A stretch of DNA of 64,000 bases from an uncultured Actinomycetota bacterium (GTDB taxonomy: Bacteria; Actinomycetota; Humimicrobiia; Humimicrobiales; Humimicrobiaceae). The stretch covers positions 1,260-65,259 of the forward strand of contig CAZODQ010000005.1 in assembly GCA_964578625.1 (NCBI GenBank), in the 5' to 3' direction. Each line of letters starts with the position of its first letter. Positions within the stretch are counted from its first letter, which is position 1. Position numbers and translations under genes: made by a program. The notes beneath the pieces are model-generated. The model searched no databases. It saw nothing but the letters and a program-made list of their open reading frames with translations, and had not been told where the DNA came from. Below are positions 1 through 64,000 of this stretch, piece after piece.

Positions 1-7
1 GGTTACA

Positions 8-838
8 ATGCGTACGGATCAGGGTATAAAAGCAATAAGAAAGGTTAAAGAAGCTTATCCTGATATGCTTATAGGTGCTGGCACTGTCCTTACCTTGGAG
101 AAAGCAAAGGAATCTGTAGATGCGGGAGCAGAATTTATTGTATCACCTGGATTAGATATTGAACTGGTTGAATGGTGCCAGAATAAAAAAATAGCTATAA
201 CGCCCGGAGTTGTTACACCGACGGATATACAAAAGGCTTTAAAGTATAACATTACAATACTTAAATTTTTCCCTGCAGATGTTTTTGGCGGCGTTAAAGG
301 ATGTAAAGCACTATATGGCCCATTCAGGATGGTCAAATTTATACCTACCGGTGGGGCAAATAAAGAAAATCTTGGAGATTATGCAGATAAAAATTATGTA
401 CACGCAATAGGAGGAAGCTGGTTGTGTAGGCCTGCAGATATTAACAATAAAAATTTTGAAAAAATTACCCGGAATGTAAGTGAATCTATTAATATATTAT
501 TGGGATTTGAGATAGCTCATATTGGAATTAACGCAGAGAATGAAAAAGAATCACTAGCAGCTGCTGAAATGTTTTCGGATGCCTTTGGGTTTGATCTAAA
601 AAAAGGTAATTCATCTAATTTTTCTGGTGCAGGAATAGAAGTAAATAAATCAAAAGGATTGGGAACTATGGGACATATAGCAATTAGGACTAATAGTATC
701 CCGAGAGCAGTATATTATTTAGGAAAAAAGGGTTATGATGTTGATTGGAGTACCAGAAAAGGAACTGAGCAAAAAACAGTTGCAGTATATCTTAAAAATG
801 AAATAAGTGGCTTTGCTGTACACCTTTTACAGAAATAA
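8..838 (+). CDS. eda: 2-dehydro-3-deoxyphosphogluconate (KDPG) aldolase, N-terminus cut by window edge, with ~100-aa C-terminal VOC/glyoxalase-like extension
   Basis: ORF translation matches the Eda/KHG aldolase core (GAGTVL...FIVSPG...KFFPA...GG...PTGG...IGGSWL). The tail (HIGINAEN...[14 protein letters not shown]...) resembles a VOC fold. The ORF begins at the window edge. Confidence 0.75.
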
Positions 839-852
839 GGGAGGAAGCTAGG

Positions 853-1887
853 ATGAATATTAAAAGAATAGTTACTTTTGGAGAGGTGATGTTAAGGCTA
901 AAATCACCTGGTTTTGAAAGGTTTTTCCAGTCACCCTTGCTGGAAGCGACTTTCGGAGGCGGGGAAGCAAATGTGGCTATATCACTTGCTAACTTTGGTT
1001 TTGATGTTGCTTTCTGCACGGCACTGCCAAAAAATAGAATTGGAGATGCATGTGTGGGTGAATTAAAGCGATTTGGAGTTGATACTTCTCTAATAATCCG
1101 AAATGGTGGAAGGATGGGAGTTTATTATCTTGAGAGCGGGGCAAACCAGCGTCCTTCGATTGTAGTTTATGACAGAAGTCATTCAGCTATATCCACAGCT
1201 AAACCTGGTGATATAGATTGGGAAAAAGTTTTCAGTGATGCAGATTGGTTTCATATTACCGGTATAGCACCTGCAATATCAGAAAGCGCTATGGAACTTT
1301 CATTCGAGGCAGTAAAGAGAGCCAGAGAAAAGGGAGTGATCATATCCTGTGATTTTAATTACAGAGGTAAACTCTGGAAATATGGAAAATCGGCAACGGA
1401 TGTAATGCCCGAAATTGTAAAATATATAGATTACGGAATTGCAAATGAAGAAGACTGCCAGAAGTCTCTGGGTATTAAAGTTGATATAGAAGTGGAGAGC
1501 GGAATGCTTGATACGGAGAAATATAAAGTACTAAGTGAAAAAGTTTTAAAAATTTTTCCCAATATGAAAGCTATAGCTATTACCTTAAGGGAAAGTACAA
1601 GTGCCAATATAAATGGTTGGTCCGGATGTATGAATGATAGAGAAAAATTCTATTTGAGCAAGAAATATGAAATCAGTGATATAGTGGATAGAGTGGGTGG
1701 CGGAGACGCATTTGCAGCTGGATTAATATATGGTTTAAACACTTATAAAAATAAACAGGATGCACTTGAATTTGCAGTTGCAGCAAGCTGCCTGAAACAT
1801 TCAATAATGGGAGATTTCAACAGAGTATCGGTTGCGGAAGTTGAGAAATTGAAAAGTGGAGATGCTTCGGGAAGAGTGCAGAGGTGA
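853..1887 (+). CDS. kdgK: 2-dehydro-3-deoxygluconokinase, PfkB family sugar kinase
   Basis: GGGEANVA N-terminal motif and [17 protein letters not shown]-terminal PfkB signature. It is adjacent to eda, giving an Entner-Doudoroff/KDG pair. Confidence 0.8.
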
Positions 1888-2049
1888 CAGCAGGTAGCTT
1901 TTCATCTGCTTGATAATTTAAGGTGATCATATCTTAAAGACATATTCATTGAAATTTACTTGTTATTAATTTAAATCAAAACTGGCAGCTTGATTATAAT
2001 GTTAATAAATGTATTATTATGATAGATTTTGAAATATTAATTTAAGGTG

Positions 2050-2289
2050 ATGAGCTTGAGGTTTGTAGATTATAAATGCAAGGACTGTAAATGTATTACA
2101 GAGATAGTTATAACCGGAGATAATAAAGCTCAAATAAGATGTAAAAAATGCGGCAGTGAGAACATGGTAAAGGTCTTTTCTCCGGTAGGAATAAAAAGCT
2201 CATCTGATGAAAGTGATTACTCACAGAGTTCCTCATCATGCAGCAGTTGTACCAGCAGCAGCTGCAGTACCTGCTCCAGCGGTAAATAA
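2050..2289 (+). CDS. FmdB-family zinc-ribbon protein (CxxC-CxxC) with Ser/Cys-rich C-terminal tail
   Basis: MSLRFVDYKCKDCK...CKKCGS followed by SSSDESDYSQSSSSCSSCTSSSCSTCSSGK, matching the CxxC_CxxC_SSSS architecture. The ATG at 2050 is in frame after the GTG at 2047. Confidence 0.6.
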   Translation: MSLRFVDYKCKDCKCITEIVITGDNKAQIRCKKCGSENMVKVFSPVGIKSSSDESDYSQSSSSCSSCTSSSCSTCSSGK

Positions 2290-2317
2290 TTATAGGTACT
2301 TTTTTCCATGTATCTAG

Positions 2318-2851
2318 TTATTTTAATAACTCTGCAAATTTATTTTTAAATTTTACGATCTTTGGAGATATAACAATCTGACAGTAAGACCTGGAATTGT
2401 TATTGTCAAAATATTTTTGATGATGATCTTCTGCCTTAAAAAATTTGTCCAGGGGTATTATTTCAGTCACTATGGATTTTAGGGAAGCTCTTTTCTTTTT
2501 TAAATCACTGATAAATTCCTCTGTAGTTTTTTTCTGGACCGGCGAATTAAACAAAATTACTGAACGGTATTGTTCTCCTATATCATCCCCCTGCCTGTCA
2601 GGGGTGGTGGGATCGTGAATATAGAAAAAAACTTCCAGAAGCTGCCTGTAGGTCACGATTTCCGGGTTGAATTTGATTTTAACCACTTCCGCATGGCCGG
2701 TATTCCCAGAACATACTTCTTCATATGTAGGATTTTCTTTAAGTCCCCCTGCATACCCTGATTCAACACTTTCTACTCCTTTGATCTGTGAAAAGATTGA
2801 ATCCAGACACCAAAAACAGCCTCCGCCGAAGACTGCAGTTTCATATTTCAT
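2318..2851 (-). CDS. msrA: peptide methionine sulfoxide reductase MsrA
   Basis: GGGCFWC active-site motif near the N-terminus and a length of ~177 aa. The ATG at 2851 lies 3 nt inside the ORF-track start at 2854. Confidence 0.8.
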   Translation of the reverse strand: MKYETAVFGGGCFWCLDSIFSQIKGVESVESGYAGGLKENPTYEEVCSGNTGHAEVVKIKFNPEIVTYRQLLEVFFYIHDPTTPDRQGDDIGEQYRSVILFNSPVQKKTTEEFISDLKKKRASLKSIVTEIIPLDKFFKAEDHHQKYFDNNNSRSYCQIVISPKIVKFKNKFAELLK

Positions 2852-2855
2852 CACA

Positions 2856-2908
2856 GCCTGCTCTTTATTTCAGGTAATAATAATCAAATATATCATTAAA
2901 GAGCAGGC
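2856..2908 (-). promoter_or_regulatory. 12-bp stem hairpin in the msrA 5' leader, ending 5 nt upstream of the start codon and covering the presumed SD region
   Basis: gcctgctcttta ... taaagagcaggc is a perfect inverted repeat (12-bp stem, 29-nt loop) read directly from the sequence. Confidence 0.35.
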
Positions 2909-3105
2909 GGTAAAAGTCCAGGGCAGAACTAATTGAATTTATTGAGCAATATTTTTACTTGTCGTCTGTTTATAGTGCATGATAAAATACATAAGTTTGT
3001 GGCAAATTGTGGTAAAATTGCCTGGTATAATTCCGGAGTTTTATTTTAAATGAAGCTCTGCACTGATAAAATATCCTAGAAGAAATAAGTAGAAACTAAA
3101 TATAG

Positions 3106-4101
3106 ATGAACGATATAAATAATAACAATATTATAGAAGTAAAAAACCTGGTCAAGCTGTTTAAGAAAGTAAAAGCAATAGATGATATCACATTTTCAGT
3201 AAAAGAAGATGAAATATTCGGCTTTTTAGGTCCTAACGGTGCCGGAAAGACTACTACTATAAATATAATATGCACACTACTGTCAAAAACTTCCGGTGAG
3301 GTCATCCTAAACGGATATGATGTATCAAGAGAAAGAAATAAAATAAGGAATTGCATTGGAATGGTTTTTCAGGACCCCAGTCTCGACGATAGGTTGACTG
3401 CACTTGAGAATCTACATTTTCACGGTCTTTTATATAATATTCCCCGAAAAGAGTTGAAGGTGAGGTCCGAGGAAGTACTTGAGATGGTAAATCTTACCGA
3501 CAGAAAGAACAGCCTGGTAATGACTTATTCCGGCGGTATGAAAAGAAGGCTTGAGATAGCAAGAGGACTTCTGCATTACCCAAAAATATTATTCTTGGAT
3601 GAACCCACTTTGGGCCTGGATCCGCAGACCAGAAATAAAATATGGGATTATATCATAAAGCTAAAAAAGAGTAAGAATATCACCATCTTCTTGACATCAC
3701 ATTATATGGAAGAAACTGAGATATGCGACCGGATAGCTATTATAGATAAGGGGAAGATCATTGCCCTGGACAGCCCGGAAAATCTTAAAAACACAATCGG
3801 TGGGGATATTATCACTATATTATCAGAGGATAATGTTAAATTAGTAAGGTATATAGAAGAATTGACCGGCAGTGAAGTCTATGATGCAAAAGGGGAAAAA
3901 ATCAGGTTTGAAGTTAGGGATAGTTCGAGCTTTATACCGAAATTTATTAAAAACAGTCCGGTAAAAATCCTATCTATAAGTGCCAGAAAGCCCACATTAA
4001 ATGATGTTTTTCTGGATCTTACCGGCAGGGAAATAAGGGAAGAGAATGCCAGTGCTAAAGACACTATGAGAATGCGGATGAGGGGGAGAATGAGACATTG
4101 A
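3106..4101 (+). CDS. ABC transporter ATP-binding protein (ABC-2 exporter type)
   Basis: Walker A GPNGAGKTTT, signature LSGGMKRRLEIA and Walker B LFLDEPT. The stop overlaps the start of the downstream permease. Confidence 0.85.
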   Translation: MNDINNNNIIEVKNLVKLFKKVKAIDDITFSVKEDEIFGFLGPNGAGKTTTINIICTLLSKTSGEVILNGYDVSRERNKIRNCIGMVFQDPSLDDRLTALENLHFHGLLYNIPRKELKVRSEEVLEMVNLTDRKNSLVMTYSGGMKRRLEIARGLLHYPKILFLDEPTLGLDPQTRNKIWDYIIKLKKSKNITIFLTSHYMEETEICDRIAIIDKGKIIALDSPENLKNTIGGDIITILSEDNVKLVRYIEELTGSEVYDAKGEKIRFEVRDSSSFIPKFIKNSPVKILSISARKPTLNDVFLDLTGREIREENASAKDTMRMRMRGRMRH

Positions 4102-4868
4102 AGAAGGAATTGATCGGTATATATACCATATGGCTCAGGGACATTAAAAGATATTTCAGGGACAAGCCAAGGATAATCGGCTCGTTTGCCCAGCCCATCC
4201 TTTTTTTATTTGTACTGGGGACCGGGATTGCCAGTTCCTTCAGTACCTTTGGAGGCGGAGGCGGTAAAGAATTCCTGAACTTTATGTTCCCGGGTATTGT
4301 AGGCATGACTGTCCTCTTTACTTCTTTTTTCAGTGCCATGTCAATCGTGTGGGACAGGGAGTTCGGGTTCTTGAGAGAAGTTCTTGTAGCACCGATATCC
4401 AGGACTTCTATAGTCGTAGGGAAACTGCTTGGCGGTTCCACCATAGCTATGATCCAGGGTTCGATAATACTGCTTTTCAGCCCTCTTCTCAATATACCTA
4501 TTACTTTTTTAATATTTTTTAAGGTTCTGGGTATCATGTTTTTAGTTGCTATGACCATCTCTACTATGGGGATTATACTGGCCTCTGTAATAAAATCCAT
4601 GCAGGCCTTCCAGGTAATAACCAATTTCCTTCTTATGCCGATGTTTTTCCTTTCAGGTGCGTTGTTTCCTTTAAATAACACGGTCAAGTGGATGAACGTG
4701 GTTTCAAAAGTCAACCCTCTTTCTTACGGAATCGACGCAATGAGGTTTGTAATATTAAATAACTCTGCTCTGCAGTTGTATCCTATGTGGCTGAATGTTA
4801 CGGTACTGGTATGTTTAATAGTTATACTAAGTGTATTGGGTTCTTTCTTATTCAACAGGCAGGAGTAA
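4098..4868 (+). CDS. ABC-2 family transporter permease
   Basis: Six predicted TM segments of the ABC-2 type, translationally coupled to the ATPase through an ATGA overlap. Confidence 0.75.
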   Translation: MKKELIGIYTIWLRDIKRYFRDKPRIIGSFAQPILFLFVLGTGIASSFSTFGGGGGKEFLNFMFPGIVGMTVLFTSFFSAMSIVWDREFGFLREVLVAPISRTSIVVGKLLGGSTIAMIQGSIILLFSPLLNIPITFLIFFKVLGIMFLVAMTISTMGIILASVIKSMQAFQVITNFLLMPMFFLSGALFPLNNTVKWMNVVSKVNPLSYGIDAMRFVILNNSALQLYPMWLNVTVLVCLIVILSVLGSFLFNRQE

Positions 4869-4878
4869 AGATTTTATT

Positions 4879-5709
4879 TTAGAAGATGATACTTGCCTCA
4901 TCAAGGATCTTTGATGCTGTCTTGTGGTCTGCTCCTATTAAATCAGCCAATTTGTTTATATTTAAGCCTTTAAGCTCTTTAACCAGTATTATATCGGAGT
5001 AAAATAATTTTTCCTTCTGTCTTTCGGTTATTGCGGAAAGAATGCTTATGGGATAAAGCTTCCTGGTTTCTATAAAATACTGCAGGTTTTCTATCTTTGG
5101 ATAATGCCAGGCCAAAACCTTTAAACCTACACAGTTGGAATATTTTATGGCATCAGATGTGCATTTTGTGTTTGTTACCAGCCATGCTTCAAGCGGAATA
5201 CTGTCACTATTTTTTATCATTCGAGCCTTTTTTATATCCAGAAACCTACTGTGGATATAAAGAGCAGTTTTTATATCAGACTTTGTTCCTGGTGAGTTAT
5301 GATATTTGCATTCTATAAGGTATGTATTATTATCCTTTGTTGCTACTACGTCTACTTCATGTTCAACGCAGTAGCCTTTTAAAATCTGGTCCACTTCTGT
5401 GATAAACCCATATACTCTTAGGATTTTTGCCATATATTTTTCAAAAATATAACCTTCAGGTCCCATATTCATGATAGCTCTTTTTAATGAGTATTTTAGA
5501 GCAACTCCGGGTTCCAGTGTTTTCAGATGTTCCAGGGCCTTATGGTAGATTTCATCAGTGCTCATATTATGTTTTATTTTTTTATTTATGGTTTTGGTTG
5601 CTTCTGCTGCCATATCGGTAGATGCTCCTGCTTTTTTAAAAGATAAATTTATTTTTCCTTTATTGTATGGCTCTTTTTTACCGTCGGCCTTTATAATATA
5701 TTTTTCCAT
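4879..5709 (-). CDS. ATP-cone domain fused to Mrr-like (PD-(D/E)xK) restriction endonuclease-like domain protein
   Basis: The N-terminus (IIKADGKKEPYNKGKINLSFKKAGAS) matches the NrdR/RNR ATP-cone. The C-terminus (HEVDVVA...YLIECKYH) carries a D...ExK Mrr_cat-like motif. Confidence 0.6.
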   Translation of the reverse strand: MEKYIIKADGKKEPYNKGKINLSFKKAGASTDMAAEATKTINKKIKHNMSTDEIYHKALEHLKTLEPGVALKYSLKRAIMNMGPEGYIFEKYMAKILRVYGFITEVDQILKGYCVEHEVDVVATKDNNTYLIECKYHNSPGTKSDIKTALYIHSRFLDIKKARMIKNSDSIPLEAWLVTNTKCTSDAIKYSNCVGLKVLAWHYPKIENLQYFIETRKLYPISILSAITERQKEKLFYSDIILVKELKGLNINKLADLIGADHKTASKILDEASIIF

Positions 5710-5773
5710 GGCTGTTTAAGGTATAATTTCTTTTGGTGTATTATATCATTTTTTTAAAAAGGATAATCTTAAG

Positions 5774-7477
5774 TTGTTTACAGGCCAAGACTTTAATTGG
5801 AAATTAAAATGTTTTTTAATTCCTCTTGTAATATTGTTTATTGCAGTTTTCTCATCGTGTAAAACTGCATTGATACAGACGAAAGAAGTTTCGGCTGAAA
5901 ATGGGATTACGGAAGAAAAGGTCGCAAATATATTACCATCGTATGATTTATGTGGTTTTGTCCTGGAAGGCCAGGATGCATATTCTACTGTTTTATTATG
6001 GCTGGGTGATGATGAGAAAAACAGGCAGTCAAAAGGTTACCTGTGTTTTGATATCAGCGAGCTTTATAATTTGAGAAATATAAATATTTTAGATGCGTCG
6101 CTGCGTATACCAGATGATATGTACATACAGATGAGAGGAGATCCGCTGCAGTTTTCGACTAAATTAATTGTAAATGTGGCCAAGTATGGAGATTCACTGG
6201 ATAAAGAAGATTTTGGAATTACAGCAGAGGGTTTTAAATCAGAAATAGGTCTGCAGCAGTATTTTGAAGAAATATATATAGGTGGATTGAAAGATTCCCT
6301 TAATGACGCATTGGCCGACGGAGAGAATAAACTGCAGTTCATTTTAGAGCTTGACTCAGCTACAGATAAAGACGGGGTACCCGATGGTTATACAGTCCAC
6401 ATAGAAAATGCTTGCCTGGAGGTTAAGTATACGGCAGATAATACATTAAATATTGCAGGTAAAAGTATGGAGGATACGGAATTTCTGGATGGACAGACAG
6501 AGAGTATAATAAAACTGCCTGAGCTGGCTGAATTTGAGAAATATAAGGCCGTAGGCGGACATTTAAGAGAAGCAGTATTTGCTGTAAATGATGCTGAAAA
6601 TTTAAGAAAAGACGGCATTAATACGGTGGCAATTTACCTGCAGGTTATTTTCAATGAAGAAAAAAGCGGTGAGATAATGATGCATGATGATATTGAAACA
6701 GTTAAAAAGCTAATAAACGCCCTGCACAGAGAAGGTTTTAGGACCATGATTATTGTGGATGCTACACATCCTCAATTCAATCACCTGCTGGATGAATCTG
6801 AGTATGATACAAAAAATTTACTTGAGCAGATTACCCCGTTGGTGCTGCAGTGGGCGCAAATATCGGAAGAATATGGTGTTGAGATGTTCGCTCCAATGTA
6901 TGAAGTACAACTGCTGGAGGGAGGTCCCGGCCGCTCTGCTTTTCCAGATGAGGAGAAAATTAATGATATCTCTTACTGGGCACAGGAGATACTGTTAAAA
7001 ATGAAAGAAATATATTCAGGTAAGCTGGCTTTCCATGTACAGAGTTATTCTGAAGGAATACCCAGATATGACCTGGAAGGATACGAGTATATTTTATTTG
7101 ACGGTTGCCCCTGTTTTAAAATATTTGAAAAAAACTCTGACCGGATGGAGGAACACTTCAGTTCCTATATGGATGATAGAATAGATGCATACCCGGGGGA
7201 AAAATACATTATTTTTACTGAATTTTTTACAGGTCCGGAGGTGGATTTTTTTGAGCCGATGGCTCCTGCGAATATGATCTGGGAAAATCCTGGTTCCCTG
7301 GAAGATGATTCCTACGCCATGACTTCACCGGAAACACAGGCAATGTGCTATAATTCTTTATTCTGGAACACCTGGAATGTTGTTTCAGGATATTGTATTG
7401 AAGTATTTAAGGGCTGTGAATACAGGGGAAAACCTGCTCAGAGTGTAATAAGGGAATGGTTTGGAAGAAACAGCTGA
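5774..7477 (+). CDS. lipoprotein, putative TIM-barrel glycoside hydrolase-like (GH5/GH113-like)
   Basis: Signal peptide with lipobox (FSSC). IFNEE is a candidate acid/base motif and IIFTEFFTG a candidate nucleophile motif, as in clan GH-A enzymes. Confidence 0.35.
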   Translation: MFTGQDFNWKLKCFLIPLVILFIAVFSSCKTALIQTKEVSAENGITEEKVANILPSYDLCGFVLEGQDAYSTVLLWLGDDEKNRQSKGYLCFDISELYNLRNINILDASLRIPDDMYIQMRGDPLQFSTKLIVNVAKYGDSLDKEDFGITAEGFKSEIGLQQYFEEIYIGGLKDSLNDALADGENKLQFILELDSATDKDGVPDGYTVHIENACLEVKYTADNTLNIAGKSMEDTEFLDGQTESIIKLPELAEFEKYKAVGGHLREAVFAVNDAENLRKDGINTVAIYLQVIFNEEKSGEIMMHDDIETVKKLINALHREGFRTMIIVDATHPQFNHLLDESEYDTKNLLEQITPLVLQWAQISEEYGVEMFAPMYEVQLLEGGPGRSAFPDEEKINDISYWAQEILLKMKEIYSGKLAFHVQSYSEGIPRYDLEGYEYILFDGCPCFKIFEKNSDRMEEHFSSYMDDRIDAYPGEKYIIFTEFFTGPEVDFFEPMAPANMIWENPGSLEDDSYAMTSPETQAMCYNSLFWNTWNVVSGYCIEVFKGCEYRGKPAQSVIREWFGRNS

Positions 7478-7523
7478 GATAGATCTTGTTCTGAGATATT
7501 AAAAAATTTTTAGTTTTAGACTA

Positions 7524-8387
7524 ATGAGCATTGTCAAAAGAAAAAATAAAAATCTTATTTATCCTGGTTTCTTATGGTTTTTTATTTTTTTCCTTCTTCC
7601 GCTGTCAGTCATATTGATATATGCAGTGACTAACCAGATCCTGTTTTCAGGGGAACCGGTAAGGTTTACTTTCGAGAATTTTATTGTTATTTTTCAAAAA
7701 AAACACTACCTTATAATACTTTTGAGGACTCTTAAAATCAGCTTTCTTACCACAGTGTTTTCTATGATATTCTCATATCCTGTAGCTTTTTATCTGGCGA
7801 AAAGAACCAGATTTGACAAGGTATTAATAGTGGTTTTAATGATACCTTTCTGGATCAATTATCTTATAAGAACTTTTGCATGGAAATTGATACTTTCCGA
7901 AAACGGAGTTTTAAATCAATTCCTTCTGTGGCTCGGTGTTATTGATGAACCATTAAGGGTATTGTACAGCCAGACTTCTGTCCTGCTTGGTCTTATATAT
8001 ACTTATACCCCAATGATGGTACTGCCGTTGTACGCATCACTTTTAAGAATTGATAATTCCCTTATAGAGGCATCGCTGGATTTAGGGGCATCAAGAGTCA
8101 GATCTTTCTTTGATATAACTTTTAAGTTAAGCCTTACAGGGATTTTTGCAGGAACACTTCTTGTGTTTATACCTGCTCTGGGTTCTTTTGCTATACCGGC
8201 GATACTAGGTGGAACAAATTCGGTGATGATCGGAAATATAATAGAGAATCAGTTCAGCAAAGTTGGTGATTGGAATTTCGGTTCCGCCTTTACCGTTGCG
8301 CTGGCACTGCTTTCAATAGCTCTGGTATTATTTTATTCAAAAATATTTGGACTGGAATCAATTTATAAAAATAGAGGTACTGTTTAG
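7524..8387 (+). CDS. ABC transporter permease (PotB/polyamine-type, BPD_transp_1)
   Basis: Multi-TM protein with an EAS-like loop (IEASLDLGASRVRSFFDITFKL). Confidence 0.75.
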   Translation: MSIVKRKNKNLIYPGFLWFFIFFLLPLSVILIYAVTNQILFSGEPVRFTFENFIVIFQKKHYLIILLRTLKISFLTTVFSMIFSYPVAFYLAKRTRFDKVLIVVLMIPFWINYLIRTFAWKLILSENGVLNQFLLWLGVIDEPLRVLYSQTSVLLGLIYTYTPMMVLPLYASLLRIDNSLIEASLDLGASRVRSFFDITFKLSLTGIFAGTLLVFIPALGSFAIPAILGGTNSVMIGNIIENQFSKVGDWNFGSAFTVALALLSIALVLFYSKIFGLESIYKNRGTV

Positions 8388-8398
8388 GTTTAATAGAG

Positions 8399-9199
8399 AT
8401 GAAAAATAAAAAACCAATTTTTTTAATAATATATACTGCGTTATTCTTCTTATATATTTTTATTCCCATCATCCTTATTTTCATATTTGCCTGGAACAGC
8501 GGTGAAGGTTATAGTTTCCCGCTAGAGGGTTTTACCTGGAAGTGGTTTGCAGAACTGTTCAGAGATCAGCTGGCAAAGAAAGCAATCGGAAACAGTGTCA
8601 TTATTGCAGTTTCATCAGCTACCATTTCAACTGTACTGGCAACGTTTTTATCCATAGGTCTCCTAAAAGGTTTGACCGGGAGGACCGGTTCTTTTTTAAT
8701 TTTACTTATACTTCCGGTAATAATGCCAAGCCTGACTATAGGAATATCAGCACTGGTATTTTTCAGGACCATAAACATTCCACTGGGAGTACCTATAGTG
8801 ATTTTGTCTCATGTATCTATAAGTATGAGTTATGTTTTTTTAATACTGATGGGAAGGATTGAAGAATTGTCATTGAACCTTCAGGAAGCTTCGATCGACC
8901 TCGGTGCAAGCTGGTTTTCGAGTATCAGGGATATAGTAATACCGTTTTTAATACCTGCTGCTATAGCAGGATGGCTGTTTGCTTTCATGATAAGCTGGAA
9001 TGAGTTTATAATAACCTACTTTTTAGTGGGGAATAATCTTACTCTTCCGGTTTATATATTTTCCCAGCTCAGGTTTGGTATTTCACCAAAGGTAAACGTT
9101 ATATCAGTACTTATAACTTTATTTACCTTAAGCATGATTGGAGTTCTGCTTTTAAGCAGAAAAATTTATGGGAAGATCTTAACGAAAGTAAAGATATAA
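8399..9199 (+). CDS. ABC transporter permease (PotC-like)
   Basis: Multi-TM protein with an EAA loop (QEASIDLGASWFSSIRDIVIP). Confidence 0.75.
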   Translation: MKNKKPIFLIIYTALFFLYIFIPIILIFIFAWNSGEGYSFPLEGFTWKWFAELFRDQLAKKAIGNSVIIAVSSATISTVLATFLSIGLLKGLTGRTGSFLILLILPVIMPSLTIGISALVFFRTINIPLGVPIVILSHVSISMSYVFLILMGRIEELSLNLQEASIDLGASWFSSIRDIVIPFLIPAAIAGWLFAFMISWNEFIITYFLVGNNLTLPVYIFSQLRFGISPKVNVISVLITLFTLSMIGVLLLSRKIYGKILTKVKI

Positions 9200-9257
9200 A
9201 CTACTTTTTTTAATCTTTTAATAAAGTATAATAAAAAAACAAAAACAGGAGGTTTTT

Positions 9258-10346
9258 ATGAAAATAATAAAATCCATCATTATTGTATTAATAGTTATAT
9301 TTTTACTATTAATTGCATTTCCAGCCTGTAAGAGCAGAGCAGTGCCTGGAGAGCTTGATGTATATGTGTGGGAAGGATACCTGCCGGAGAAAGTCTCAGA
9401 AATGTTTGAGGAGGAAACCGGTATAAAGCTGAATATCAACTTTATAGCAGATAATGCTTCAATCTTTACTCTGCTTAAAGGTGGAGGACACGCAGATATT
9501 ATCATGCCTACACAAAATCAGGTAAATCGTTTCTACACCGAAAATCTGGCCCAGCCCCTTGATTTGGAAAAAATTCCTAACTACGAAAATGTTTCTGATT
9601 CCTTCAAAAATCAGAGCTGGAGTATGTGGGATGGGAGTCAGATGGGATCAGGGGACACATATGTGATCGCCTATGTGTTTGGGACTAGCGGCATTGTGGT
9701 GAATACTGAAAAATATACCGGCTCGCTTGAAGGAATCGGCTGGGAAATATTATTTGATCCGGAGCTTAAGTCAAGGGTGTCTTCAAGAAATTCTGCAGAG
9801 TCACTGATGATATGCCTGGACCTTCTGGGGATTCCCAGAGAAAATCTTATGACTAATACCCAGGAAACACTTGATGATGCAAGGGATAAGGCAATTGAAT
9901 TAAAAAATAATGTACTTAAATTTTATGATACCGGTGCTGAGCTGCTTGACCTCCTAAACAATGAAGAAGTATGGGTCAGCCATATCTGGGATGGCGGAGG
10001 GAGAAAACTTGAGGCCTCTGATCCGAAATTTAAGTATGTACTGCCCTCAACCGGAGGCTTCGGATGGACTGATACATTTATGATACCTGCAAGTGCGGTA
10101 AATCCCGAAGGTGCATATAAGTTTATTGATTTCATGCTTAGAACTGACATCGCAGCTTTAGTGACTACTGAAGGCGGCTATTCAACTACAGTTAAGGGTT
10201 CGATAGATCTGGCAGAAGGTATAGATAAAGAACTGTACGTATTTACAGAGGATGAACTGAAAAATCTTGTATGGCAATTGAACTTTCCCGAGGATGTGAT
10301 CAAGGCTTATAATGATTTCTGGGAAGAACTCTCGACTGTGGATTAA
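9258..10346 (+). CDS. ABC transporter periplasmic substrate-binding protein (PotD/PotF-like)
   Basis: Signal peptide with lipobox (AFPAC), length and composition fit an SBP, and it sits between the permeases and the ATPase. Confidence 0.65.
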   Translation: MKIIKSIIIVLIVIFLLLIAFPACKSRAVPGELDVYVWEGYLPEKVSEMFEEETGIKLNINFIADNASIFTLLKGGGHADIIMPTQNQVNRFYTENLAQPLDLEKIPNYENVSDSFKNQSWSMWDGSQMGSGDTYVIAYVFGTSGIVVNTEKYTGSLEGIGWEILFDPELKSRVSSRNSAESLMICLDLLGIPRENLMTNTQETLDDARDKAIELKNNVLKFYDTGAELLDLLNNEEVWVSHIWDGGGRKLEASDPKFKYVLPSTGGFGWTDTFMIPASAVNPEGAYKFIDFMLRTDIAALVTTEGGYSTTVKGSIDLAEGIDKELYVFTEDELKNLVWQLNFPEDVIKAYNDFWEELSTVD

Positions 10347-10384
10347 TAAATAGGACGAAGCAGGTCCGGATATTTTAAAACTTT

Positions 10385-11506
10385 ATGAAATATATTGTAC
10401 AGGTAGATAAGATATCAAAAAGCTATGGTAAGGTCTTGGCTATCGACGGGATCAGTTTTAAGGTAAAAGAAGGCGAGTTTTTTTCTATTCTTGGACCATC
10501 AGGATGCGGTAAGACTACAATTTTAAGAATACTGGGCGGTTTTATTAATCAGGATTCCGGAACGGTTTTAATTGACGGAAAGGATATGGAGGATATCCCT
10601 CCCAACAGGAGGGATACTGCCATGGTCTTCCAGAATCTGGCCCTTTTTCCCCATATGAATGTCAGGGAAAATATAATTTATGGATTGAAAAAGAGAAGGT
10701 TTCCCGACTGGAGGATTAGAGAAGAACTGACTAGTATTTTAGGTATAGTAAATCTAAAAGGATTTGGGTCAAGGAGAATTTCAGAACTTTCCGGTGGCCA
10801 GCAGCAAAGAGTTGCCCTGGCAAGATCGCTGATAGTAAAACCGAAAATATTGCTCCTTGACGAACCGCTGGCTTCACTGGATAAGAAACTCAGAGTTTCA
10901 ATGCAGGGAGAATTAAAAGAGATTCAGAGAAAAATCGGCACTACTTTCCTTTATGTTACCCATGATCAGAGCGAAGCTCTTACAATGTCGGATGATATTG
11001 CGGTTATGGATGAGGGAAGTATTATTCAAACAGGAAGCCCCGATATCATTTACAACTGCCCTCAGAGCATATTTGTTGCAGATTTTATCGGCGCAGGTAA
11101 TTTTATTCCTGTCTCTTCGGTAAAAAAAGACGGCCGAATTTTTGTAATGAAAACTAAAAAGGGCGGTAAGATTTTTTTAAGAGAGAACTTTAAAGAGCGG
11201 TGTGATTATATATCTAAAAAGAAGGAAACCGCAAAGTTTAGAGCAGGAATGACCACGCCGGTATTTTTCATCAGGCCTGAAAAAATAAGAATATCCGGAA
11301 AGCAAAAAAAAGTCAGAAACTGCTTTAAGGGAAGGGTGAAGTCAACTGTATTTGAAGGTCCTGATATAAAGCTTGAAGTGGATTCGAAAGACCTGGGGAA
11401 AGTAAGAATTGAAATAAAAAATGTTGGAAACATTCCAGGTTTTAAGCAAGGCTCAAGTATTTTGTTTTACTGGGACTACACCGACGGGATTCTTCTGGAG
11501 CATTAA
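10385..11506 (+). CDS. ABC transporter ATP-binding protein (PotA-like, with C-terminal TOBE-like domain)
   Basis: Walker A GPSGCGKTT, signature LSGGQQQRVALAR and Walker B LLLDEPL. Confidence 0.85.
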   Translation: MKYIVQVDKISKSYGKVLAIDGISFKVKEGEFFSILGPSGCGKTTILRILGGFINQDSGTVLIDGKDMEDIPPNRRDTAMVFQNLALFPHMNVRENIIYGLKKRRFPDWRIREELTSILGIVNLKGFGSRRISELSGGQQQRVALARSLIVKPKILLLDEPLASLDKKLRVSMQGELKEIQRKIGTTFLYVTHDQSEALTMSDDIAVMDEGSIIQTGSPDIIYNCPQSIFVADFIGAGNFIPVSSVKKDGRIFVMKTKKGGKIFLRENFKERCDYISKKKETAKFRAGMTTPVFFIRPEKIRISGKQKKVRNCFKGRVKSTVFEGPDIKLEVDSKDLGKVRIEIKNVGNIPGFKQGSSILFYWDYTDGILLEH

Positions 11507-11539
11507 GCCTGCCTGCTTCACTTAGAATTTTTTTAAGTC

Positions 11540-12526
11540 TTAGAATTTTTCCGGATAGCAGGCTTTCATAGCAGAAATAATCGATTCTTTAAGTCTTCCT
11601 CTACTATACCCCAGCTTTTCCGCAGTATCCGAAGGATCAAAGAACAGATTATGGGTCAAGATGTCGCGCATAAGGTATTTGGCATCAAGGCCGCCTTCCA
11701 AACCTTTTTTCTTCCATTCCTTATTTATCATACTACCGGCTATAACAGCTATAAACCGTGGAATATTTATTATTTTTTTATGCATTCCTACAGTTGAAAA
11801 CATCATATCCAGCATTTCGTTGTATGAGTGGTTTTCATCACCAACGGTATAATGCTTGCCGTGTTCTCCGTACTCCAGAGCTCCTATTATTGCTTCACCG
11901 ACATGCTCTGCTGCAATCATATTTGTCCCACCTTTTGGAAAAAAAATGATTTTACTTTTTATAATACGGTCCAGTAAAACATCCTTCCACAAAGGAATAC
12001 GGTTGGGCATTGAGCCAAATATATAAGGAGGTTCCAGGATCATAACTGCCATTTCGCCATTGCCTGCGGCAACTGCACGCTCTGCCTGTTCTACACGGCA
12101 TTTTATATATGGATGGTGTTTACTCAGCTCTTTTTCAGGCCAGATCCTGTCAAAATATGCAAAATAAGAATTAAGTATAACGCATTTTCTAACTCCTGCC
12201 CTTCGTGCTGCAGTTACGACTTTTTCGCAAGATTCCACAAGTCTTGTATAAAAAAACTCATAAGCGGGTGCAGGCGGTGTGATCCTGTCGTCTGGGCCTA
12301 CAGCATATACCATAGCATCATAACCGGTAAAGTGTTCCTGCAGGTTTTTCTCTGAAAGTTCAAATACGTCACCGTACCGGACATTTACCTCTCCGGGATA
12401 CCAGTCCCCGAGTTCTATGTCGTCAACTGCAAGAGTATCAACAGAGTATCCTCTATCCAGTGCTACAAGTAGTGCGTGGTATCCTAAAAGTCCGGTTCCA
12501 CCTACAATTATGATTTTCATATGCAT
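11540..12526 (-). CDS. NAD-dependent epimerase/dehydratase (extended SDR family)
   Basis: N-terminal Rossmann motif IIVGGTGLLGYH and a length of 328 aa. Confidence 0.6.
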   Translation of the reverse strand: MHMKIIIVGGTGLLGYHALLVALDRGYSVDTLAVDDIELGDWYPGEVNVRYGDVFELSEKNLQEHFTGYDAMVYAVGPDDRITPPAPAYEFFYTRLVESCEKVVTAARRAGVRKCVILNSYFAYFDRIWPEKELSKHHPYIKCRVEQAERAVAAGNGEMAVMILEPPYIFGSMPNRIPLWKDVLLDRIIKSKIIFFPKGGTNMIAAEHVGEAIIGALEYGEHGKHYTVGDENHSYNEMLDMMFSTVGMHKKIINIPRFIAVIAGSMINKEWKKKGLEGGLDAKYLMRDILTHNLFFDPSDTAEKLGYSRGRLKESIISAMKACYPEKF

Positions 12527-12803
12527 CGTTCCTATAAGATTAAGAAAAAGAGTAATGCTGCTACTTTAAATATATAGAGTTTATTTTTTATAATGATTAA
12601 CCTCCAAAGGGATAATTATCTGTTTTTATAATTATACTATTTTTATATTTATTATATAAAAAAGTATGTAGATAAAATATTGATATTCGGAATTATATCT
12701 TAACAAGTGGTAATTAGAAATTATATATTATTTTAAATCCTACTTTTATATAATCTGATAAATATTATAATTATTTTATTGATTTTTATTTTTATACAAA
12801 ACA

Positions 12804-13610
12804 ATGGGTCGGCGGTTACTTAAATTTTTAAAGAAACAAACGTTAAAGGCATTAAAGGAAAAGACTGATTTGATATTGATTGCGGTTTTTATAATCATGA
12901 TCCTGATTTGTATTATAAATAACGCTGTATTGCAGAAAGATTATACGGATGCTGTACAGGGACAACTTGAAAATGCCGGGATTGATAATATAAGCAGCCT
13001 GACTTCTAACAGTGAAGGTTCTACTGAAGCTGATATTGCAGCACCGGCTGATTCAGGTCTTCCGGATGTTGTTGCTGTTGAAGAAATACCGGCAGGAAAT
13101 GACGAATCAGATGAATTAGTTCAAGTACTCGAAGAAGAAGATAATATTATTGTGAAGGGGGATATTATGGAGGAAGACAATTCCTTGGATAATAATCCAG
13201 CCCTTGAAGAAGATCAGGATATTGATTTTAGCAATAGTGATAATTTTAAAATCGAAGTAGATTTAGGAAAACAAAAAGTATTTGTATATTATAAGGAAAA
13301 AATTATAAGAGAAATGGTATGCTCAGGAGGAGCTGAAAGTTCACCTACGCCCACGGGAGAGTTTACAACTTCCCAAAAGATTGAATATGATTGGATAGAA
13401 AGGTTTGATATGGGCGCATACTATTGGGTTAGATTTTACAAAACTTATCTTTTTCACAGCATTCCTTTCGATAAGGAAGGAAATATGATGATGGTGGAAT
13501 ACGAAAAACTCGGAAACCCTGTAAGCCACGGTTGCATCAGGCTGAAAGTGGAAGAGGCAAAATGGTTATATGAAAAGCTGCCTTTGGGAGTAAAAGTACT
13601 TATATATTGA
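12804..13610 (+). CDS. L,D-transpeptidase (YkuD domain) with N-terminal TM anchor and acidic linker
   Basis: The catalytic motif SHGCIRL is near the C-terminus. There is an N-terminal TM helix and an E/D-rich linker. Confidence 0.7.
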   Translation: MGRRLLKFLKKQTLKALKEKTDLILIAVFIIMILICIINNAVLQKDYTDAVQGQLENAGIDNISSLTSNSEGSTEADIAAPADSGLPDVVAVEEIPAGNDESDELVQVLEEEDNIIVKGDIMEEDNSLDNNPALEEDQDIDFSNSDNFKIEVDLGKQKVFVYYKEKIIREMVCSGGAESSPTPTGEFTTSQKIEYDWIERFDMGAYYWVRFYKTYLFHSIPFDKEGNMMMVEYEKLGNPVSHGCIRLKVEEAKWLYEKLPLGVKVLIY

Positions 13611-13678
13611 TTATCAAATATAAAAAAACCAGTTTAACATCAAAATAAAACTTCCTTTATAAAAAGCTATATAGTCGA

Positions 13679-13732
13679 TTGACAAAATAAACACTGGGAA
13701 TATAATTACATTAATATTGAAAATCATTATCA
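13679..13732 (+). promoter_or_regulatory. sigma70-like promoter (TTGACA-16-TATAAT) followed by Fur-box-like 7-1-7 operator TGAAAATCATTATCA upstream of the Fur::NuoE gene
   Basis: ttgaca sits at 13679-13684 and tataat at 13701-13706. tgaaaatcattatca at 13718-13732 matches the Bacillus-type Fur 7-1-7 consensus TGATAATnATTATCA at 14 of 15 positions. Confidence 0.5.
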
Positions 13733-13763
13733 TTATCAATTAATAACTATTAAAACCTGTAAA

Positions 13764-14717
13764 ATGGAGAATAAAAAAAGAGATATTGACGTCTATAAGA
13801 AAAAGATAAAGGATAATGGTTTTAGGCTTACCGGTACCAGAACGGCTGTACTGGACATTATGATTAAAAGTTCCGTAGACTTAGATGCGGAAGAATTATT
13901 TTTCCTATCCCATAAAAAATTCCCCGGAATAGGACAGGCAACGGTCTACCGTACTTTAAAACTTCTGGAAAAAGAAAATCTGGTGGAAAGGACTGGATTT
14001 AAAGACAACAAAGCAAAGTACAGGATAAAGGACAGTAAGGATTTAGGTTTAAGGGATTCTTCTCTAGTGTCAAAAAAAAGTGATGAAGATAAAAGTATAA
14101 AGAAGACAGAGAACAGTCATTCGTTGAAAATTGACCATGAGAATACCTACGGGAGTTACGGAGATATGGAAAGAATAAATGCAATTCAGGATCGGCTTAC
14201 CGGATTGCTCAGTGATTTAAATAAAATAAAAAATAGAAAGGAGCTGGCATTGGAAGATGTAATGAAAGATTTTGGAGAAGTAGATAGAATAGTCGGTAAT
14301 TACCAAAATCAAAAAAGCTGCTTGATACAGATACTTCTGGATGTTCAAAATGAGTATAATTGGCTCCCTAAGCACATTATACTTTACATTAGTAACAAAA
14401 TGGGTATTCCTGTTTCAAATATTTACGATATCACTACTTTTTATAAATATTTTAATTTGGAACCCCGGGGAAAACACTCAATTATAGTCTGCACGGGTAC
14501 GGCATGTCACATCAGGGGAGCAGTGGATCTTCTTCAAAGAATTACTAATGTCCTGGAAATAAAACCAGGAGATACGACCGGCGATTATAATTTTACTCTG
14601 GATACGGTCAATTGTCTGGGCTGTTGTGCGCTGGGTCCCGTGATGATGATTGATAAAAAATATTTTAGCAATCCTTCTATAGTGGAGTTAAAAAAAATAT
14701 TAAAACAATTTAATTAA
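13764..14717 (+). CDS. fusion protein: Fur-family winged-helix DNA-binding domain + linker + NuoE/HndA-type thioredoxin-like [2Fe-2S] domain
   Basis: Residues ~15-95 match the Fur DNA-binding domain (LTGTRTAVLDIM...AEELFFL...IGQATVYRTLKLLEKENLVER...KAKYRI) but lack the Fur metal-binding C-domain. Residues ~190-317 match the NuoE 24-kDa subunit (IVCTGTACHIRGA...VNCLGCCALGPVMMID). Confidence 0.7.
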   Translation: MENKKRDIDVYKKKIKDNGFRLTGTRTAVLDIMIKSSVDLDAEELFFLSHKKFPGIGQATVYRTLKLLEKENLVERTGFKDNKAKYRIKDSKDLGLRDSSLVSKKSDEDKSIKKTENSHSLKIDHENTYGSYGDMERINAIQDRLTGLLSDLNKIKNRKELALEDVMKDFGEVDRIVGNYQNQKSCLIQILLDVQNEYNWLPKHIILYISNKMGIPVSNIYDITTFYKYFNLEPRGKHSIIVCTGTACHIRGAVDLLQRITNVLEIKPGDTTGDYNFTLDTVNCLGCCALGPVMMIDKKYFSNPSIVELKKILKQFN

Positions 14718-14751
14718 AAATGATCGATGTTAACTAAAAGAAAAGCAGGTA

Positions 14752-16671
14752 TTGAAAATGAAAGCAAAAAATAAAAAAATTAGTTCCTTAAAAGATTTAA
14801 AGGAAAAAGCCGGTGAGTTTGAGAAAAAACTTGAAGGATGCACAGTTATTTCAATATGCTCAGGGACAGGATGTATGGCTTATTCCTCTGATGTTATTTA
14901 CAGCGGGCTCAGAAAGGAAATTGAAAAGCAAAGTAATAAAAGTATTAAGAAGATTGTCCTAAAGAGAACGGGATGCCATGGATACTGTGAAAGAGGTCCG
15001 ATCATAGTTATACACCCGCAGGAAATATGTTATCTGGGAGTAAAGGAAAAAGATATACCGGAAATCGTTGAAAAAACTATAAAAGGTGAGATCGCCGAAA
15101 GTCTTCTTTATAAAGATGAACAGGGAAATCCGATAATCAAGGAAACTGATATTCCATTTTATAAGTTTCAGAAAAGGATTATTTTAAGCAATAATTCTAA
15201 GATAGATCCTGCAAGTATTGACGATTATATAAGGATAGGAGGTTACCAGTCTCTGGCGAAGGTTTTAAAACAAATGCACCCCGAAGAAGTATTACAGGAA
15301 GTAAAGAATGCCAATCTGAGAGGCAGGGGCGGTGGCGGTTTTCCAGCCGGTGTTAAATGGGAGACCACCAGAAAAGCTCATGCTGAACCCAAATATGTAA
15401 TAGTCAATGCAGATGAAGGAGACCCCGGCGCTTATATGGATAGGAGTGTACTGGAAGGCAATCCTCATAGTATTTTAGAAGGTCTTACCATAGGAGCATA
15501 TGCGATAGGTTCAGAAAAAGGTTTTATATATGTCAGACAGGAATATCCTCAAGCGGTAGTTAATGTAAATAAGGCGATCAAGCAGGCTAAAGAGTACGGA
15601 TTCCTGGGTAAAAATATATTAGGCTCCGGATTTGATTTCGATATAGAAATCCACCGGGGTGCAGGAGCTTTTGTCTCAGGAGAATCGAGTGCGTTAACAG
15701 CTGCAATTGAAGGTTGTGTCGGCGAGCCAAGGCTAAAATATATAAGAACTGCTGTAAGCGGTTTATGGGGTAAACCAACAAATTTAAATAATGTTGAGAC
15801 CTGGGCTAATGTTCCATTGATCATAAAAAGTGGTGCTGATTGGTTCAGGAGCATGGGGACCAAAAACAGCAGCGGGACGAAAATCTTTTCACTGGTCGGT
15901 AAAGTTAAAAATACAGGATTGGTCGAAGTTCCAATGGGAATCAGCCTCAGGGATATTATTTATAAAATTGGCGGCGGTATTAAATATGATAAAAAGTTTA
16001 AAGCTGTACAAACCGGAGGTCCATCCGGAGGAGTAATTCCTGAAAAGCTGCTTGATCTCCCGGTTGATTTTGATGAGTTGACCAAAGCGGGATCGATGAT
16101 GGGTTCCGGTGGAATGATTGTTATGGATGAATCAGACTGTATGGTAAATGTAGCACATTATTTCCTAAAATTTTTAGCGGATGAATCGTGCGGCAAATGT
16201 GTTCCCTGCAGAGAGGGCTTAAGGCAGATGATTTATATCTATGAAAGGATAATGGAAGGAAAAGGCCGGGAAGAAGATCTGCAGCTTCTGGAAGATTTAT
16301 CGCTGCTGCTTAAGGAAGCTTCCTTATGTGCTCTGGGGAATACTGCACCGAATATTGTACTGACTACTCTAAAGTATTTCAGAGAGGAGTATGAAGCTCA
16401 TATTTTTGATAAAAAATGTCCTGCAAAAGTCTGCAAGTCTTTGATAAGTTATATCATAGATAAAAATAAATGTGCCGGCTGCGGAAGCTGCATGAAGGTG
16501 TGTCCGGTAAATGCAATAAGCGGGGAAAAGAAAAAACCACATGTTATAGATGACGAAATCTGCATCAGATGCGGTTCTTGCATAGAAGCCTGTCCGAGGA
16601 AGTATGATGCTATTGAAAAGAAGACAGGATTAATTGCAGAGAGGGTAAAACAGAGTTTAATCGGAGAATAA
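14752..16671 (+). CDS. NuoF-like NADH-binding flavoprotein subunit (HndC/HydB type) with N-terminal Trx-like [2Fe-2S] domain and C-terminal 2x[4Fe-4S] ferredoxin domain
   Basis: The NAD/FMN site is [14 protein letters not shown] and the N3 cluster site is [12 protein letters not shown]. The C-terminus has [12 protein letters not shown] and [12 protein letters not shown]. The N-terminus has the CSGTGC...CHGYC 2Fe-2S pattern. Confidence 0.85.
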
Positions 16672-16711
16672 ATATTGGTAGATAAATTTATTTAAATAGA
16701 ATTAGAGGTAT

Positions 16712-17335
16712 ATGATTATGAATAATAAAAAAGATAGTTTGTCTGAGAAAAAAATTAATGTAATTATAGATGGTCAAAACATTAAAGTGAATAAAGGTGA
16801 TACCATACTACAGACTGCTGAGAAGACCGGGATTCATATTCCCAAATTGTGTTATCACGAGAAAATAAAACCCCATGGGGCCTGCAGATTATGTATTGTC
16901 GAAGTAGAAAAAAAAGGAAGGTCAAAGATAGTTGCCTCCTGTGCTTATCCTGTTGAAGAGGGGCTTATAATCAATACGGAGAGTCCAAAGGTGGAACTGG
17001 TCAAAAAAAATCTTGTGGAATTATATCTTGCATTATTCCCCTTCAATCCTGAAATAAAAAGACTGGCTAAAAAGTACAAACTGAGCAAAACTAGGTTTAA
17101 AAAAGAGAACAATTATTGCATCCTGTGCGGGTTATGTGTAAGGTATTGCAGGGAAGTAAAGAAAAATAATGCCATAGGTTTTGTAGGTAGGGGTATAAAT
17201 AAAAAAGTTGTTTTCATTCCCGATTCTGCTTATTTCAAGTATTGTGAAAACTGTATGGAATGTATGGATATCTGTCCTACAGGAGTGTTCCCTTCCAATT
17301 ATGGAATAGAGAGAATTCCGCAGATTAGCGAGTAG
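16712..17335 (+). CDS. small iron-sulfur protein resembling the N-terminal [2Fe-2S]/[4Fe-4S] region of NuoG/HndD, with no catalytic domain
   Basis: A 2Fe-2S ferredoxin-like N-terminus (CYHEKIKPHGACRLCIVEVE...SC) is followed by 4Fe-4S motifs (CILCGLCVRYC and CENCMECMDICP). The protein is 207 aa. Confidence 0.6.
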   Translation: MIMNNKKDSLSEKKINVIIDGQNIKVNKGDTILQTAEKTGIHIPKLCYHEKIKPHGACRLCIVEVEKKGRSKIVASCAYPVEEGLIINTESPKVELVKKNLVELYLALFPFNPEIKRLAKKYKLSKTRFKKENNYCILCGLCVRYCREVKKNNAIGFVGRGINKKVVFIPDSAYFKYCENCMECMDICPTGVFPSNYGIERIPQISE

Positions 17336-17394
17336 AAGTAGTCTACTGCAGATTCTTATAAACAGAGTGACATTAAAAAAGACTGCTGCTGGTT

Positions 17395-18294
17395 TTATCT
17401 AAAAAAGAAATCAGCCCATATTTCGATAAATGAGGTATCCATATTTGGTGATTTCTTCTTATTTTTCCACAAATTCTTGAATCTATGATAGTCTTGTGTC
17501 CTGTTGATGTTAAAAAAATTAAGATCATCTATTCCACTTAATTCAAGATGGTAATTTAAAATAGTATCGATATTGAGATAATTAAAAATATCCGATATTT
17601 TATATTTTTTCTTTTCGATATTTTCTTCTAAAATATCCAAACAGTATTTTGAGTACAGCCCGCACAGTACTTCAAAACCTTTTTCAGTTTTAATTATTCT
17701 TGCGGCTTTTGTCCTGTTGTAACCGCTGTGTGCTGATATCGGTATGCTTTCATCTGACTCTTTGATATCAGCTTTTATATTATATATTAATAGCTGTAGT
17801 AATTTATATGAGATAAAAGGCATATCAAATGCGGTAATAATGGCGTAAAAATGGGCTGCACTGGAAAGACCTGTATATATACCGATGATAGGACCTTTGG
17901 CCGGATAACTCCGTAAATACTTTTTAGAGCCGGAAGTATCTGGATTACCAATATTGTTTCCATCCAAGATTATTCTTATGTTGGTATTTATGTCCGGGAA
18001 CATAGGAATTTTTTTACCAAGTTTTTCAGGATTCATTTTTAAATATCTTTTTATTTTGGAAGTATACAGCTTTTTAAAATCATATTTTTCTTGGTATTTT
18101 TTTATTTTTTCCAGTTCAGAAAAGACTATGGGATAGTTGTTAGCGGAAGTACTTATTATGATTTCATCACAAAAAAAACTTAGTTTAAAAATCTGGTCTA
18201 TAAAAAGGGGTACTGAACCGATTTTAATTTTTAATTTATTGAGACCGAATCTGCTCCCTTTTCCCCCTGTTAAAATTATACCTGTCAGATTCAT
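17395..18294 (-). CDS. MobA-like molybdenum cofactor guanylyltransferase domain protein with C-terminal extension
   Basis: The N-terminus (GIILTGGKGSRFG) matches the MobA nucleotide-binding loop. It is co-oriented downstream of fdhD and fdhA. Confidence 0.55.
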   Translation of the reverse strand: MNLTGIILTGGKGSRFGLNKLKIKIGSVPLFIDQIFKLSFFCDEIIISTSANNYPIVFSELEKIKKYQEKYDFKKLYTSKIKRYLKMNPEKLGKKIPMFPDINTNIRIILDGNNIGNPDTSGSKKYLRSYPAKGPIIGIYTGLSSAAHFYAIITAFDMPFISYKLLQLLIYNIKADIKESDESIPISAHSGYNRTKAARIIKTEKGFEVLCGLYSKYCLDILEENIEKKKYKISDIFNYLNIDTILNYHLELSGIDDLNFFNINRTQDYHRFKNLWKNKKKSPNMDTSFIEIWADFFFR

Positions 18295-19118
18295 TTGATT
18301 ATTCTCCGCGAATATGAATAAATATTAAATCTGCCGCTCCTTGCATATCCAATAGAAGTCAGACACATTTTTTTCGCAAGAGTAGCAGCACTAAAAGATA
18401 CAGAAGAATTGGTGACTACAATAGGGATTTGCATTCTGCAGATCTTATATACCAAATCAATACTCAATCTTCCGGTAGTGAATATTATTTTATCCTGGGG
18501 AATCAAATTACTTATCAGCATATAACCTGCGATTTTATCGATGCAATTATGCCTTCCAATATCTTCTGCCATATTAAGAAGATCACCGTTACTGTTAAAT
18601 AAGGTAGCACTGTGTAAACCTCCAAATTCTTTTTTATATTTCTGACGGTTTATAGTCTCTTTATTCAGTTTAAGTATAGTACTGGATTCAACCCTGACAT
18701 TGCTCTTTATCTTCTTCAGGCCTTTTTCTAATATAAGATCATCAATACTGCCGCATCCCGAAGATATAAATCTAGGGTTACTCTGAATTTCTTTTTTCTT
18801 TTTATCTGCAGCGGTTACAACTTCTATTCTTAAAGCCAGATCATTTCTGCTTATAATTTTATTTATATCATGGCTGCATATTTTTAAAAGCTCAATATCC
18901 GAATAATTTTGGATGTAATTGTTATTGACCAGATAACCGACTGTAAGTTCGATCAGGCTGGCGGGGGAACATGAGATTAATACAATATCACGGCTATTCA
19001 AAGAGATTGTTAAAATCAGTTCGAAGGGAATGGTATCGATTAGCTCAGACCTGCCTGAAGAGGCTTTAATTTTTTCGATTTTAATATTTTTACCTAATTT
19101 TGAAGTTTTTCTTCCCAT
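18291..19118 (-). CDS. fdhD: formate dehydrogenase accessory sulfurtransferase FdhD
   Basis: The EDIGRHNCIDK motif, the size and the position next to fdhA all fit FdhD. Confidence 0.75.
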   Translation of the reverse strand: MGRKTSKLGKNIKIEKIKASSGRSELIDTIPFELILTISLNSRDIVLISCSPASLIELTVGYLVNNNYIQNYSDIELLKICSHDINKIISRNDLALRIEVVTAADKKKKEIQSNPRFISSGCGSIDDLILEKGLKKIKSNVRVESSTILKLNKETINRQKYKKEFGGLHSATLFNSNGDLLNMAEDIGRHNCIDKIAGYMLISNLIPQDKIIFTTGRLSIDLVYKICRMQIPIVVTNSSVSFSAATLAKKMCLTSIGYARSGRFNIYSYSRRIIK

Positions 19119-19121
19119 TTA

Positions 19122-21863
19122 TTATATCTTCTTCAAATCAACGGCGCAGACTTTAAATTCCGGGATCTTTGCTTTAGGATCCAATGCAGGATTGGTCAAA
19201 ATATTGGCAGGAGAATCTGCATAATGGAATGGTATAAATACCACTCCTTTTTTGATTCTTGGGCTTACTAATGAAGATGCTGCAATCTTACCTCTTTTTG
19301 ATCTTACTTCTACTCTGTCTCCACTCTTGATTCCGAGATTTTCCGCATCCTCTGAATTGATGTGTACCAGATTTGCAGGTGCGATTTCATTTAAACCTTT
19401 GACTTTACCGGTCATTGTCCTGGTATGAAACTGATACAGGATCCTGCCGGTAGTTAGGATATAGGGATATTCTTTGTTAGTTGTCTCTGCTGGAGGTGAA
19501 TGCTTTACGGGGATAAACCTGCCTTTTCCTCTGCTAAATACATTTGAATGTAAAACACTTGTGCCAGGGTCATTATAGTTTCTGCAGGGCCACTGCAGGG
19601 CTTTCTTTTCAAGTCGGTGGTAGCTTATACCGCCGTAAATAGGAGCAAGGTCGGCAATCTCGTCCATAATTTCGGAAGTATTATTATAATTCATGGGATA
19701 ACCCATCATATTTGACAGCATACAGATGATTTTCCAGTCGGGAATGGCACTGCCAGGCGCATCAACTGCCTTCCTTACTCTCTGGATTCTTCTGTCTGTG
19801 TTTGTGAAGGTCCCCTCTTTTTCAGCAAAACAGGTACCCGGCAGGACCACATCGGCAAATTCTCCCGTTTCGGTTAAAAAGATATCCTGGACCACAAACA
19901 TATCAAGCTTCTTTAGAGATTCAGCTACGTGTAGCAGATCCGGGTCACTGAGCATCATATTTTCTCCCATTACGTAAATAGCCTTTATTCTGCCTGAATT
20001 TGCACCATCGATTATTTCGGTTACCGTAAGACCTTTGGTCGATGGTAAGGTTTTCTTCCATTTCTCTTCAAATTTTAGTTTCAAGTCGTTGTTTTCTACA
20101 GACTGATATCCGCATAACAGATCAGGAAGTGCACCCATATCGCATGCTCCCTGTACATTGTTCTGACCCCTTAAAGGATTCACTCCTGTTCCCTTTCTGC
20201 CGATATTACCGGTCATCATTGCCAGGTCTGCCAGAGCAATGACGTTATCGGTACCACAGGTATGTTGGGTAATGCCCATTGCATAGAAGATGGAAGCATT
20301 TTTAGCAGAACCGTAGACTTTTGCTGCCTTGATAAGATCCTGCCTGTCGACTCCGGAAATCCTTGCAGCTTTTTCCGCGGTATATGATGAAAAACATTTT
20401 ATAAACTCATCGAAATTCTCGGTTCTGTCTTTGATAAATATTTTATCGTATAGATTATTATCATATATCATCTTTGCCAGCCCTAAAATAACGGCTATGT
20501 CCGTACCCGGTTTCTGTCTTAAATGTATGGTCGCATATTTTGTGATGGGAATATTCCGGGGATCAATTACGATCAGCTTAAGCCCGTTTTCCTGAACACA
20601 TCTTATGATCTCATAGCCTATGACCGGATGAGTCTCTGTTGTATTTGAACCTATTATTATTGCAGCATCGGAATACTTTATATCATCGACCGAATTGGTC
20701 ATTGCTCCGCTTCCAAAAGTGGGTATCAAGCCTGTGACCGTCGATGCATGGCACAGCCTTGCACAGTGATCTATATTATTGGTACCTATTACCGCACGGG
20801 CGAATTTGGACATCAGGAAATTTTCCTCATTGGTGCATTTGGCAGAACTTAAGACTCCAATGGAATCCGGACCGTATTTTTCCTTTATTGCGGTGAGCTT
20901 ATCAGAAATGATACCAAGTGCCTTTTTCCAGCTTACACTTTTGAATTTACCTTCTTTTGTTTTTATCATAGGGGATTTTAGCCTCTTGGGGCTGCCCACA
21001 AAGTCCATGCCGAATTTTCCCTTGACACATAAGTTACCCCTGTTTACATGCTTTCCAATTTCAGAGGTAACATTTACAATCTGGTTATCTTTTATATGCA
21101 GGTCTATTACACAGCCGACCCCGCAGTAGGGACAGGTGGTCCGGACTTTTACCGATTCCCAGATACGACCTTTTTTAATATAAGTTTTAGACTGAAGAGC
21201 ACCGACGGGGCAGGTAGAAATACAATTCCCGCATAAAACACAATCTGTTTTTTTTAGCGACTGCTCAAAAGCAGGAACTATTTCGCATTCAAAGCCCCTT
21301 CCGGCATAGCCGATAGCGTTTGCGCCGACAACATCATCACATATCCTTACACATCTTCCGCATAGTATACATTTCGCATTATCTCTTAATATAAATGGGT
21401 TATCCATAAGGACTTTTTTTTCATGCACCTTACCGCGGTAAGTGATATCCTTGATGTTATAAATATAGGCAAGGTCCTGAAGGATACAGTTACCGCAGGA
21501 TTCACAGGTTATACAGTCCAGAGGATGGTCCGATAAGATAAGTTCAAGATTTACTCTGACAAGCTCATTTAGATGGGGGGTGTTTGTTTTAATCCTCATT
21601 CCTTCCCGTACCTTTGTTACACATGAGGCAACCACTTCAGGTATCCCTTCTACTTCAACAAGGCAGAGCCTGCAGGCACCCTGGGGTTTGAGCCTGAGGT
21701 CAAAACAGAGGTGAGGTATAAAAATATTATTGTCCAGACAGGTTTCTAAAATACTTTTTCCCTGTAAGGTATATATTGCCCTATTATTGATGTAGATTTT
21801 AATTTGTTGGCTTATGCTGTCTTTATTTTTACTGATTTCTTTTGATGGTCTTTTTTCTAGCAT
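19122..21863 (-). CDS. fdhA: formate dehydrogenase catalytic (alpha) subunit, molybdopterin-dependent, Cys-type, with NuoG-like N-terminal 2Fe-2S and 4Fe-4S domains
   Basis: The N-terminus has CFDLRLKPQGACRLC (2Fe-2S) plus ferredoxin 4Fe-4S motifs. A molybdopterin oxidoreductase domain follows. The HCARLCHAST segment has Cys at the position that carries Sec or Cys in FdhF. There are no in-frame TGA codons. Confidence 0.85.
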   Translation of the reverse strand: MLEKRPSKEISKNKDSISQQIKIYINNRAIYTLQGKSILETCLDNNIFIPHLCFDLRLKPQGACRLCLVEVEGIPEVVASCVTKVREGMRIKTNTPHLNELVRVNLELILSDHPLDCITCESCGNCILQDLAYIYNIKDITYRGKVHEKKVLMDNPFILRDNAKCILCGRCVRICDDVVGANAIGYAGRGFECEIVPAFEQSLKKTDCVLCGNCISTCPVGALQSKTYIKKGRIWESVKVRTTCPYCGVGCVIDLHIKDNQIVNVTSEIGKHVNRGNLCVKGKFGMDFVGSPKRLKSPMIKTKEGKFKSVSWKKALGIISDKLTAIKEKYGPDSIGVLSSAKCTNEENFLMSKFARAVIGTNNIDHCARLCHASTVTGLIPTFGSGAMTNSVDDIKYSDAAIIIGSNTTETHPVIGYEIIRCVQENGLKLIVIDPRNIPITKYATIHLRQKPGTDIAVILGLAKMIYDNNLYDKIFIKDRTENFDEFIKCFSSYTAEKAARISGVDRQDLIKAAKVYGSAKNASIFYAMGITQHTCGTDNVIALADLAMMTGNIGRKGTGVNPLRGQNNVQGACDMGALPDLLCGYQSVENNDLKLKFEEKWKKTLPSTKGLTVTEIIDGANSGRIKAIYVMGENMMLSDPDLLHVAESLKKLDMFVVQDIFLTETGEFADVVLPGTCFAEKEGTFTNTDRRIQRVRKAVDAPGSAIPDWKIICMLSNMMGYPMNYNNTSEIMDEIADLAPIYGGISYHRLEKKALQWPCRNYNDPGTSVLHSNVFSRGKGRFIPVKHSPPAETTNKEYPYILTTGRILYQFHTRTMTGKVKGLNEIAPANLVHINSEDAENLGIKSGDRVEVRSKRGKIAASSLVSPRIKKGVVFIPFHYADSPANILTNPALDPKAKIPEFKVCAVDLKKI

Positions 21864-21896
21864 TTGAACCTGCTTTTTGCCATTTCTAAATTATAA

Positions 21897-24800
21897 TCAC
21901 ATTGCCATATCAGATAGTGATTTAATCGCTTTTTCTCCGTCTTTGGTCTCTAAGTCACATCTGAGGCAGCGCCTGGCTTCTCTTACAGCTTCCTCTTCAG
22001 TTATATTTAAATTGACTTCATTGAAATTCTTTATTCTATCACCTGCAGGCAGACAGGGTACCATAGGTCTTACTGCTTCTTTGGTTTCTTTTTCCGACGA
22101 TTCGACATAAGGCGGTATGTACCTTGAAGGCCGTGTCAGTTTATATTCTCTTACCAATTCTTTCCCTTTGATATATTTGTCAATCATCTCCGCTGCAATG
22201 TTGCCGGCTGACATAGCATTTATTACAGTACCGGGTCCGGTAACAACATCTCCACCTGCGAAAACTCCTTTCATATTTGTGGCCAGGGTTTCCGGACATA
22301 CTGCTATTGAACCTGTTTGGGAGATTTCCACACTCTTTTTTTTACCGAGACAGTAAAGGTCGGGCTCTTCTCCTATTGCAACGATTAAGTTATCAAGATC
22401 GATGACCGATTCCGAACCTTTAATGGGGATGGGTCTTCTTCTGCCGGTTTCATCAGGTTCACCGAGCTTCATTTTTATACATTTGACTCCTGTGATCTTT
22501 CCGGCTTTGGTCATTATTCCTACAGGTGCTGTAAGGAACTTGATTTCAACCCCTTCTTCTATTGCAGCATTTATCTCTTCCTCGAGCGCAGGCATTTCTT
22601 TTCTTGTTCTCCGGTAAAGTATAATGACTTTCCTGCAGTCTTTGACTCTTAATGCAGACCTGGCCGAGTCTATGGCAGAATTACCGCCTCCGATGATCCC
22701 TACTTTTTTACCTATACTGACTTTTTCATTACATTTTATATCTTTTAAAAAGTCCAGAGCATCGATAACGCCCTCTGCATCTTCGTTGGGAATACATAGA
22801 TTTCGTGATTTATGAGCTCCGGTAGCTATAAATACAGCCTTATGGCTTCCCACCAATTCTTTGAATGATATATCTTTTCCAACCTTTGTGTTTGTTTTAA
22901 TTTCTACACCGGCATTTCTGATATTTTCTATATCCATTTCAAGCACATCCGAGGGTAGTCTGTATTCCGGTATATAGGCAGCCAGTGCTCCTCCGGGGAC
23001 ATCCAACTGCTCAAAAATCGTAACATCATATCCTTTACATGCAAGCCTGTAACCGGCTGTCAATCCAGCTGGTCCCGAACCGATTATAGCTACTTTTTCT
23101 CTACCTTGTTTTTGCTCTTTTGGTCTGAGGTATATTCCTTCCTTCAGTGCATATTCGGTGGCAAACTTTTTAAGTGCTCTAATGGCAATAGGACTGCCCC
23201 ACTTTCCGGTCATACATTTGGATTCACAGGGGTGGTGACATACTCTGGCACAAACAGACGGCAGGGGATTATCTTTGAGGATTATATCAAATGCTTCTCT
23301 GAAACGTCTTGCTGCTATTAAAGATATATAGGTTGAAGCTTCCGTATCGATAGGGCATACATGCTGACATGGTGATGAGATTATCTCCCTGCATACAACA
23401 GCGGGACATTTTTTATATCTCACATGTGCTTCGTACTCGTGGTGAAAATAACAGATTGTATTGATCACGGGGTTTGGAGCAGTCTTGCCCAATCCGCACA
23501 AGGAAGTCTCTTTAATTACTGCTGCAAGTTTTTCAAGCTTTTCAATATCATCTTTTTCTCCCTTACCCTGGGTTATTTTCTCAAGTAATTCCAGCATTCT
23601 TCTGGTACCTATTCTGCAGGGAACACATTCACCGCATGATTCTTCCTGTATAAATTCCATGAAATATCTTGCGAGGTCTACCATACAGGTATCTTCATCC
23701 AGGACTATCATACCGCCTGAACCCATTATCGCACCGATTTCCTTGACCTTTTCATAATCTACGGGAATATCAAGGTATTTTTCAGGTATGCATCCTCCCG
23801 ATGGACCTCCTATCTGTACCGCTTTGAATTTTTTACCCTTTTTTAATCCTCCTCCTATTTTAAAGACAATATCTCTAATGGTCATACCCATAGGTACTTC
23901 GACCAGGCCGACATTGTTAACGGCTCCTGCCAGGGCAAATATTTTTGTGCCCTTACTGGTCTCGGTCCCGATGCTGTTAAACCATTTTGCTCCGTTTAAA
24001 ATTATCTGGGGTATATTTGAAAGTGTCTCAACATTATTTATAAGTGTAGGCATTCCGTAAAGGCCTTCCTGTGCGGGAAACGGAGGTCTTGGTCTGGGCA
24101 TTCCCCTTTTCCCCTCAATAGACTGTATCAGAGCAGTTTCTTCACCGCACACAAATGCACCGGCACCCTGATATATCTCTGCATCGAAACTAAAACCGCT
24201 GCCAAGTATGTTTTTTCCGATAAGACCGTAATCCCTTGCCTGCCTTATAGCATACTCAAGAGTCCTGACTGCAAGGGGATATTCTATCCTTATATACAGA
24301 TAGCCTTTATTTGAACCAATGGCAAAAGCTGCTATTAACATTCCTTCTAGAATGGAATGGGGATCGGATTCAAGCAGGTTTCTATCCATAAATGCACCGG
24401 GATCTCCTTCATCACCGTTGCATATTACATACTTGATCCCGCTTGCTGATTCTGCATTTCTGCAAAATTCCCATTTTATACCGGTAGGGAAACCTGCGCC
24501 ACCCCTTCCCCGCAAACCTGATTCTTTAATGATTTTAATTATCTTTTCGGGACTGCCGGATTCAATAGCCAGGACTAGAGCGGAGTAACCGTCTTTTACA
24601 ATGTAGTCTTCTATCCTAAAGGGGTTGATTTTACCCCTGTTTCTAAGGACTCTTGATTCCTGGTACCTGTAAAAGTTTGCCAGCTCAGAATCTTCTGTTA
24701 TTGGATCAAGTTCTTTCGGTATTATACCGTTATCTATGTGGCTTTTAAATATCCTTTTTACCTTATCACTGTCAAGACTGTGATAGGTGACCGTCGGAAG

Positions 24801-25073
24801 GTTGTATGATTCAACAGTCAGCATCGGTTCAAGGGCGCAGAATCCAACGCACCCTGAGGTGGTAAATTCAATATTGCTTCTTTTTCCGGAGGCCATTTCC
24901 TCTTTGACTGAATTTTGTATTGTTTCTGCTCCTGAAGCTATGCCACATGTTCCGAGATGAACGGTTATCCTGTATTTGTTTTTTCTGCTTGTAAGGACTT
25001 TTTTCCTGTTTAACTCTTCCTTTATATTTTTAAGGTCCTCTTTATTTTTTATTTTCAAAGATTTTTTATTCAA
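21897..25073 (-). CDS. 1058-aa fusion: Trx-like [2Fe-2S] domain + NuoF-like NAD(H)/FMN/[4Fe-4S] flavoprotein + GltD-like (glutamate synthase small-subunit type) Fe-S/FAD/NAD(P)H oxidoreductase domain
   Basis: The NuoF part shows GLRGRGGAGFPTGIKWE and ESCGECVPCRIG. Cys clusters (CPAVVCREIISSPC...CARVCHHPCESKC) are followed by GltD-type dinucleotide folds (VAIIGSGPAGLTAGY and VGIIGGGNSAIDSA). Confidence 0.8.
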   Translation of the reverse strand: MNKKSLKIKNKEDLKNIKEELNRKKVLTSRKNKYRITVHLGTCGIASGAETIQNSVKEEMASGKRSNIEFTTSGCVGFCALEPMLTVESYNLPTVTYHSLDSDKVKRIFKSHIDNGIIPKELDPITEDSELANFYRYQESRVLRNRGKINPFRIEDYIVKDGYSALVLAIESGSPEKIIKIIKESGLRGRGGAGFPTGIKWEFCRNAESASGIKYVICNGDEGDPGAFMDRNLLESDPHSILEGMLIAAFAIGSNKGYLYIRIEYPLAVRTLEYAIRQARDYGLIGKNILGSGFSFDAEIYQGAGAFVCGEETALIQSIEGKRGMPRPRPPFPAQEGLYGMPTLINNVETLSNIPQIILNGAKWFNSIGTETSKGTKIFALAGAVNNVGLVEVPMGMTIRDIVFKIGGGLKKGKKFKAVQIGGPSGGCIPEKYLDIPVDYEKVKEIGAIMGSGGMIVLDEDTCMVDLARYFMEFIQEESCGECVPCRIGTRRMLELLEKITQGKGEKDDIEKLEKLAAVIKETSLCGLGKTAPNPVINTICYFHHEYEAHVRYKKCPAVVCREIISSPCQHVCPIDTEASTYISLIAARRFREAFDIILKDNPLPSVCARVCHHPCESKCMTGKWGSPIAIRALKKFATEYALKEGIYLRPKEQKQGREKVAIIGSGPAGLTAGYRLACKGYDVTIFEQLDVPGGALAAYIPEYRLPSDVLEMDIENIRNAGVEIKTNTKVGKDISFKELVGSHKAVFIATGAHKSRNLCIPNEDAEGVIDALDFLKDIKCNEKVSIGKKVGIIGGGNSAIDSARSALRVKDCRKVIILYRRTRKEMPALEEEINAAIEEGVEIKFLTAPVGIMTKAGKITGVKCIKMKLGEPDETGRRRPIPIKGSESVIDLDNLIVAIGEEPDLYCLGKKKSVEISQTGSIAVCPETLATNMKGVFAGGDVVTGPGTVINAMSAGNIAAEMIDKYIKGKELVREYKLTRPSRYIPPYVESSEKETKEAVRPMVPCLPAGDRIKNFNEVNLNITEEEAVREARRCLRCDLETKDGEKAIKSLSDMAM

Positions 25074-25089
25074 TTAATTGCTTTCTTTA

Positions 25090-25581
25090 TTATTTCCGGG
25101 AATAAATAAGATCCATAACTTCTTTAGGATTGACCTTTTGGTGTATTTTATCATTAATCACAACTGTAGGTGCAAGACCGCAGGCACCAAGGCAGCGGTT
25201 AATTTGCAGCGAGTACTTCCTGTCCGCTGTAGTTTGACCTGGTTTAATTTCAAGTTCTTTTACAATCTTATCAACTATTCTCTTGCCGCCTTTAACAAAA
25301 CATGCAGTACCAAGGCAGACCCTTATATTGTTTTTTCCTCTTGGGATCATTGAAAAGAAAGAATAGAAGGTGGAGACGCCGTAAACATCCTTTTCGGGAA
25401 TACCGAGTACTTTTGCAACTTTTTTCTGGATTTCCACCGGAATAAATCCGATATCTTTCTGGATCGCCTGCAATACTGGTATCAGCGCTCCTTTTTTACC
25501 TTTATATTCTTTTAATGTTTTATCGATTTTTCTGATTTCTTCAGATTTTAACTCATATTTCGGCAGACCGGTAATTTGCAT
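25090..25581 (-). CDS. NuoE-like 24-kDa [2Fe-2S] subunit (FdhG/HndA type), first gene of the minus-strand formate dehydrogenase operon
   Basis: RVCLGTACFVKGG...INRCLGACGLAPTVVIND carries the NuoE Cys pattern. The protein is 163 aa. Confidence 0.85.
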   Translation of the reverse strand: MQITGLPKYELKSEEIRKIDKTLKEYKGKKGALIPVLQAIQKDIGFIPVEIQKKVAKVLGIPEKDVYGVSTFYSFFSMIPRGKNNIRVCLGTACFVKGGKRIVDKIVKELEIKPGQTTADRKYSLQINRCLGACGLAPTVVINDKIHQKVNPKEVMDLIYSRK

Positions 25582-25761
25582 GGTATTCCTTTCAGGAGAT
25601 TAAAGAACAATAATTCAGTAAAACTTTACCATAGATTTATTCTCAAAGATTATAACAAAATATTTTTAATAATTGTAATGTATTTGCTATTATTAAACAT
25701 AGAAAATCTGAAATTATATTTTCTGCAATAAATAAAGGGTCAAACGTCTTATAACAGTATA

Positions 25762-26952
25762 GTGTATTTAAGGAAATTAGAATTAAAAAATTATAGAAAT
25801 TACAGTGATGTAAGCTTAAATTTTGATAAGAATACTGTTCTTATACTTGGAAATAATGGTAATGGTAAAACAAACCTGCTGGAATCTATTCATTATTTAT
25901 CCACCGGTAAGTCTCACAGGACCTACAGCCAGGACGAGATCATCAAATGGGGAAGTGATTGTTCTATAATAAGAGCCCTGGTCGGATCCGATGAAAGCGA
26001 TAAAAAAGACTGCCTTATAGAAATTGAACTGTGCAGGGAAAATAGTATTAAGATAAGAGTCGATGAAATATACTGCAGGAAAAAATCGGATTTTATTTCC
26101 ATTCTTCCTTCGATTATATTTTCTCCAGATGATCTTAAGATTGTAAAATCAGGACCATCAGACAGGAGAAATTTTCTTGATTCAATACTGGAAAGGATAG
26201 ATAAGCAGTATTTCAGGCAGCGCCTGCAGTACAACAAAATCCTTACCCAGAGAAGCAGTTTGATTAAAAGTATTAGCGGAGGGACAAAAGATATTACCGA
26301 TTCGACACTGGAAACATGGAATGAAAATATGGTCAAATATGGGACTGGGATAATAGAGAAAAGGTATAAGCTGCTGTCTGAATTCAGGAACGAGTTTAGG
26401 GATTATGTAAGTAGTTTCTTTAAGGAAGCTGAGGTAGATCTCTTTTATATATTCAGCTGGGAGAGGGGAGATGACTTATACTCATATAACTTCATAAATC
26501 TTTCAAATAGCGGAAGCAGGGAGAAAGATATTTTTTTGGAGGGTGACCTGAAGGATATATTCAGCCGGAAGCTGAAACAAAGCCTGGAAAGGGACCTTAT
26601 TTATAAAACTACGACTGTCGGGCCGCATAGAGACGATTTTGTTATCTTACTGAATGGTAAAAATATAAGGTCTTTTGGCTCACAAGGCCAGCAGAGGATC
26701 GCTTCAATAAGCCTAAAACTTTGTGAGCTGAATATCCTGAAGAGGAGATTTAAAAAAGATCCGGTACTTCTTCTGGATGATGTGTTCTCGGAACTTGATA
26801 TTGATAGAAAAAAGATATTGGTAAAAGCTATCGGCGGCGGCTTTCAGACGTTTGTGACAGCAACGAATATCAGTTACATTGATAAACTGGATCTGGAGTT
26901 TGGAAACAAGTTTTTAATAAAGGGTAATAAAATTGCAGTCTCTGGCTTGTAG
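25762..26952 (+). CDS. recF: DNA replication and repair protein RecF
   Basis: N-terminus MYLRKLELKNYRNY, Walker A GNNGNGKTNLLE, and the conserved downstream synteny with DUF721 and gyrB. Confidence 0.85.
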   Translation: MYLRKLELKNYRNYSDVSLNFDKNTVLILGNNGNGKTNLLESIHYLSTGKSHRTYSQDEIIKWGSDCSIIRALVGSDESDKKDCLIEIELCRENSIKIRVDEIYCRKKSDFISILPSIIFSPDDLKIVKSGPSDRRNFLDSILERIDKQYFRQRLQYNKILTQRSSLIKSISGGTKDITDSTLETWNENMVKYGTGIIEKRYKLLSEFRNEFRDYVSSFFKEAEVDLFYIFSWERGDDLYSYNFINLSNSGSREKDIFLEGDLKDIFSRKLKQSLERDLIYKTTTVGPHRDDFVILLNGKNIRSFGSQGQQRIASISLKLCELNILKRRFKKDPVLLLDDVFSELDIDRKKILVKAIGGGFQTFVTATNISYIDKLDLEFGNKFLIKGNKIAVSGL

Positions 26953-26958
26953 ACCGGG

Positions 26959-27267
26959 GTGTATAATAAGATTATGAAAAATTTTGAAGATATAAGAAGT
27001 ATAATAGGAGATGTCGTAAAAAGATCAAATATGAGACAGAGGTTAAACATATCCAATATCTTTAATCATTGGGAGGAGATTGTCGGTACTGAAATATATA
27101 AAAAAACAAAGCCCGAAAGAATAACCGGGGGAACATTGTATTTATCGGTTTCAACTTCTATATGGGCAAATGAACTGAGTCTCATGTCCGACAAATTGAT
27201 TGAAAAAATCAATTCATTTATCGGTGAAGAAGTAGTTAAAAATATAAGATTTAGGCAAAATCTTTAG
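26959..27267 (+). CDS. DUF721 (YaaB/RemB-like) protein
   Basis: A small protein between recF and gyrB, as in Firmicutes origin regions. The sequence is consistent with DUF721. Confidence 0.6.
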   Translation: MYNKIMKNFEDIRSIIGDVVKRSNMRQRLNISNIFNHWEEIVGTEIYKKTKPERITGGTLYLSVSTSIWANELSLMSDKLIEKINSFIGEEVVKNIRFRQNL

Positions 27268-27464
27268 CCTATTTTAGGCAAATTTGAAGTGAAATATGGT
27301 ATAATATTTAGAGGCTAAAATAGCATAGTTATCAGGCATTTTTTTGGGAAAATATTTACATTTAAGCAAGAAAGGGTAATGGATATCAAAGTATTTTTAA
27401 AGTCTGCTTATTGCCCTTTATCAATATTCTAAAGAGGAAATTATACATTTAAGAGGAGATTTTT

Positions 27465-29369
27465 TTGAAAAAATCAAGTTATGATGCTAAGGATATAACA
27501 GTTTTGGAAGGGCTCTCCGCAGTAAGAAAGAGACCAAGTATGTACATAGGTTCAACGGGGTCCAGGGGCCTGCACCATCTCATATATGAGGTTATAGATA
27601 ACAGCATTGATGAAGCAATGGCCGGGTTCTGTGATAATGTGCTGGTTATATTAAATAAAGATAATTCGGTCACTGAGGTAGATAATGGAAGAGGGATACC
27701 TGTAAAGAAGGTTTCAAAATTTAATAAACCTGCAGTGGAAATAGTGCTTACCAAGCTGCATGCCGGTGGTAAATTCGGCGGAGAAGGATATAAAGTATCA
27801 GGAGGACTTCACGGCGTAGGGGTTTCCGTAGTAAATGCCTTGTCGGAAAAATTAAATGTTGAAGTAAGAAGAGACGGTTATATTTACAAGCAGGATTACA
27901 AACGGGGGAAACCAATAAACGAACTTGCGAAGGGTGAAAAGACTTCTTCTCACGGTACGGCGATTACATTTTACCCTGACAGGGAAATATTCGAGGATAT
28001 AGATTATAAGTTCGAGATACTGGCAAGCAGGATGAAGGAGATGGCTTTTCTTAACAAAGGATTAAAGATCAGCCTGCTGGATAAAAGAGGGGAATCTGAA
28101 AAGAAAGAGATATATCAGTATGACGGCGGAATAGTTGATTTTGTGAAATATTTATGCGAAAAAAAGGATATCCTGCATAAAAAACCTATATATATAAAAA
28201 ACGAAGTAGGAAGCCATGAACTAGAAATAGCGATGCAGTATACCACAGGTTACTCGGAGAGTATCTTTTCATTTGCAAACAATATAAATACTACGGAAGG
28301 CGGGACTCACCTCAGCGGTTTTAAGGGAGCTATAACAAGGACAATAAACGACTATGCACGCAGCAACAATATACTTAAGGAAAAAGATGAAAATTTCCTG
28401 GGAGAAGATATTAGGGAGGGTCTTACTGCAATTATCAGTGTCAAACTAAAGGACCCGCAGTTTGAAGGACAGACCAAGACCAAACTGGGAAACAGCGAGA
28501 TCAAGGGTTTCGTTGAATCAACGGTAAATTCGAAGCTTTCCGAATTCCTTGGAGAGAACCCTGCTGTCGGCAGGATAATAGTGGGTAAATGTATGGATTC
28601 TGCAAGGGCAAGAGCTGCTGCAAAGAAAGCAAAAGACCTGACCAGGAAAAAATCTCTGCTGGAGGGCGGCTCGCTTCCCGGCAAGCTTTCAGATTGTTCT
28701 ATAAGCGACCCAAAATATTGTGAGCTGTTTTTGGTAGAAGGGGATTCTGCAGGAGGCAGTGCAAAGCAGGCAAGGGACAGGAGGTTTCAGGCAATACTGC
28801 CTCTAAAGGGCAAGATTTTAAATGTTGAAAAGGCAAGGTTAAGTAAGATATTAAGCAGTGAAGAGATTCAGGCCATGATTACTGCAATGGGTGCCGGAAT
28901 CGATGAAGATTTTAACATTGAAAATGCCAGGTACCATAAAGTGATAATTATGACAGATGCTGATGTAGACGGAGCCCATATAAGGACATTGATCCTAACT
29001 TTCCTTTACAGATATATGCCAAAATTAATAGAAACCGGATATGTTTATATAGCCCAGCCGCCGCTTTACCAGGTCAAGGATGGCAAAGAAGTCTCTTATG
29101 CGTATAGTGACAAGGAACTGGATAGTATAAAAAAGAAATATAAAGATAAAAAAATAGCCGTGCAGCAGTATAAAGGTCTGGGTGAAATGGATCCGGAGCA
29201 GCTGTGGGAGACAACTATGAATCCGGAAGCGAGGACACTTCTTAAAGTTGAAATCGAAGATGCATTGATTGCAGATGATGTTTTTTCTACTTTAATGGGA
29301 AGCAAGGTAGAGCCGAGGAGAGAATTTATTGAAAAGAACGCCAAGGGTGTATCATTCATAGATATTTAG
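27465..29369 (+). CDS. gyrB: DNA gyrase subunit B
   Basis: GHKL ATPase motifs, a TOPRIM domain (LVEGDSAGGSAKQ), a C-terminal region, and a length of 634 aa. Confidence 0.95.
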   Translation: MKKSSYDAKDITVLEGLSAVRKRPSMYIGSTGSRGLHHLIYEVIDNSIDEAMAGFCDNVLVILNKDNSVTEVDNGRGIPVKKVSKFNKPAVEIVLTKLHAGGKFGGEGYKVSGGLHGVGVSVVNALSEKLNVEVRRDGYIYKQDYKRGKPINELAKGEKTSSHGTAITFYPDREIFEDIDYKFEILASRMKEMAFLNKGLKISLLDKRGESEKKEIYQYDGGIVDFVKYLCEKKDILHKKPIYIKNEVGSHELEIAMQYTTGYSESIFSFANNINTTEGGTHLSGFKGAITRTINDYARSNNILKEKDENFLGEDIREGLTAIISVKLKDPQFEGQTKTKLGNSEIKGFVESTVNSKLSEFLGENPAVGRIIVGKCMDSARARAAAKKAKDLTRKKSLLEGGSLPGKLSDCSISDPKYCELFLVEGDSAGGSAKQARDRRFQAILPLKGKILNVEKARLSKILSSEEIQAMITAMGAGIDEDFNIENARYHKVIIMTDADVDGAHIRTLILTFLYRYMPKLIETGYVYIAQPPLYQVKDGKEVSYAYSDKELDSIKKKYKDKKIAVQQYKGLGEMDPEQLWETTMNPEARTLLKVEIEDALIADDVFSTLMGSKVEPRREFIEKNAKGVSFIDI

Positions 29370-29381
29370 TCGGGAGCATAA

Positions 29382-31814
29382 TTGGTATTTGAACTTAGGG
29401 GTAAAATAAAAAATATTGAAATTGAATCGGAAATGCAGGATTCCTACCTGAGTTATGCGATGAGTGTAATTATAGGCAGGGCCCTGCCGGATGTAAAAGA
29501 TGGCCTAAAGCCGGTTCACAGGAGAATATTATATGCCATGCATGATATGGGCATAAGATCCAATACACCCCATAAGAAATGTGCCCGAATTGTAGGAGAG
29601 GTACTTGGAAAATATCATCCCCACGGTGATACTGCGGTTTATGATGCTCTGGTACGAATGGCTCAGGATTTTTCCCAGCGTTATATTCTAATTGACGGAC
29701 ATGGAAATTTTGGTTCTGTTGATGGTGATAGAGCCGCAGCTATGAGATATACTGAGGCCAGGCTTTCTTCGATTGCTGAAGAACTTCTGGTGGATATTGA
29801 CAAGGATACAATAGAATTTGTGGATAATTTTGACAGTTCTCTAAAAGAACCGGAAAGGCTTCCTTCAAAATTTCCGAATCTTTTGGTAAATGGTTCCTCC
29901 GGTATTGCTGTGGGTATGGCTACTAATATCCCGCCTCATAATTTAGGGGAAATAATAGATGGGGTCGTTTATTATATAGATAATCCAAAAGCTTCAGCTA
30001 AGGACCTGATGAGAAAGATCAAGGGTCCGGATTTCCCTACAGGCGGAATTGTAATGGGAATCGGGGGAATAAAGGAAGCATATGAGACCGGCAGGGGGCG
30101 TATAATTGTAAGGGGCAGAGTGCATCAGGAACAGCCCAGGAAAGGAAGAACCCAGATAATAATAACTGAACTCCCATATCAGGTGAATAAATCAAGATTT
30201 ATAGAAAAAATCGCTGAACTGGTCAGAGCTAAAAGGATAGAAGGTATCAGCGACCTGCGGGATGAATCAGACAAGAGCGGGATGAGAGTAGTTATAGAGC
30301 TCAAAAGAGATTCAGTTCCTAGTGTGATTATTAATTCTCTATATAAAAATACTCAGCTTGAGGATACCTTCGGAATAATTATGCTGGCTCTGGTTGACGG
30401 TGTACCAAAGACTCTGAATTTACCGTGTTTGGTTGGAGAATATACCAAACATAGATTTGATGTGGTAGTTAAGAGAACCAAATATGAATTAAAGAAGGCC
30501 GAGGAACGCGAGCATATTCTAAAAGGTCTTTTAATAGCTCTGGATAACCTGGATGAGGTAATAAAGACTATAAAATCTTCCAAGGATGTTCCCACTGCAA
30601 GGAAGAGACTGGTTAAGGATTTTAAACTTACTGTAATACAGGCTCAAGCCATACTGGATTTAAAATTGCAGAGGCTGACTGGACTGGAAAGGGATAAGAT
30701 AAAATTAGAACATAAACAATTGATTGAAAGAATAAAGGAACTGAAGAAACTTCTCAGTAGTGATAAGTTGATATACGGAGTGGTAAAAGATGAACTGTCT
30801 GAGATCAAGAAGAAATACAGTGATGATAGAAGAACGGATATAACTACTGATGTTTCTGATATTGAGATAGAGGATCTGATACCTGAGGAGGAAAATGTGA
30901 TATCCATATCTCACTCTGGTTATATAAAAAGAGTGCCCGTGACTACTTATAGAAAACAGGGAAGGGGCGGAAGAGGAGTAACCGGTACCAATCTGAAAGA
31001 AGATGATTTTGTCAAACACCTGTTTATAGCATCAACACATCACTATATAATGTTTTTCTCAAATCTGGGGAAGGTGTATAGATTAAAAGTCCATCAGATC
31101 CCTCCAGGAAGCAGAATGTCTAAAGGCAAGGCAATTATAAATCTGCTTCCCTTTATATCCGGAGAGACGGTAGCAGCTATAATAGCGGTCAGAGATTATG
31201 GGGATGATAAATATCTAATTATGGCCACAAAAAAAGGAATGATCAAAAAAACACCTATCGAAGCTTATGATACTTCCAGAAGGGACGGGATTATAGCGAT
31301 GACTATAAAAGAGGGAGATAAATTGATAGGAGTAGAGAAATCCAACGGCAGTGATGAGGTTATAATAGTTTCAAGAAATGCTCAGGCTATAAGATTCAGT
31401 GAAAAAGACTGCAGACCAATGGGAAGGACTTCACAGGGTGTGAAGGGAATGAGGCTTTCAAAGGGTGATGAAGTACTCTCTATGATGGTTGCAAGAGAGC
31501 TTGAAGGAGACCTCTTTGTCCTTACCGAGAACGGCTATGGGAAAAGGACTCAGCTGTCGGAGTATAAGACGCAAAAAAGAAGCGGGCTCGGTGTAAGGAC
31601 CTTGAAAATAACTGAAAAGAAAGGAAAGGTAGCCGGGGCTGGTATAATTAAGGATGAGCATGATGTTATGATCATTTCCAATAAGGGGGTACTTATAAGG
31701 ATTCCCGCCAGATCGATATCAAGAATTGGAAGATCAACTCAGGGAGTTAAAGTAATAAATTTGGGAGAAGAAGCTAAAGTAGCTTCTTATTCAATAGTTA
31801 CATCAGAAAGCTAG
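29382..31814 (+). CDS. gyrA: DNA gyrase subunit A
   Basis: N-terminal [29 protein letters not shown] motif, an [10 protein letters not shown] segment, C-terminal beta-pinwheel repeats, and a length of 810 aa. Confidence 0.95.
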
Positions 31815-31941
31815 TAAAATGATTTAATTTAATTTATTTTCTAAATCTGATATTATATTTAAAAATAGAGATCTTTTGATATGATCAGTAAATTGTCCTT
31901 TGTAATATTAATAAAATGTCAATAAGAGGAGGTAGGATAAA

Positions 31942-32331
31942 ATGGCTGTAAAGAAAGCAGAGATTGACTCTGATTGCAGTAAAAAGAGTTCGACAGGCAT
32001 GGATTCGAAAGTTGCTGTACTTCTTGCGTATCTTTTCGGATGGATCGGTGGATTGGTATTCTGGCTCATTGAAAAAGAAAACAAATTCGTAAAATGGAAT
32101 GCACTTCAATCTTTAATTCTTGGTATTCTTGAGGTAGCATTGATATTAGTAGTTTCAGTTCTTTTAGGGCTTATTCCTTTCATTGGTTGGTTTTTCTTTT
32201 CCTGGCTTGGCTGGCTACTGGCAGGGGTTTGCTTTGTACTCGGTATTGTCGCAATTGTTATGGGATTCCAGTGCAATACTTTCAGAATACCCGGTGTCTG
32301 CAAATTAACTGATAAATATTTCAAGATGTAA
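31942..32331 (+). CDS. small membrane protein (DUF4870-like)
   Basis: AVLLAYLFGWIGGLVFWLIEKENKFVKWNALQSLIL is typical of DUF4870. It has three TM segments. Confidence 0.5.
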   Translation: MAVKKAEIDSDCSKKSSTGMDSKVAVLLAYLFGWIGGLVFWLIEKENKFVKWNALQSLILGILEVALILVVSVLLGLIPFIGWFFFSWLGWLLAGVCFVLGIVAIVMGFQCNTFRIPGVCKLTDKYFKM

Positions 32332-32435
32332 TAAATATGTATTGCTGAATCAGAGGTTGTAAATTTTTATGCCACAAGAATAGAAATAGAATATGATTTT
32401 AAATAGTTTATAGCTTATATATTCAAGGAGAAAAT

Positions 32436-32837
32436 ATGGATGTTGAAAGGAAAGTCTTAAGAAGTGTAAGCGAATTTTCAATGTTTAAGTATCTACTGGT
32501 TTTCTATTTAATATTTTTTATCTTATCTGTTATTATAATGGGAATATTAGGACTAATTGCCTGGTTAGGTCTTTCTTCCTTCGGCCTTGATATAAATGAG
32601 ATTTTAGCAACTTATGGTCTAGGTTACCTCAGTTCATATAATTTTAATTTACTGGGCAGCGGAGTCATAACTATTATTATATTGATTGCCAGCGGACTTT
32701 TTGCATCGGTATTTTATGCTGCTGTCGGGACTTTGGCTGTATGGATAATGAACGTTATTTTAAGGATTGTTGGTGGAATAGAACTGAGATTTTTTATGAA
32801 AAAAGAAAAAGAGATAAGTCCTAAGGAATCAAAGTAG
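32436..32837 (+). CDS. hypothetical membrane protein
   Basis: ORF with several hydrophobic helices and no recognised motif. Confidence 0.4.
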   Translation: MDVERKVLRSVSEFSMFKYLLVFYLIFFILSVIIMGILGLIAWLGLSSFGLDINEILATYGLGYLSSYNFNLLGSGVITIIILIASGLFASVFYAAVGTLAVWIMNVILRIVGGIELRFFMKKEKEISPKESK

Positions 32838-32942
32838 GTACATTACTTTTTTAAAATCAATTTAAAGTTCTATACTGCTGTGGTTTTGCCTTGACAAAAA
32901 TATATTAAATTGTTATTTTGACCTCTGTTAAAAATTCGGACA

Positions 32943-33019
32943 GGGCCTATAGCTCAGTTGGTTAGAGCGCATCCCTGATAAGGATGAGGCCTCTGGTTCG
33001 AGTCCAGATAGGCCCACCA
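32943..33019 (+). tRNA. tRNA-Ile (anticodon GAT), CCA encoded
   Basis: gggcctatagctcagttggttagagcgcatccctGATaaggatgaggcctctggttcgagtccagataggcccacca has cloverleaf features, a GGTTCGAGTCC T-arm and a GAT anticodon. Confidence 0.9.
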
Positions 33020-33035
33020 GTTTTTCACTTCTTGT

Positions 33036-33111
33036 GGGGGTGTAGCTCAGTTGGGAGAGCGCCTGCCTTGCAAGCAGGAGGTCAGCGGTTCGATCCCGCT
33101 CATCTCCACCA
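33036..33111 (+). tRNA. tRNA-Ala (anticodon TGC), CCA encoded
   Basis: gggggtgtagctcagttgggagagcgcctgccttGCAagcaggaggtcagcggttcgatcccgctcatctccacca has the G3:U70 pair diagnostic for tRNA-Ala and a TGC anticodon. Confidence 0.9.
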
Positions 33112-33192
33112 TAAGTATTTTAAAATTAGCAGACTTTTTTATTACCCCTTTATTTATATAGTATAAATTAAATGGTATAAGCTTAAATTCCC

Positions 33193-33609
33193 TTAAGACT
33201 CTTTTTTCTGCTGCCGGAGCATATCTTTCAAGGTGATTGACTTAAAAACATCATAAAATTGTTTACTTGCTTTTTCCCATATTTTTCGTGCTACACAGTT
33301 TTTAGACCTATAACATATTTCAGGGCTCTTGATGCATTCGGCAATATCCAGTGACCCCTCTACAGCTGTTAGAATCTCACTTAATTTTATTTTTTCAGGA
33401 GGTCTTGCAAGAAAATATCCCCCGTGTGAACCACGGGTGGATTTGATAAGACCTGCAATTTTTAGAGGTATTATCAACTGCCCTAAATATTTTAAAGATA
33501 TATCCTGTGAGATGCTGATATCTTTTAAGAGTACTGGACCGGTATTATACCTCAATGAAAGCTCTAACATCAATCTGGTGCTGTATCTTCCTCTTGTAGA
33601 AAGTTTCAT
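33193..33609 (-). CDS. Rrf2-family transcriptional regulator (IscR/CymR-like)
   Basis: N-terminus MKLSTRGRYSTRLMLELS with an HTH. Cys residues (CIKSPEICYRSKNC) are compatible with an Fe-S-ligating IscR type. Confidence 0.75.
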   Translation of the reverse strand: MKLSTRGRYSTRLMLELSLRYNTGPVLLKDISISQDISLKYLGQLIIPLKIAGLIKSTRGSHGGYFLARPPEKIKLSEILTAVEGSLDIAECIKSPEICYRSKNCVARKIWEKASKQFYDVFKSITLKDMLRQQKKES

Positions 33610-33755
33610 ATCAGGATCTAATTTTAATTCTTATTATTACTATTATATTAATAGAATTACTTTTCTTTGTAAAATTTTAATTATATATAACAAGTATACG
33701 GGTGTTGTAATTTTTGTTAGAATGTTTAAATATTGACAGGGGAGATTAAAAGACA

Positions 33756-34241
33756 ATGGCTAATATGTGGCTTGAGATATTTTTAGGTAAGGTAGGGAAA
33801 TATATTATTATCTTTCTCACCAGGTATTATTATTTTATTATCCCGTTCATAATAGCGTATGGGATTTTTATGGCTTTATCTTCGTATAATTTTAAGAGAA
33901 TTGAAAAAATAGTTGACCGGGAAATATTAAATCAGTCTAAAAAGATATTGAAAGAAGTTCCGGATATCAATTACGTAGATCTGGTTGACAGAATAGAAAT
34001 TCCCTGGAAAAAGATTGTAAAGACTTATTCTTTTTTACCATATATATCACTGGAATCAGGTTTGTGGGTAAGGAAGATAGATGCGGTATTGATAAGGGAT
34101 ACTATCATGCAGGATGAAAAAAAAATAAGACTAGTCCTTGAAAGAAATGGTATTTACAATTTCCAGGAGAAATCAATAGAACCGAGAAATCTGTATATAG
34201 AAAATATCCACAGGATCACCAGAAGAAAAGATTTTAAGTGA
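33756..34241 (+). CDS. hypothetical membrane protein
   Basis: ORF with an N-terminal TM region and no motif recognised. Confidence 0.35.
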   Translation: MANMWLEIFLGKVGKYIIIFLTRYYYFIIPFIIAYGIFMALSSYNFKRIEKIVDREILNQSKKILKEVPDINYVDLVDRIEIPWKKIVKTYSFLPYISLESGLWVRKIDAVLIRDTIMQDEKKIRLVLERNGIYNFQEKSIEPRNLYIENIHRITRRKDFK

Positions 34242-34243
34242 TT

Positions 34244-35545
34244 TTATGAGAACAGGTTAAATATAGGCTGTATGATTTTAAGTAAGATCCAGAAAAATAT
34301 ATTGGAACTGCTGCTGATACCTGAAAGTCTTTTATAGCCATCAATTAATTCCATATCGTGTTTTAGAAAAAAATCGGTAAATAAATGTCCCATGTCGGTT
34401 GTTATCCACAGGACTATTGGGATTATAATTACTGCTATAATGAAACTTCGGAATATGTCACCCCTTGATGGAATGATGATCCAAAGCAGTATAAAGGGGA
34501 TTATTATAATGTCAGCATTTGGGAGTACTGCATTTCCAGGAAGGACAGTCGAGATATAAACAGTCAGGGGGATAATAATGACCGATAAAACAATCACTGA
34601 AGGCTGGCCTACTAGAATTATAGGATCCAGGCCGATGTAAACTTCTCTTTTTGTTATTTTTCGCCTGATGAATTCTTTTATTCCATAAACTATAGGGACA
34701 AGACCCTTTAGAAGAATGTTTACTGTTCTGGGTAGAAGTATCATTATAATAGATAAAGATATACCGCTTGACAGGGCATACAAAACATTTGGACCCGGAT
34801 TCGAAAAAAGGTTCTTGTATTTTGTGATAAGGCCGATTATAAATCCAAGAATAAAACCCATTATAATAGGTTCCGAGATAATCCCAAGCTTATACTGTAT
34901 CTTTTCATAAGAGATATGGATTCTTTTAATGAATGGGATCCTGTTGAAGATAATGTTGAAGAGATGTGAAACTGGTGCCCAGCAGATAGTATGAGCCTGA
35001 GGATTGGAAACACCTCTGAGCCCGAAATAACTCTCGGTATAGATTGTATAAATATCTGATAATACGAAAGTTACGACAGCGATTATTAATGCAATCAATA
35101 TTCCAAACCATTTTATTTCTGTGATATAAAATATGATCGAGCCTGTCAGCAGGAAACTCCAATAATTCCAGATATCTATATTTATAGTTCTTGTAAATCT
35201 CAGGGAAAGCATGACAATATTTAAAATAAAAACAGCTATTATTATCTGAAGGATTATAGGAGAGTTTAAAATAACGGCTTTGGTGACAAGCCAGCCTGCA
35301 TCAATGATCTCGAACTCCTTTGGGGAATTTACAAGTATAGTATTTATAATGGGTTCAAAGAAATTAACAAAAAGAGTGAGCAGTATTGAAACACCGGTCA
35401 GACCGATAAAAATAAATATACAGTTCTTTAGGTTATCGAGGGGTTTTCTGTCTGTAATCAGACTAATTATCAGTAATATTATGGGGATTATTATTACAGG
35501 TCCCAGTTCTATTATATATTCCAAAATTCTGTATGTGATGGGCAT
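34244..35545 (-). CDS. PTS system EIIC component, galactitol (GatC) family
   Basis: It is collinear with E. coli GatC across the whole protein. It shares LGP near the N-terminus, GW...NIDIWNYW and IGLDPIILVG...PGNAVLP blocks. The protein is 433 aa with multiple TM segments. Confidence 0.75.
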   Translation of the reverse strand: MPITYRILEYIIELGPVIIIPIILLIISLITDRKPLDNLKNCIFIFIGLTGVSILLTLFVNFFEPIINTILVNSPKEFEIIDAGWLVTKAVILNSPIILQIIIAVFILNIVMLSLRFTRTINIDIWNYWSFLLTGSIIFYITEIKWFGILIALIIAVVTFVLSDIYTIYTESYFGLRGVSNPQAHTICWAPVSHLFNIIFNRIPFIKRIHISYEKIQYKLGIISEPIIMGFILGFIIGLITKYKNLFSNPGPNVLYALSSGISLSIIMILLPRTVNILLKGLVPIVYGIKEFIRRKITKREVYIGLDPIILVGQPSVIVLSVIIIPLTVYISTVLPGNAVLPNADIIIIPFILLWIIIPSRGDIFRSFIIAVIIIPIVLWITTDMGHLFTDFFLKHDMELIDGYKRLSGISSSSNIFFWILLKIIQPIFNLFS

Positions 35546-35616
35546 AAAATAAAAGTTTTAAATTTTTAATGATGTTATATTATACTTACTATTTGGTATA
35601 AAAAAAAGGAACTGTT

Positions 35617-36279
35617 GTGAACGAATTAAATGTCAACATGCCTTCCGAAGCAGCACGGTATATCAATAAGAGCAGGGATAATTTTAAAAAACTATATGAT
35701 CGGATGTTTGAAGCATTATCAGACAGAGATATAAATAGTATTTTAAATAACACAGTCTCCCGGCTCACGGGCAATAAAAAGATCAAGCTGTTCTTTTTTG
35801 AAAGGGAGGTTATAGTTGATTTAGATGAAAATAATATCTATTACTCCGGAAATAAGAAAGCGGGCATAGGAGAAGCTCTGGATAAATACTCATCTTCTCT
35901 TATTTTACATTATATGCTTAATGCGGATGGGACTCCGCTTACCGGTGAGTGGATATCTTACAGGGAACTGCCGGGAGGACTTTTTTACTGGAAGACAATT
36001 CCTGCAGTACTGGAACCTCTGGTAAAAGAATATGGAAGTAATGGGGATAGATTTTTAAAAAAAGCATTTAAAATCGGCGGTGAAAAACATACCGGATTTA
36101 AGTTCGGCTCGGTAATACACCCCTTTAAAATGTTTCCTGTACTTATAATTCTTGATGAGAAGAGTGAGGAGTTTGAAGCAAGTGTTAGAATGTTGTTTGA
36201 CGGAAGTGCTCCGTGCTATTTAAAGACCGATGTGGTCAAATTGATCATAATCTATATTGTAAATAAGCTCTTGAACTGA
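35617..36279 (+). CDS. hypothetical protein
   Basis: ORF only. Confidence 0.35.
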   Translation: MNELNVNMPSEAARYINKSRDNFKKLYDRMFEALSDRDINSILNNTVSRLTGNKKIKLFFFEREVIVDLDENNIYYSGNKKAGIGEALDKYSSSLILHYMLNADGTPLTGEWISYRELPGGLFYWKTIPAVLEPLVKEYGSNGDRFLKKAFKIGGEKHTGFKFGSVIHPFKMFPVLIILDEKSEEFEASVRMLFDGSAPCYLKTDVVKLIIIYIVNKLLN

Positions 36280-36440
36280 GGCAGATGATTTTAGTTTAAA
36301 AATTGCCTTTTAACTAAATATGAACATTAAAGAGGTGTCTGTTTAGTAAATCCACTGTACTTTTAAATTTTAATCTTTTCTTATATAATAAGAAAATGTT
36401 CACTCTTTGAACAATTGTGCAAAATTTGGATTAATAAAAT

Positions 36441-37385
36441 ATGGACGGAGCAGAAAGAAAAAAATTAATCTCAAAGGTAGCAAGACTTTATTATATTGAG
36501 AGATTAACCCAGCAAAAAATAGCTGACAAATTAAATATTTCGAGAACAAAAGTATCCAGGTATTTAAATATAGCCAGGAAAGAAAAGATTGTAGAGATAA
36601 AAATAAATCCGCGGGTAGAGGATTATTCGGAGCTTGAGTATGAAATAGAAAAAAAATTTAAAATAAAAGAATGTTCTGTGGTACCTTCTTTTAAAAATAA
36701 AGAAGAAGTACTTAAGATGATGGCAGATCCCCTTAATAATTTACTTGAAAGGATACTGGTAAACGGAAGTTATTTAGGGATTGGCTGGGGGAGCTCGCTA
36801 AAGGAAGTATCGGATTATATCAATGTCAATGGTAAATCTGATATAAAAGTGGTCCCGATAATAGGAGGTCTCGGCAAGATAGGAACAGGGATACATACAA
36901 ATTCTGTAGCTAAAAATATTGCAGACAAGCTGGGCAGTATAAGTTATATGATACATTCACCGGCTATTTTGGATAGCAGGGAGATAAGAGAGATAGTTGA
37001 AAAAGACAGCAATACCAGGGAAATAATCGAGCTGTCAGAGAAAATAGATACTGCACTTATAGGATTAAGCGATATTGGCCCCGATTCTACATTGATTAAA
37101 ACAGGCAGTTTCAGTATGGAGGAATTCAGGTATTTAGGGAGCTTGGGTGTGATCGGAGACGTAAATCTCATTTTTATAAACAAAAGAGGTGAACATGTCC
37201 CAAATAAGATAGATGAAAGGATTGTAAGGATTTCACCTGATAGATTAAAGAGGGTCAAAAATGTAATCGGAGTTGCTTTTGGCGGAAGAAAATTGCAAGT
37301 AATTGTTGGGGCACTAAAGGGAGGATTAATAAATGTACTGTTTACAGATGAAGAAACGGCAGATCATATTATAAAGTCAGGATAA
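36441..37385 (+). CDS. SorC/DeoR-family sugar-binding transcriptional regulator
   Basis: N-terminal HTH (ARLYYIERLTQQKIADKLNISRTKVSRYL) plus a C-terminal sugar-phosphate-binding domain. It lies upstream of the dehydrogenase complex genes. Confidence 0.7.
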   Translation: MDGAERKKLISKVARLYYIERLTQQKIADKLNISRTKVSRYLNIARKEKIVEIKINPRVEDYSELEYEIEKKFKIKECSVVPSFKNKEEVLKMMADPLNNLLERILVNGSYLGIGWGSSLKEVSDYINVNGKSDIKVVPIIGGLGKIGTGIHTNSVAKNIADKLGSISYMIHSPAILDSREIREIVEKDSNTREIIELSEKIDTALIGLSDIGPDSTLIKTGSFSMEEFRYLGSLGVIGDVNLIFINKRGEHVPNKIDERIVRISPDRLKRVKNVIGVAFGGRKLQVIVGALKGGLINVLFTDEETADHIIKSG

Positions 37386-37388
37386 ATC

Positions 37389-38426
37389 ATGGACAGAAAT
37401 TTAAAAGCTAAAAAACTTTATATAAATATCGACGGTTTTAAAATTGAAGATAAATTCAGCCAGCTGGATGATAAGGTAAAAATTGAAATGCTTAGGAAAA
37501 TGTATCAGATAAGACATTTTGAGGAGGAGACCGAGCAGTTTATTATAAGAGGGATGATACACGGTACATGCCACCTTTATACTGGTGAAGAGGCGACAGC
37601 TGTAGGGGCGATTCAAGCTATAAAAAGTGACGATTATATTACTTCTACTCATAGGGGTCATGGCCACTGTATAGCAAAAGGGTCAGACCTTAATATTATG
37701 ATGGCTGAACTTCTGGGTAAGAGAACAGGATACTGCAAGGGTAAAGGCGGGTCAATGCATATAGCAGATGTTGATTCTGGAAATCTTGGAGCAAATGGAG
37801 TAGTGGGAGGAAGTATCGGCATTGCTACAGGGGCTGCACTTACCTGTAAGATGAAAAAGAATGGAAGAATTACAGTATGTTTTTTTGGCGATGGTGCAGC
37901 TAACCTGGGGATATTTCACAGCTCCATCAACATGGCTTCCATATGGAAATTGCCCGTAATTTACTTATGTGAAAATAATATTTACGGGATGTCAACATCA
38001 GTAAAAGAGGCACTTAATATAGAAAGAATATCAGACAGAAAAGCATCTTACGGAATCAAGGGTCTTACCATTGATGGTAATAATCTGATTGAAGTATTTA
38101 ATACAGTTTCACATTTCGCAGATGAGTGCAGATACGGGAGAGGGCCGATTTTGATTGAAAGTCTGACTTACAGGTGGAAGGGACATTCTAAAAATGATGC
38201 CCAGGTTTATAGGAAGAAGGAGGAAATAAAACGCTGGATGAAAAGGGACCCTATAAGAATATATAAGAAAAATTTAATTGACAGGGGAATATTAACTGAA
38301 GAGATGGATAGGGATTTAGAAAAAGGAGTAATAGATCAACTGCAGAAAGCTATTAAATATGCCAAGGATAGTCCATTCCCAAAACCCTCAGAGGTTGAAG
38401 ATGATGTATATGCAAAAGAGTATTAA
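37389..38426 (+). CDS. 2-oxoacid (pyruvate/acetoin) dehydrogenase E1 component alpha subunit, TPP-dependent
   Basis: It carries the TPP-binding motif GDGAANLG...ENNIYGMST and the E1alpha His motif HRGHGH. Confidence 0.85.
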   Translation: MDRNLKAKKLYINIDGFKIEDKFSQLDDKVKIEMLRKMYQIRHFEEETEQFIIRGMIHGTCHLYTGEEATAVGAIQAIKSDDYITSTHRGHGHCIAKGSDLNIMMAELLGKRTGYCKGKGGSMHIADVDSGNLGANGVVGGSIGIATGAALTCKMKKNGRITVCFFGDGAANLGIFHSSINMASIWKLPVIYLCENNIYGMSTSVKEALNIERISDRKASYGIKGLTIDGNNLIEVFNTVSHFADECRYGRGPILIESLTYRWKGHSKNDAQVYRKKEEIKRWMKRDPIRIYKKNLIDRGILTEEMDRDLEKGVIDQLQKAIKYAKDSPFPKPSEVEDDVYAKEY

Positions 38427-38444
38427 TATTATTAATAACAATCC

Positions 38445-39458
38445 TTGATTTATGGAGATATTTCTACAGTGAGAAGAGAATTAACTTATGCTGAAGCAAT
38501 AAGAGAAGCAATGCAGCAGAAAATGCGGGAGGATGATAACGTATACCTTATCGGAGAGGATATAGCAGAATATGGCGGAGCATTTGCTGTGACTGCAGGT
38601 ATGCTGGAGGAATTTGGTAAAGAAAGGATAAGAAACACTCCTATATCCGAAGCTGCCATAATAGGTGTTGCCACCGGAAGTGCTGTTACTGGGATGAGGC
38701 CGGTAGCTGAGATAATGTTTTCGGATTTTATAACTATAGCTATGAACCAGATCGTAAATCAGGCTGCAAAAATAAGGTATATGTTTGGAGGAAAGGCTAA
38801 AGTACCGATGGTAATAAGAACAGCCGGGGGTGGCGGGACCGGCGCTGCTGCCCAGCATTCGCAAAGCCTGGAAGCGCTTGTTGCTCATATTCCCGGGCTT
38901 AAGGTTGTTATGCCGTCCTGTCCTTATGATGCAAAGGGTCTTCTAATCTCATCAATAAATGACGATAATCCGGTGATTTTCATAGAGCACAAGCTGCTTT
39001 ATAAAAATAAAAAGTGTATTCAAAACGTCCCTCTTAAGATGTATGAAATACCATTGGGTAAAGGGGACATTAAAAGAGAGGGCAGTGATATAAGCGTGGT
39101 TGCGACTTCCTATATGGTACAGAAATCATTGGAAGTGGCTGAAAAATTATCAGGAGAGAAGGGTATTGAATGCGAAGTAATAGATGTAAGGACACTCAGA
39201 CCTCTTGATATCAATATTATATTGGATTCAATCAAAAAGACAGGAAGGCTTCTGTGCGTGGAAGAAGCACCGGTTTTCGGAGGTTTTATGGGAGAAGTCT
39301 CAGCACAGGTGGCCGAAAAAGGATTTGACTGGCTGGATGCTCCTATAGTCAGAGTTGCAGGCAGGAACTGCCCTGTTCCATACAGTCTGGTACTTGAACA
39401 GGAAATGATTCCGAGTATTGAAAGGATTGAAAGAGGGATCCTGGATTTTTTTGAATAA
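38445..39458 (+). CDS. 2-oxoacid dehydrogenase E1 component beta subunit
   Basis: It is transketolase-like: [12 protein letters not shown]...[10 protein letters not shown]. The start is a TTG at 38445 or an internal GTG. Confidence 0.85.
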
Positions 39459-39539
39459 AACCCGGTATTTTATTAGATTTCAATATGCTATTATAAGTAT
39501 TACTGTAAGTTTAATATTTATTATGTAAGGGATTGAATT

Positions 39540-40778
39540 ATGCATGAAGTTATTATGCCTAAACTGGGTCTTACCATGGAGACCGGCAGAATAGAAAAAT
39601 GGCATAAAAAGGAAGGAGATAAAGTAGAAACAGGAGAAGTACTTTTTGAAGTTATGACTGATAAGGTAACAATCGAAGTAGAGTCATATAATTCGGGTAC
39701 TTTATTGAAGATACTCAGAAATGAAGGCGAAGATGTTCCTGTAACCGAAGTGGTAGCGTATATTGGCGAGGAAGGTGAAAAGGTCCCTGAATCCTGGTTA
39801 AAAAAGGAAACTGTAAAAAAATCCAAGGGGACTGGATTGAAAGAGACGGTGGAGTCAAAGAGTAGAGAGAAAAAAATAAATAAAATCCCGGAGAAAGAAA
39901 AAAGAGTAAAAATATCACCACTGGCAAGAAAAATCGCCGAAGATAGGGGTATCGATTACAGGTCAGAAGAAATTAAAGGCTCCGGGCCGGGAGGAAGAAT
40001 AGTAAAAGAAGATATATTAGACTATGATATAGCAAAGCAAAAAGCAGAAAAGAAAGCTCCGGTATCTCACCCGGAAACTATTGCTGTAAAATCGTCTAGC
40101 AAGATCAAGGGGATAAGAAAGATAGTAGCTGAACGTATGAGTTATTCCAAGTCAACTATTCCCCATATAGTTTTAAATACAGAAGCTGACGTTACAAGAC
40201 TTGTGGAGCTGAGGGAAAAGCTTAAGGAAGAGATGATAAAAAAATACGGAGTAAAAATAACTTATACTGATTTTATATTAAAAGCAGCTGCTATTGCGCT
40301 GAGGGAAAATTTGGAAGTAAATTCAACTTTTTCCAATGGAAATTATATAATATACGATGAAGTGAATGTGGGTGTAGCAGTTTCACTGGAGGAAGGGCTT
40401 ATAGTCCCCAGTATTATCAATTGTGATAAACTGGAAATCCTGGATATTGCAAAAAAAAGAGTTGAACTGGTGGAAAAAGCACGGGAAGGAAAACTCAGGC
40501 TGGAGGAAATCTCAAATGGTACGTTTACAGTCACTAATTTAGGAATGTACGGCATAAGGTCTTTTTCACCTATAATAAATCCTCCTCAAGCGGCAATACT
40601 TGCAGTTGGTGAAATTTATGTCAAGCCTGCAGTAGTAAAGGGAAAGATCGAACCGAAATCCTTTATAAACCTTTCTGTTTCATGTGATCATAGAATAATT
40701 GATGGAACAGTCGGAGCAAAATTCCTAAGGAGAGTAGTAGAATTTATAGAGGACCCTGATAAAATAGCTATTAATTAG
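39540..40778 (+). CDS. dihydrolipoamide acyltransferase E2 component
   Basis: N-terminal lipoyl domain (EVMTDKVTIEVES), peripheral-subunit-binding domain, and a catalytic domain with DHRIIDG. Confidence 0.9.
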   Translation: MHEVIMPKLGLTMETGRIEKWHKKEGDKVETGEVLFEVMTDKVTIEVESYNSGTLLKILRNEGEDVPVTEVVAYIGEEGEKVPESWLKKETVKKSKGTGLKETVESKSREKKINKIPEKEKRVKISPLARKIAEDRGIDYRSEEIKGSGPGGRIVKEDILDYDIAKQKAEKKAPVSHPETIAVKSSSKIKGIRKIVAERMSYSKSTIPHIVLNTEADVTRLVELREKLKEEMIKKYGVKITYTDFILKAAAIALRENLEVNSTFSNGNYIIYDEVNVGVAVSLEEGLIVPSIINCDKLEILDIAKKRVELVEKAREGKLRLEEISNGTFTVTNLGMYGIRSFSPIINPPQAAILAVGEIYVKPAVVKGKIEPKSFINLSVSCDHRIIDGTVGAKFLRRVVEFIEDPDKIAIN

Positions 40779-40796
40779 TTCTAGTAATTTTTAAAG

Positions 40797-41141
40797 ATGA
40801 AAGACAAACAGGCAAAAATAGTATTATTTTGTGTTAATTGTAATAAGGAATCATCACATACGGTATATTATATAGGGAACTATCTGCGGAGTGTTATTTG
40901 TGACAGCTGCGGTAAAAAAATAGAGATTGACAGACGTCACCTACGGACTGTGTTTGCTGAAGACTTTATAAACAGAATTTTAACCAAACCGCATAGGATG
41001 ACTGAAGACATGAAAAAAGCAATAGCGACACTTATGCCTTTCCTGCCCAAGAGGCTTTTCAGAGAGCCTCTGAAAGTAATGAAAGAAATATATGCAGTGT
41101 TGAAAAAGGAAAACGGCAATAAAAAGAAAAATAGTGGATAA
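40797..41141 (+). CDS. hypothetical zinc-ribbon protein
   Basis: CVNCN...CDSC four-Cys pattern in a 114-aa protein. Confidence 0.35.
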   Translation: MKDKQAKIVLFCVNCNKESSHTVYYIGNYLRSVICDSCGKKIEIDRRHLRTVFAEDFINRILTKPHRMTEDMKKAIATLMPFLPKRLFREPLKVMKEIYAVLKKENGNKKKNSG

Positions 41142-41143
41142 TT

Positions 41144-41878
41144 TTAAAAAAGCTGAATTATTTTTGACACTGGTATTTTAAAAGTGTCTCTAATGCTGTG
41201 TAGTATTTGTTCTTTGACATCACAAACAGGGATGGGGCGGTTTAGGATTTTTTTTATTGAAGTCGGAGGGTGATCTTTTAAACCGCAGGCGGTTATATTA
41301 TCAAAGTATTTTAAATCGTTATTTACATTTAATGAAAACCCATGAAGAGTTATCCATTTTTTAACTTTCAGGCCAATTGATGCTATTTTAGAATTGTTGA
41401 CAAATATACCCCTGTGTCTGCTTAATCTGATTCCTCGTATATTATAACCGGCGAGTACATCTATTATGACCTGTTCAAGATTATGGACAAAAAAGGATAA
41501 ATCTTTTTTTATCATGGCCAGATTTAAAATTGTATAACAGACAATCTGACCTGGTGTATGGAGGGTAATATCACCCCCGCGGTCGGATTGGACCAGTTCT
41601 ATATTTTGGTCTTTAAGTTTTTCCCTGCTTGCAAGTAAATTTGCGGTATTTCTGTTGCTTCCTGTAGTTATGACAGGGTAATGCTCAAGAAGTAATATTA
41701 CACCGGGGCTGTTATTTGATCTTATAAGTTCAAAAAGTCCTATTTGAAGATTATAAGCATTATTATAGTGAATGAGACCGAGATCAAAACTTAAAATACT
41801 TTTTTGTGTATCTTTGTAGCTGATACTATCAATTATTTTATTAATATTAAGCAGAGTTTTTTGTCTTAACATTTCCAT
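41144..41878 (-). CDS. lipB: octanoyltransferase LipB / lipoate-protein ligase B
   Basis: LLLEHYPVITTG matches the LipB signature. It is embedded antisense between the E2 and E3 genes. Confidence 0.7.
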   Translation of the reverse strand: MEMLRQKTLLNINKIIDSISYKDTQKSILSFDLGLIHYNNAYNLQIGLFELIRSNNSPGVILLLEHYPVITTGSNRNTANLLASREKLKDQNIELVQSDRGGDITLHTPGQIVCYTILNLAMIKKDLSFFVHNLEQVIIDVLAGYNIRGIRLSRHRGIFVNNSKIASIGLKVKKWITLHGFSLNVNNDLKYFDNITACGLKDHPPTSIKKILNRPIPVCDVKEQILHSIRDTFKIPVSKIIQLF

Positions 41879-41971
41879 AAATTAAAAGATTGTAATTATT
41901 TAACTTATTTTATCATATAAATTTATATATTTTTTAATATACCAGCAATTGATGAAAGGAGTTTTTAGACT

Positions 41972-43360
41972 ATGGATATTAAGAAGGTAGACCTTGCTGT
42001 ACTAGGAGGAGGACCGGGAGGATATGTGGCGTCTATAAGGGCTTCAAAGATGGGTCTAAAGACTGCTGTGATTGAAAAGGACCATCTTGGAGGGGTATGC
42101 CTGAACTGTGGTTGTATACCCACAAAAACTCTTTATCATGTGGCAGTTACACTGGGCGAGATCAAAAAAGCAAAAGATTTCGGAATAAATGTTTCCGTGC
42201 CGAAATTAGATTTTAAAAAGATGATGGCCAGAAAAGATCAGATAATTGAAATGCAGAGAAAAGCCCTTCAGTTTTATTTCAAGAAAAATAATGTAGAACT
42301 CATAAAAGGTATTGGTAAAATAATTGCCAGGGATAAAATAAAAGTAATGACCTCTGACAGCCGTGAAATTGAAATAGAAGCAAAAAATATAATTATTGCA
42401 ACCGGCTCGTCTGCTGCAAATGTAAAGCCGTTTGACTTGTCAGAAAGAGGTGTATTGGATAATGCCGGGATATTATCCATTAAGGAAATACCGAAGTCAC
42501 TATTGATCATAGGCGGTGGAGTGGTAGGAAGTGAGTTTGCAAATATTTTTTCTTCTTTTGGAACGAAAGTTACCATAATAGAGATGCTTCCAAGAATACT
42601 GTCAACCGAAGATGAGGAAATCTCGAAAGTGATTTATAAGGTATTCAGGCAAAAGGGAATTGATATATTTACAGAGACTATAGTGGAAAAGGTTGAGAAG
42701 AGCGGTGAAAAGTTCATCTGTACTGCCAGCAGCGGGGACAGGATAACTGCAGATAAGGTACTGATATCGGTGGGAAGGAAACCAAATTCAACCGGTATCG
42801 GTATTGAAGAAATCGGTGTTGAAGTAGACCAGAAAGGTTATATAAAAGTAGACTCACACCTTAAGACCAATGCCCAAAACATATATGCTGTCGGTGACGT
42901 AATAGGAGGGTTTCAACTGGCATATGTGGCATCTGAAGAAGGTAAGATAGCTGTAGAGAATATTGCCGGAAAAACTAAGGAGATGGATTACAGTATTATA
43001 CCCCTGACAGTGTTTACATCTCCTGAAATCGGAACAGTTGGGTTGGATGAAGCTCAGGCAAGAAATAAGAATATAAAGGTATACACCGGGGTATTTCCAT
43101 TTAGCTCCAGCGGTAAAGCTTATATTACTGGGGAAACCGAGGGCTTTATAAAAATTGTTACCAACAGCGAGACAGGGGAAATAATTGGTGCACAGATGAT
43201 AGGGCCAAGAGCAACAGATTTAGTCCATGAGGTAGCTGTAGCTATGAAGGGAGAGATGCTGGTAGATGACCTTGTCTCGACAGTCCATTCCCATCCCACA
43301 TTCTCCGAAGCAATTTCAGAAGCTGCTGAAGACTGTTTTGGAATTTCAACTCACAAATAA
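41972..43360 (+). CDS. lpdA: dihydrolipoyl dehydrogenase E3
   Basis: FAD fold GGGPGGYVA, redox disulfide GGVCLNCGCIP and a C-terminal HPT motif. Confidence 0.9.
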   Translation: MDIKKVDLAVLGGGPGGYVASIRASKMGLKTAVIEKDHLGGVCLNCGCIPTKTLYHVAVTLGEIKKAKDFGINVSVPKLDFKKMMARKDQIIEMQRKALQFYFKKNNVELIKGIGKIIARDKIKVMTSDSREIEIEAKNIIIATGSSAANVKPFDLSERGVLDNAGILSIKEIPKSLLIIGGGVVGSEFANIFSSFGTKVTIIEMLPRILSTEDEEISKVIYKVFRQKGIDIFTETIVEKVEKSGEKFICTASSGDRITADKVLISVGRKPNSTGIGIEEIGVEVDQKGYIKVDSHLKTNAQNIYAVGDVIGGFQLAYVASEEGKIAVENIAGKTKEMDYSIIPLTVFTSPEIGTVGLDEAQARNKNIKVYTGVFPFSSSGKAYITGETEGFIKIVTNSETGEIIGAQMIGPRATDLVHEVAVAMKGEMLVDDLVSTVHSHPTFSEAISEAAEDCFGISTHK

Positions 43361-43487
43361 TTTATTTAAATATAACAGAAATCTGATTTTAAATACTTTG
43401 ACATAATATTAAGTTATGTTAGAATTATTTTTCTGAATCTAAAATATTATTATTTTATTTCAAAATATAAAATATTTAAGATTTTTT

Positions 43488-43856
43488 ATGAATACTAATA
43501 GTTCAGTAGTTTTAACCAAAAGAGTAATAATAACATCGCCTAATCCTGTAGCCAAGGAAGATTTTGTTAAGAAAATTAATGAGTTTGCTAAAAATATTAT
43601 TGCCTTCCTGAAAAAGAACGGCTGCCGGGAATTAGGTCATATGAAGGTAATCTCAACGACTGACGGCGAGGATTACCTGCAGCTAAGTATTTTAGGTATG
43701 AAACAGAGGCCAAAAGTTCAAGGTATCTTAAGAAAGACTTTTGAAAAAATCAAGTTAACTTTTAATATAATTGAGTTTGGAGTCGGTAAGGAAATAATCA
43801 ACAGCAAATTAGATGAAGAAATAAAAAATATACAGACTTATTTTATTAATAAATAA
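43488..43856 (+). CDS. hypothetical protein
   Basis: ORF only. Confidence 0.3.
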   Translation: MNTNSSVVLTKRVIITSPNPVAKEDFVKKINEFAKNIIAFLKKNGCRELGHMKVISTTDGEDYLQLSILGMKQRPKVQGILRKTFEKIKLTFNIIEFGVGKEIINSKLDEEIKNIQTYFINK

Positions 43857-43927
43857 TTTACCTCAAGTTTAAAACATCTAATCTGAAATAAACTTCTGCT
43901 TGTTCAACTAAATATATATACCATGTT

Positions 43928-44551
43928 TTATCTGATGCTGTAATGATCAAGTTTAAAATCAGATGGAAGATATTTTAAGTAAATAAATCTTGAAATACTG
44001 CTATAATCTATCTTCAGCAGATCTTCAGGATCAAGATATTTATTATCATATATTACACCGAAGTGCAGGTGACACCCGGAACTTGAAGGGTCGTCATCTG
44101 CGCCTATGGCAGCGATAGTGTCTCCCTGTTTAATATATGTACCGGTAGATACATAGATATGCATCAGGTTAAGATAGGTAGTCCTGATTTTTTGGTTATG
44201 TTTAATTACCAGTGTCATTCCCCCTGTGGGGGAAAAGCCTGTGTAGCTTACCGTGCCGCTTCCAGCTGCAATTACCTTCTGTCCGTATTTTCCTTCTATA
44301 TCTACTCCTGTATGATTAAAATACCTTTGTTTGTCTTCATCCCAGTAACATTGTCTGAACCTGACTACTATTTCCCCTTTAAGCGGAAGGATAAATGGAG
44401 TCCTATAATCCGAATAGACAGGTGATGTAAAGCCAATAAGCATATAAACAGACAACATAAGGAATATAACTGGGCTAAGTATACGGATTCTTTTAATACT
44501 GCCTGTGGTATTACTAAATTTATGTCTGATATTTTTCCTGTTTTTTATCAT
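43928..44551 (-). CDS. M23 family metallopeptidase (LytM domain), membrane anchored
   Basis: HTGVDI...HLHFGV zinc-ligand motifs and an N-terminal TM segment. Confidence 0.75.
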   Translation of the reverse strand: MIKNRKNIRHKFSNTTGSIKRIRILSPVIFLMLSVYMLIGFTSPVYSDYRTPFILPLKGEIVVRFRQCYWDEDKQRYFNHTGVDIEGKYGQKVIAAGSGTVSYTGFSPTGGMTLVIKHNQKIRTTYLNLMHIYVSTGTYIKQGDTIAAIGADDDPSSSGCHLHFGVIYDNKYLDPEDLLKIDYSSISRFIYLKYLPSDFKLDHYSIR

Positions 44552-44669
44552 AAAATCATTTTTATTAAATCCGGCAACATCAGACGTTAATTATATAATA
44601 AAGTAACATATATGTAAATACGTAAATATTCTTAAGCATAATATAAAATTTTAAAAATTTACTATTTAA

Positions 44670-45638
44670 GTGATAGATTCTATAATTGTAAACATATATA
44701 ACTCTACGAGAGGAGTAAATGTGAACAGCAAGATTAAGGAAATACTTTCTTGGTATAAAAGCGAAAATCCAGGAACCATTAGAAATCTATATAGTATATT
44801 GATGCACGGAAAATTAGGCGGATCCGGAAAACTGGTAATCCTGCCTGTTGACCAAGGATTTGAGCATGGTCCAGCAAGAAGTTTTGCTCCGAATCCAGAT
44901 GGTTATGACCCTGCTTATCACGTGAAACTTGCAATTGATGCTGGTCTGAATGCGCATGCTGCACCGCTGGGCTCGATGCAGGTAATAGCAAAAGAATACG
45001 CGGGACAGATCCCACTTATATTAAAGGCCAATAGCCATGATGTATTGGACCCCAGTTCTGATCCGATTCCGGCAGTCACTGCTTCAGTAGAGGATGCTCT
45101 GAGGCTTGGATGCGCTGCAATTGGTTTTAGTATTTATCCTGGTAGTATTAACTTTAAACAGATGTATGAGGAAATAAGGGAAATAGCTCTGAAGGCAAAG
45201 AGAAATGGATTGGTAGTGGTAATCTGGTCTTATCCAAGGGGCTCCGGTTTGTCAAAAGAGGGAGAGACTGCAGTAGATATAGTAGCCTACGCCGCCCAGA
45301 TCGCATCTCAGCTGGGTGCGCACTTAATAAAAGTAAAACCGCCGACTGATCATATAGAACTCGAAGAAGCAAAAGAAGTATATGAAAAGTTCAATATACC
45401 GATAAGTACACTGGCCGATAGAGTGAGACATGTGGTGCAGAGTGCATTTAATGGGAAAAGGATCGTTATATTCTCAGGCGGTCCTGCAAAGGGTAGAGAA
45501 GAAGTAATCGAGGAAATAAAACAGATAAATAAAGGTGGAGGATTTGGTTCTATAATCGGAAGGAATTCTTTCCAGAGACCAAGAAAAGAAGCTTTAGATT
45601 TTCTTAGTGAGATATTGGGGATCTACAGCGGAGAATAG
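44670..45638 (+). CDS. class I (DhnA/FbaB-type) fructose-bisphosphate aldolase family protein
   Basis: LVILPVDQGFEHGP matches DhnA-type aldolase. The true start is likely the GTG at 44721, which is preceded by AGGAG. Confidence 0.65.
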   Translation: MIDSIIVNIYNSTRGVNVNSKIKEILSWYKSENPGTIRNLYSILMHGKLGGSGKLVILPVDQGFEHGPARSFAPNPDGYDPAYHVKLAIDAGLNAHAAPLGSMQVIAKEYAGQIPLILKANSHDVLDPSSDPIPAVTASVEDALRLGCAAIGFSIYPGSINFKQMYEEIREIALKAKRNGLVVVIWSYPRGSGLSKEGETAVDIVAYAAQIASQLGAHLIKVKPPTDHIELEEAKEVYEKFNIPISTLADRVRHVVQSAFNGKRIVIFSGGPAKGREEVIEEIKQINKGGGFGSIIGRNSFQRPRKEALDFLSEILGIYSGE

Positions 45639-45792
45639 AACAGGTAAGAATATATTAAAATATTTTTTATAGAGCCTTTTTATTAGAAAAATATGAGGAT
45701 AAGAGCCCTTATTTACTGTAACTATGCAGGTTTCTAATTATTATTACAAATGTTAATAATTAATAATATTAAAATTCTTAGGAAGAATAATT

Positions 45793-46842
45793 GTGAAATC
45801 AAATAAACTATATATTATATCTGCAGCATTAGCCCTGTTTCTGATTTTCAGTTTATCAATAGCTTGTAATAAAGTCCTGGAGTTAACAGAGGAATCTGTA
45901 TCAGGGAAAACAGAAGAGTTTACAGAAGAATCTGGTATTGAGACTTTTATTGAAGTGACTGAAGAAGAACAAAATGATGCAATAATAGAAGCAGAAGTAG
46001 AAGTACCTGCATTCCAAAAAAAGCTGGATGAAATACAACAGCAGTACTCAATAGAATTCAGGCTGTATCTGGAAACACTGGATACAAATTACCTGGAAGG
46101 TATATTGTATGATGATAATGCAGTAAAGCAGGAATATGATCTTTTTAAGTGGAGAAATAGATTTTATGAAGAAAATATAATTTTTACAGCAGACGGAAAT
46201 ATTTTTCCAAGTAGTTGGTATGGATCCGGGATTGATGCGAAAGCTGAAAGTTTATCTGCAGCTGAAATAGAGAGATCAAAGAGGATCATTATGACTGCCC
46301 TTGATAAATATCCTGCGCAGCTGTTGAGAGATAACCTTAAAAATGTATATGTTTTAAAATCTATGAATTTTTATGGAGTTTATTATGGGGGGACAAATTT
46401 ACCTCCGGACATTGTTTACGTAGCTAACGATGGAAAAGGTATGGGATATACGGATATTGTCATAGAAAAGACATTCCACCACGAATTTTCTAGTGTATTA
46501 AAAAACAATTATAGATTTGAAGAAACAGCATGGAGGCAGATCAATCCTCCCGGATTTGAATATTTCGATGAGACTACCGGTGGATCAGGTGCAATAAAGG
46601 CAGGGAGAGCCTCACAGGTATTTGATAAAAAAGAACATGAAATAGGGTTTTTATATGAATATGCTGAATCTACAGCAGAAAACGATTTTAACTCATTTGC
46701 TGAAAATATATTTATGGGAGATGAAAGCTTTTTTAATACAGTGGATAATTATGAGAAATTGGAGATGAAGCTGGACCTTATAGTGCAATTCTATAACTCT
46801 TTGGATCCGGTATTTACCTTGGAATATTTTAAGGGACTTTAA
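45793..46842 (+). CDS. lipoprotein, unknown function, with acidic linker after lipobox
   Basis: Signal peptide with lipobox (SIAC), followed by E-rich low-complexity sequence. Confidence 0.5.
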   Translation: MKSNKLYIISAALALFLIFSLSIACNKVLELTEESVSGKTEEFTEESGIETFIEVTEEEQNDAIIEAEVEVPAFQKKLDEIQQQYSIEFRLYLETLDTNYLEGILYDDNAVKQEYDLFKWRNRFYEENIIFTADGNIFPSSWYGSGIDAKAESLSAAEIERSKRIIMTALDKYPAQLLRDNLKNVYVLKSMNFYGVYYGGTNLPPDIVYVANDGKGMGYTDIVIEKTFHHEFSSVLKNNYRFEETAWRQINPPGFEYFDETTGGSGAIKAGRASQVFDKKEHEIGFLYEYAESTAENDFNSFAENIFMGDESFFNTVDNYEKLEMKLDLIVQFYNSLDPVFTLEYFKGL

Positions 46843-47106
46843 ATTTTTTTAGGATGTATATATTAAAAGAAATAAATTAAATATAATTATGGTTGTTTTA
46901 AGCTGTATTTTTCTTCTGGGTTTTCTAATGCTTGGAAATAAATGTGATACCGATATGGGTGTAGAAAAGGCAGGTATTATTAGAGGAGATATTGAAGAAG
47001 AAGTAACACCAACCGGAGAAGAGGAGAAGGGGAACCTGCTGGAATAAATCCGAGGTATATTGTAAAGAATAATTTTGTCATTACAGCAACTTAAAACAGT
47101 TGATGT

Positions 47107-47151
47107 CCTTATGCCTTAAGTATTTTGTATTAATATACTTAAGGCATAAGG
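47107..47151. terminator. perfect 17-bp-stem hairpin between convergent genes (putative bidirectional terminator)
   Basis: ccttatgccttaagtat / atacttaaggcataagg are exact reverse complements separated by an 11-nt loop. Confidence 0.5.
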
Positions 47152-47167
47152 AACAATTAAAAACCTT

Positions 47168-47431
47168 TCAGTCATAACTATAATATTTACGTCTTTTTCC
47201 TTTAAAAACACCACTAATAAAGCCAGAGAATAATGCCAGTGCTACTGCGATCTTGAAAGAAGTAAACCACGAGATAGCCTCGGCTACTAAACCCTGGTTT
47301 ACGGCTTCTGGAAAAAGATCCGGTACCACCCAGGCCCACATAACTTTGACCAGAAAAAGACCTAAGGCTAAAACGATAATTATTAATATTAGTATCCCTG
47401 GTATTATTCTAATCCACCATCTTCTTCTCAT
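47168..47431 (-). CDS. small membrane protein
   Basis: Two TM helices in an 87-aa protein. Confidence 0.4.
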   Translation of the reverse strand: MRRRWWIRIIPGILILIIIVLALGLFLVKVMWAWVVPDLFPEAVNQGLVAEAISWFTSFKIAVALALFSGFISGVFKGKRRKYYSYD

Positions 47432-47449
47432 TTCTAAAATACCTCCTTT

Positions 47450-47653
47450 TTATTTTGAAATCTCTTTTAATTTCCTATTAATTACTAAATCAATATATGA
47501 ATAAACTGCATTTTTAAAATCTTTAAGTGCTTCGATTTCAGTTCTCCCCGAACTGATTATCACAGGAGATTGCCAGGCAATATAGTAATCATTAGATCCA
47601 TCATCAAACCTGATCTGTATATTTTGTTCATCTTGTAATTGTTTTTCTTCCAT
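47450..47653 (-). CDS. hypothetical small protein, co-transcribed with the PadR regulator
   Basis: ORF immediately downstream of PadR on the same strand. Confidence 0.35.
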   Translation of the reverse strand: MEEKQLQDEQNIQIRFDDGSNDYYIAWQSPVIISSGRTEIEALKDFKNAVYSYIDLVINRKLKEISK

Positions 47654-47667
47654 TGGGTATATCTTTC

Positions 47668-48180
47668 TTACTCTTCCAATATGGATTCTATTTCCTTTCG
47701 AGCTTTTTCAATAATCTTTTTTACTTTTTCCATTTTTTCAGGGCTGGTATTTCTCATTCTGGGTCCTAAGAATCTCCTCATTTTTACAACTTCGCTTACT
47801 ATCTGACCGATGATCTCGAAATTTCCATGATCCCACTGATGTTTCATATGGCTTTTTACCTCATCTGCAAAGTCGCTGCGTTCACTTAAGAATTCAAGAC
47901 CCTGCTTTGTTATTTTATATACCTTTTTACCGTCTCTCTCCTTAGAAGTAGCATAGCCCATTTCTTCAAGCATCTGCAGAGTAGGATATACCGTACCAGC
48001 GCTGGGCTTGTAAAAACCATGAGAACTTTCTTCGAGCTGACGTATGATTTCATAACCGTATCTTGGCTTTTCTTTCAGCAGGTCAAGGATGACATATTTT
48101 AAGTCTCCTTTCTGAAAGGGGCTGTCATATCTGAAACCATTAAGGAATCTGCTATGTTTAAAAAATCTATCGTGAAACAT
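47668..48180 (-). CDS. PadR-family transcriptional regulator
   Basis: PRYGYEIIRQLEE...SAGTVYPTLQMLEEMGY is a PadR winged-helix signature. Confidence 0.8.
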   Translation of the reverse strand: MFHDRFFKHSRFLNGFRYDSPFQKGDLKYVILDLLKEKPRYGYEIIRQLEESSHGFYKPSAGTVYPTLQMLEEMGYATSKERDGKKVYKITKQGLEFLSERSDFADEVKSHMKHQWDHGNFEIIGQIVSEVVKMRRFLGPRMRNTSPEKMEKVKKIIEKARKEIESILEE

Positions 48181-48216
48181 TAAATCACCTCCATATTATA
48201 TTGATATATCAAGTAT

Positions 48217-48236
48217 TATCACGATATATCGTGATA
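48217..48236. promoter_or_regulatory. perfect 20-bp palindrome TATCACGATATATCGTGATA upstream of the PadR gene (candidate PadR operator)
   Basis: The sequence equals its own reverse complement. It lies ~40 bp upstream of the PadR start codon. Confidence 0.5.
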
Positions 48237-48450
48237 TATTATAATTATTTTTCCCATGATGTCAAGTAATTTGTTTAAGTTTTTTTTACTGATAAGGTCG
48301 CAGGTGTAGTAAAAATTTTTTAAGTTTACAGGTTTAAAATCTTGTTCTACGGTATGTCGTATATTTATGTAGATATTGTCATAATAGTATGGTATGTTTT
48401 ATTCAGACTAAGGTATTTAATAATTATTAAGCATAAAAATAGGAGTAGAT

Positions 48451-49032
48451 GTGAGAGCAGTCCAATTTATTATTAGGGTACTTAGGCTGATTGGGTCTCT
48501 GGCTTTCGTACTCGGGCTTTTTACCACTATCTTTGCAGGGATACCCTGGTATGTCTACCATGAACCGATCACACCCTGGTGGGTTAAGATTGCAGTATAT
48601 TGTGTTCTGGGAGGTATATTGCTGGTACTGCTTACAGTAGCTGCAGAAAGAGGGAAGGGCAGTGATGCAAGAAAAGAACTACTGAAAGCCAAGGTCAGAC
48701 CCAGAATGTTAATCCAGACTTCTGCAGAAGTCCCTAGTCGAAAGGTAACCAAGACTTTAGGTCTGGTACAGGGACATACAATATTTGCCATCTGGATAGG
48801 AAGAGACCTATCAGCACTGGTAAGGCTTGTCCTTGGCGGTGAGTTAGTTGAATATACTGAGATGATGGGACATGCAAGACAAATAGCTACCAGCAGGATG
48901 GCAGTAGAAGCTGAAAAGCTTGGGGCTGATGCGGTGATAAATCTTCGTTTTATGACCACCAGTGTTATGGGAAGTGCTGCCGAACTGCTGGCATATGGTA
49001 CAGCGGTAAAACTCAGTAGGTCAACTAAGTAA
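48451..49032 (+). CDS. UPF0145/YbjQ-family (DUF74) protein with N-terminal transmembrane segments
   Basis: The C-terminal domain (GLVQGHTIFAI...GGELVEYTEMMGHARQIA...GADAVINLRF) matches the YbjQ family. Confidence 0.6.
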   Translation: MRAVQFIIRVLRLIGSLAFVLGLFTTIFAGIPWYVYHEPITPWWVKIAVYCVLGGILLVLLTVAAERGKGSDARKELLKAKVRPRMLIQTSAEVPSRKVTKTLGLVQGHTIFAIWIGRDLSALVRLVLGGELVEYTEMMGHARQIATSRMAVEAEKLGADAVINLRFMTTSVMGSAAELLAYGTAVKLSRSTK

Positions 49033-49044
49033 ACTCTAGATTTA

Positions 49045-49593
49045 TTATTCAGCTTCCATGAACTCGTCCGGATATCTAACAGTTCCGGCTTTTTCTTCCA
49101 ATGCTATTTCGGTTAATTCAACTGCCATAAATGCTTCATCAGGAACTTCAAATGGACACTTTATATTCCACCTTGAAGCTTTTTCAAATCCAAATCTTGG
49201 GTAATATTCTTTATGTCCAACGACGATTATGGAGTCAAAACCAAGTTCTTTTGCCTTTGACATTCCTTTTTTAATAAGCTCAGATCCGATTCCCTTTCTC
49301 TGGAAAGCAGGAGTAACTGCCATAGGAGCTAATGCCAGTGTTTCGAAAGCAGAACTGCCGATGATTTTTATTTTTGAAAAAAGAATATGCCCTACGATTT
49401 TATCACCGGCAACTGCCACAAGGGAGAGATCAGGAATGAAGTTGATGCCATCTCTTATTCTATTAATAAGTTTACCCTCGTTATCCTGTCCGAAGGCGAG
49501 TCTATTTACTTCATAAATCTCTTTGAAGTCCTTTTTTTCTTCTTTTCTTATTAATATATCCATGACACATCTTCTTCTAGTAATGATTTCCAA
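49045..49593 (-). CDS. GNAT family N-acetyltransferase
   Basis: Acetyl-CoA binding motif QRKGIGSELI and a length of 182 aa. Confidence 0.7.
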   Translation of the reverse strand: MEIITRRRCVMDILIRKEEKKDFKEIYEVNRLAFGQDNEGKLINRIRDGINFIPDLSLVAVAGDKIVGHILFSKIKIIGSSAFETLALAPMAVTPAFQRKGIGSELIKKGMSKAKELGFDSIIVVGHKEYYPRFGFEKASRWNIKCPFEVPDEAFMAVELTEIALEEKAGTVRYPDEFMEAE

Positions 49594-49727
49594 ATAGTAT
49601 ATTTACAGATAGTGTTTGTCAAATATAATAAGAAATACTTGTCATTCGTAAAGTCAAGAAGAAAGAGTATTGGATTATTATTAAAATCAGAAAATTTATA
49701 TTTTTTATTCTTGTGAACAGCAGATAG

Positions 49728-50207
49728 CTAGGAACCTTCTTTATTTTTTATATCAGAAGACGAATTTATAGAATTGGTATTTCCTCCATAGCTTCCTACT
49801 GCAGTCATGACCCCGTTTTCAAATGCTATGTCATCATCAGTTCCAAGCTCTCTATCTACTCCATTACTCAGTAGACTATATTTTATACCATTGGATGTAT
49901 ACCTATAAGGACTGTCCCATAAATCGTAAGTTGAAAGATTTTTAATATATCCCTTATTTATCAATTTATACAAGCCTTCTTCGGTGGTTGGATAGCGGTT
50001 GTCATATGCGTTATACATTTCTAAAGCTGTAGCAATATCTCTCATTTCTTTTTTTGTCCCGGACTCTCTGGCTCTGTTGACAATAATAAAGTAGCTGGGT
50101 GTTGAAACTCCTGAGAGTATACTAATTATAACAATCGTTACCAATATTTGAGTCAGTGTAAACCTTCTTTGTTTTTTATATAAATTTTTATAACTGATGG
50201 CAGGCAT
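49728..50207 (-). CDS. type IV pilin / T2SS pseudopilin-like protein (prepilin N-terminal domain)
   Basis: N-terminus RRFTLTQILVTIVIISILSGV resembles the class III signal/N-methylation region, with a hydrophobic helix. Confidence 0.55.
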   Translation of the reverse strand: MPAISYKNLYKKQRRFTLTQILVTIVIISILSGVSTPSYFIIVNRARESGTKKEMRDIATALEMYNAYDNRYPTTEEGLYKLINKGYIKNLSTYDLWDSPYRYTSNGIKYSLLSNGVDRELGTDDDIAFENGVMTAVGSYGGNTNSINSSSDIKNKEGS

Positions 50208-50225
50208 TTTCTCACTGTTCCTTTT

Positions 50226-50912
50226 TTACACTAACACAGTTATCGAGGTAAGAAAATAGAGAAAAAATAAATATATTGATTGGATCGGAAGTTTATCGAC
50301 AATACCTTGAGCATAAAGAGGATAATAAACAATATTGCTGACGAAATATAGAACCGATCCCGACATTAGTATAATCGCAGCCTTATTAGATTTTTTTTCT
50401 TTAAGATTTTTATGTATTTCGAATCCAATTATAATTATTATAATCAGATACATAGTGACGAAATAAAAAGTATCAACTATAGCCATGTTGGGAACACGCA
50501 AAACGTAACCATACTTACTATCTGTTACATTGACGCTTCTGGTTATTAGAGCTACCGCGCTTATTATAAAGGCAGGTATGTATATAATTTGTTGTAATAA
50601 TCTATTCACTTTTGAAATTTCTGCCTCTAAAAAATTAATAATAAAACAGATTAAAGATATTGGTGACAGGAATAGGACTGCGATTAGTATTTGTGAAGAT
50701 ATAAAAGCTATCCTATATGAGGATGTTGATAGAGTAATAAGGGTCAGAGTAGATACAATAAGAATAACAAGACTATATATTAGGAAATAAATAACCGCCT
50801 TTATTTCTCTTTGTCTTAAATGTATATAGTATATATATGTGCTGAAGACAATAGAATATATACTTAATGCTGATGATAATAAAACAAAAATATTAATATT
50901 TGAAAATACCAT
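50226..50912 (-). CDS. hypothetical polytopic membrane protein
   Basis: Multiple TM helices in a 228-aa protein. Confidence 0.4.
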   Translation of the reverse strand: MVFSNINIFVLLSSALSIYSIVFSTYIYYIHLRQREIKAVIYFLIYSLVILIVSTLTLITLSTSSYRIAFISSQILIAVLFLSPISLICFIINFLEAEISKVNRLLQQIIYIPAFIISAVALITRSVNVTDSKYGYVLRVPNMAIVDTFYFVTMYLIIIIIIGFEIHKNLKEKKSNKAAIILMSGSVLYFVSNIVYYPLYAQGIVDKLPIQSIYLFFLYFLTSITVLV

Positions 50913-51163
50913 AATTAAATATTAAATATATATATTATTATATTTTACTTTGTAATCTTTGGCTATCGTTTTTTCTTGCTAAAGATTTTGCTGTTTTTTT
51001 AAGTATTTCCTCTTTTATCATAATAGGTGACATTTTTACTGAATAAATTTAAAATGACAATATTGTTAAGTAATGAATTCTAATAAAGTACAATTGAAAA
51101 GTGTAGGTAAACTTTGTATAATGCAGTGTATTTTCCTGTTAGAAATTTTTATAAGGAGTAAAA

Positions 51164-51976
51164 ATGCTTGGACCGGAAGATTTTTTTGATCTATCACAAA
51201 CGCAGTTTAGAGAGCTTTTTGATGATGTTGAATATGTATGGGATGCACTAAAGAAAATTAAGGAATATATCAGGGATAGTATTAAGCCAAATGTCTCCGG
51301 TATAAGGAAAGGGGAAGCATTTATAAATAGAACTGTAGTCTTATACGGTGATGAAGTCATTGAATCAGAGTTTGATATAAGTTTTATAAAAAAGAAATTG
51401 ATTATAAAAAAAGATGAAAAGATCTTAGACGGAGCAAGTGTGGTATATGCTGGTGCAGCCCTTATGGATAATGAGATATATATTGGGAAAGGTACAGTTA
51501 TAGAGCCGGGAGTGTTAATAAAAGGTCCGGCTATCATCGGCGATAATACTGAACTGCGCCAGGGTGCTTATTTGAGAGGAGATATACTGGTTGGAAATGG
51601 CTGTGTAGTAGGGCATGCAACTGAGCTAAAATCCAGTGTTATGCTTGGAGGAAGCAAGGCAGGGCATTTTGCATATATAGGAGACAGTATCCTTGGTAAG
51701 GTAAATCTTGGAGCAGGAACAAAACTTGCAAATTTAAAGATAATTGAGTCGAATATAGTAATCAGTATAGAAGATAAAAGATACGAAACGGGTTTAAGGA
51801 AGTTTGGAGCAATACTTGCAGATGGAGTAGAAACAGGATGCAACAGTGTTACGTCTCCTGGGACTTTGCTCGGAAAGGATGTTCTTTTATATGCCAATAC
51901 AACTGCAAAAGGTTATTATCCCCCAAAAACAATAATCAAACTGAAGCAGACACAAAAATCGGTGAAAAGGAGGTAA
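51164..51976 (+). CDS. hexapeptide-repeat (left-handed beta-helix) acyltransferase-like protein, possibly glucosamine-1-phosphate N-acetyltransferase-like
   Basis: Repeated [LIV]GxxxxI hexapeptides (IGKGTVIEPGVLIKGPAIIGDNTELRQGAYLRGDILVGNGCVVG...). It lies immediately upstream of glmM with a 4-bp gap. Confidence 0.45.
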   Translation: MLGPEDFFDLSQTQFRELFDDVEYVWDALKKIKEYIRDSIKPNVSGIRKGEAFINRTVVLYGDEVIESEFDISFIKKKLIIKKDEKILDGASVVYAGAALMDNEIYIGKGTVIEPGVLIKGPAIIGDNTELRQGAYLRGDILVGNGCVVGHATELKSSVMLGGSKAGHFAYIGDSILGKVNLGAGTKLANLKIIESNIVISIEDKRYETGLRKFGAILADGVETGCNSVTSPGTLLGKDVLLYANTTAKGYYPPKTIIKLKQTQKSVKRR

Positions 51977-51980
51977 AAGC

Positions 51981-53330
51981 ATGGGAAAATTATTCGGGAC
52001 AGACGGAATAAGAGGAGTCGCAAACGAGTACCCGATCACTCCTGATATGGCTACACAGGTAGGACAGGCTACTGCATATATATTAAAAAAAGAAGGGCAC
52101 CGTTCAAGAATAGTCATAGGTAAAGACACAAGGCTTTCCGGTTATATGATAGAAAGTTCCCTTGTATCAGGTATATGTTCAATGGGGTCAGATGTAATAC
52201 TTGTAGGACCTGTGTCCACACCAGGTATTGCTTTTTTAACAACTAACCTGGATGCAGACGCAGGAATAGTGATCTCTGCTTCACATAACCCGTATCAGGA
52301 TAATGGGATTAAAATATTTTCAAAAAAAGGATATAAACTTACAGATGAAGAAGAGCAAAGAATTGAAGATCTGATATTTTCAAAAAAACTTCCAACCCTT
52401 CTTACGAATGCTGAAAATCTAGGCCGTGCATTCAGAGAGGAAGATGCAAGCGGAAGGTATATAGTATTCCTCAAACATTCATTCCCTAGGAATCTCAACC
52501 TTGAAGAAATAAAAATCGTACTTGATTGTGCCAATGGTGCTACATATAAAGTTGCCCCTACATTGTTTAAGGAGATGAGAGCTGAAGTCACTGCTTTAAA
52601 CGTCAATCCTAACGGGCAGAATATTAACCTTAATTGCGGAGCGCTTTATCCAGAGGCTCTGGCAAAAGCAGTAGTTGAAAATAAAGCAGATATAGGGCTT
52701 GCTTTTGATGGTGACGGGGACAGACTAATAACAGTTGATGAAAAAGGCAATATAGTTAGTGGAGATAAGATAATAGCAATATGCGCAAATAAATTAAAAG
52801 AGGAAGGCATGTTAAAAAATAACACTGTGGTTACAACTGTAATGAGCAATCTTGGACTTTCTGTTGCATTTAAAGAGATGGGCATCAGGCATGTTACAAC
52901 AAAAGTCGGTGACAGATATGTACTTGAGGAAATGTTAAAAAACGGCAGTGTGATAGGCGGAGAGGATTCAGGTCATGTGATTTTTAAAGAACATCATACC
53001 ACAGGCGATGGTATTTTAACTGCACTTCAGCTTTTATCTGTTATGAAGAAGGAAAGAAAATCACTCTCGGAACTGACAAAAATCATAAAATCATTCCCTC
53101 AAGTCTTAATAAATATAAAAGTCAAAAGAAAAGCTCCGCTTGAAGAAATACCGGAACTCAAGAGTATAATATCAAAAGTTGAAAAGGAACTTGGTGATAA
53201 AGGCAGGGTTCTTGTAAGGTATTCCGGAACGCAATCTATCTGCAGGGTAATGCTCGAGGGACCTACCGAAAATGATATCGAAAAGCTTGCTAAAGAAATA
53301 GCCCGGGTCGTAGAAGATAAATTGAATTGA
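51981..53330 (+). CDS. glmM: phosphoglucosamine mutase
   Basis: GTDGIRG N-terminus, active-site Ser loop SASHNPYQDNGIK and a length of 449 aa. Confidence 0.9.
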   Translation: MGKLFGTDGIRGVANEYPITPDMATQVGQATAYILKKEGHRSRIVIGKDTRLSGYMIESSLVSGICSMGSDVILVGPVSTPGIAFLTTNLDADAGIVISASHNPYQDNGIKIFSKKGYKLTDEEEQRIEDLIFSKKLPTLLTNAENLGRAFREEDASGRYIVFLKHSFPRNLNLEEIKIVLDCANGATYKVAPTLFKEMRAEVTALNVNPNGQNINLNCGALYPEALAKAVVENKADIGLAFDGDGDRLITVDEKGNIVSGDKIIAICANKLKEEGMLKNNTVVTTVMSNLGLSVAFKEMGIRHVTTKVGDRYVLEEMLKNGSVIGGEDSGHVIFKEHHTTGDGILTALQLLSVMKKERKSLSELTKIIKSFPQVLINIKVKRKAPLEEIPELKSIISKVEKELGDKGRVLVRYSGTQSICRVMLEGPTENDIEKLAKEIARVVEDKLN

Positions 53331-53398
53331 GCAAAATAATTTAAAGTCTTCCGTGTTTCTGCAGAAATAATATTATAAAACTGTTGTGATTATAATCT

Positions 53399-53755
53399 AT
53401 GATAAAAAGAATCGTAGAGCTTTTAGATAAACAGGGACCTTTAACCGGTAAGGAACTCTATGATAAAATCCCGTCAGATGAACTATCCCTATGGCAAATC
53501 TGTAATAAATCCAAAAAAATTATTCTAAAACAGTTGGAAAAAGACTGCCAAAAAATAGAAGATAAAGCAAAACTGCTTTATGATGAAATAATAAATATAA
53601 GCAGACAGAAGCTCAAGCTTACCCAGGATGTGATCATAAAAATAGTCCAGCGCCAAAAAGAGCCGGAAACTGTAACTTCCTGCACTTGCTTTATAATTGC
53701 CGGTGATATAGTTTATGAAATGGCACATTTAGAGCCCAGGCCTGAAATTTGGTAA
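53399..53755 (+). CDS. hypothetical protein
   Basis: ORF only. Confidence 0.3.
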   Translation: MIKRIVELLDKQGPLTGKELYDKIPSDELSLWQICNKSKKIILKQLEKDCQKIEDKAKLLYDEIINISRQKLKLTQDVIIKIVQRQKEPETVTSCTCFIIAGDIVYEMAHLEPRPEIW

Positions 53756-53890
53756 TTTTAAATTTATGGTTGCCTCAAAGATTTTAAGTGAAGGAAAATT
53801 TCTTTACGGTAACCGGAAGATCTTTTAGCTCTTATTATCAAGACTTAGTATGTAATACGGCTTTAATTTCTCAACAACTTTTAATTTTTT

Positions 53891-54778
53891 ATGATAAAAT
53901 TAAAAAACATTTTAAAATGCAAGCAGAGGTATTTATGCAATATGAGTGATTTTAAAGGCGATTTAAGCGGTATAAATGTAGAGAACAATGTCAGTGATTT
54001 TGCTGGAATAATTGACAGCAAGTATGTTAAAAAGATCGATAAGTTAATAAGGGGCATTGAAAGTAAGACAACCATAGAGGTTGCAGTAATAACGATTGAT
54101 TCACTAAAGGGGGAGTCGATTGATAAGTTGGCATTTCGACTGTTCAATAAATTCGGAGTGGGTAAAAAAGAAACAAATAATGGAATACTTATTTTACTTT
54201 CAAAGAATGATAGCAAGTTCAGGATTGAAATCGGACGGGGTTTAGAGAATATAGTCACTGATGACTTACTGGAAAATCTAAAAGATAACTTTATATTACC
54301 AAGTTTTAAAAAGAAGAAGTTCGGAAAAGGTATACTGAAGTTTATAGATGCAGTAGCCGATAAAGTCAGTGAGGGGAGGTTCAGCAGGCTATCGATAGCA
54401 TCTTTGACTGCAGGGATAATCTCAGGGATTTACAGTATTATTACATTGTTATCGCTTCTTATTTTATATCTGGGTTATAGATATGAGATATATCCTTTCG
54501 GTATTTCTGTGGTCCGGGGATTAGAAAATTTAATGGTTGTATCAGTATGGTGGATTTATTTTTCAGTATGGATCCTGATTATTTTTGTTTCCGTACCGGC
54601 TTTGATCTCAATCATATGTGGCAGTATTGATTTTATATATATAAAGGCCGGTATTTCCGATACAGGAAGAAAGAAACTGGATATAGCAGGTATAGTGCTT
54701 GGTTTATCACCTGTTATCGTCATAGGGACATTTTTTATTCCGGTGGTCTCCCAACTTATTTCCAGGATACCCGGATAA
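53891..54778 (+). CDS. TPM-domain (YgcG-like) protein with C-terminal transmembrane region
   Basis: GILILLSKNDSKFRIEIGRGLE is typical of TPM/DUF477 phosphatase-like domains. The C-terminal half is hydrophobic. Confidence 0.6.
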   Translation: MIKLKNILKCKQRYLCNMSDFKGDLSGINVENNVSDFAGIIDSKYVKKIDKLIRGIESKTTIEVAVITIDSLKGESIDKLAFRLFNKFGVGKKETNNGILILLSKNDSKFRIEIGRGLENIVTDDLLENLKDNFILPSFKKKKFGKGILKFIDAVADKVSEGRFSRLSIASLTAGIISGIYSIITLLSLLILYLGYRYEIYPFGISVVRGLENLMVVSVWWIYFSVWILIIFVSVPALISIICGSIDFIYIKAGISDTGRKKLDIAGIVLGLSPVIVIGTFFIPVVSQLISRIPG

Positions 54779-54856
54779 AGTATTATTAGATTTTTTTAAA
54801 TCTCTAATCTGTCTAAGCTTTAAATTTTAATGTCTATATAACAATCAATAATGTAA

Positions 54857-55348
54857 TCAAGGTCCTTTATGATTTATGATTTCTTCTGCAAACTTTCTTA
54901 TGTTTTCAGTACTTATCTTTGATACAGCTTCTGTAGTTTTGTATGCCTTTTGCATCATACTTCTAACCATTGGATTCATCTTATCCCAATTCATCTCATA
55001 ACCAAAGTAACCTTTAGCCACTGCTTTATTAAGAAGCTCCTGGGGAAATCCCTTTTTTATCTCATTTTCCCAGTCCTCATCTGCTCCACACATAAAGATA
55101 CCTGTTTTTATATTTAAAAGTATATTTAAATTCCTTTTTACAAACTTCCTTACAAAAGCATTCATTCTAAAAGCAAGAAAAGATCCTCCTACTATTACCA
55201 GATCATAGTTTTCTGGTTTTACTCTTTTGTTCTTTTTAAGATCTACTATTTCTACTTCAAGATTTTTTTTCCTTAATATCTCTGCAAGCATAACGGCACA
55301 TTTTTCCGTAGTCCCAAACCTTGTAGCATAAGCAATCAATATCTTCAT
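54857..55348 (-). CDS. flavodoxin
   Basis: N-terminus MKILIAYATRFGTTEKCA has the flavodoxin FMN-binding signature. The protein is 163 aa. Confidence 0.7.
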   Translation of the reverse strand: MKILIAYATRFGTTEKCAVMLAEILRKKNLEVEIVDLKKNKRVKPENYDLVIVGGSFLAFRMNAFVRKFVKRNLNILLNIKTGIFMCGADEDWENEIKKGFPQELLNKAVAKGYFGYEMNWDKMNPMVRSMMQKAYKTTEAVSKISTENIRKFAEEIINHKGP

Positions 55349-55430
55349 TTATATAATCCTTCTTTCTTAAAATATAAGGACAATTTTAAAGAAAAATTTT
55401 TAATAATCAATATTAATATATCAATTTATA

Positions 55431-55522
55431 GGTTTTACTGGCTGCCCCGGGTTACGAAATTTCGAACCTTTTTTGAAAGGATTAATAGATTTAAACAGAA
55501 TATTTTTAATTAAATCTGATTG
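55431..55522 (+). repeat. possible diverged copy (E) of the intergenic repeat family (ggctg...gaacc...atattttta...ctgattg)
   Basis: Hand alignment with copies A, B and C shows a shared 5' tggctg, a gaacc core, and the 3' atatttttat / ctgaattgatt blocks. Confidence 0.3.
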
Positions 55523-55662
55523 ATATTCGTCTGAGGCTTCTAGGGATATTTCTGTTTTATATAGAAATTACCATAAAACAACTTGTAAGGGCTTGCCATG
55601 TTATTAAAATGACAAAATATTAAGGAATTGATAGGATTAAATAATAATATAAAATAAATAAA

Positions 55663-55890
55663 ATGGTGTTTTTAAAAAAGAATTATTTAACAACAAAAAA
55701 AGAATTTTTTAAAATATTAACTATCACTTTTATTTTGGTTTTTATAACGGATTCAATTGTAATATATCTGTGGAATTTCATTATTCATGCTAAAGGTGCT
55801 TTTAATTGGGGAATTAGTATAGGTTTATCAATTACTATAAGTGTAGCAATTTCATTAGCAACGACTAAAAAGGAAGAGAAGAAAAAATAA
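55663..55890 (+). CDS. small membrane protein
   Basis: Two TM helices in a 75-aa protein. Confidence 0.3.
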   Translation: MVFLKKNYLTTKKEFFKILTITFILVFITDSIVIYLWNFIIHAKGAFNWGISIGLSITISVAISLATTKKEEKKK

Positions 55891-55990
55891 GAATTAATAA
55901 ATAATATCCTTTTCAATTATCATCTTACCCAGATTCACATTTTATAATATTAAACTCTGATCATATTATTACTAATCGAAATTGTAAGTT

Positions 55991-56020
55991 TAGATAGTTG
56001 GCTGGGCGTTGTGGTCAGGA
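55991..56020 (+). repeat. partial copy (D) of the 5' end of the intergenic repeat (tagttggctggg ... gtggtcagg)
   Basis: The 12-nt identity tagttggctggg with copy A, and gtggtcagg with the A/B leader, were read directly. Confidence 0.3.
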
Positions 56021-56203
56021 TTTAAAATGAGACAAATGGGATACTATAAAAAAGAGTGTCTTATATACAATTTAGTCAAAAGAATATAAGCATAGATTTT
56101 GTCTTAACTGGGTATATAATTTTCGTTTTGTTCTCAGAATCTCTAGGAAGAAATAACTTGACATTAAATCTAATTTGTAATAATTTCTTAATTAAGAATA
56201 CAT

Positions 56204-58899
<2,696 letters not shown>

Positions 58900-59090
58900 T
58901 ATCGGAAGAAGAATTTAGAAATTCAAAGAAAAAAATAAACAACATTATGTGCTTTTGGATGGGTATGTCTTGGAATATTGATTGGGCGGAGACAATAATC
59001 AGTGGAAAACAAAGCTAAATTAATAAAAGTTAAAAGCAATATATTAGTTTCTTATTAATCTTAAATTTAATACTTTTTTATAATTAAAGA

Positions 59091-59190
59091 AGTTGGTCAG
59101 GTTGATTAGTGCAGTAGTTGGCTGGGGACAGTGAACAAAGTTAGAACCAATTTATTAGGCATGAATAATGATATTTTTATACCTGAATTA
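59091..59190 (+). repeat. intergenic repeat copy A
   Basis: agttggtcagg...agttggctggggacagtgaacaaagttagaaccaatttattaggcatgaataatgatatttttatacctgaatta is ~85% identical to copies B and C over ~75 nt. Confidence 0.7.
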
Positions 59191-59367
59191 TCTTTTTAAA
59201 GGTTTAATTATTTTTTAATTTTCTATATTGCTCACTACTTATTCACTTACTAAAAGAATATTTAATTACATGCTTTCATAATTATCTAAATAGATTGACC
59301 TTTCCAAAAAAGTTTGAAATTGTAAACATAATGGTTACCGGGTCTTGATATATATCACTACTGCCTG

Positions 59368-60435
59368 CTAATCAGTATATACTATATGGAGTGTCGCATT
59401 ATCACAATAAATTCTAGCAGCATCGAATAATCCATCATTATCTGAATCAACATTAAGTCCGAGCTTAATCTGGAAATAATCCCTTATATCATTATCAAGC
59501 ACATCCTGCAGTTCATTTTCAAGAGTTGTTCCATCAATCGTAGAGGTTGTAGCAGAAAGAGCAATATTTGCCAGGAATGTTCCACCAATTCGAGTATCTG
59601 TTGGTTCAAGCCTTACATAATTGAATACTTTAACTACGATTTCATCAGCCCAATCTGAAGGATTGCCATAGTAATCGATATCTGAAAAGTATATATCTGC
59701 TTCCTGAACTGTCTTACCATGCAGCTCTATGATGTCGAAACTGAAATAACCTCTTATAAATTCATCAGCTTCATTATCACCCATTTCTGCAAGACTCATA
59801 GCATGTACATCTCCTCCTTCAGTTATCCAACCAGATATACTCGGGTCTGCATATATGGTTACTTCACTGGTTACTTCATCACCATCTCCATCTCCACCTT
59901 CATCTCTATCTTCGTCAGCCTCAGCAACTTCTTCTTCATCACATCCCCAGCTAAGTTCTATGGAATCAGTGGCAGTATCTTTGGGATTAGTTGCGGTAGC
60001 GGTAAGAGTAAATGTCTCATCAGGATCATGAAGGTTTACCTGGGCAATAGTATTTCCCAGACGACCCAGACTGTCATCTTTATTCCATTCTATATCGGGA
60101 GTTGGATTACCAGAAACAATCGCCTTTACCCTCCAGTAGCATACATCATCTGCTGATGAGTAAAGAGGCCCTTCATCTATTTCCAGCTCTACTGTGGGCT
60201 CTACCATGTCTTCTTCTGCTACTTCCTCTTCTTCTTCGGTTTCTTCTTCAGTCTCTTCTTCTGTAGCTTCCTCCTCAGCAGCTGTTGTTTCCTCTTCAGT
60301 CACTTCCTCTTCTTCTCCAACATCTGTCTTTTCTTCTTCGGCAGCTGCTGTGCATTGATTGCAGACAGCAGAGAAACTGAAAAGAAAAACTACGGTAAGG
60401 ATAGAAAGTAAGATATAGAATTTATTTTTTTTCAT
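59368..60435 (-). CDS. acidic lipoprotein of unknown function
   Basis: Lipobox FSAVC, a long Glu-rich linker (EEEATEEETEEETEEEEE), and a C-terminal Asp-rich domain. Confidence 0.5.
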   Translation of the reverse strand: MKKNKFYILLSILTVVFLFSFSAVCNQCTAAAEEEKTDVGEEEEVTEEETTAAEEEATEEETEEETEEEEEVAEEDMVEPTVELEIDEGPLYSSADDVCYWRVKAIVSGNPTPDIEWNKDDSLGRLGNTIAQVNLHDPDETFTLTATATNPKDTATDSIELSWGCDEEEVAEADEDRDEGGDGDGDEVTSEVTIYADPSISGWITEGGDVHAMSLAEMGDNEADEFIRGYFSFDIIELHGKTVQEADIYFSDIDYYGNPSDWADEIVVKVFNYVRLEPTDTRIGGTFLANIALSATTSTIDGTTLENELQDVLDNDIRDYFQIKLGLNVDSDNDGLFDAARIYCDNATLHIVYTD

Positions 60436-60540
60436 GATACCCCCTTAAATCTAAGACTGATTAGTATGTAATTAAATATAATTATTAAGAATTATTATAT
60501 AACTTTGATTACAAAATGGTAGTTATTGAGACTTATATTT

Positions 60541-60621
60541 AGTGGTCATTGGCTGGGGACGGTGGACAAAGTTAGAACCAAATTATTAAGCTTAAATGAG
60601 GATATTTTTATACCTGAATTG
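60541..60621 (+). repeat. intergenic repeat copy B
   Basis: agtggtcattggctggggacggtggacaaagttagaaccaaattattaagcttaaatgaggatatttttatacctgaattg. Confidence 0.75.
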
Positions 60622-60650
60622 ATTTAGTTATTATATATTATCAAACTTAT

Positions 60651-61514
60651 TTAACTATTCGATAAAAATTTCTTTAAAACTTTCACATACTCTGTCGGTT
60701 CTGTATAACCAGGAGTATGTCCTGCTTGGTTAAAGGTGTGAACATATGCTTTTGGGTAAAGACTTTTTAGCTCTTCTCGGGCTTCCTTTTTTATTACATC
60801 ATCAGAAGATTCCATAATCAGTATTTTCCCTGGCCAGTTATTTAAATCACCTCTTGAAAATTTATAATTTTTCATAAAATCATATGAAGCTTTATACTGG
60901 TTAATTATTTCTTCCCTGGTAACTTTGAAATAAAACAGTTCTGTTATAAATGCTTCCCAGAATTCCTTATCTCTATCGGTTACTTTAAATAATTTAAAAT
61001 AATTTCTTTTCAGCCCGTACCTTAAAATCTTTAATGGATATTTAGGGATTAAAAAAATGGCAAGCTTTAGTATTCTTTCGGATATTGTCGAACCACTACC
61101 GGAAGTATTAGATAGAATGAGTTTTTTTACAGTATCAGGATATTTTCTAATAAAAGCTTGAGCGAGCCATCCTCCAAATGATTGTCCTAAAAGATATACT
61201 TCTTTTGCTTCCTCAATTTTAATTATTTTAAATATTCCTTCAATACCTTCCTCTATAGATTTTATAGCAGGATAGGTCGGAGAGATTATCCTATAGTCAT
61301 TTTCCAGTATGGTTATTAATTTCTCCCAAGTTTCAGCTGACCTAATACCACCAGGGAGAAGAACAACTGTGTTTTTAGCTTTTCCAGTAGATATATATTT
61401 CCAGTTTAGGCTATCCAGCATTAAATTTTTATATGGATGATTTTCTCTAAATTTGAAAAATCTTTTTCTCTGTTCATCAGGTACTTTTTTATATAGTTTC
61501 TCAAAATTTTGCAT
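60651..61514 (-). CDS. alpha/beta hydrolase fold protein
   Basis: Nucleophile elbow GQSFGG and a conserved His near the C-terminus. Confidence 0.65.
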   Translation of the reverse strand: MQNFEKLYKKVPDEQRKRFFKFRENHPYKNLMLDSLNWKYISTGKAKNTVVLLPGGIRSAETWEKLITILENDYRIISPTYPAIKSIEEGIEGIFKIIKIEEAKEVYLLGQSFGGWLAQAFIRKYPDTVKKLILSNTSGSGSTISERILKLAIFLIPKYPLKILRYGLKRNYFKLFKVTDRDKEFWEAFITELFYFKVTREEIINQYKASYDFMKNYKFSRGDLNNWPGKILIMESSDDVIKKEAREELKSLYPKAYVHTFNQAGHTPGYTEPTEYVKVLKKFLSNS

Positions 61515-61677
61515 ATTTCATTAATAGAATAATTTTACTATTAGAATACATAAATATTTTTAGCAGTTATTTATCATCTTCATCCAATATAAAAATGCTG
61601 TGTCAATTTTATAGTAATTATATAATTTCAGCAAAATATATAAAGGGTATTTCTAAGCCGAAAATATAGTTTTTTAT

Positions 61678-61748
61678 GGTTGGGGACAGTGGACAAAGTT
61701 AGAACCAAATTATTAAGCTTAAATGAGGATATTTTTATTCCAGAATTA
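61678..61748 (+). repeat. intergenic repeat copy C
   Basis: ggttggggacagtggacaaagttagaaccaaattattaagcttaaatgaggatatttttattccagaatt is almost identical to copy B. Confidence 0.75.
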
Positions 61749-61936
61749 AATTTTTGAGACTATTAACTATTCTATATCACCATAACATTAATCTTTATCT
61801 TTTTTAACATACTAAATGAGATATTGTATAATCAATTTATAAAAAACTTTTTAACTGAGATAATAATAGGGTAAGGACAAGATACTATTCAACAAGCAAA
61901 GGCTTTTAAAATCTTATTAGATGAATTGTAAGGTAA

Positions 61937-63253
61937 TTGAATATGAGTGATCCTAACCAAAAGGACCTGGAAAAAATTATTGAATCAGCGCGACGTCTTG
62001 GTGTGGAAATTGATGAAGGCGATGCCCTACAATGGTTGGCAGCGGTCTCAGCTCAAAGCAAGTCGGGGATCGAAATGGATGAGCGCTCGGGCATATTCGG
62101 ACACAGTATTAGCTTGTTGGATTTCGACGATACAGACTTGGCTCACTTCCGCAAGATTGGGAGATTGGTTGAGTTTGATGATGTTCCTGGAAAGGTTGAA
62201 ACTGCCCTTGCTTTATCTGGGTCTGCGGCCCAGTCTAAGATCCAGACTTACCCTGGTGATGCTGATTATTTCGAGCGCGTGAATATTATAGCAGAGACAA
62301 GAGATAAAGCCTGTAAGATCTTGGCAAAATTAATGCGTAAAAAAGCGTTGGCGACACTGAAGGGAGATACCTTTCAACTCGTAGAAGTAAAATTTGGTTC
62401 TTACCCATTTGATTTCCGTCGTGGTGGGACAATTCATTCCAAAGATAATCCAATCTCATGGTCTCCGGAAGATATCCAAGCCGGTAAACTAGTTGGAGAA
62501 ACATCCGAAGGCAAGAATGTTGAAATCCTATGGAATGATGCTGCTAAGGACCCAGGCTGGTGCAAATTGGATTGGATAGTGGCAGATCCTATCCGGAAAC
62601 AACTGGTCAATGCCAGCAATATGTTAGATGTAACTTGGGAATCTCCAGACGGAGAAATCATTCCCTTGGATAGTTACTTAGATAGTTATTTTCAAGAAGT
62701 ATACTTAGATGCAGAATCAATTCCCGTTTTCAGTAAACTGGTCAAACATGTCTCTGGGGATGCCTTAGACGATTACGTCACTCAACTTGAAAAAGAAGTA
62801 AAAAAATACTGCACTAAAAATCCCAACTATGGTAAAGTTGCCAAACGGCTTTATAATATCTTTCGGCTTACTGGTCGTTATATGGATGCGGCCTATCTGC
62901 GTGAATTGTTTGACGAGCCCACTACCATACTCTACCAGATCAATGCTTTGATTCGCACAATCGATGAGACCTTTCAAAAAGGATCGAAAATTGATCGATC
63001 AACGATTTTGAATCAAACAGATGAATTGATCTTGGGAGTAACATCTGCTCTTGAGGGGGAAAAAGAAACAGAGATCGTGCGAATGCTGCTTAATTTCCGG
63101 ACACTACTTGCGGATGATATCAATCGTGGTAAATTATCACCCCAGGCAAATGCTGCAAGAGCAGAAATCATCAATATTGTTAATAACTTTTTCTACGAAA
63201 AACTCACAGGAATTCCGTCAATCAGCCAGTATATTAAAAACATTCAAAAATAA
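61937..63253 (+). CDS. hypothetical protein, GC-rich relative to the surroundings, with a possible Pol-beta-superfamily nucleotidyltransferase fold signature
   Basis: ALALSGSAAQSKIQTYPGDADYF fits hG[GS]-x(9-13)-DxD, with a downstream acidic strand LVEVKFG and a ~250-aa helical C-terminal region. GC is ~45-50% against ~30% in the flanks. Confidence 0.3.
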   Translation: MNMSDPNQKDLEKIIESARRLGVEIDEGDALQWLAAVSAQSKSGIEMDERSGIFGHSISLLDFDDTDLAHFRKIGRLVEFDDVPGKVETALALSGSAAQSKIQTYPGDADYFERVNIIAETRDKACKILAKLMRKKALATLKGDTFQLVEVKFGSYPFDFRRGGTIHSKDNPISWSPEDIQAGKLVGETSEGKNVEILWNDAAKDPGWCKLDWIVADPIRKQLVNASNMLDVTWESPDGEIIPLDSYLDSYFQEVYLDAESIPVFSKLVKHVSGDALDDYVTQLEKEVKKYCTKNPNYGKVAKRLYNIFRLTGRYMDAAYLRELFDEPTTILYQINALIRTIDETFQKGSKIDRSTILNQTDELILGVTSALEGEKETEIVRMLLNFRTLLADDINRGKLSPQANAARAEIINIVNNFFYEKLTGIPSISQYIKNIQK

Positions 63254-63320
63254 TTTAGGTCAGACAAATCAATCAATTACATAAAATACCGTAACATATA
63301 AAAAAATAATGGATCATATT

Positions 63321-63989
63321 TTAATATAGAAAATTCAGAACGAGTTCTTCTACCTTTTCTGCATTCTCAAGCTCCTCCTCAAACATGAATGTACCGTGTG
63401 AATTTCCCTCCAGTATCTCAAGGAACTTTGGTTCCATACTCTTCTCATACATATCAGTCGCCTGCTGGGCGGCATCTCCATCCCCACTTGTAGCTATAAA
63501 GAGTTTTGCTGGTACTATATCTCCTATTACACTGATAGCAGAAATACCCTGAATTTCATCAGGGGAAGAAAATGATATTACCCCATCTATTCTTTCCTTT
63601 GAAGCAACAAAAAGGCTTGCAGTTCCTCCCATGCTTGCACCCATAAGATAGATCAGTTCAGGATCATATTGTTTTATGTATTCTAATGCTGCAGTAAGAT
63701 CAATATCCATTTTGGATATATCCTGCGAACCTCCAGATTTTCCATACCCTCTGAAATCGTAAGTAAGAACGATATAACCATTTTCCTTGAGCATTTCTGC
63801 AAACTCAAACCAGCTTGTCTGATCTGTTGGATACATATGTGACAGTATGACCCATTTGTTTCCACTACCAAATATATTGCCATTAAGCTCTACATCATCT
63901 TCAGTCATAAAAGTAACTTCGCCTTCCTTTGGTAGCCCTCCTGTTTCTTCTTCCATTGCTGCCTCTTCTGTTTCCTCTTCTGCTTCCAC
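63321..63989 (-). CDS. alpha/beta hydrolase (dienelactone-hydrolase-like), probably N-terminally truncated by window edge
   Basis: Nucleophile elbow GASMGG. A Glu-rich stretch at the apparent N-terminus resembles the post-lipobox linkers of other lipoproteins here, which suggests the ORF continues past position 64000. Confidence 0.55.
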   Translation of the reverse strand: MEAEEETEEAAMEEETGGLPKEGEVTFMTEDDVELNGNIFGSGNKWVILSHMYPTDQTSWFEFAEMLKENGYIVLTYDFRGYGKSGGSQDISKMDIDLTAALEYIKQYDPELIYLMGASMGGTASLFVASKERIDGVISFSSPDEIQGISAISVIGDIVPAKLFIATSGDGDAAQQATDMYEKSMEPKFLEILEGNSHGTFMFEEELENAEKVEELVLNFLY

Positions 63990-64000
63990 AGTAGCTTCTT

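Follow-up and report, generated by a model that had tools for sequence, protein, structure and literature searches.

Background

The iron-loaded form of Fur acts as a repressor when iron is plentiful. In the enzyme PutA, DNA binding is traded against the functional and redox state of the enzyme. The DNA contacts of Fur are known from the Fur-DNA structures of M. gryphiswaldense (MgFur), in which K15, T17, R20, T54, Y56 and R57 touch the DNA (PMC4506495). As described by Schut et al. 2022, the Bfu core contains a BfuB subunit with an N-terminal [2Fe-2S] cluster and two C-terminal [4Fe-4S] clusters, and these extra clusters are missing from non-bifurcating NuoF homologues (PMC9304861). In the solved HydABC complex, HydC is located on separate outer lobes and oligomerisation proceeds through HydA (PMC9499530).

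Here, a locus is described in which features of these systems meet. It is part of a 64-kb stretch of DNA (the window, i.e. the whole stretch that was analysed) from an uncultured anaerobic member of Actinomycetota. Judged from its sequence, a metabolic enzyme subunit that carries a Fur-type head probably switches off its own genes at this locus, a mode of regulation not previously described. No published account of a Fur/NuoE fusion was found in the literature on the fusion, on Humimicrobiia and on Bfu regulators, in agreement with an earlier note on this DNA that knew of no characterised architecture of this type.

Results and discussion

Domain architecture of the fusion protein

The gene at positions 13764-14717 of the plus strand encodes a Fur-DBD::BfuC (NuoE/HydC-like) fusion protein of 317 aa. 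It is composed of four parts, namely a Fur winged helix, a disordered linker, a heptad helix of 45 residues and a complete [2Fe-2S] domain of the NuoE/HydC type. The earlier note had assigned the two ends to Fur and NuoE, and a Pfam profile search detected both domains. PF01475 (FUR) matches residues 18-91 (E 1.4e-14) with profile positions 2-76 of 121 only, and PF01257 (2Fe-2S_thioredx) matches residues 174-316 (E 7.8e-47) with profile positions 2-144 of 145. Similarly, the N-terminus scores best against the Bacillus-type Fur model in NCBIfam, and the C-terminus is matched by the NuoE, HoxE and FDH-gamma models. The AlphaFold2 model of the fusion shows a winged helix (residues 8-88), a disordered region (92-134), a single long helix (133-178) and then the NuoE fold.

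The winged-helix DNA-binding domain (DBD; residues 8-90, positions 13785-14033, plus strand) is supported by Pfam, by the AlphaFold2 model and by a PDB match to MgFur. The six DNA-contacting residues of MgFur align, in the order given above, to R21, T23, R26, T60, Y62 and R63 of the fusion, and the last five of these are invariant across the fusion family. The metal ligands of Fur are not retained. H33 and E81 of the regulatory site of MgFur correspond to D39 and R87, both at positions that vary within the family, and no CxxC pairs of a structural Zn Cys4 site occur N-terminal to the NuoE domain. Pfam profile coverage and the AlphaFold2 model also agree that the C-terminal dimerisation domain of Fur is absent and that a K/D/S-rich linker and a complete NuoE domain follow instead, as had been proposed. 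With both the metal ligands and the dimerisation domain missing, the fusion cannot sense metal in the way that Fur does.

The linker (residues 91-131, positions 14034-14156, plus strand) has pLDDT values of 24-35 in the AlphaFold2 model, and its length differs between family members. It is followed by a long amphipathic heptad helix (residues 132-178, positions 14157-14297, plus strand; modelled as helical from residue 133 to 178) with a hydrophobic periodicity of 3.5 residues. On the basis of the model, this helix is a candidate dimerisation or coupling element. The thioredoxin-like [2Fe-2S] domain of the NuoE/HydC type (positions 14298-14714, plus strand) contains the ligands C243, C248, C284 and C288 in the spacing C-x4-C-x35-C-x3-C, all four of them invariant in the family. 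In a Foldseek search, the fusion matched HydC, NfnC and NuoE at a probability of 1.00. The closest solved structures to residues 170-316 are the HydC/BfuC subunits of the electron-bifurcating complexes HydABC, NfnABC, Stn and Wor, with 38-44% identity.

Extent and conservation of the fusion family

The fusion family comprises at least 119 protein clusters (90% identity) from the actinomycetotal class Humimicrobiia. All but one of the best 120 homologous clusters have both Pfam domains at about equal length, and an identical fusion protein was found on four independent contigs. Frameshift and mis-assembly were therefore rejected as sources of the fusion, and the single uninterrupted gene assumed before is borne out. 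Mean pairwise identity within the family falls from 70% in the NuoE domain through 55% in the helix and 48% in the DBD to 11% in the linker.

A search with residues 1-99 against 1.84 billion representative proteins gave no more than 15 matches at E ≤1e-10. Just one of them, a representative of 329 aa, is a clearly identifiable full-length fusion. Three other long matches (331-352 aa) align in two stretches and are putative tandem Fur domains. This sequence search indicates that the family is narrow. The fused head is 31% identical to B. subtilis Fur, and the Fur-like paralogues linked to the operon are no closer (25-30%), so that an origin by recent duplication of a neighbouring stand-alone fur gene is unsupported.

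Operon partners

The fusion gene is the first of a three-gene operon that encodes a Bfu-type core, followed by a NuoF/HydB-like gene and a small HoxU-like gene. By their Pfam and NCBIfam matches, the two downstream genes are NuoF-like and NuoG-N-terminal/HoxU-like, in line with the NuoF and NuoG-N-terminal assignments made earlier. The BfuB/HydB-type NuoF subunit (positions 14752-16671, plus strand; domains from Pfam and NCBIfam) consists of an N-terminal [2Fe-2S] thioredoxin-like domain (2Fe-2S_thioredx, residues 23-108), a 51K FMN/NADH domain, an NADH_4Fe-4S domain and two C-terminal [4Fe-4S] motifs (Fer4, residues 567-616), and thus has the extra clusters of the Bfu core. Its gene follows the fusion gene in all fusion loci that are long enough to show it. 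BfuB is 61-86% identical across fusion loci and 62-67% identical to full-length orthologues from other phyla.

The third gene (positions 16712-17335, plus strand), also conserved in position, encodes a small BfuA/HoxU-like subunit of 207 aa with [2Fe-2S] and [4Fe-4S] motifs and no catalytic domain (Pfam, NCBIfam). The small BfuA contains cluster motifs only. The operon has no catalytic third-substrate module, and the ORF survey revealed no second NuoE gene in it. Membership of the fusion in HoxE was rejected on score (139.7 bits versus an NCBIfam cut-off of 224), and no hoxYH or hydrogenase genes were found in its neighbourhood in the window and the loci examined. The operon is located next to formate dehydrogenase (FDH) genes in the window and in locus L001, and next to a CODH/ACS cluster in loci L006 and L084-L086. 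As partners in a bifurcation coupled to NAD(H) and ferredoxin, these neighbours are only suggestive.

A conserved Fur-box array at the promoter of the operon

A sigma-70-type promoter of the form TTGACA-16 bp-TATAAT, as noted previously, is present at positions 13679-13706 of the plus strand (-35 hexamer 13679-13684, -10 hexamer 13701-13706) and matches the consensus at 12 of 12 positions. The distance of about 45 bp to the ATG that had been attributed to this promoter applies to the Fur box but not to the promoter itself, for which the distances are 85 bp (-35 hexamer) and 58 bp (-10 hexamer).

The Fur-box array TTGAAAATCATTATCATTATCAA (positions 13717-13739) covers the predicted transcript from about +5 to +26 and contains two sites of the 7-1-7 type, 13718-13732 and 13724-13738, which overlap. 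The first site, TGAAAATCATTATCA, has a single mismatch to TGATAATnATTATCA, which verifies the earlier count of 14 of 15 positions, and the second has two. A direct reading also shows that 13719-13737, taken as its reverse complement, differs from the classical 19-bp Fur box at two bases only (17 of 19 identical). The site at 13718-13732 is the sole one with at most one mismatch in the 64-kb window, with 0.04 expected from shuffled sequences. An Rfam scan of the whole window returned only two tRNAs, the leader containing no riboswitch or known RNA, and a repeat search in 13611-13763 yielded nothing meaningful except for a palindrome around the -10 hexamer.

The array is conserved throughout the family. 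A box with at most two mismatches is found in all 22 distinct fusion loci with upstream DNA; 16 of these have at most one mismatch, and nine a perfect Bacillus-type 7-1-7 box. In each of the 22 loci the box is positioned directly after the -10 hexamer, and its spacing from an upstream TTGAC(A) -35 hexamer hardly varies. It is kept across fusion proteins down to about 46% identity, and the remaining intergenic DNA is unconserved. The eleven fusion loci scanned first add up to about 206 kb, the 64-kb window among them, and contain only one other box with at most one mismatch, inside locus L084. A single such box was found in 836 kb of non-fusion loci. Upstream of the convergent FDH operon (positions 25582-25761), where the earlier note had proposed to look for further sites, no box with three or fewer mismatches is present, and an extension of the regulon to this operon was dropped.

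Other N-terminal modules on BfuC and their operators

BfuC proteins of orthologous operons from Desulfobacterota, Acidobacteriota, Chloroflexota and an archaeon (BfuB 62-67% identical) carry an N-terminus that resembles a ribbon-helix-helix (RHH) domain, an assignment based on weak matches to Pfam RHH_3 and TraY (E about 0.06) and on an extended-helix-helix pattern in the AlphaFold2 model. A PDB profile search with these RHH-like N-termini gave nothing significant. In this class the Fur box is replaced by a different palindrome, GTTAAACnGTTTAAC. The corresponding element, GT(T/A)AAACnGT(T/A)AAAC, is located between the -10 hexamer and the start codon, and all six matches with at most one mismatch in 1.43 Mb fall into this interval. 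One example of an RHH-like::BfuC protein is P0270, with the candidate site GTTAAACCGTTTAAC. Neither the Fur box nor the RHH-class element occurs upstream of BfuC genes that are unfused or fused to a receiver domain.

The heptad helix is restricted to BfuC proteins with an N-terminal module. On this shared scaffold, Fur-type heads are found in Humimicrobiia, and RHH-like heads also in Thermodesulfovibrionales, Bathyarchaeota and Thermoplasmatota. A phospho-receiver domain is found on BfuC in Desulfobacterales, Myxococcota, Planctomycetota and others. The type of operator thus tracks the type of fused head, which favours autorepression by the fused head. A more general reading, which we regard as tentative and rather doubtful, is that the BfuC proteins of one conserved three-gene Bfu core form a widespread, so far unrecognised group of signalling enzyme subunits in bacteria and archaea that pass the NADH/ferredoxin poise on directly to transcription of their own complex. 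The bifurcating core would then read the poise through the [2Fe-2S] cluster, as a Rex-independent redox feedback built into the enzyme.

Proposed autoregulation and alternative explanations

With somewhat better than even confidence, Fur::BfuC is interpreted from these sequence patterns as both a subunit of a three-subunit NAD(H)-linked core and its own repressor, i.e. a trigger enzyme like PutA. The corresponding layout, a DBD joined to an enzyme subunit and a cognate operator at its own promoter, is found at all 22 loci. The autoregulation suggested in the earlier note gains support from this constant box, from the invariant DNA-contact residues and from the variation of the operator with the fused module.

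We infer that the fused head is the binder, that its binding represses, and that occupancy follows dimerisation or assembly and possibly the state of the cluster. The Fur-type head would be tethered by the flexible linker to the BfuC of a core made up of BfuC, BfuB and the small BfuA, with the heptad helix and the NuoE domain as putative substitutes for the dimerisation and metal-sensing half of Fur. The helix or an oligomeric state of the complex may gather two or more heads. Thus gathered, they could bind the array just downstream of the -10 hexamer of their own operon and so repress its transcription. How far the array is occupied would be set by dimerisation or assembly, and possibly by the redox state or the occupancy of the [2Fe-2S] cluster. 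If HydC occupies separate lobes here as in HydABC, the pairing of two heads would have to come from the extra helix or from the long linker. The disordered linker of 40 residues points to control by oligomeric state and avidity and not by rigid allostery.

Alternatively, the box could be an ordinary Fur-family operator that serves a stand-alone protein, either a linked paralogue with only the Cys4 site or a canonical Fur encoded elsewhere, and the operon could be one member of an iron or metal regulon, with the fused head competing or cooperating with this regulator or doing something else. We consider this unlikely, although several observations point to it. In two of the three synteny clades (B and C), a Fur-family gene of 161-180 aa is linked to the operon, either divergent with an ORF of 61 aa in between or just downstream; in L084, for instance, it occupies positions 9033-9518. 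Its product shares the T/R/T/Y/R DNA-contact residues with the fused head, retains the Cys4 site and may bind the same box. In clade B, an extra GATAATCA half-site is located upstream of the -35 hexamer, facing the divergent genes. The perfect boxes at nine loci also fit a stand-alone Fur, and a canonical Fur may be encoded in the genome of the window beyond the 64 kb. However, the clade of the window has the box and no such linked gene within 64 kb, where the only stand-alone Fur-like gene is PerR-like and lies beside katG. Nor is the linked paralogue a classical iron sensor, as it has no His-rich regulatory ligands. Because iron-loaded Fur represses at high iron, a classical Fur site on the operon of an Fe-S-rich enzyme would be physiologically odd, repression of such an enzyme by holo-Fur being contrary to the usual logic of Fur. 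Finally, a stand-alone regulator explains neither the invariance of the DNA-contact residues in the fused head nor the switch of operator in the RHH-like class.

It is less likely still that the fusion is primarily a transcription factor, with the NuoE domain, BfuB and BfuA as a redox sensor that equilibrates with NADH and ferredoxin and with a wider regulon, for instance the Wood-Ljungdahl pathway. Sensing through a [2Fe-2S] cluster is familiar from regulators such as SoxR, IscR and RsrR, and the adjoining formate dehydrogenase or CODH/ACS genes would suit such a regulon. The HydC cluster is also close to the FMN in HydABC (PMC9499530). The box inside L084, however, is the only other site with at most one mismatch in the fusion loci scanned, and the FDH promoter has none. 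BfuB is conserved across phyla at a level (62-83% identity) expected of a working enzyme and not of a sensor accessory, and a disordered linker of 40 residues is a poor conduit for allostery. An explanation of the fusion as a relic without function, or as an artefact of two wrongly joined genes, is scarcely credible. The origin of many contigs from metagenome assemblies is the sole consideration in its favour. Against it, the single ORF recurs across the at least 119 clusters from independent samples and assemblers, in 22 distinct loci and as the identical protein on the four contigs, and the DBD is constrained relative to the linker (48% versus 11% mean identity).

If autorepression by Fur::BfuC holds true, it would be the first case of a DNA-reading head of Fur put to use on a foreign scaffold, away from its metal-sensing dimerisation domain, and thereby a natural experiment on what Fur requires for box recognition. 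One subunit of a flavin-based electron-bifurcating core of the HydABC/Bfu type would control the synthesis of that core, and a multi-subunit Fe-S/flavin complex would join the short list of trigger enzymes (PutA, BirA, NadR). The conserved three-subunit Bfu core would also appear important enough to have gained three different regulatory heads across lineages. The small DBD and the 23-bp operator, both from an uncultured organism, form a testable pair.

Comparison with known systems

By sequence and fold, the BfuC subunits of HydABC, NfnABC, Stn and Wor are the best match to the C-terminal part of the fusion; they share its four Cys residues, and the BfuB that partners the fusion has the Bfu-defining clusters. 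They differ in being 150-190 aa long without a DNA-binding or signalling module, and the operon described here differs from those complexes in its small BfuA and the lack of a catalytic third-substrate module. HoxE of the HoxEFU diaphorase is the top NCBIfam match of the C-terminal domain and resembles the locus in gene order with a HoxU-like small subunit, but the score remains below the cut-off as given above and no hoxYH genes are adjacent.

Fur of B. subtilis and M. gryphiswaldense (4RB1, 4RB3) shares with the fusion the winged helix and the DNA contacts, and its box recurs, perfect or nearly so, as the presumed target of the fusion. The fusion has no counterpart to the dimerisation domain of Fur or to either of its metal sites, the structural Cys4 site for Zn and the regulatory one. 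Should DNA binding be controlled by the cluster or by the NADH/NAD+ poise, Rex, SoxR, IscR and RsrR may be comparable in function. They differ from the fusion in their unrelated folds and in being devoted to regulation, outside any oxidoreductase complex.

In E. coli and Salmonella, PutA acts on operators at its promoter and thereby represses the operon that encodes it, an arrangement that the proposed function of Fur::BfuC resembles. There is no sequence relationship between the two proteins. The DBD of Fur::BfuC has the winged-helix fold of Fur and belongs to a small [2Fe-2S] subunit of a multi-subunit Bfu-type complex and not to a catalytic flavoprotein, and no switch to membrane association is evident. 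A closer parallel to PutA is offered by the RHH-like::BfuC relatives.

Architecture of the fusion gene and its operon

The ORF at 13764-14717 (+) encodes a protein of 317 aa in which a Fur-type DNA-binding domain (DBD) is joined to a NuoE/HydC-type [2Fe-2S] domain (BfuC). An earlier note had read this gene as a Fur winged helix without the Fur dimerisation domain, followed by a complete NuoE-type domain, and the Pfam searches bear this out. The FUR profile (PF01475) matches residues 18-91 (E 1.4e-14) at profile positions 2-76 of 121 only, so that the dimerisation domain is absent, and 2Fe-2S_thioredx (PF01257) matches residues 174-316 (E 7.8e-47). Of the 120 best homologous clusters, which reach down to 46% identity, 119 have both domains at 286-374 aa, and this confirms that the two belong to a single gene. 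Among the NCBIfam models, the N-terminus is nearest to Bacillus-type Fur and the C-terminus to HoxE, NuoE and FDH-gamma, each below its equivalog cut-off; by that cut-off the protein is not HoxE. The fold predicted by AlphaFold2 from a 25-sequence family alignment has four parts, namely a winged helix (residues 8-88), a disordered segment (92-134, pLDDT 24-35), a single long helix (133-178) and the NuoE fold. The fusion is a BfuC/NuoE-family subunit that shows every family feature tested for. It is only partly a Fur-family protein, as it has the DBD and lacks the dimerisation domain and both metal sites.

The remaining two genes of the operon, identified with Pfam and NCBIfam, encode a NuoF/HydB-type subunit (BfuB, 14752-16671; N-terminal thioredoxin-like [2Fe-2S], FMN/NADH domain and two C-terminal [4Fe-4S] motifs) and a small, HoxU/NuoG-N-terminal-like BfuA of 207 aa (16712-17335). 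According to Schut et al., a true Bfu core is recognised by the cluster complement of its NuoF-like subunit (PMC9304861). The NuoF-like protein of the window has this complement, so that the core encoded by the operon consists of BfuC, BfuB and a small BfuA and lacks a catalytic third-substrate module.

The named sources of the fusion clusters are Actinomycetota MAGs of the class Candidatus Humimicrobiia (Candidatus Hydromicrobium americanum, Humimicrobiaceae, 'Actinobacteria bacterium'); two clusters bear the database label Nitrososphaeraceae archaeon. With each GTDB species represented by one genome, scanning yielded six full-length fusions, all from Actinomycetota, and a metagenome scan added twelve further distinct loci. 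The family is narrow in a library of 50%-identity representatives, where residues 1-99 matched only 15 proteins at E 1e-10 or better, one of them clearly identifiable as a full-length fusion. Mean pairwise identity is 48% in the DBD, 11% in the linker, 55% in the long helix and 70% in the NuoE domain. All four cluster cysteines are invariant, and the long helix has a strong hydrophobic periodicity of 3.5 residues, i.e. a heptad pattern. The fusion is a real, conserved family, named 'NADH-quinone oxidoreductase subunit E' or hypothetical in database annotations.

Promoter, operator and DNA-reading residues

Upstream of the fusion gene, a promoter matching the consensus at 12 of 12 positions (TTGACA, 16 bp, TATAAT; 13679-13706) is followed, eleven bases past the -10, by the Fur-box array TTGAAAATCATTATCATTATCAA (13717-13739). 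The array holds the 7-1-7 site TGAAAATCATTATCA (13718-13732), one mismatch from the Bacillus Fur box, which is overlapped by a second 7-1-7 site with two mismatches; compared directly with the classical 19-bp Fur box, the array agrees at 17 of 19 positions. Both the promoter and the near-consensus box right behind it had been pointed out before and hold. The box is the sole site with at most one mismatch in the 64-kb window (0.04 on average in dinucleotide-preserving shuffles), and the operator covers +5 to +26 of the predicted transcript. No Rfam family or other structured element was found in the leader.

The arrangement is conserved in all 22 distinct fusion loci with upstream DNA, where TGATAATCATTATCA(TTATCA)n comes directly after a -35 of the form TTGAC(A) and a -10. 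The 7-1-7 motif is perfect in nine of these, has at most one mismatch in 16 and at most two in all. The distance from box to -35 is near-constant (31-45 bp), that from box to start codon ranges from 31 to 120 bp, and the surrounding intergenic sequence is unconserved. Beyond these boxes, the first eleven fusion loci (~206 kb with the 64-kb window counted in) contain a single site with one mismatch or none, and 836 kb of non-fusion loci contain one.

In DNA-bound structures of MgFur, the Fur protein of M. gryphiswaldense, bases are read by Y56 and R57, the minor groove by K15, and the backbone is touched by T17, Q19, R20 and T54 (PMC4506495). A phmmer alignment equates MgFur K15/T17/R20/T54/Y56/R57 with R21/T23/R26/T60/Y62/R63 of the window protein. 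T23, R26, T60, Y62 and R63 are unchanged across the fusion family, and these positions are also invariant when canonical Fur proteins join the alignment. The DBD-borne metal ligands H33 and E81 are replaced by D39 and R87, both at variable positions, and neither a His cluster nor CxxC pairs follow the DBD in the aligned fusion sequences. Since the contact residues are kept and the metal ligands lost, the fused head should still recognise a Fur box and is predicted to be incapable of metal switching of the Fur kind.

Operator and fused head in orthologous operons

The same three-gene operon is found in Dehalococcoidia, Desulfobacterota, Acidobacteriota, Myxococcota and archaea, with BfuB 62-67% identical. 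At most loci, BfuC has no N-terminal extension. A response-regulator receiver (REC) domain is fused to BfuC at locus L037 (1870-3000; Response_reg, E 1.2e-26) and, as assigned by sequence motif (six loci) or inspection only, at L010, L015, L016, L017, L027, L041 and L043; these fusions contain no DNA-binding domain. A fourth kind of extension occurs in Dehalococcoidia (L014 8181-8840, L019, L025 7424-8077, L029), with a basic 'MARGN...' tail, a '...VSDKLGIP.SQIS...' motif and only faint helix-turn-helix matches.

Another group carries a module of ~50 residues resembling ribbon-helix-helix (RHH) proteins (consensus ..K.KS..VGVR..EEQ...LS.LQK.S.LSK.D.LLKGLE.L.), with weak Pfam matches to RHH_3 and TraY (E ~0.06). 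AlphaFold2 predicts an extended segment, two helices (15-28 and 32-52) and then a similar long helix. The RHH-like::BfuC proteins are abundant: among the best 120 clusters, those that span at least 92% of the query number more than 100, and they are annotated as plain NuoE throughout. The loci collected (L008, L009, L011, L012, L013, L020, L021, L022, L024, L039) belong to Desulfobacterota, Acidobacteriota, Chloroflexota and one archaeon (Hecatellales). In each of them, GT(T/A)AAACnGT(T/A)AAAC lies downstream of a -10-like hexamer and ahead of the start codon, e.g. at 7849-7863 before the gene at 7881-8597 in L011. Within 1.43 Mb of collected loci, GTTAAACnGTTTAAC is matched with one mismatch or none at six sites, every one of them 18-36 bp before an RHH-like::BfuC gene.

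This palindrome was never found in Fur-head loci, nor the Fur box in RHH-like loci, and neither was found at REC-fused or unfused loci. Operator type thus follows the fused head in orthologous operons, at the same promoter position. Such co-variation is what autoregulation by the fused domain would predict, and would not be predicted by regulation through an unrelated global Fur. The long extra helix is limited to BfuC proteins with an N-terminal module; the REC versions suggest that it may be a general element coupling an N-terminal signalling module to the BfuC domain.

Genomic context and a stand-alone Fur paralogue

The fusion loci form three synteny clades. In clade A (window, L001-L004, L088-L094), the gene in front of the operon is ykuD. 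In clade B (L006, L084-L086, L095), the operon follows a CODH/ACS cluster, and a 61-aa ORF and a stand-alone Fur-family gene are read divergently from the shared intergenic region. Clade C (L087, L096-L099) has the small ORF in divergent orientation and the Fur-like gene downstream of the operon. The paralogue (161-180 aa) is located at 9033-9518 (-) in L084, with the small ORF at 9647-9832 (-), and at 6984-7478 in L085, 8905-9447 in L086, 3247-3732 in L006 and 13902-14390 in L087; it is also present in L096-L099. The small ORF is conserved at 61-64 aa and has no Pfam match.

The autoregulation suggested in the earlier note is supported by the way in which the candidate operator tracks the fused head. 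The stand-alone paralogue could bind the same box. It is linked to the operon in two of the three clades, and it keeps a CxxC...CxxC zinc site and the DNA-contact residues, with the His-rich regulatory ligands missing; clade B promoters have an additional GATAATCA half-site upstream of the -35. In the 64-kb window, however, neither the paralogue nor the small ORF has a homologue, and the only other Fur-family gene is PerR-like (56204-56680 (+)). It overlaps by 25 nt with katG (56656-58899 (+); NCBIfam catalase/peroxidase model, 1343 bits), and the two resemble a gene pair for peroxide stress, in an organism that appears to be anaerobic.

Upstream of ykuD (12804-13610), a 7-1-7 site of Fur/PerR-hybrid type, TGATAAATATTATAA, lies at 12756-12770 and differs from each of the two consensus sequences by two mismatches. 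It directly follows TATATAAT, is kept as CTGATAAWTATTATA before the ykuD orthologues of L001 and L003, and may serve a Fur-family protein as a second operator.

Convergent to the fusion operon lies a second NuoE/NuoF-type module (17395-25581 (-)) with NuoE (25090-25581 (-)), NuoF fused to a GltD-like NAD(P)H/FAD domain (1058 aa, 21897-25073 (-)), a formate dehydrogenase with a NuoG-like N-terminus (913 aa, 19122-21863 (-)), FdhD and a MobA-like gene. The module may be a formate dehydrogenase of the NAD(P)-linked or bifurcating kind. A Fur box, which the earlier note had suggested looking for there, was not found at its promoter. The clade B operons stand immediately after the CODH/ACS (Wood-Ljungdahl carbonyl-branch) genes (L084 1-9030, L085 1-6953, L086 1708-8915, L006 255-3232). 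With FDH or CODH/ACS genes as neighbours, the fusion operon may be linked to the Wood-Ljungdahl pathway; its position in clade B hints at a Bfu core serving acetogenic or acetyl-CoA-pathway redox balancing. Further along, the order recF-like, gyrB, gyrA (25762-31814 (+)), followed by two tRNA genes (32943-33108 (+)), is typically origin-proximal; no GC-skew switch is visible in the 64-kb window.

Proposed mechanism

Under autoregulation by the fused head, binding to the box would block initiation or promoter escape. The heads would be paired (two, or four given the array of 3-5 hexamers) via the heptad helix or oligomerisation of the complex. The HydC subunits of T. maritima HydABC occupy separate outer lobes, and the complex oligomerises via HydA (PMC9499530), so head pairing would have to rest on the extra helix. 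Given the length, disorder and variability of the linker, control by oligomeric or assembly state and avidity appears more likely than rigid allostery. The cluster could exert an influence, by its redox state or its occupancy, via folding or dimerisation of the NuoE domain.

Comparison with known systems

Literature searches found no published description of Fur::BfuC, RHH-like::BfuC or REC::BfuC fusions, in agreement with the earlier note, to which no characterised Fur::NuoE architecture was known. A broader pattern, in which a single conserved Bfu core bears three different regulatory heads across bacteria and archaea, is put forward tentatively and with some doubt; it would be more novel than the single fusion. 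The fusion is rated among the trigger enzymes or one-component regulators. By function, the nearest known system is PutA, a flavoenzyme that carries a ribbon-helix-helix domain at its N-terminus and acts as repressor of the operon encoding it.

Follow-up and report, generated by a model that had tools for sequence, protein, structure and literature searches.

Type 1, HydABC-type Fdh-Bfu enzymes (Schut et al. 2022, PMC9304861) combine a NuoE-like C subunit and a HydB-like B subunit with an A subunit in which a NuoG-like Fe-S wire is fused to a pterin formate dehydrogenase (FDH) domain; the definition of the Bfu family treats the C-terminal 2x[4Fe-4S] ferredoxin-type domain of the B subunit as conserved (PMC9304861). 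The NfnABC/Stn transhydrogenases of S. ovata, C. saccharolyticus and T. sibiricus (PDB 8oh5, 9bov, 9n5u) share the BfuBC core and the NuoG-like wire and carry a GltD module as an insertion in their A subunit, where it belongs to the mid-potential branch; the FAD of this GltD was shown to be non-bifurcating in Stn (PMC10482914). [quoted passage not shown] Finally, in the bifurcating 'plug' WorABCSL of A. mobile (PDB 9mqx), the WorA subunit recruits its partner via a Zn-finger and an adaptor helix (PMC12318220).

The locus analyzed here has counterparts to each of these systems. Its distinctive component is a predicted NADPH module on the NADH-binding subunit, at the position where related energy-coupling enzymes have a ferredoxin-docking domain.

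Gene content of the locus

Within the window (the whole 64,000-nt stretch of DNA analyzed), an ORF check combined with Pfam and NCBIfam searches verified all eight ORFs and their domains, in agreement with the gene content and positions that the sequence-only reading had given for both strands. The minus-strand FDH operon is ordered nuoE, nuoF::gltD, fdhA, fdhD and mobA, and the plus-strand trio consists of a Fur-wHTH::NuoE fusion, BfuB and a 207-aa short BfuA. Logan SRR14802572, a public assembly independent of this one, shows the same gene order. The two clusters converge and lie 60 bp apart in this window and in the related loci L082 and L087; a MobA-like gene closes the FDH operon in these two loci and also in L090 and L091. 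The features are as follows:

13679..13706, plus strand: sigma-70-type promoter-like site upstream of the trio (TTGACA, 16-nt spacer, TATAAT)
13713..13737, no strand assigned: predicted Fur box (AATATTGAAAATCATTATCATTATC), directly 3' of the -10 hexamer
13764..14717, plus strand: Fur-family wHTH joined to a BfuC/NuoE-type [2Fe-2S] subunit, 317 aa (PF01475 at 18–91, PF01257 at 174–316)
14752..16671, plus strand: canonical BfuB (HydB-type NuoF), 639 aa, by Pfam domains
16712..17335, plus strand: short BfuA, 207 aa (Fer2_4, Fer4_Nqo3)
17395..18294, minus strand: MobA-like molybdenum cofactor guanylyltransferase, 299 aa, with PF12804 in two stretches (5–53 and 132–274) and an insertion of ~78 aa
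18291..19118, minus strand: FdhD sulfurtransferase, 275 aa (PF02634, 2.2e-57; TIGR00129, 146.6 bits against a cutoff of 140.9)
19122..21863, minus strand: FdhA, 913 aa (TIGR01591, 861 bits against a cutoff of 666)
21897..25073, minus strand: BfuB-type NuoF::GltD flavoprotein, 1058 aa (Complex1_51K, NADH_4Fe-4S, Fer4_20, Pyr_redox_2)
25090..25581, minus strand: NuoE/BfuC-type [2Fe-2S] subunit, 163 aa, first gene of the FDH operon (PF01257, 4.6e-48; NF005722, 151.7 bits against a cutoff of 141; Cys89/94/130/134)

A NuoF subunit carrying a GltD module

As judged from its sequence, the 1058-aa protein is a Bfu/HydB-type NuoF in which a GltD of the NfnABC/Stn type takes the place of the C-terminal 2x[4Fe-4S] ferredoxin domain. 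The NuoF half (residues 36–566) scored 650–674 bits against bifurcating B subunits and 343–412 bits against FdsB, an advantage of ~250 bits over the non-bifurcating type, and it keeps the N-terminal 2Fe-2S cluster, the FMN/NADH site, the N3-type cluster and the His/Cys hinge. The GltD starts at residue 567, right where the B-subunit alignments stop and their ferredoxin domain starts, and residues 567–1040 align with the GltD domain of 9bov_A and 8oh5_C. Directly after the hinge, this module contains two [4Fe-4S] clusters, an FAD and an NADPH site: the FAD motif GSGPAG lies at 665, the NADPH motifs GGGNSA and YRR at 795 and 820–822, and eight cysteines are available for the two clusters. Across 65 homologues, all nucleotide motifs and cofactor ligands show no or almost no variation. 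As in NfnA and StnC, the first GltD cluster is completed by a C-terminal CxxC (C1036, C1039), which corresponds, in permuted position, to the CxxC at the N-terminus of NfnL. The sequence-only reading had likened the domain to NfnB/SudA, but NfnA and StnC proved nearer (398 and 333 bits, as compared to 336 and 331 bits for NfnL).

The protein had also been described as a NuoE-NuoF-GltD triple fusion. The GltD part of this description holds; the presumed NuoE part is an ordinary N-terminal thioredoxin-like 2Fe-2S domain of HydB/BfuB (~80 residues), which scored 22.4 bits and thus fell below the Pfam cutoff of 24.8. Only the C-terminal module is unusual. An AF2 model of the protein reached a pLDDT of 88.6 and a pTM of 0.81. 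No PDB chain spans both halves, the top query-normalised TM-score being 0.50, and the NuoF::GltD architecture was absent from the solved structures and papers searched for it.

The locus thus differs from Type 1 Fdh-Bfu in having a GltD NADP(H)/FAD module instead of the ferredoxin-type domain, and from the Nfn/Stn enzymes, whose B subunit retains that domain, in carrying the GltD on the B subunit. The Moorella FdhAB, by description only, has a beta subunit without a NuoF/FMN module and no NuoE subunit (PMC5736913).

The catalytic subunit of the FDH operon

By its sequence, FdhA is a Cys-type Mo/W-bisPGD enzyme, FdsA-like and with a full NuoG-like Fe-S wire. Its N-terminus carries a 2Fe-2S, a His-type 4Fe-4S and 2x4Fe-4S clusters, followed by the Mo/W-bisPGD domain. 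The best solved relatives were the FdsA chains 9wxb_B and 6tg9_A (~770 bits), with the Cys-His active site aligned: where FdsA of R. capsulatus reads 'CARVCHSP', FdhA has 'CARLCHAS' (C371, H372), and it also contains the motif of the catalytic Arg, PLRGQNNVQG (R565). In selenocysteine orthologues, there is a break at residues 371–375. This profile points to a catalytically competent A subunit, in contrast to the dead pterin domain of the Nfn/Stn enzymes.

The resemblance to FdsABG extends to the NuoG-like N-terminus, the NuoE-like gamma subunit and the FdhD maturase. The beta subunit here, however, is of the Bfu type rather than the FdsB type and bears the GltD module, and no FdsD was identified. 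The operon content is consistent with the earlier proposal of a soluble NAD(P)-linked Mo/W-pterin FDH, and a domain search of the operon products revealed no ferredoxin-type domain.

The plus-strand trio

The trio is, by all sequence indications, an intact and independent WorABC-like Bfu core, its members matching WorA, WorB and WorC best or near-best. BfuB contains an N-terminal [2Fe-2S], an FMN/NADH site, a [4Fe-4S], the hinge and a C-terminal 2x[4Fe-4S]; its best solved relative was WorB (9mqx_B, 764 bits), followed by other bifurcating B subunits, with FdsB at ~370 bits. In the Fur-NuoE protein, PF01475 matched at profile positions 2–76 of 121 only; among solved structures, HydC, WorC and NfnC came closest to the C-terminal half. 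The Fur and NuoE domain pair is common to more than 120 homologous clusters, with an invariant 'ATVYR' recognition helix, a variable linker and a conserved helix at 133–168.

The short BfuA has one [2Fe-2S] and two [4Fe-4S] clusters (C47/58/61/77, C136/139/142/146 and C178/181/184/188) and neither a His-ligated cluster nor a catalytic domain. Like WorA (9mqx_A, 247 aa), its best solved relative, it carries clusters A1, A2 and A4 without the His-ligated A3; residues 14–193 align on WorA 4–183. Since this alignment ends at residue 183 of 247, the protein, 40 aa shorter, lacks the Zn-finger and adaptor helix. It is not a pseudogene: orthologues of 205–213 aa occur in nine related contigs, and WorA is itself short. 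With neither a pseudogene at this position nor a GltD devoid of cofactor residues, the observation made in the sequence-only reading stands. Its statement that the trio has no catalytic partner in cis was borne out as well, since no H-cluster, CODH or ACS was found within the 64-kb window. The trio further differs from WorABCSL in the Fur wHTH domain on its BfuC and in the absence of WorSL-like or other third-substrate subunits nearby in nine contexts.

Promoter and predicted Fur box

The promoter-like site upstream of the trio matches the consensus at 12 of 12 positions, and an alignment with the upstream regions of relatives shows that both hexamers (-35 and -10) are conserved. A search of the whole window for Fur boxes (≤3 mismatches to GATAATGATAATCATTATC) returned matches at 13713–13737 only, against a chance expectation of 0.05. 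The box is kept in 7/7 aligned relatives. In ten of 11 loci, all Fur-box sites lie ≤150 bp upstream of the Fur-NuoE gene with none elsewhere, and L085 and L086 show a 19/19 match. Within the window, only the trio has a Fur box and the FDH operon has none. On the best reading, transcription of the trio would run through this conserved predicted box and be Fur-controlled.

Distribution of the fusion and separability of the modules

The NuoF::GltD fusion is not a one-off. Among the matches listed, full-length homologues occurred in MAGs assigned to more than 12 phyla, including one Asgard archaeon, and were partnered with FdhA, a true [FeFe]-hydrogenase HydA or a short Fe-S-only BfuA; the scan used generic NuoF patterns, the partner frequencies are not quantitative, and the closest relatives lie outside these matches. 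In a crude NJ tree of the NuoF core (no support values), fusions fell beside ferredoxin-domain BfuBs sharing the same partner, which suggests that ferredoxin domain and GltD may have been swapped on BfuB; the Nfn/Stn loci formed a separate clade in this tree.

The FDH operon and the trio appear as two separable redox units. L090 and L091 have the five-gene operon but no trio, and L089, L092, L093, L084–L086 and L088 have the trio but no FDH operon. In some relatives, the trio lies downstream of CODH/ACS.

Proposed mechanism and alternative readings

We favor, at a probability of roughly 0.55, a reading in which the locus would encode two machines: an FDH that needs no ferredoxin and is connected to NAD(H) as well as NADP(H), possibly with coupling between the two, and a Fur-controlled Bfu core with its third substrate served by genes elsewhere. 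The minus-strand operon would supply a cytoplasmic three-subunit FDH linking formate/CO2 to NAD(H) at the FMN and to NADP(H) at the FAD, free of ferredoxin. NADPH (~-380 mV in vivo) would take ferredoxin's role on the low-potential branch, so that NADH and NADPH could be confurcated at a mean of ~-330 mV for CO2 reduction; running the other way, the enzyme would pass electrons from formate to NAD and NADP alike (potentials from Table 1 of PMC9304861). This version is the most interesting one because the GltD sits at the port normally carrying the low-potential branch. Counting against it, the closest GltD to have been characterised, that of StnC, simply lets electrons enter, and it does so on the mid-potential rather than the ferredoxin branch (PMC10482914). 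As for the trio, it would join a third redox partner, probably one from formate or Wood-Ljungdahl metabolism, to NAD(H) and ferredoxin, the partner docking onto the short BfuA at its last, exposed cluster.

At standard potentials, formate (-420 mV) is able to reduce NAD+ as well as NADP+ uncoupled (PMC9304861), so bifurcation is no thermodynamic necessity and would be sensible only when the formate:CO2 ratio is low or when CO2 is being reduced. This leaves room for a possible, though distinctly less probable, alternative: an uncoupled dual-cofactor or NADP-preferring FDH, with the GltD as an extra electron exit and FMN/NAD and FAD/NADP as independent acceptors. GltD-like subunits have been described as the NADP modules of the M. 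thermoacetica FDH (PMC5736913), and the FAD of the nearest GltD domain, StnC, is non-bifurcating (PMC10482914). Such an enzyme, however, would double as a futile NADPH-to-NAD+ transhydrogenase; moreover, every Bfu-specific feature of the NuoF half is kept, including the N-terminal 2Fe-2S and the hinge His/Cys, and the GltD graft lands precisely on the gated low-potential port.

We consider it improbable that both clusters form one FDH supercomplex, in which FdhA would feed the trio via the short BfuA in addition to its own flavoprotein, giving NAD(H)/NADP(H)/ferredoxin bi- or confurcation. The convergence of the clusters fits this idea, as do a FocA-type formate channel following the trio in L092 and L093 and the closest BfuB homologue among the matches listed (66% identity), which lies inside a CODH/ACS-FDH cluster of the Chloroflexi locus L053. 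The FDH operon of L087 is missing fdhA and hence a BfuA-type subunit of its own, the only one nearby being the short BfuA; this hints at cross-talk between the modules that the two-machine model does not predict. Against a supercomplex, the modules occur apart in related genomes, FdhA already comes with a complete NuoG-like wire and with a NuoE and NuoF to match, the short BfuA lacks WorA's means of partner recruitment, and the Fur box is confined to the trio. The single NAD/NADP/ferredoxin FDH envisaged by the sequence-only reading accordingly has only partial support and none from synteny, each module being found without the other; a functional link is possible, since the trio repeatedly lies beside formate/C1 genes.

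Very unlikely, lastly, is an NfnSL-like bifurcation at the GltD FAD, sending NADPH electrons to the BfuBC core (NAD+ or CO2) and to free ferredoxin at a distal GltD cluster that could be solvent-exposed: despite NfnL homology (331–336 bits) with the same cluster ligands, a Pfam search found no NfnS/PyrK-like partner in the region, and the domain is nearer the NfnA/StnC type, whose FAD is non-bifurcating according to mutagenesis and structure (PMC10482914).

Organization of the locus

The eight ORFs claimed in the sequence-only reading are all present at the coordinates listed here, and their domains were borne out by Pfam and NCBIfam searches.

Genes of the FDH operon and of the convergent trio (coordinates in the window; strand; product)
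25581..25090; minus; NuoE, 163 aa, in the tightly packed FDH operon
25073..21897; minus; flavoprotein NuoF::GltD, 1058 aa
21863..19122; minus; FdhA, 913 aa (TIGR01591, 861 bits against a cutoff of 666)
19118..18291; minus; FdhD
18294..17395; minus; MobA-like protein, 299 aa, with an internal insertion
13764-14717; plus; Fur-wHTH::NuoE fusion (BfuC-type), 317 aa
14752..16671; plus; NuoF (BfuB639), 639 aa, with an N-terminal 2Fe-2S domain and a C-terminal 2x[4Fe-4S] domain
16712..17335; plus; BfuA207, 207 aa, with one 2Fe-2S and two 4Fe-4S motifs

The trio and the FDH operon are convergent, with a gap down to 60 bp between them. Next after the FDH operon lie recF, dciA, gyrB and gyrA (25762-31814), which places the locus near the replication origin. 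The same gene order was found in an independent public assembly, and the nearest named relatives of the encoded proteins come from MAGs of Candidatus Humimicrobiaceae and "Actinobacteria bacterium". The insertion in the MobA-like protein (window 17395-18294) comprises ~78 residues (54-131) and splits the two halves of the NTP-transferase fold; among relatives the protein is 262 to 301 aa long. An ABC transporter encoded upstream (7524-11506) was considered as a molybdate/tungstate system and ruled out, since it is PotABCD-like (polyamine) and unrelated.

A BfuB core joined to a GltD-type module

The Bfu family was defined by an invariant BfuBC cofactor set, and the N-terminal half of the 1058-aa flavoprotein is of the BfuB type. 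Residues 36-566 scored 650-674 bits against the B subunits of solved bifurcating enzymes (NiFe-HydB 7t2r_B, NfnB 9bov_B and 9n5u_B, HydB 7q4v_B, and StnB 8oh5_B), as compared with only 343-412 bits against non-bifurcating FdsB. Pfam matches to Complex1_51K (6.6e-48) and NADH_4Fe-4S (1.1e-33) identified the FMN/NADH site and the N3-type [4Fe-4S] cluster; the FMN/NADH loops are intact (GRGGAGFP at 189, CNGDEGDPG at 218-226), and the N3-type ligands are C480/483/486/526. The N-terminal thioredoxin-like 2Fe-2S site has ligands H39/C43/C75/C79, position 39 being His or Cys family-wide, while the hinge residues H550/C556/C561 are invariant and occupy positions equal to those in the neighbouring canonical BfuB639. 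Across 65 homologues these Bfu-type features are invariant or nearly so.

What the flavoprotein does not have is the C-terminal ferredoxin-type 2x[4Fe-4S] domain, for which Pfam returned no Fer4 match. Alignments to the solved B subunits extend no further than residue 566, the point at which the ferredoxin domain of those subunits starts, and are followed by Fer4_20 and Pyr_redox_2 matches, residues 567-1040 forming a GltD-type module. The best matches of this half are the GltD domains within NfnA (9bov_A, 398 bits; 9n5u_A) and StnC (8oh5_C), with scores above or equal to those of the stand-alone NfnL subunits 4ylf_B and 5jca_L. The sequence-only reading had likened this part to NfnB/SudA; it is homologous to that NfnL type, but the NfnA/StnC type scores ahead or level.

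The first GltD [4Fe-4S] cluster is formed by C569/573 together with the C-terminal C1036/1039; the C-terminal "EAVREARRCLRCD" corresponds, by circular permutation, to the CxxC at the N-terminus of NfnL. The second cluster has ligands C608/612/616/620. Alignment also located the FAD- and NAD(P)-binding residues, on which the sequence-only reading had made its interpretation depend: the FAD fingerprint GSGPAG lies at 665 and the NADPH fingerprint at 795 (GGGNSA) and 820-822 (YRR), and we infer NADPH specificity from this motif.

An AlphaFold2 model built from 65 sequences was confident (pLDDT 88.6, pTM 0.81). In the structure comparison no PDB chain spanned both halves, the top TM-score normalised to the query being 0.50; B subunits matched the N-half, and NfnA, StnC and NfnL the C-half. 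The protein had been described as a "triple fusion". The fusion with GltD is real, and the protein is better called a BfuB in which an NfnABC-type NADP(H) module has taken the place of the ferredoxin domain.

The catalytic subunit and comparison with known systems

FdhA is the alpha subunit of a metal-dependent FDH of the FdsA type, with the Mo/W-bisPGD domains, the Cys-His pair and the catalytic Arg all present. Among solved structures it comes nearest to FdsA of the NAD-dependent FDHs (9wxb_B and 6tg9_A, ~770 bits). Alignment to R. capsulatus FdsA paired the active-site sequence CARLCHAS with CARVCHSP, giving Cys371-His372, and placed the catalytic residue at Arg565; the motif PLRGQNNVQG is kept, and the N-terminus contains the whole NuoG-like wire. 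In several related loci fdhA is split exactly at positions 371-375, the signature of an in-frame selenocysteine codon, which makes the FdhA of the window a Cys variant. FdhD and MobA-like genes follow downstream.

The FDH operon would work like a Type 1 Fdh-Bfu but does not have one defining feature of that family, the ferredoxin-type C-terminus of BfuB. With NfnABC/Stn it shares the type of GltD domain, carried on another subunit: in those enzymes GltD is inserted in a NuoG-like A subunit with an inactive pterin domain, whereas here it is C-terminal on the NuoF subunit, and a full FdhA whose active-site residues are intact serves as the A subunit. The small PyrK-like subunit of NfnSL/NfnAB (2Fe-2S plus FAD) was found by Pfam in none of the eight ORFs. 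FdsABG has the same type of catalytic subunit but a different type of flavoprotein. What is unusual about the FDH operon is how its parts are wired together; the parts themselves are ordinary.

The plus-strand trio

The trio encodes a complete BfuBC core, with all B and C cluster motifs, and a BfuA with clusters A1 and A2. Ligands in BfuB639 are C36/41/75/79, C480/483/486/526, C556/561, C574-584 and C604-614, and the [2Fe-2S] ligands of Fur-wHTH::NuoE are C243/248/284/288. BfuA207 has three cluster motifs (2Fe-2S and two 4Fe-4S) and no His-ligated cluster.

The best PDB matches of the trio proteins are bifurcating enzymes, the best or near-best solved relative being the WorABC "plug" of the tungsten aldehyde oxidoreductase (9mqx). 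BfuB639 scored 764 bits against WorB, the NuoE part of the fusion matched WorC and HydC, and BfuA207 aligned to residues 4-183 of the 247-aa WorA. WorA likewise has one 2Fe-2S and two 4Fe-4S sites and no His-ligated cluster, but BfuA207 ends 14 residues past its last cluster motif and consequently lacks the Zn-finger and adaptor helix with which WorA recruits WorS.

The concern that BfuA207 might be a pseudogene fragment of a larger NuoG can be dismissed, as nine related contigs carry, after the same two genes, an orthologue of 205-213 aa. Neither the window nor nine related contexts encode a third-substrate domain or subunit with the trio. Consistent with the view that the second module has no catalytic partner in cis, a tblastn search of the window for an H-cluster, CODH or ACS matched only the N-terminal Fe-S parts of FdhA and BfuA207.

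A Fur-type winged helix and its putative operator

The N-terminus of Fur-wHTH::NuoE matches PF01475 (1.4e-14) at residues 18-91, covering only profile positions 2-76 of 121, that is, the winged-helix half of Fur. The C-terminal dimerisation domain and the regulatory metal site of Fur are absent from the 317-aa protein; the recognition helix, whose ATVYR is invariant in 16 homologues, is followed by a variable-length linker, a conserved helix (133-168) and the NuoE fold. This architecture is common to more than 120 protein clusters.

A perfect -35/-10 promoter lies upstream of the trio (13679-13706), and 3' of its -10 element, on the promoter of the Fur-wHTH::NuoE gene, is a putative Fur box (13713-13737). 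Fur-box-like sites occur there and nowhere else in the 64-kb window, against 0.05 expected by chance. All seven aligned relatives keep the motif TGAWAATCATTATCATTATCA. At 10 of 11 loci, the sites that differ from the 19-bp Fur consensus at three positions or fewer all lie no more than 150 bp upstream of the Fur-NuoE gene and none elsewhere, and at two loci the consensus is matched at 19 of 19 positions. No Fur box or other shared operator was found in the promoter region of the FDH operon (25582-25761).

The Fur box could be bound by a stand-alone Fur, by the fused domain, or by both. Fur-wHTH::BfuC might thus act as a "trigger enzyme" on its own promoter. If so, expression of an Fe-S-rich bifurcating core would be tied to its own assembly or cluster state, and the fusion with its conserved operator would offer a compact example of a possible dual role, enzyme subunit and regulator, in one protein.

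Proposed electron flow

To our knowledge, ferredoxin is the low-potential partner in all characterised Bfu/HydABC-type enzymes. The FDH described here is predicted to have three substrate sites: a pterin site for formate/CO2, an FMN site for NAD(H) by homology, and an FAD site for NADP(H) by motif. The three are linked by an unbroken series of cluster motifs, with no ferredoxin-type domain.

In Bfu enzymes mid-potential electrons enter through the A subunit, NAD+ receives the high-potential hydride from the FMN, and low-potential electrons leave for ferredoxin by the C-terminal branch of the B subunit (PMC9304861, PMC10482914, PMC12318220). GltD would be grafted on this low-potential branch, so that NADPH would stand in ferredoxin's place and the FDH would be confurcating when reducing CO2 or bifurcating when oxidising formate. 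Physiological potentials of ~-280 mV for NAD and ~-380 mV for NADP (Schut et al., PMC9304861) give an average of ~-330 mV for NADH plus NADPH; the same source lists a standard potential of -420 mV for formate. According to our own Nernst calculation, a CO2:formate ratio of ~1000 brings the formate couple to ~-330 mV, near this average. Given these matching potentials, a confurcating CO2 reductase or bifurcating formate oxidiser with NADPH in place of ferredoxin is thermodynamically coherent.

The sober alternative is an uncoupled FDH using either nucleotide. The sequence fits such an enzyme as well; the kept Bfu-specific gating elements are what coupled transfer with NADPH would explain. We assign a probability of roughly one in four to the joint reading, in which NuoF::GltD is a ferredoxin-independent Bfu branch with NADPH replacing reduced ferredoxin and Fur-wHTH::BfuC is a trigger enzyme on its own promoter. 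If it is correct, the FDH here, and [FeFe]-hydrogenases and short-BfuA complexes elsewhere, would confurcate NADH and NADPH around -330 mV, and the same complexes in reverse would bifurcate onto NAD+ plus NADP+ around that potential.

NuoF::GltD fusions form a widespread family

A protein search recovered full-length homologues of the flavoprotein in at least 120 clusters (1010-1090 aa, 51-92% identity). We also scanned one genome per species with generic NuoF peptide patterns, a biased sampling in which partner frequencies are qualitative. The matches listed comprise relatives at no more than 55% identity and many ordinary HydB loci; close relatives were reached through exact-protein look-ups. 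Among the matches listed, full-length fusions occur in MAGs assigned to more than a dozen phyla, with labels including Eubacteriales, Aminicenantales, Desulfobacterales, Armatimonadota, Chloroflexota, Acidobacteriota, Balneolales, Omnitrophota, Actinomycetota, Hyphomicrobiales, Verrucomicrobiota, Planctomycetota, Bacteroidota-type lineages and a Promethearchaeota (Loki) archaeon.

Neighbours were mapped by BLAST, with a subset checked by Pfam. Among the matches listed, three kinds of partner recur after NuoE and NuoF::GltD: FdhA (loci L005, L012, L014, L022, L028 and others), a genuine [FeFe]-hydrogenase HydA with H-cluster domains (L006, L013, L018), and an Fe-S-only short BfuA of 230-250 aa (L002, L003, L008, L015). 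The last of these, L015 (9478-13806), belongs to the Asgard MAG Promethearchaeota archaeon Loki_b31 and encodes NuoE, NuoF::GltD and a short BfuA; having NAD, NADP and Fe-S modules only, the complex is a candidate transhydrogenase with a domain order permuted relative to NfnABC.

A single clade for all fusions was not seen in a neighbour-joining distance tree of NuoF cores. The fusions instead sit beside ordinary ferredoxin-domain BfuBs having the same partner, and the Nfn/Stn-type loci with GltD in the A subunit form a clade of their own. This topology, from a crude tree without support values, suggests repeated exchanges of ferredoxin domain and GltD at this BfuB port.

No paper on a NuoF/HydB::GltD or Fur::NuoE fusion was found in the literature searched in full text, including the Schut et al. 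supplement, and no solved structure in the PDB has the fused NuoF::GltD architecture. B subunits with an NADPH module for the ferredoxin domain predict a new reaction type, in which the NADH and NADPH pools would be coupled through formate or H2 without ferredoxin, and genes now annotated "NuoF" would be read differently in metabolic reconstructions of uncultured anaerobes. The family would also provide a natural experiment for the debate on the Bfu bifurcation mechanism, as the acceptor of the gated branch would be a covalently attached two-electron flavin versus a diffusible one-electron protein.

Genomic neighbourhoods of the two modules

The convergent arrangement of the window recurs at the related locus L082. 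At L087 (12704-18158; GCA_964415365.1) the layout is kept, with NuoE, the fusion, FdhD and MobA retained, and fdhA is cleanly absent, leaving a 30-bp gap between nuoF::gltD and fdhD; fdhA may have been deleted recently or be encoded elsewhere, or the neighbouring short BfuA may be used. The trio stands by itself between ykuD and recF at L089, and the five-gene FDH operon occurs without the trio at L090, beside moeA and nuoABCDH, and at L091. Since each module is found without the other, the two are separable. In L090 (17264-21092), from a Humimicrobiaceae MAG, the operon is directly followed by nuoA, nuoB, nuoC, nuoD and nuoH, possibly a sign that the flavoprotein module of the FDH delivers electrons to a complex I-like membrane arm.

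A gene for a FocA-type formate/nitrite channel lies between the trio and recF at L092 (11618-12484) and L093 (12030-12920), where the window has the FDH operon. In other Humimicrobiia-like MAGs (L084, L085/L086, L088) the trio is directly downstream of CODH/ACS genes (cooS, acsB, acsCD, acsE, cooC), with a divergent stand-alone fur. A Chloroflexi MAG (L053, 4165-21539) has a BfuB 66% identical, the closest BfuB homologue among the matches listed, and a short BfuA, both behind HdrC/B/A-like genes in a CODH/ACS-FDH cluster. The trio is repeatedly embedded in formate and Wood-Ljungdahl neighbourhoods, recalling Stn of S. ovata, which lies downstream of the WLP cluster.

Elsewhere in the window, an Rfam scan detected two tRNAs only, encoded by adjacent genes (32943-33108). 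After a gene for a sugar-binding regulator, the stretch 36441-43360 encodes all components (E1 alpha/beta, E2, E3) of a 2-oxoacid (pyruvate or acetoin) dehydrogenase complex, a source of NADH that could be balanced by a nucleotide-linked FDH. A KatG-type catalase-peroxidase of 747 aa (56656-58899), unexpected near oxygen-sensitive Fe-S enzymes, is encoded where the GC content of the window peaks (0.45 versus ~0.36 elsewhere), and this GC excess may reflect horizontal acquisition.
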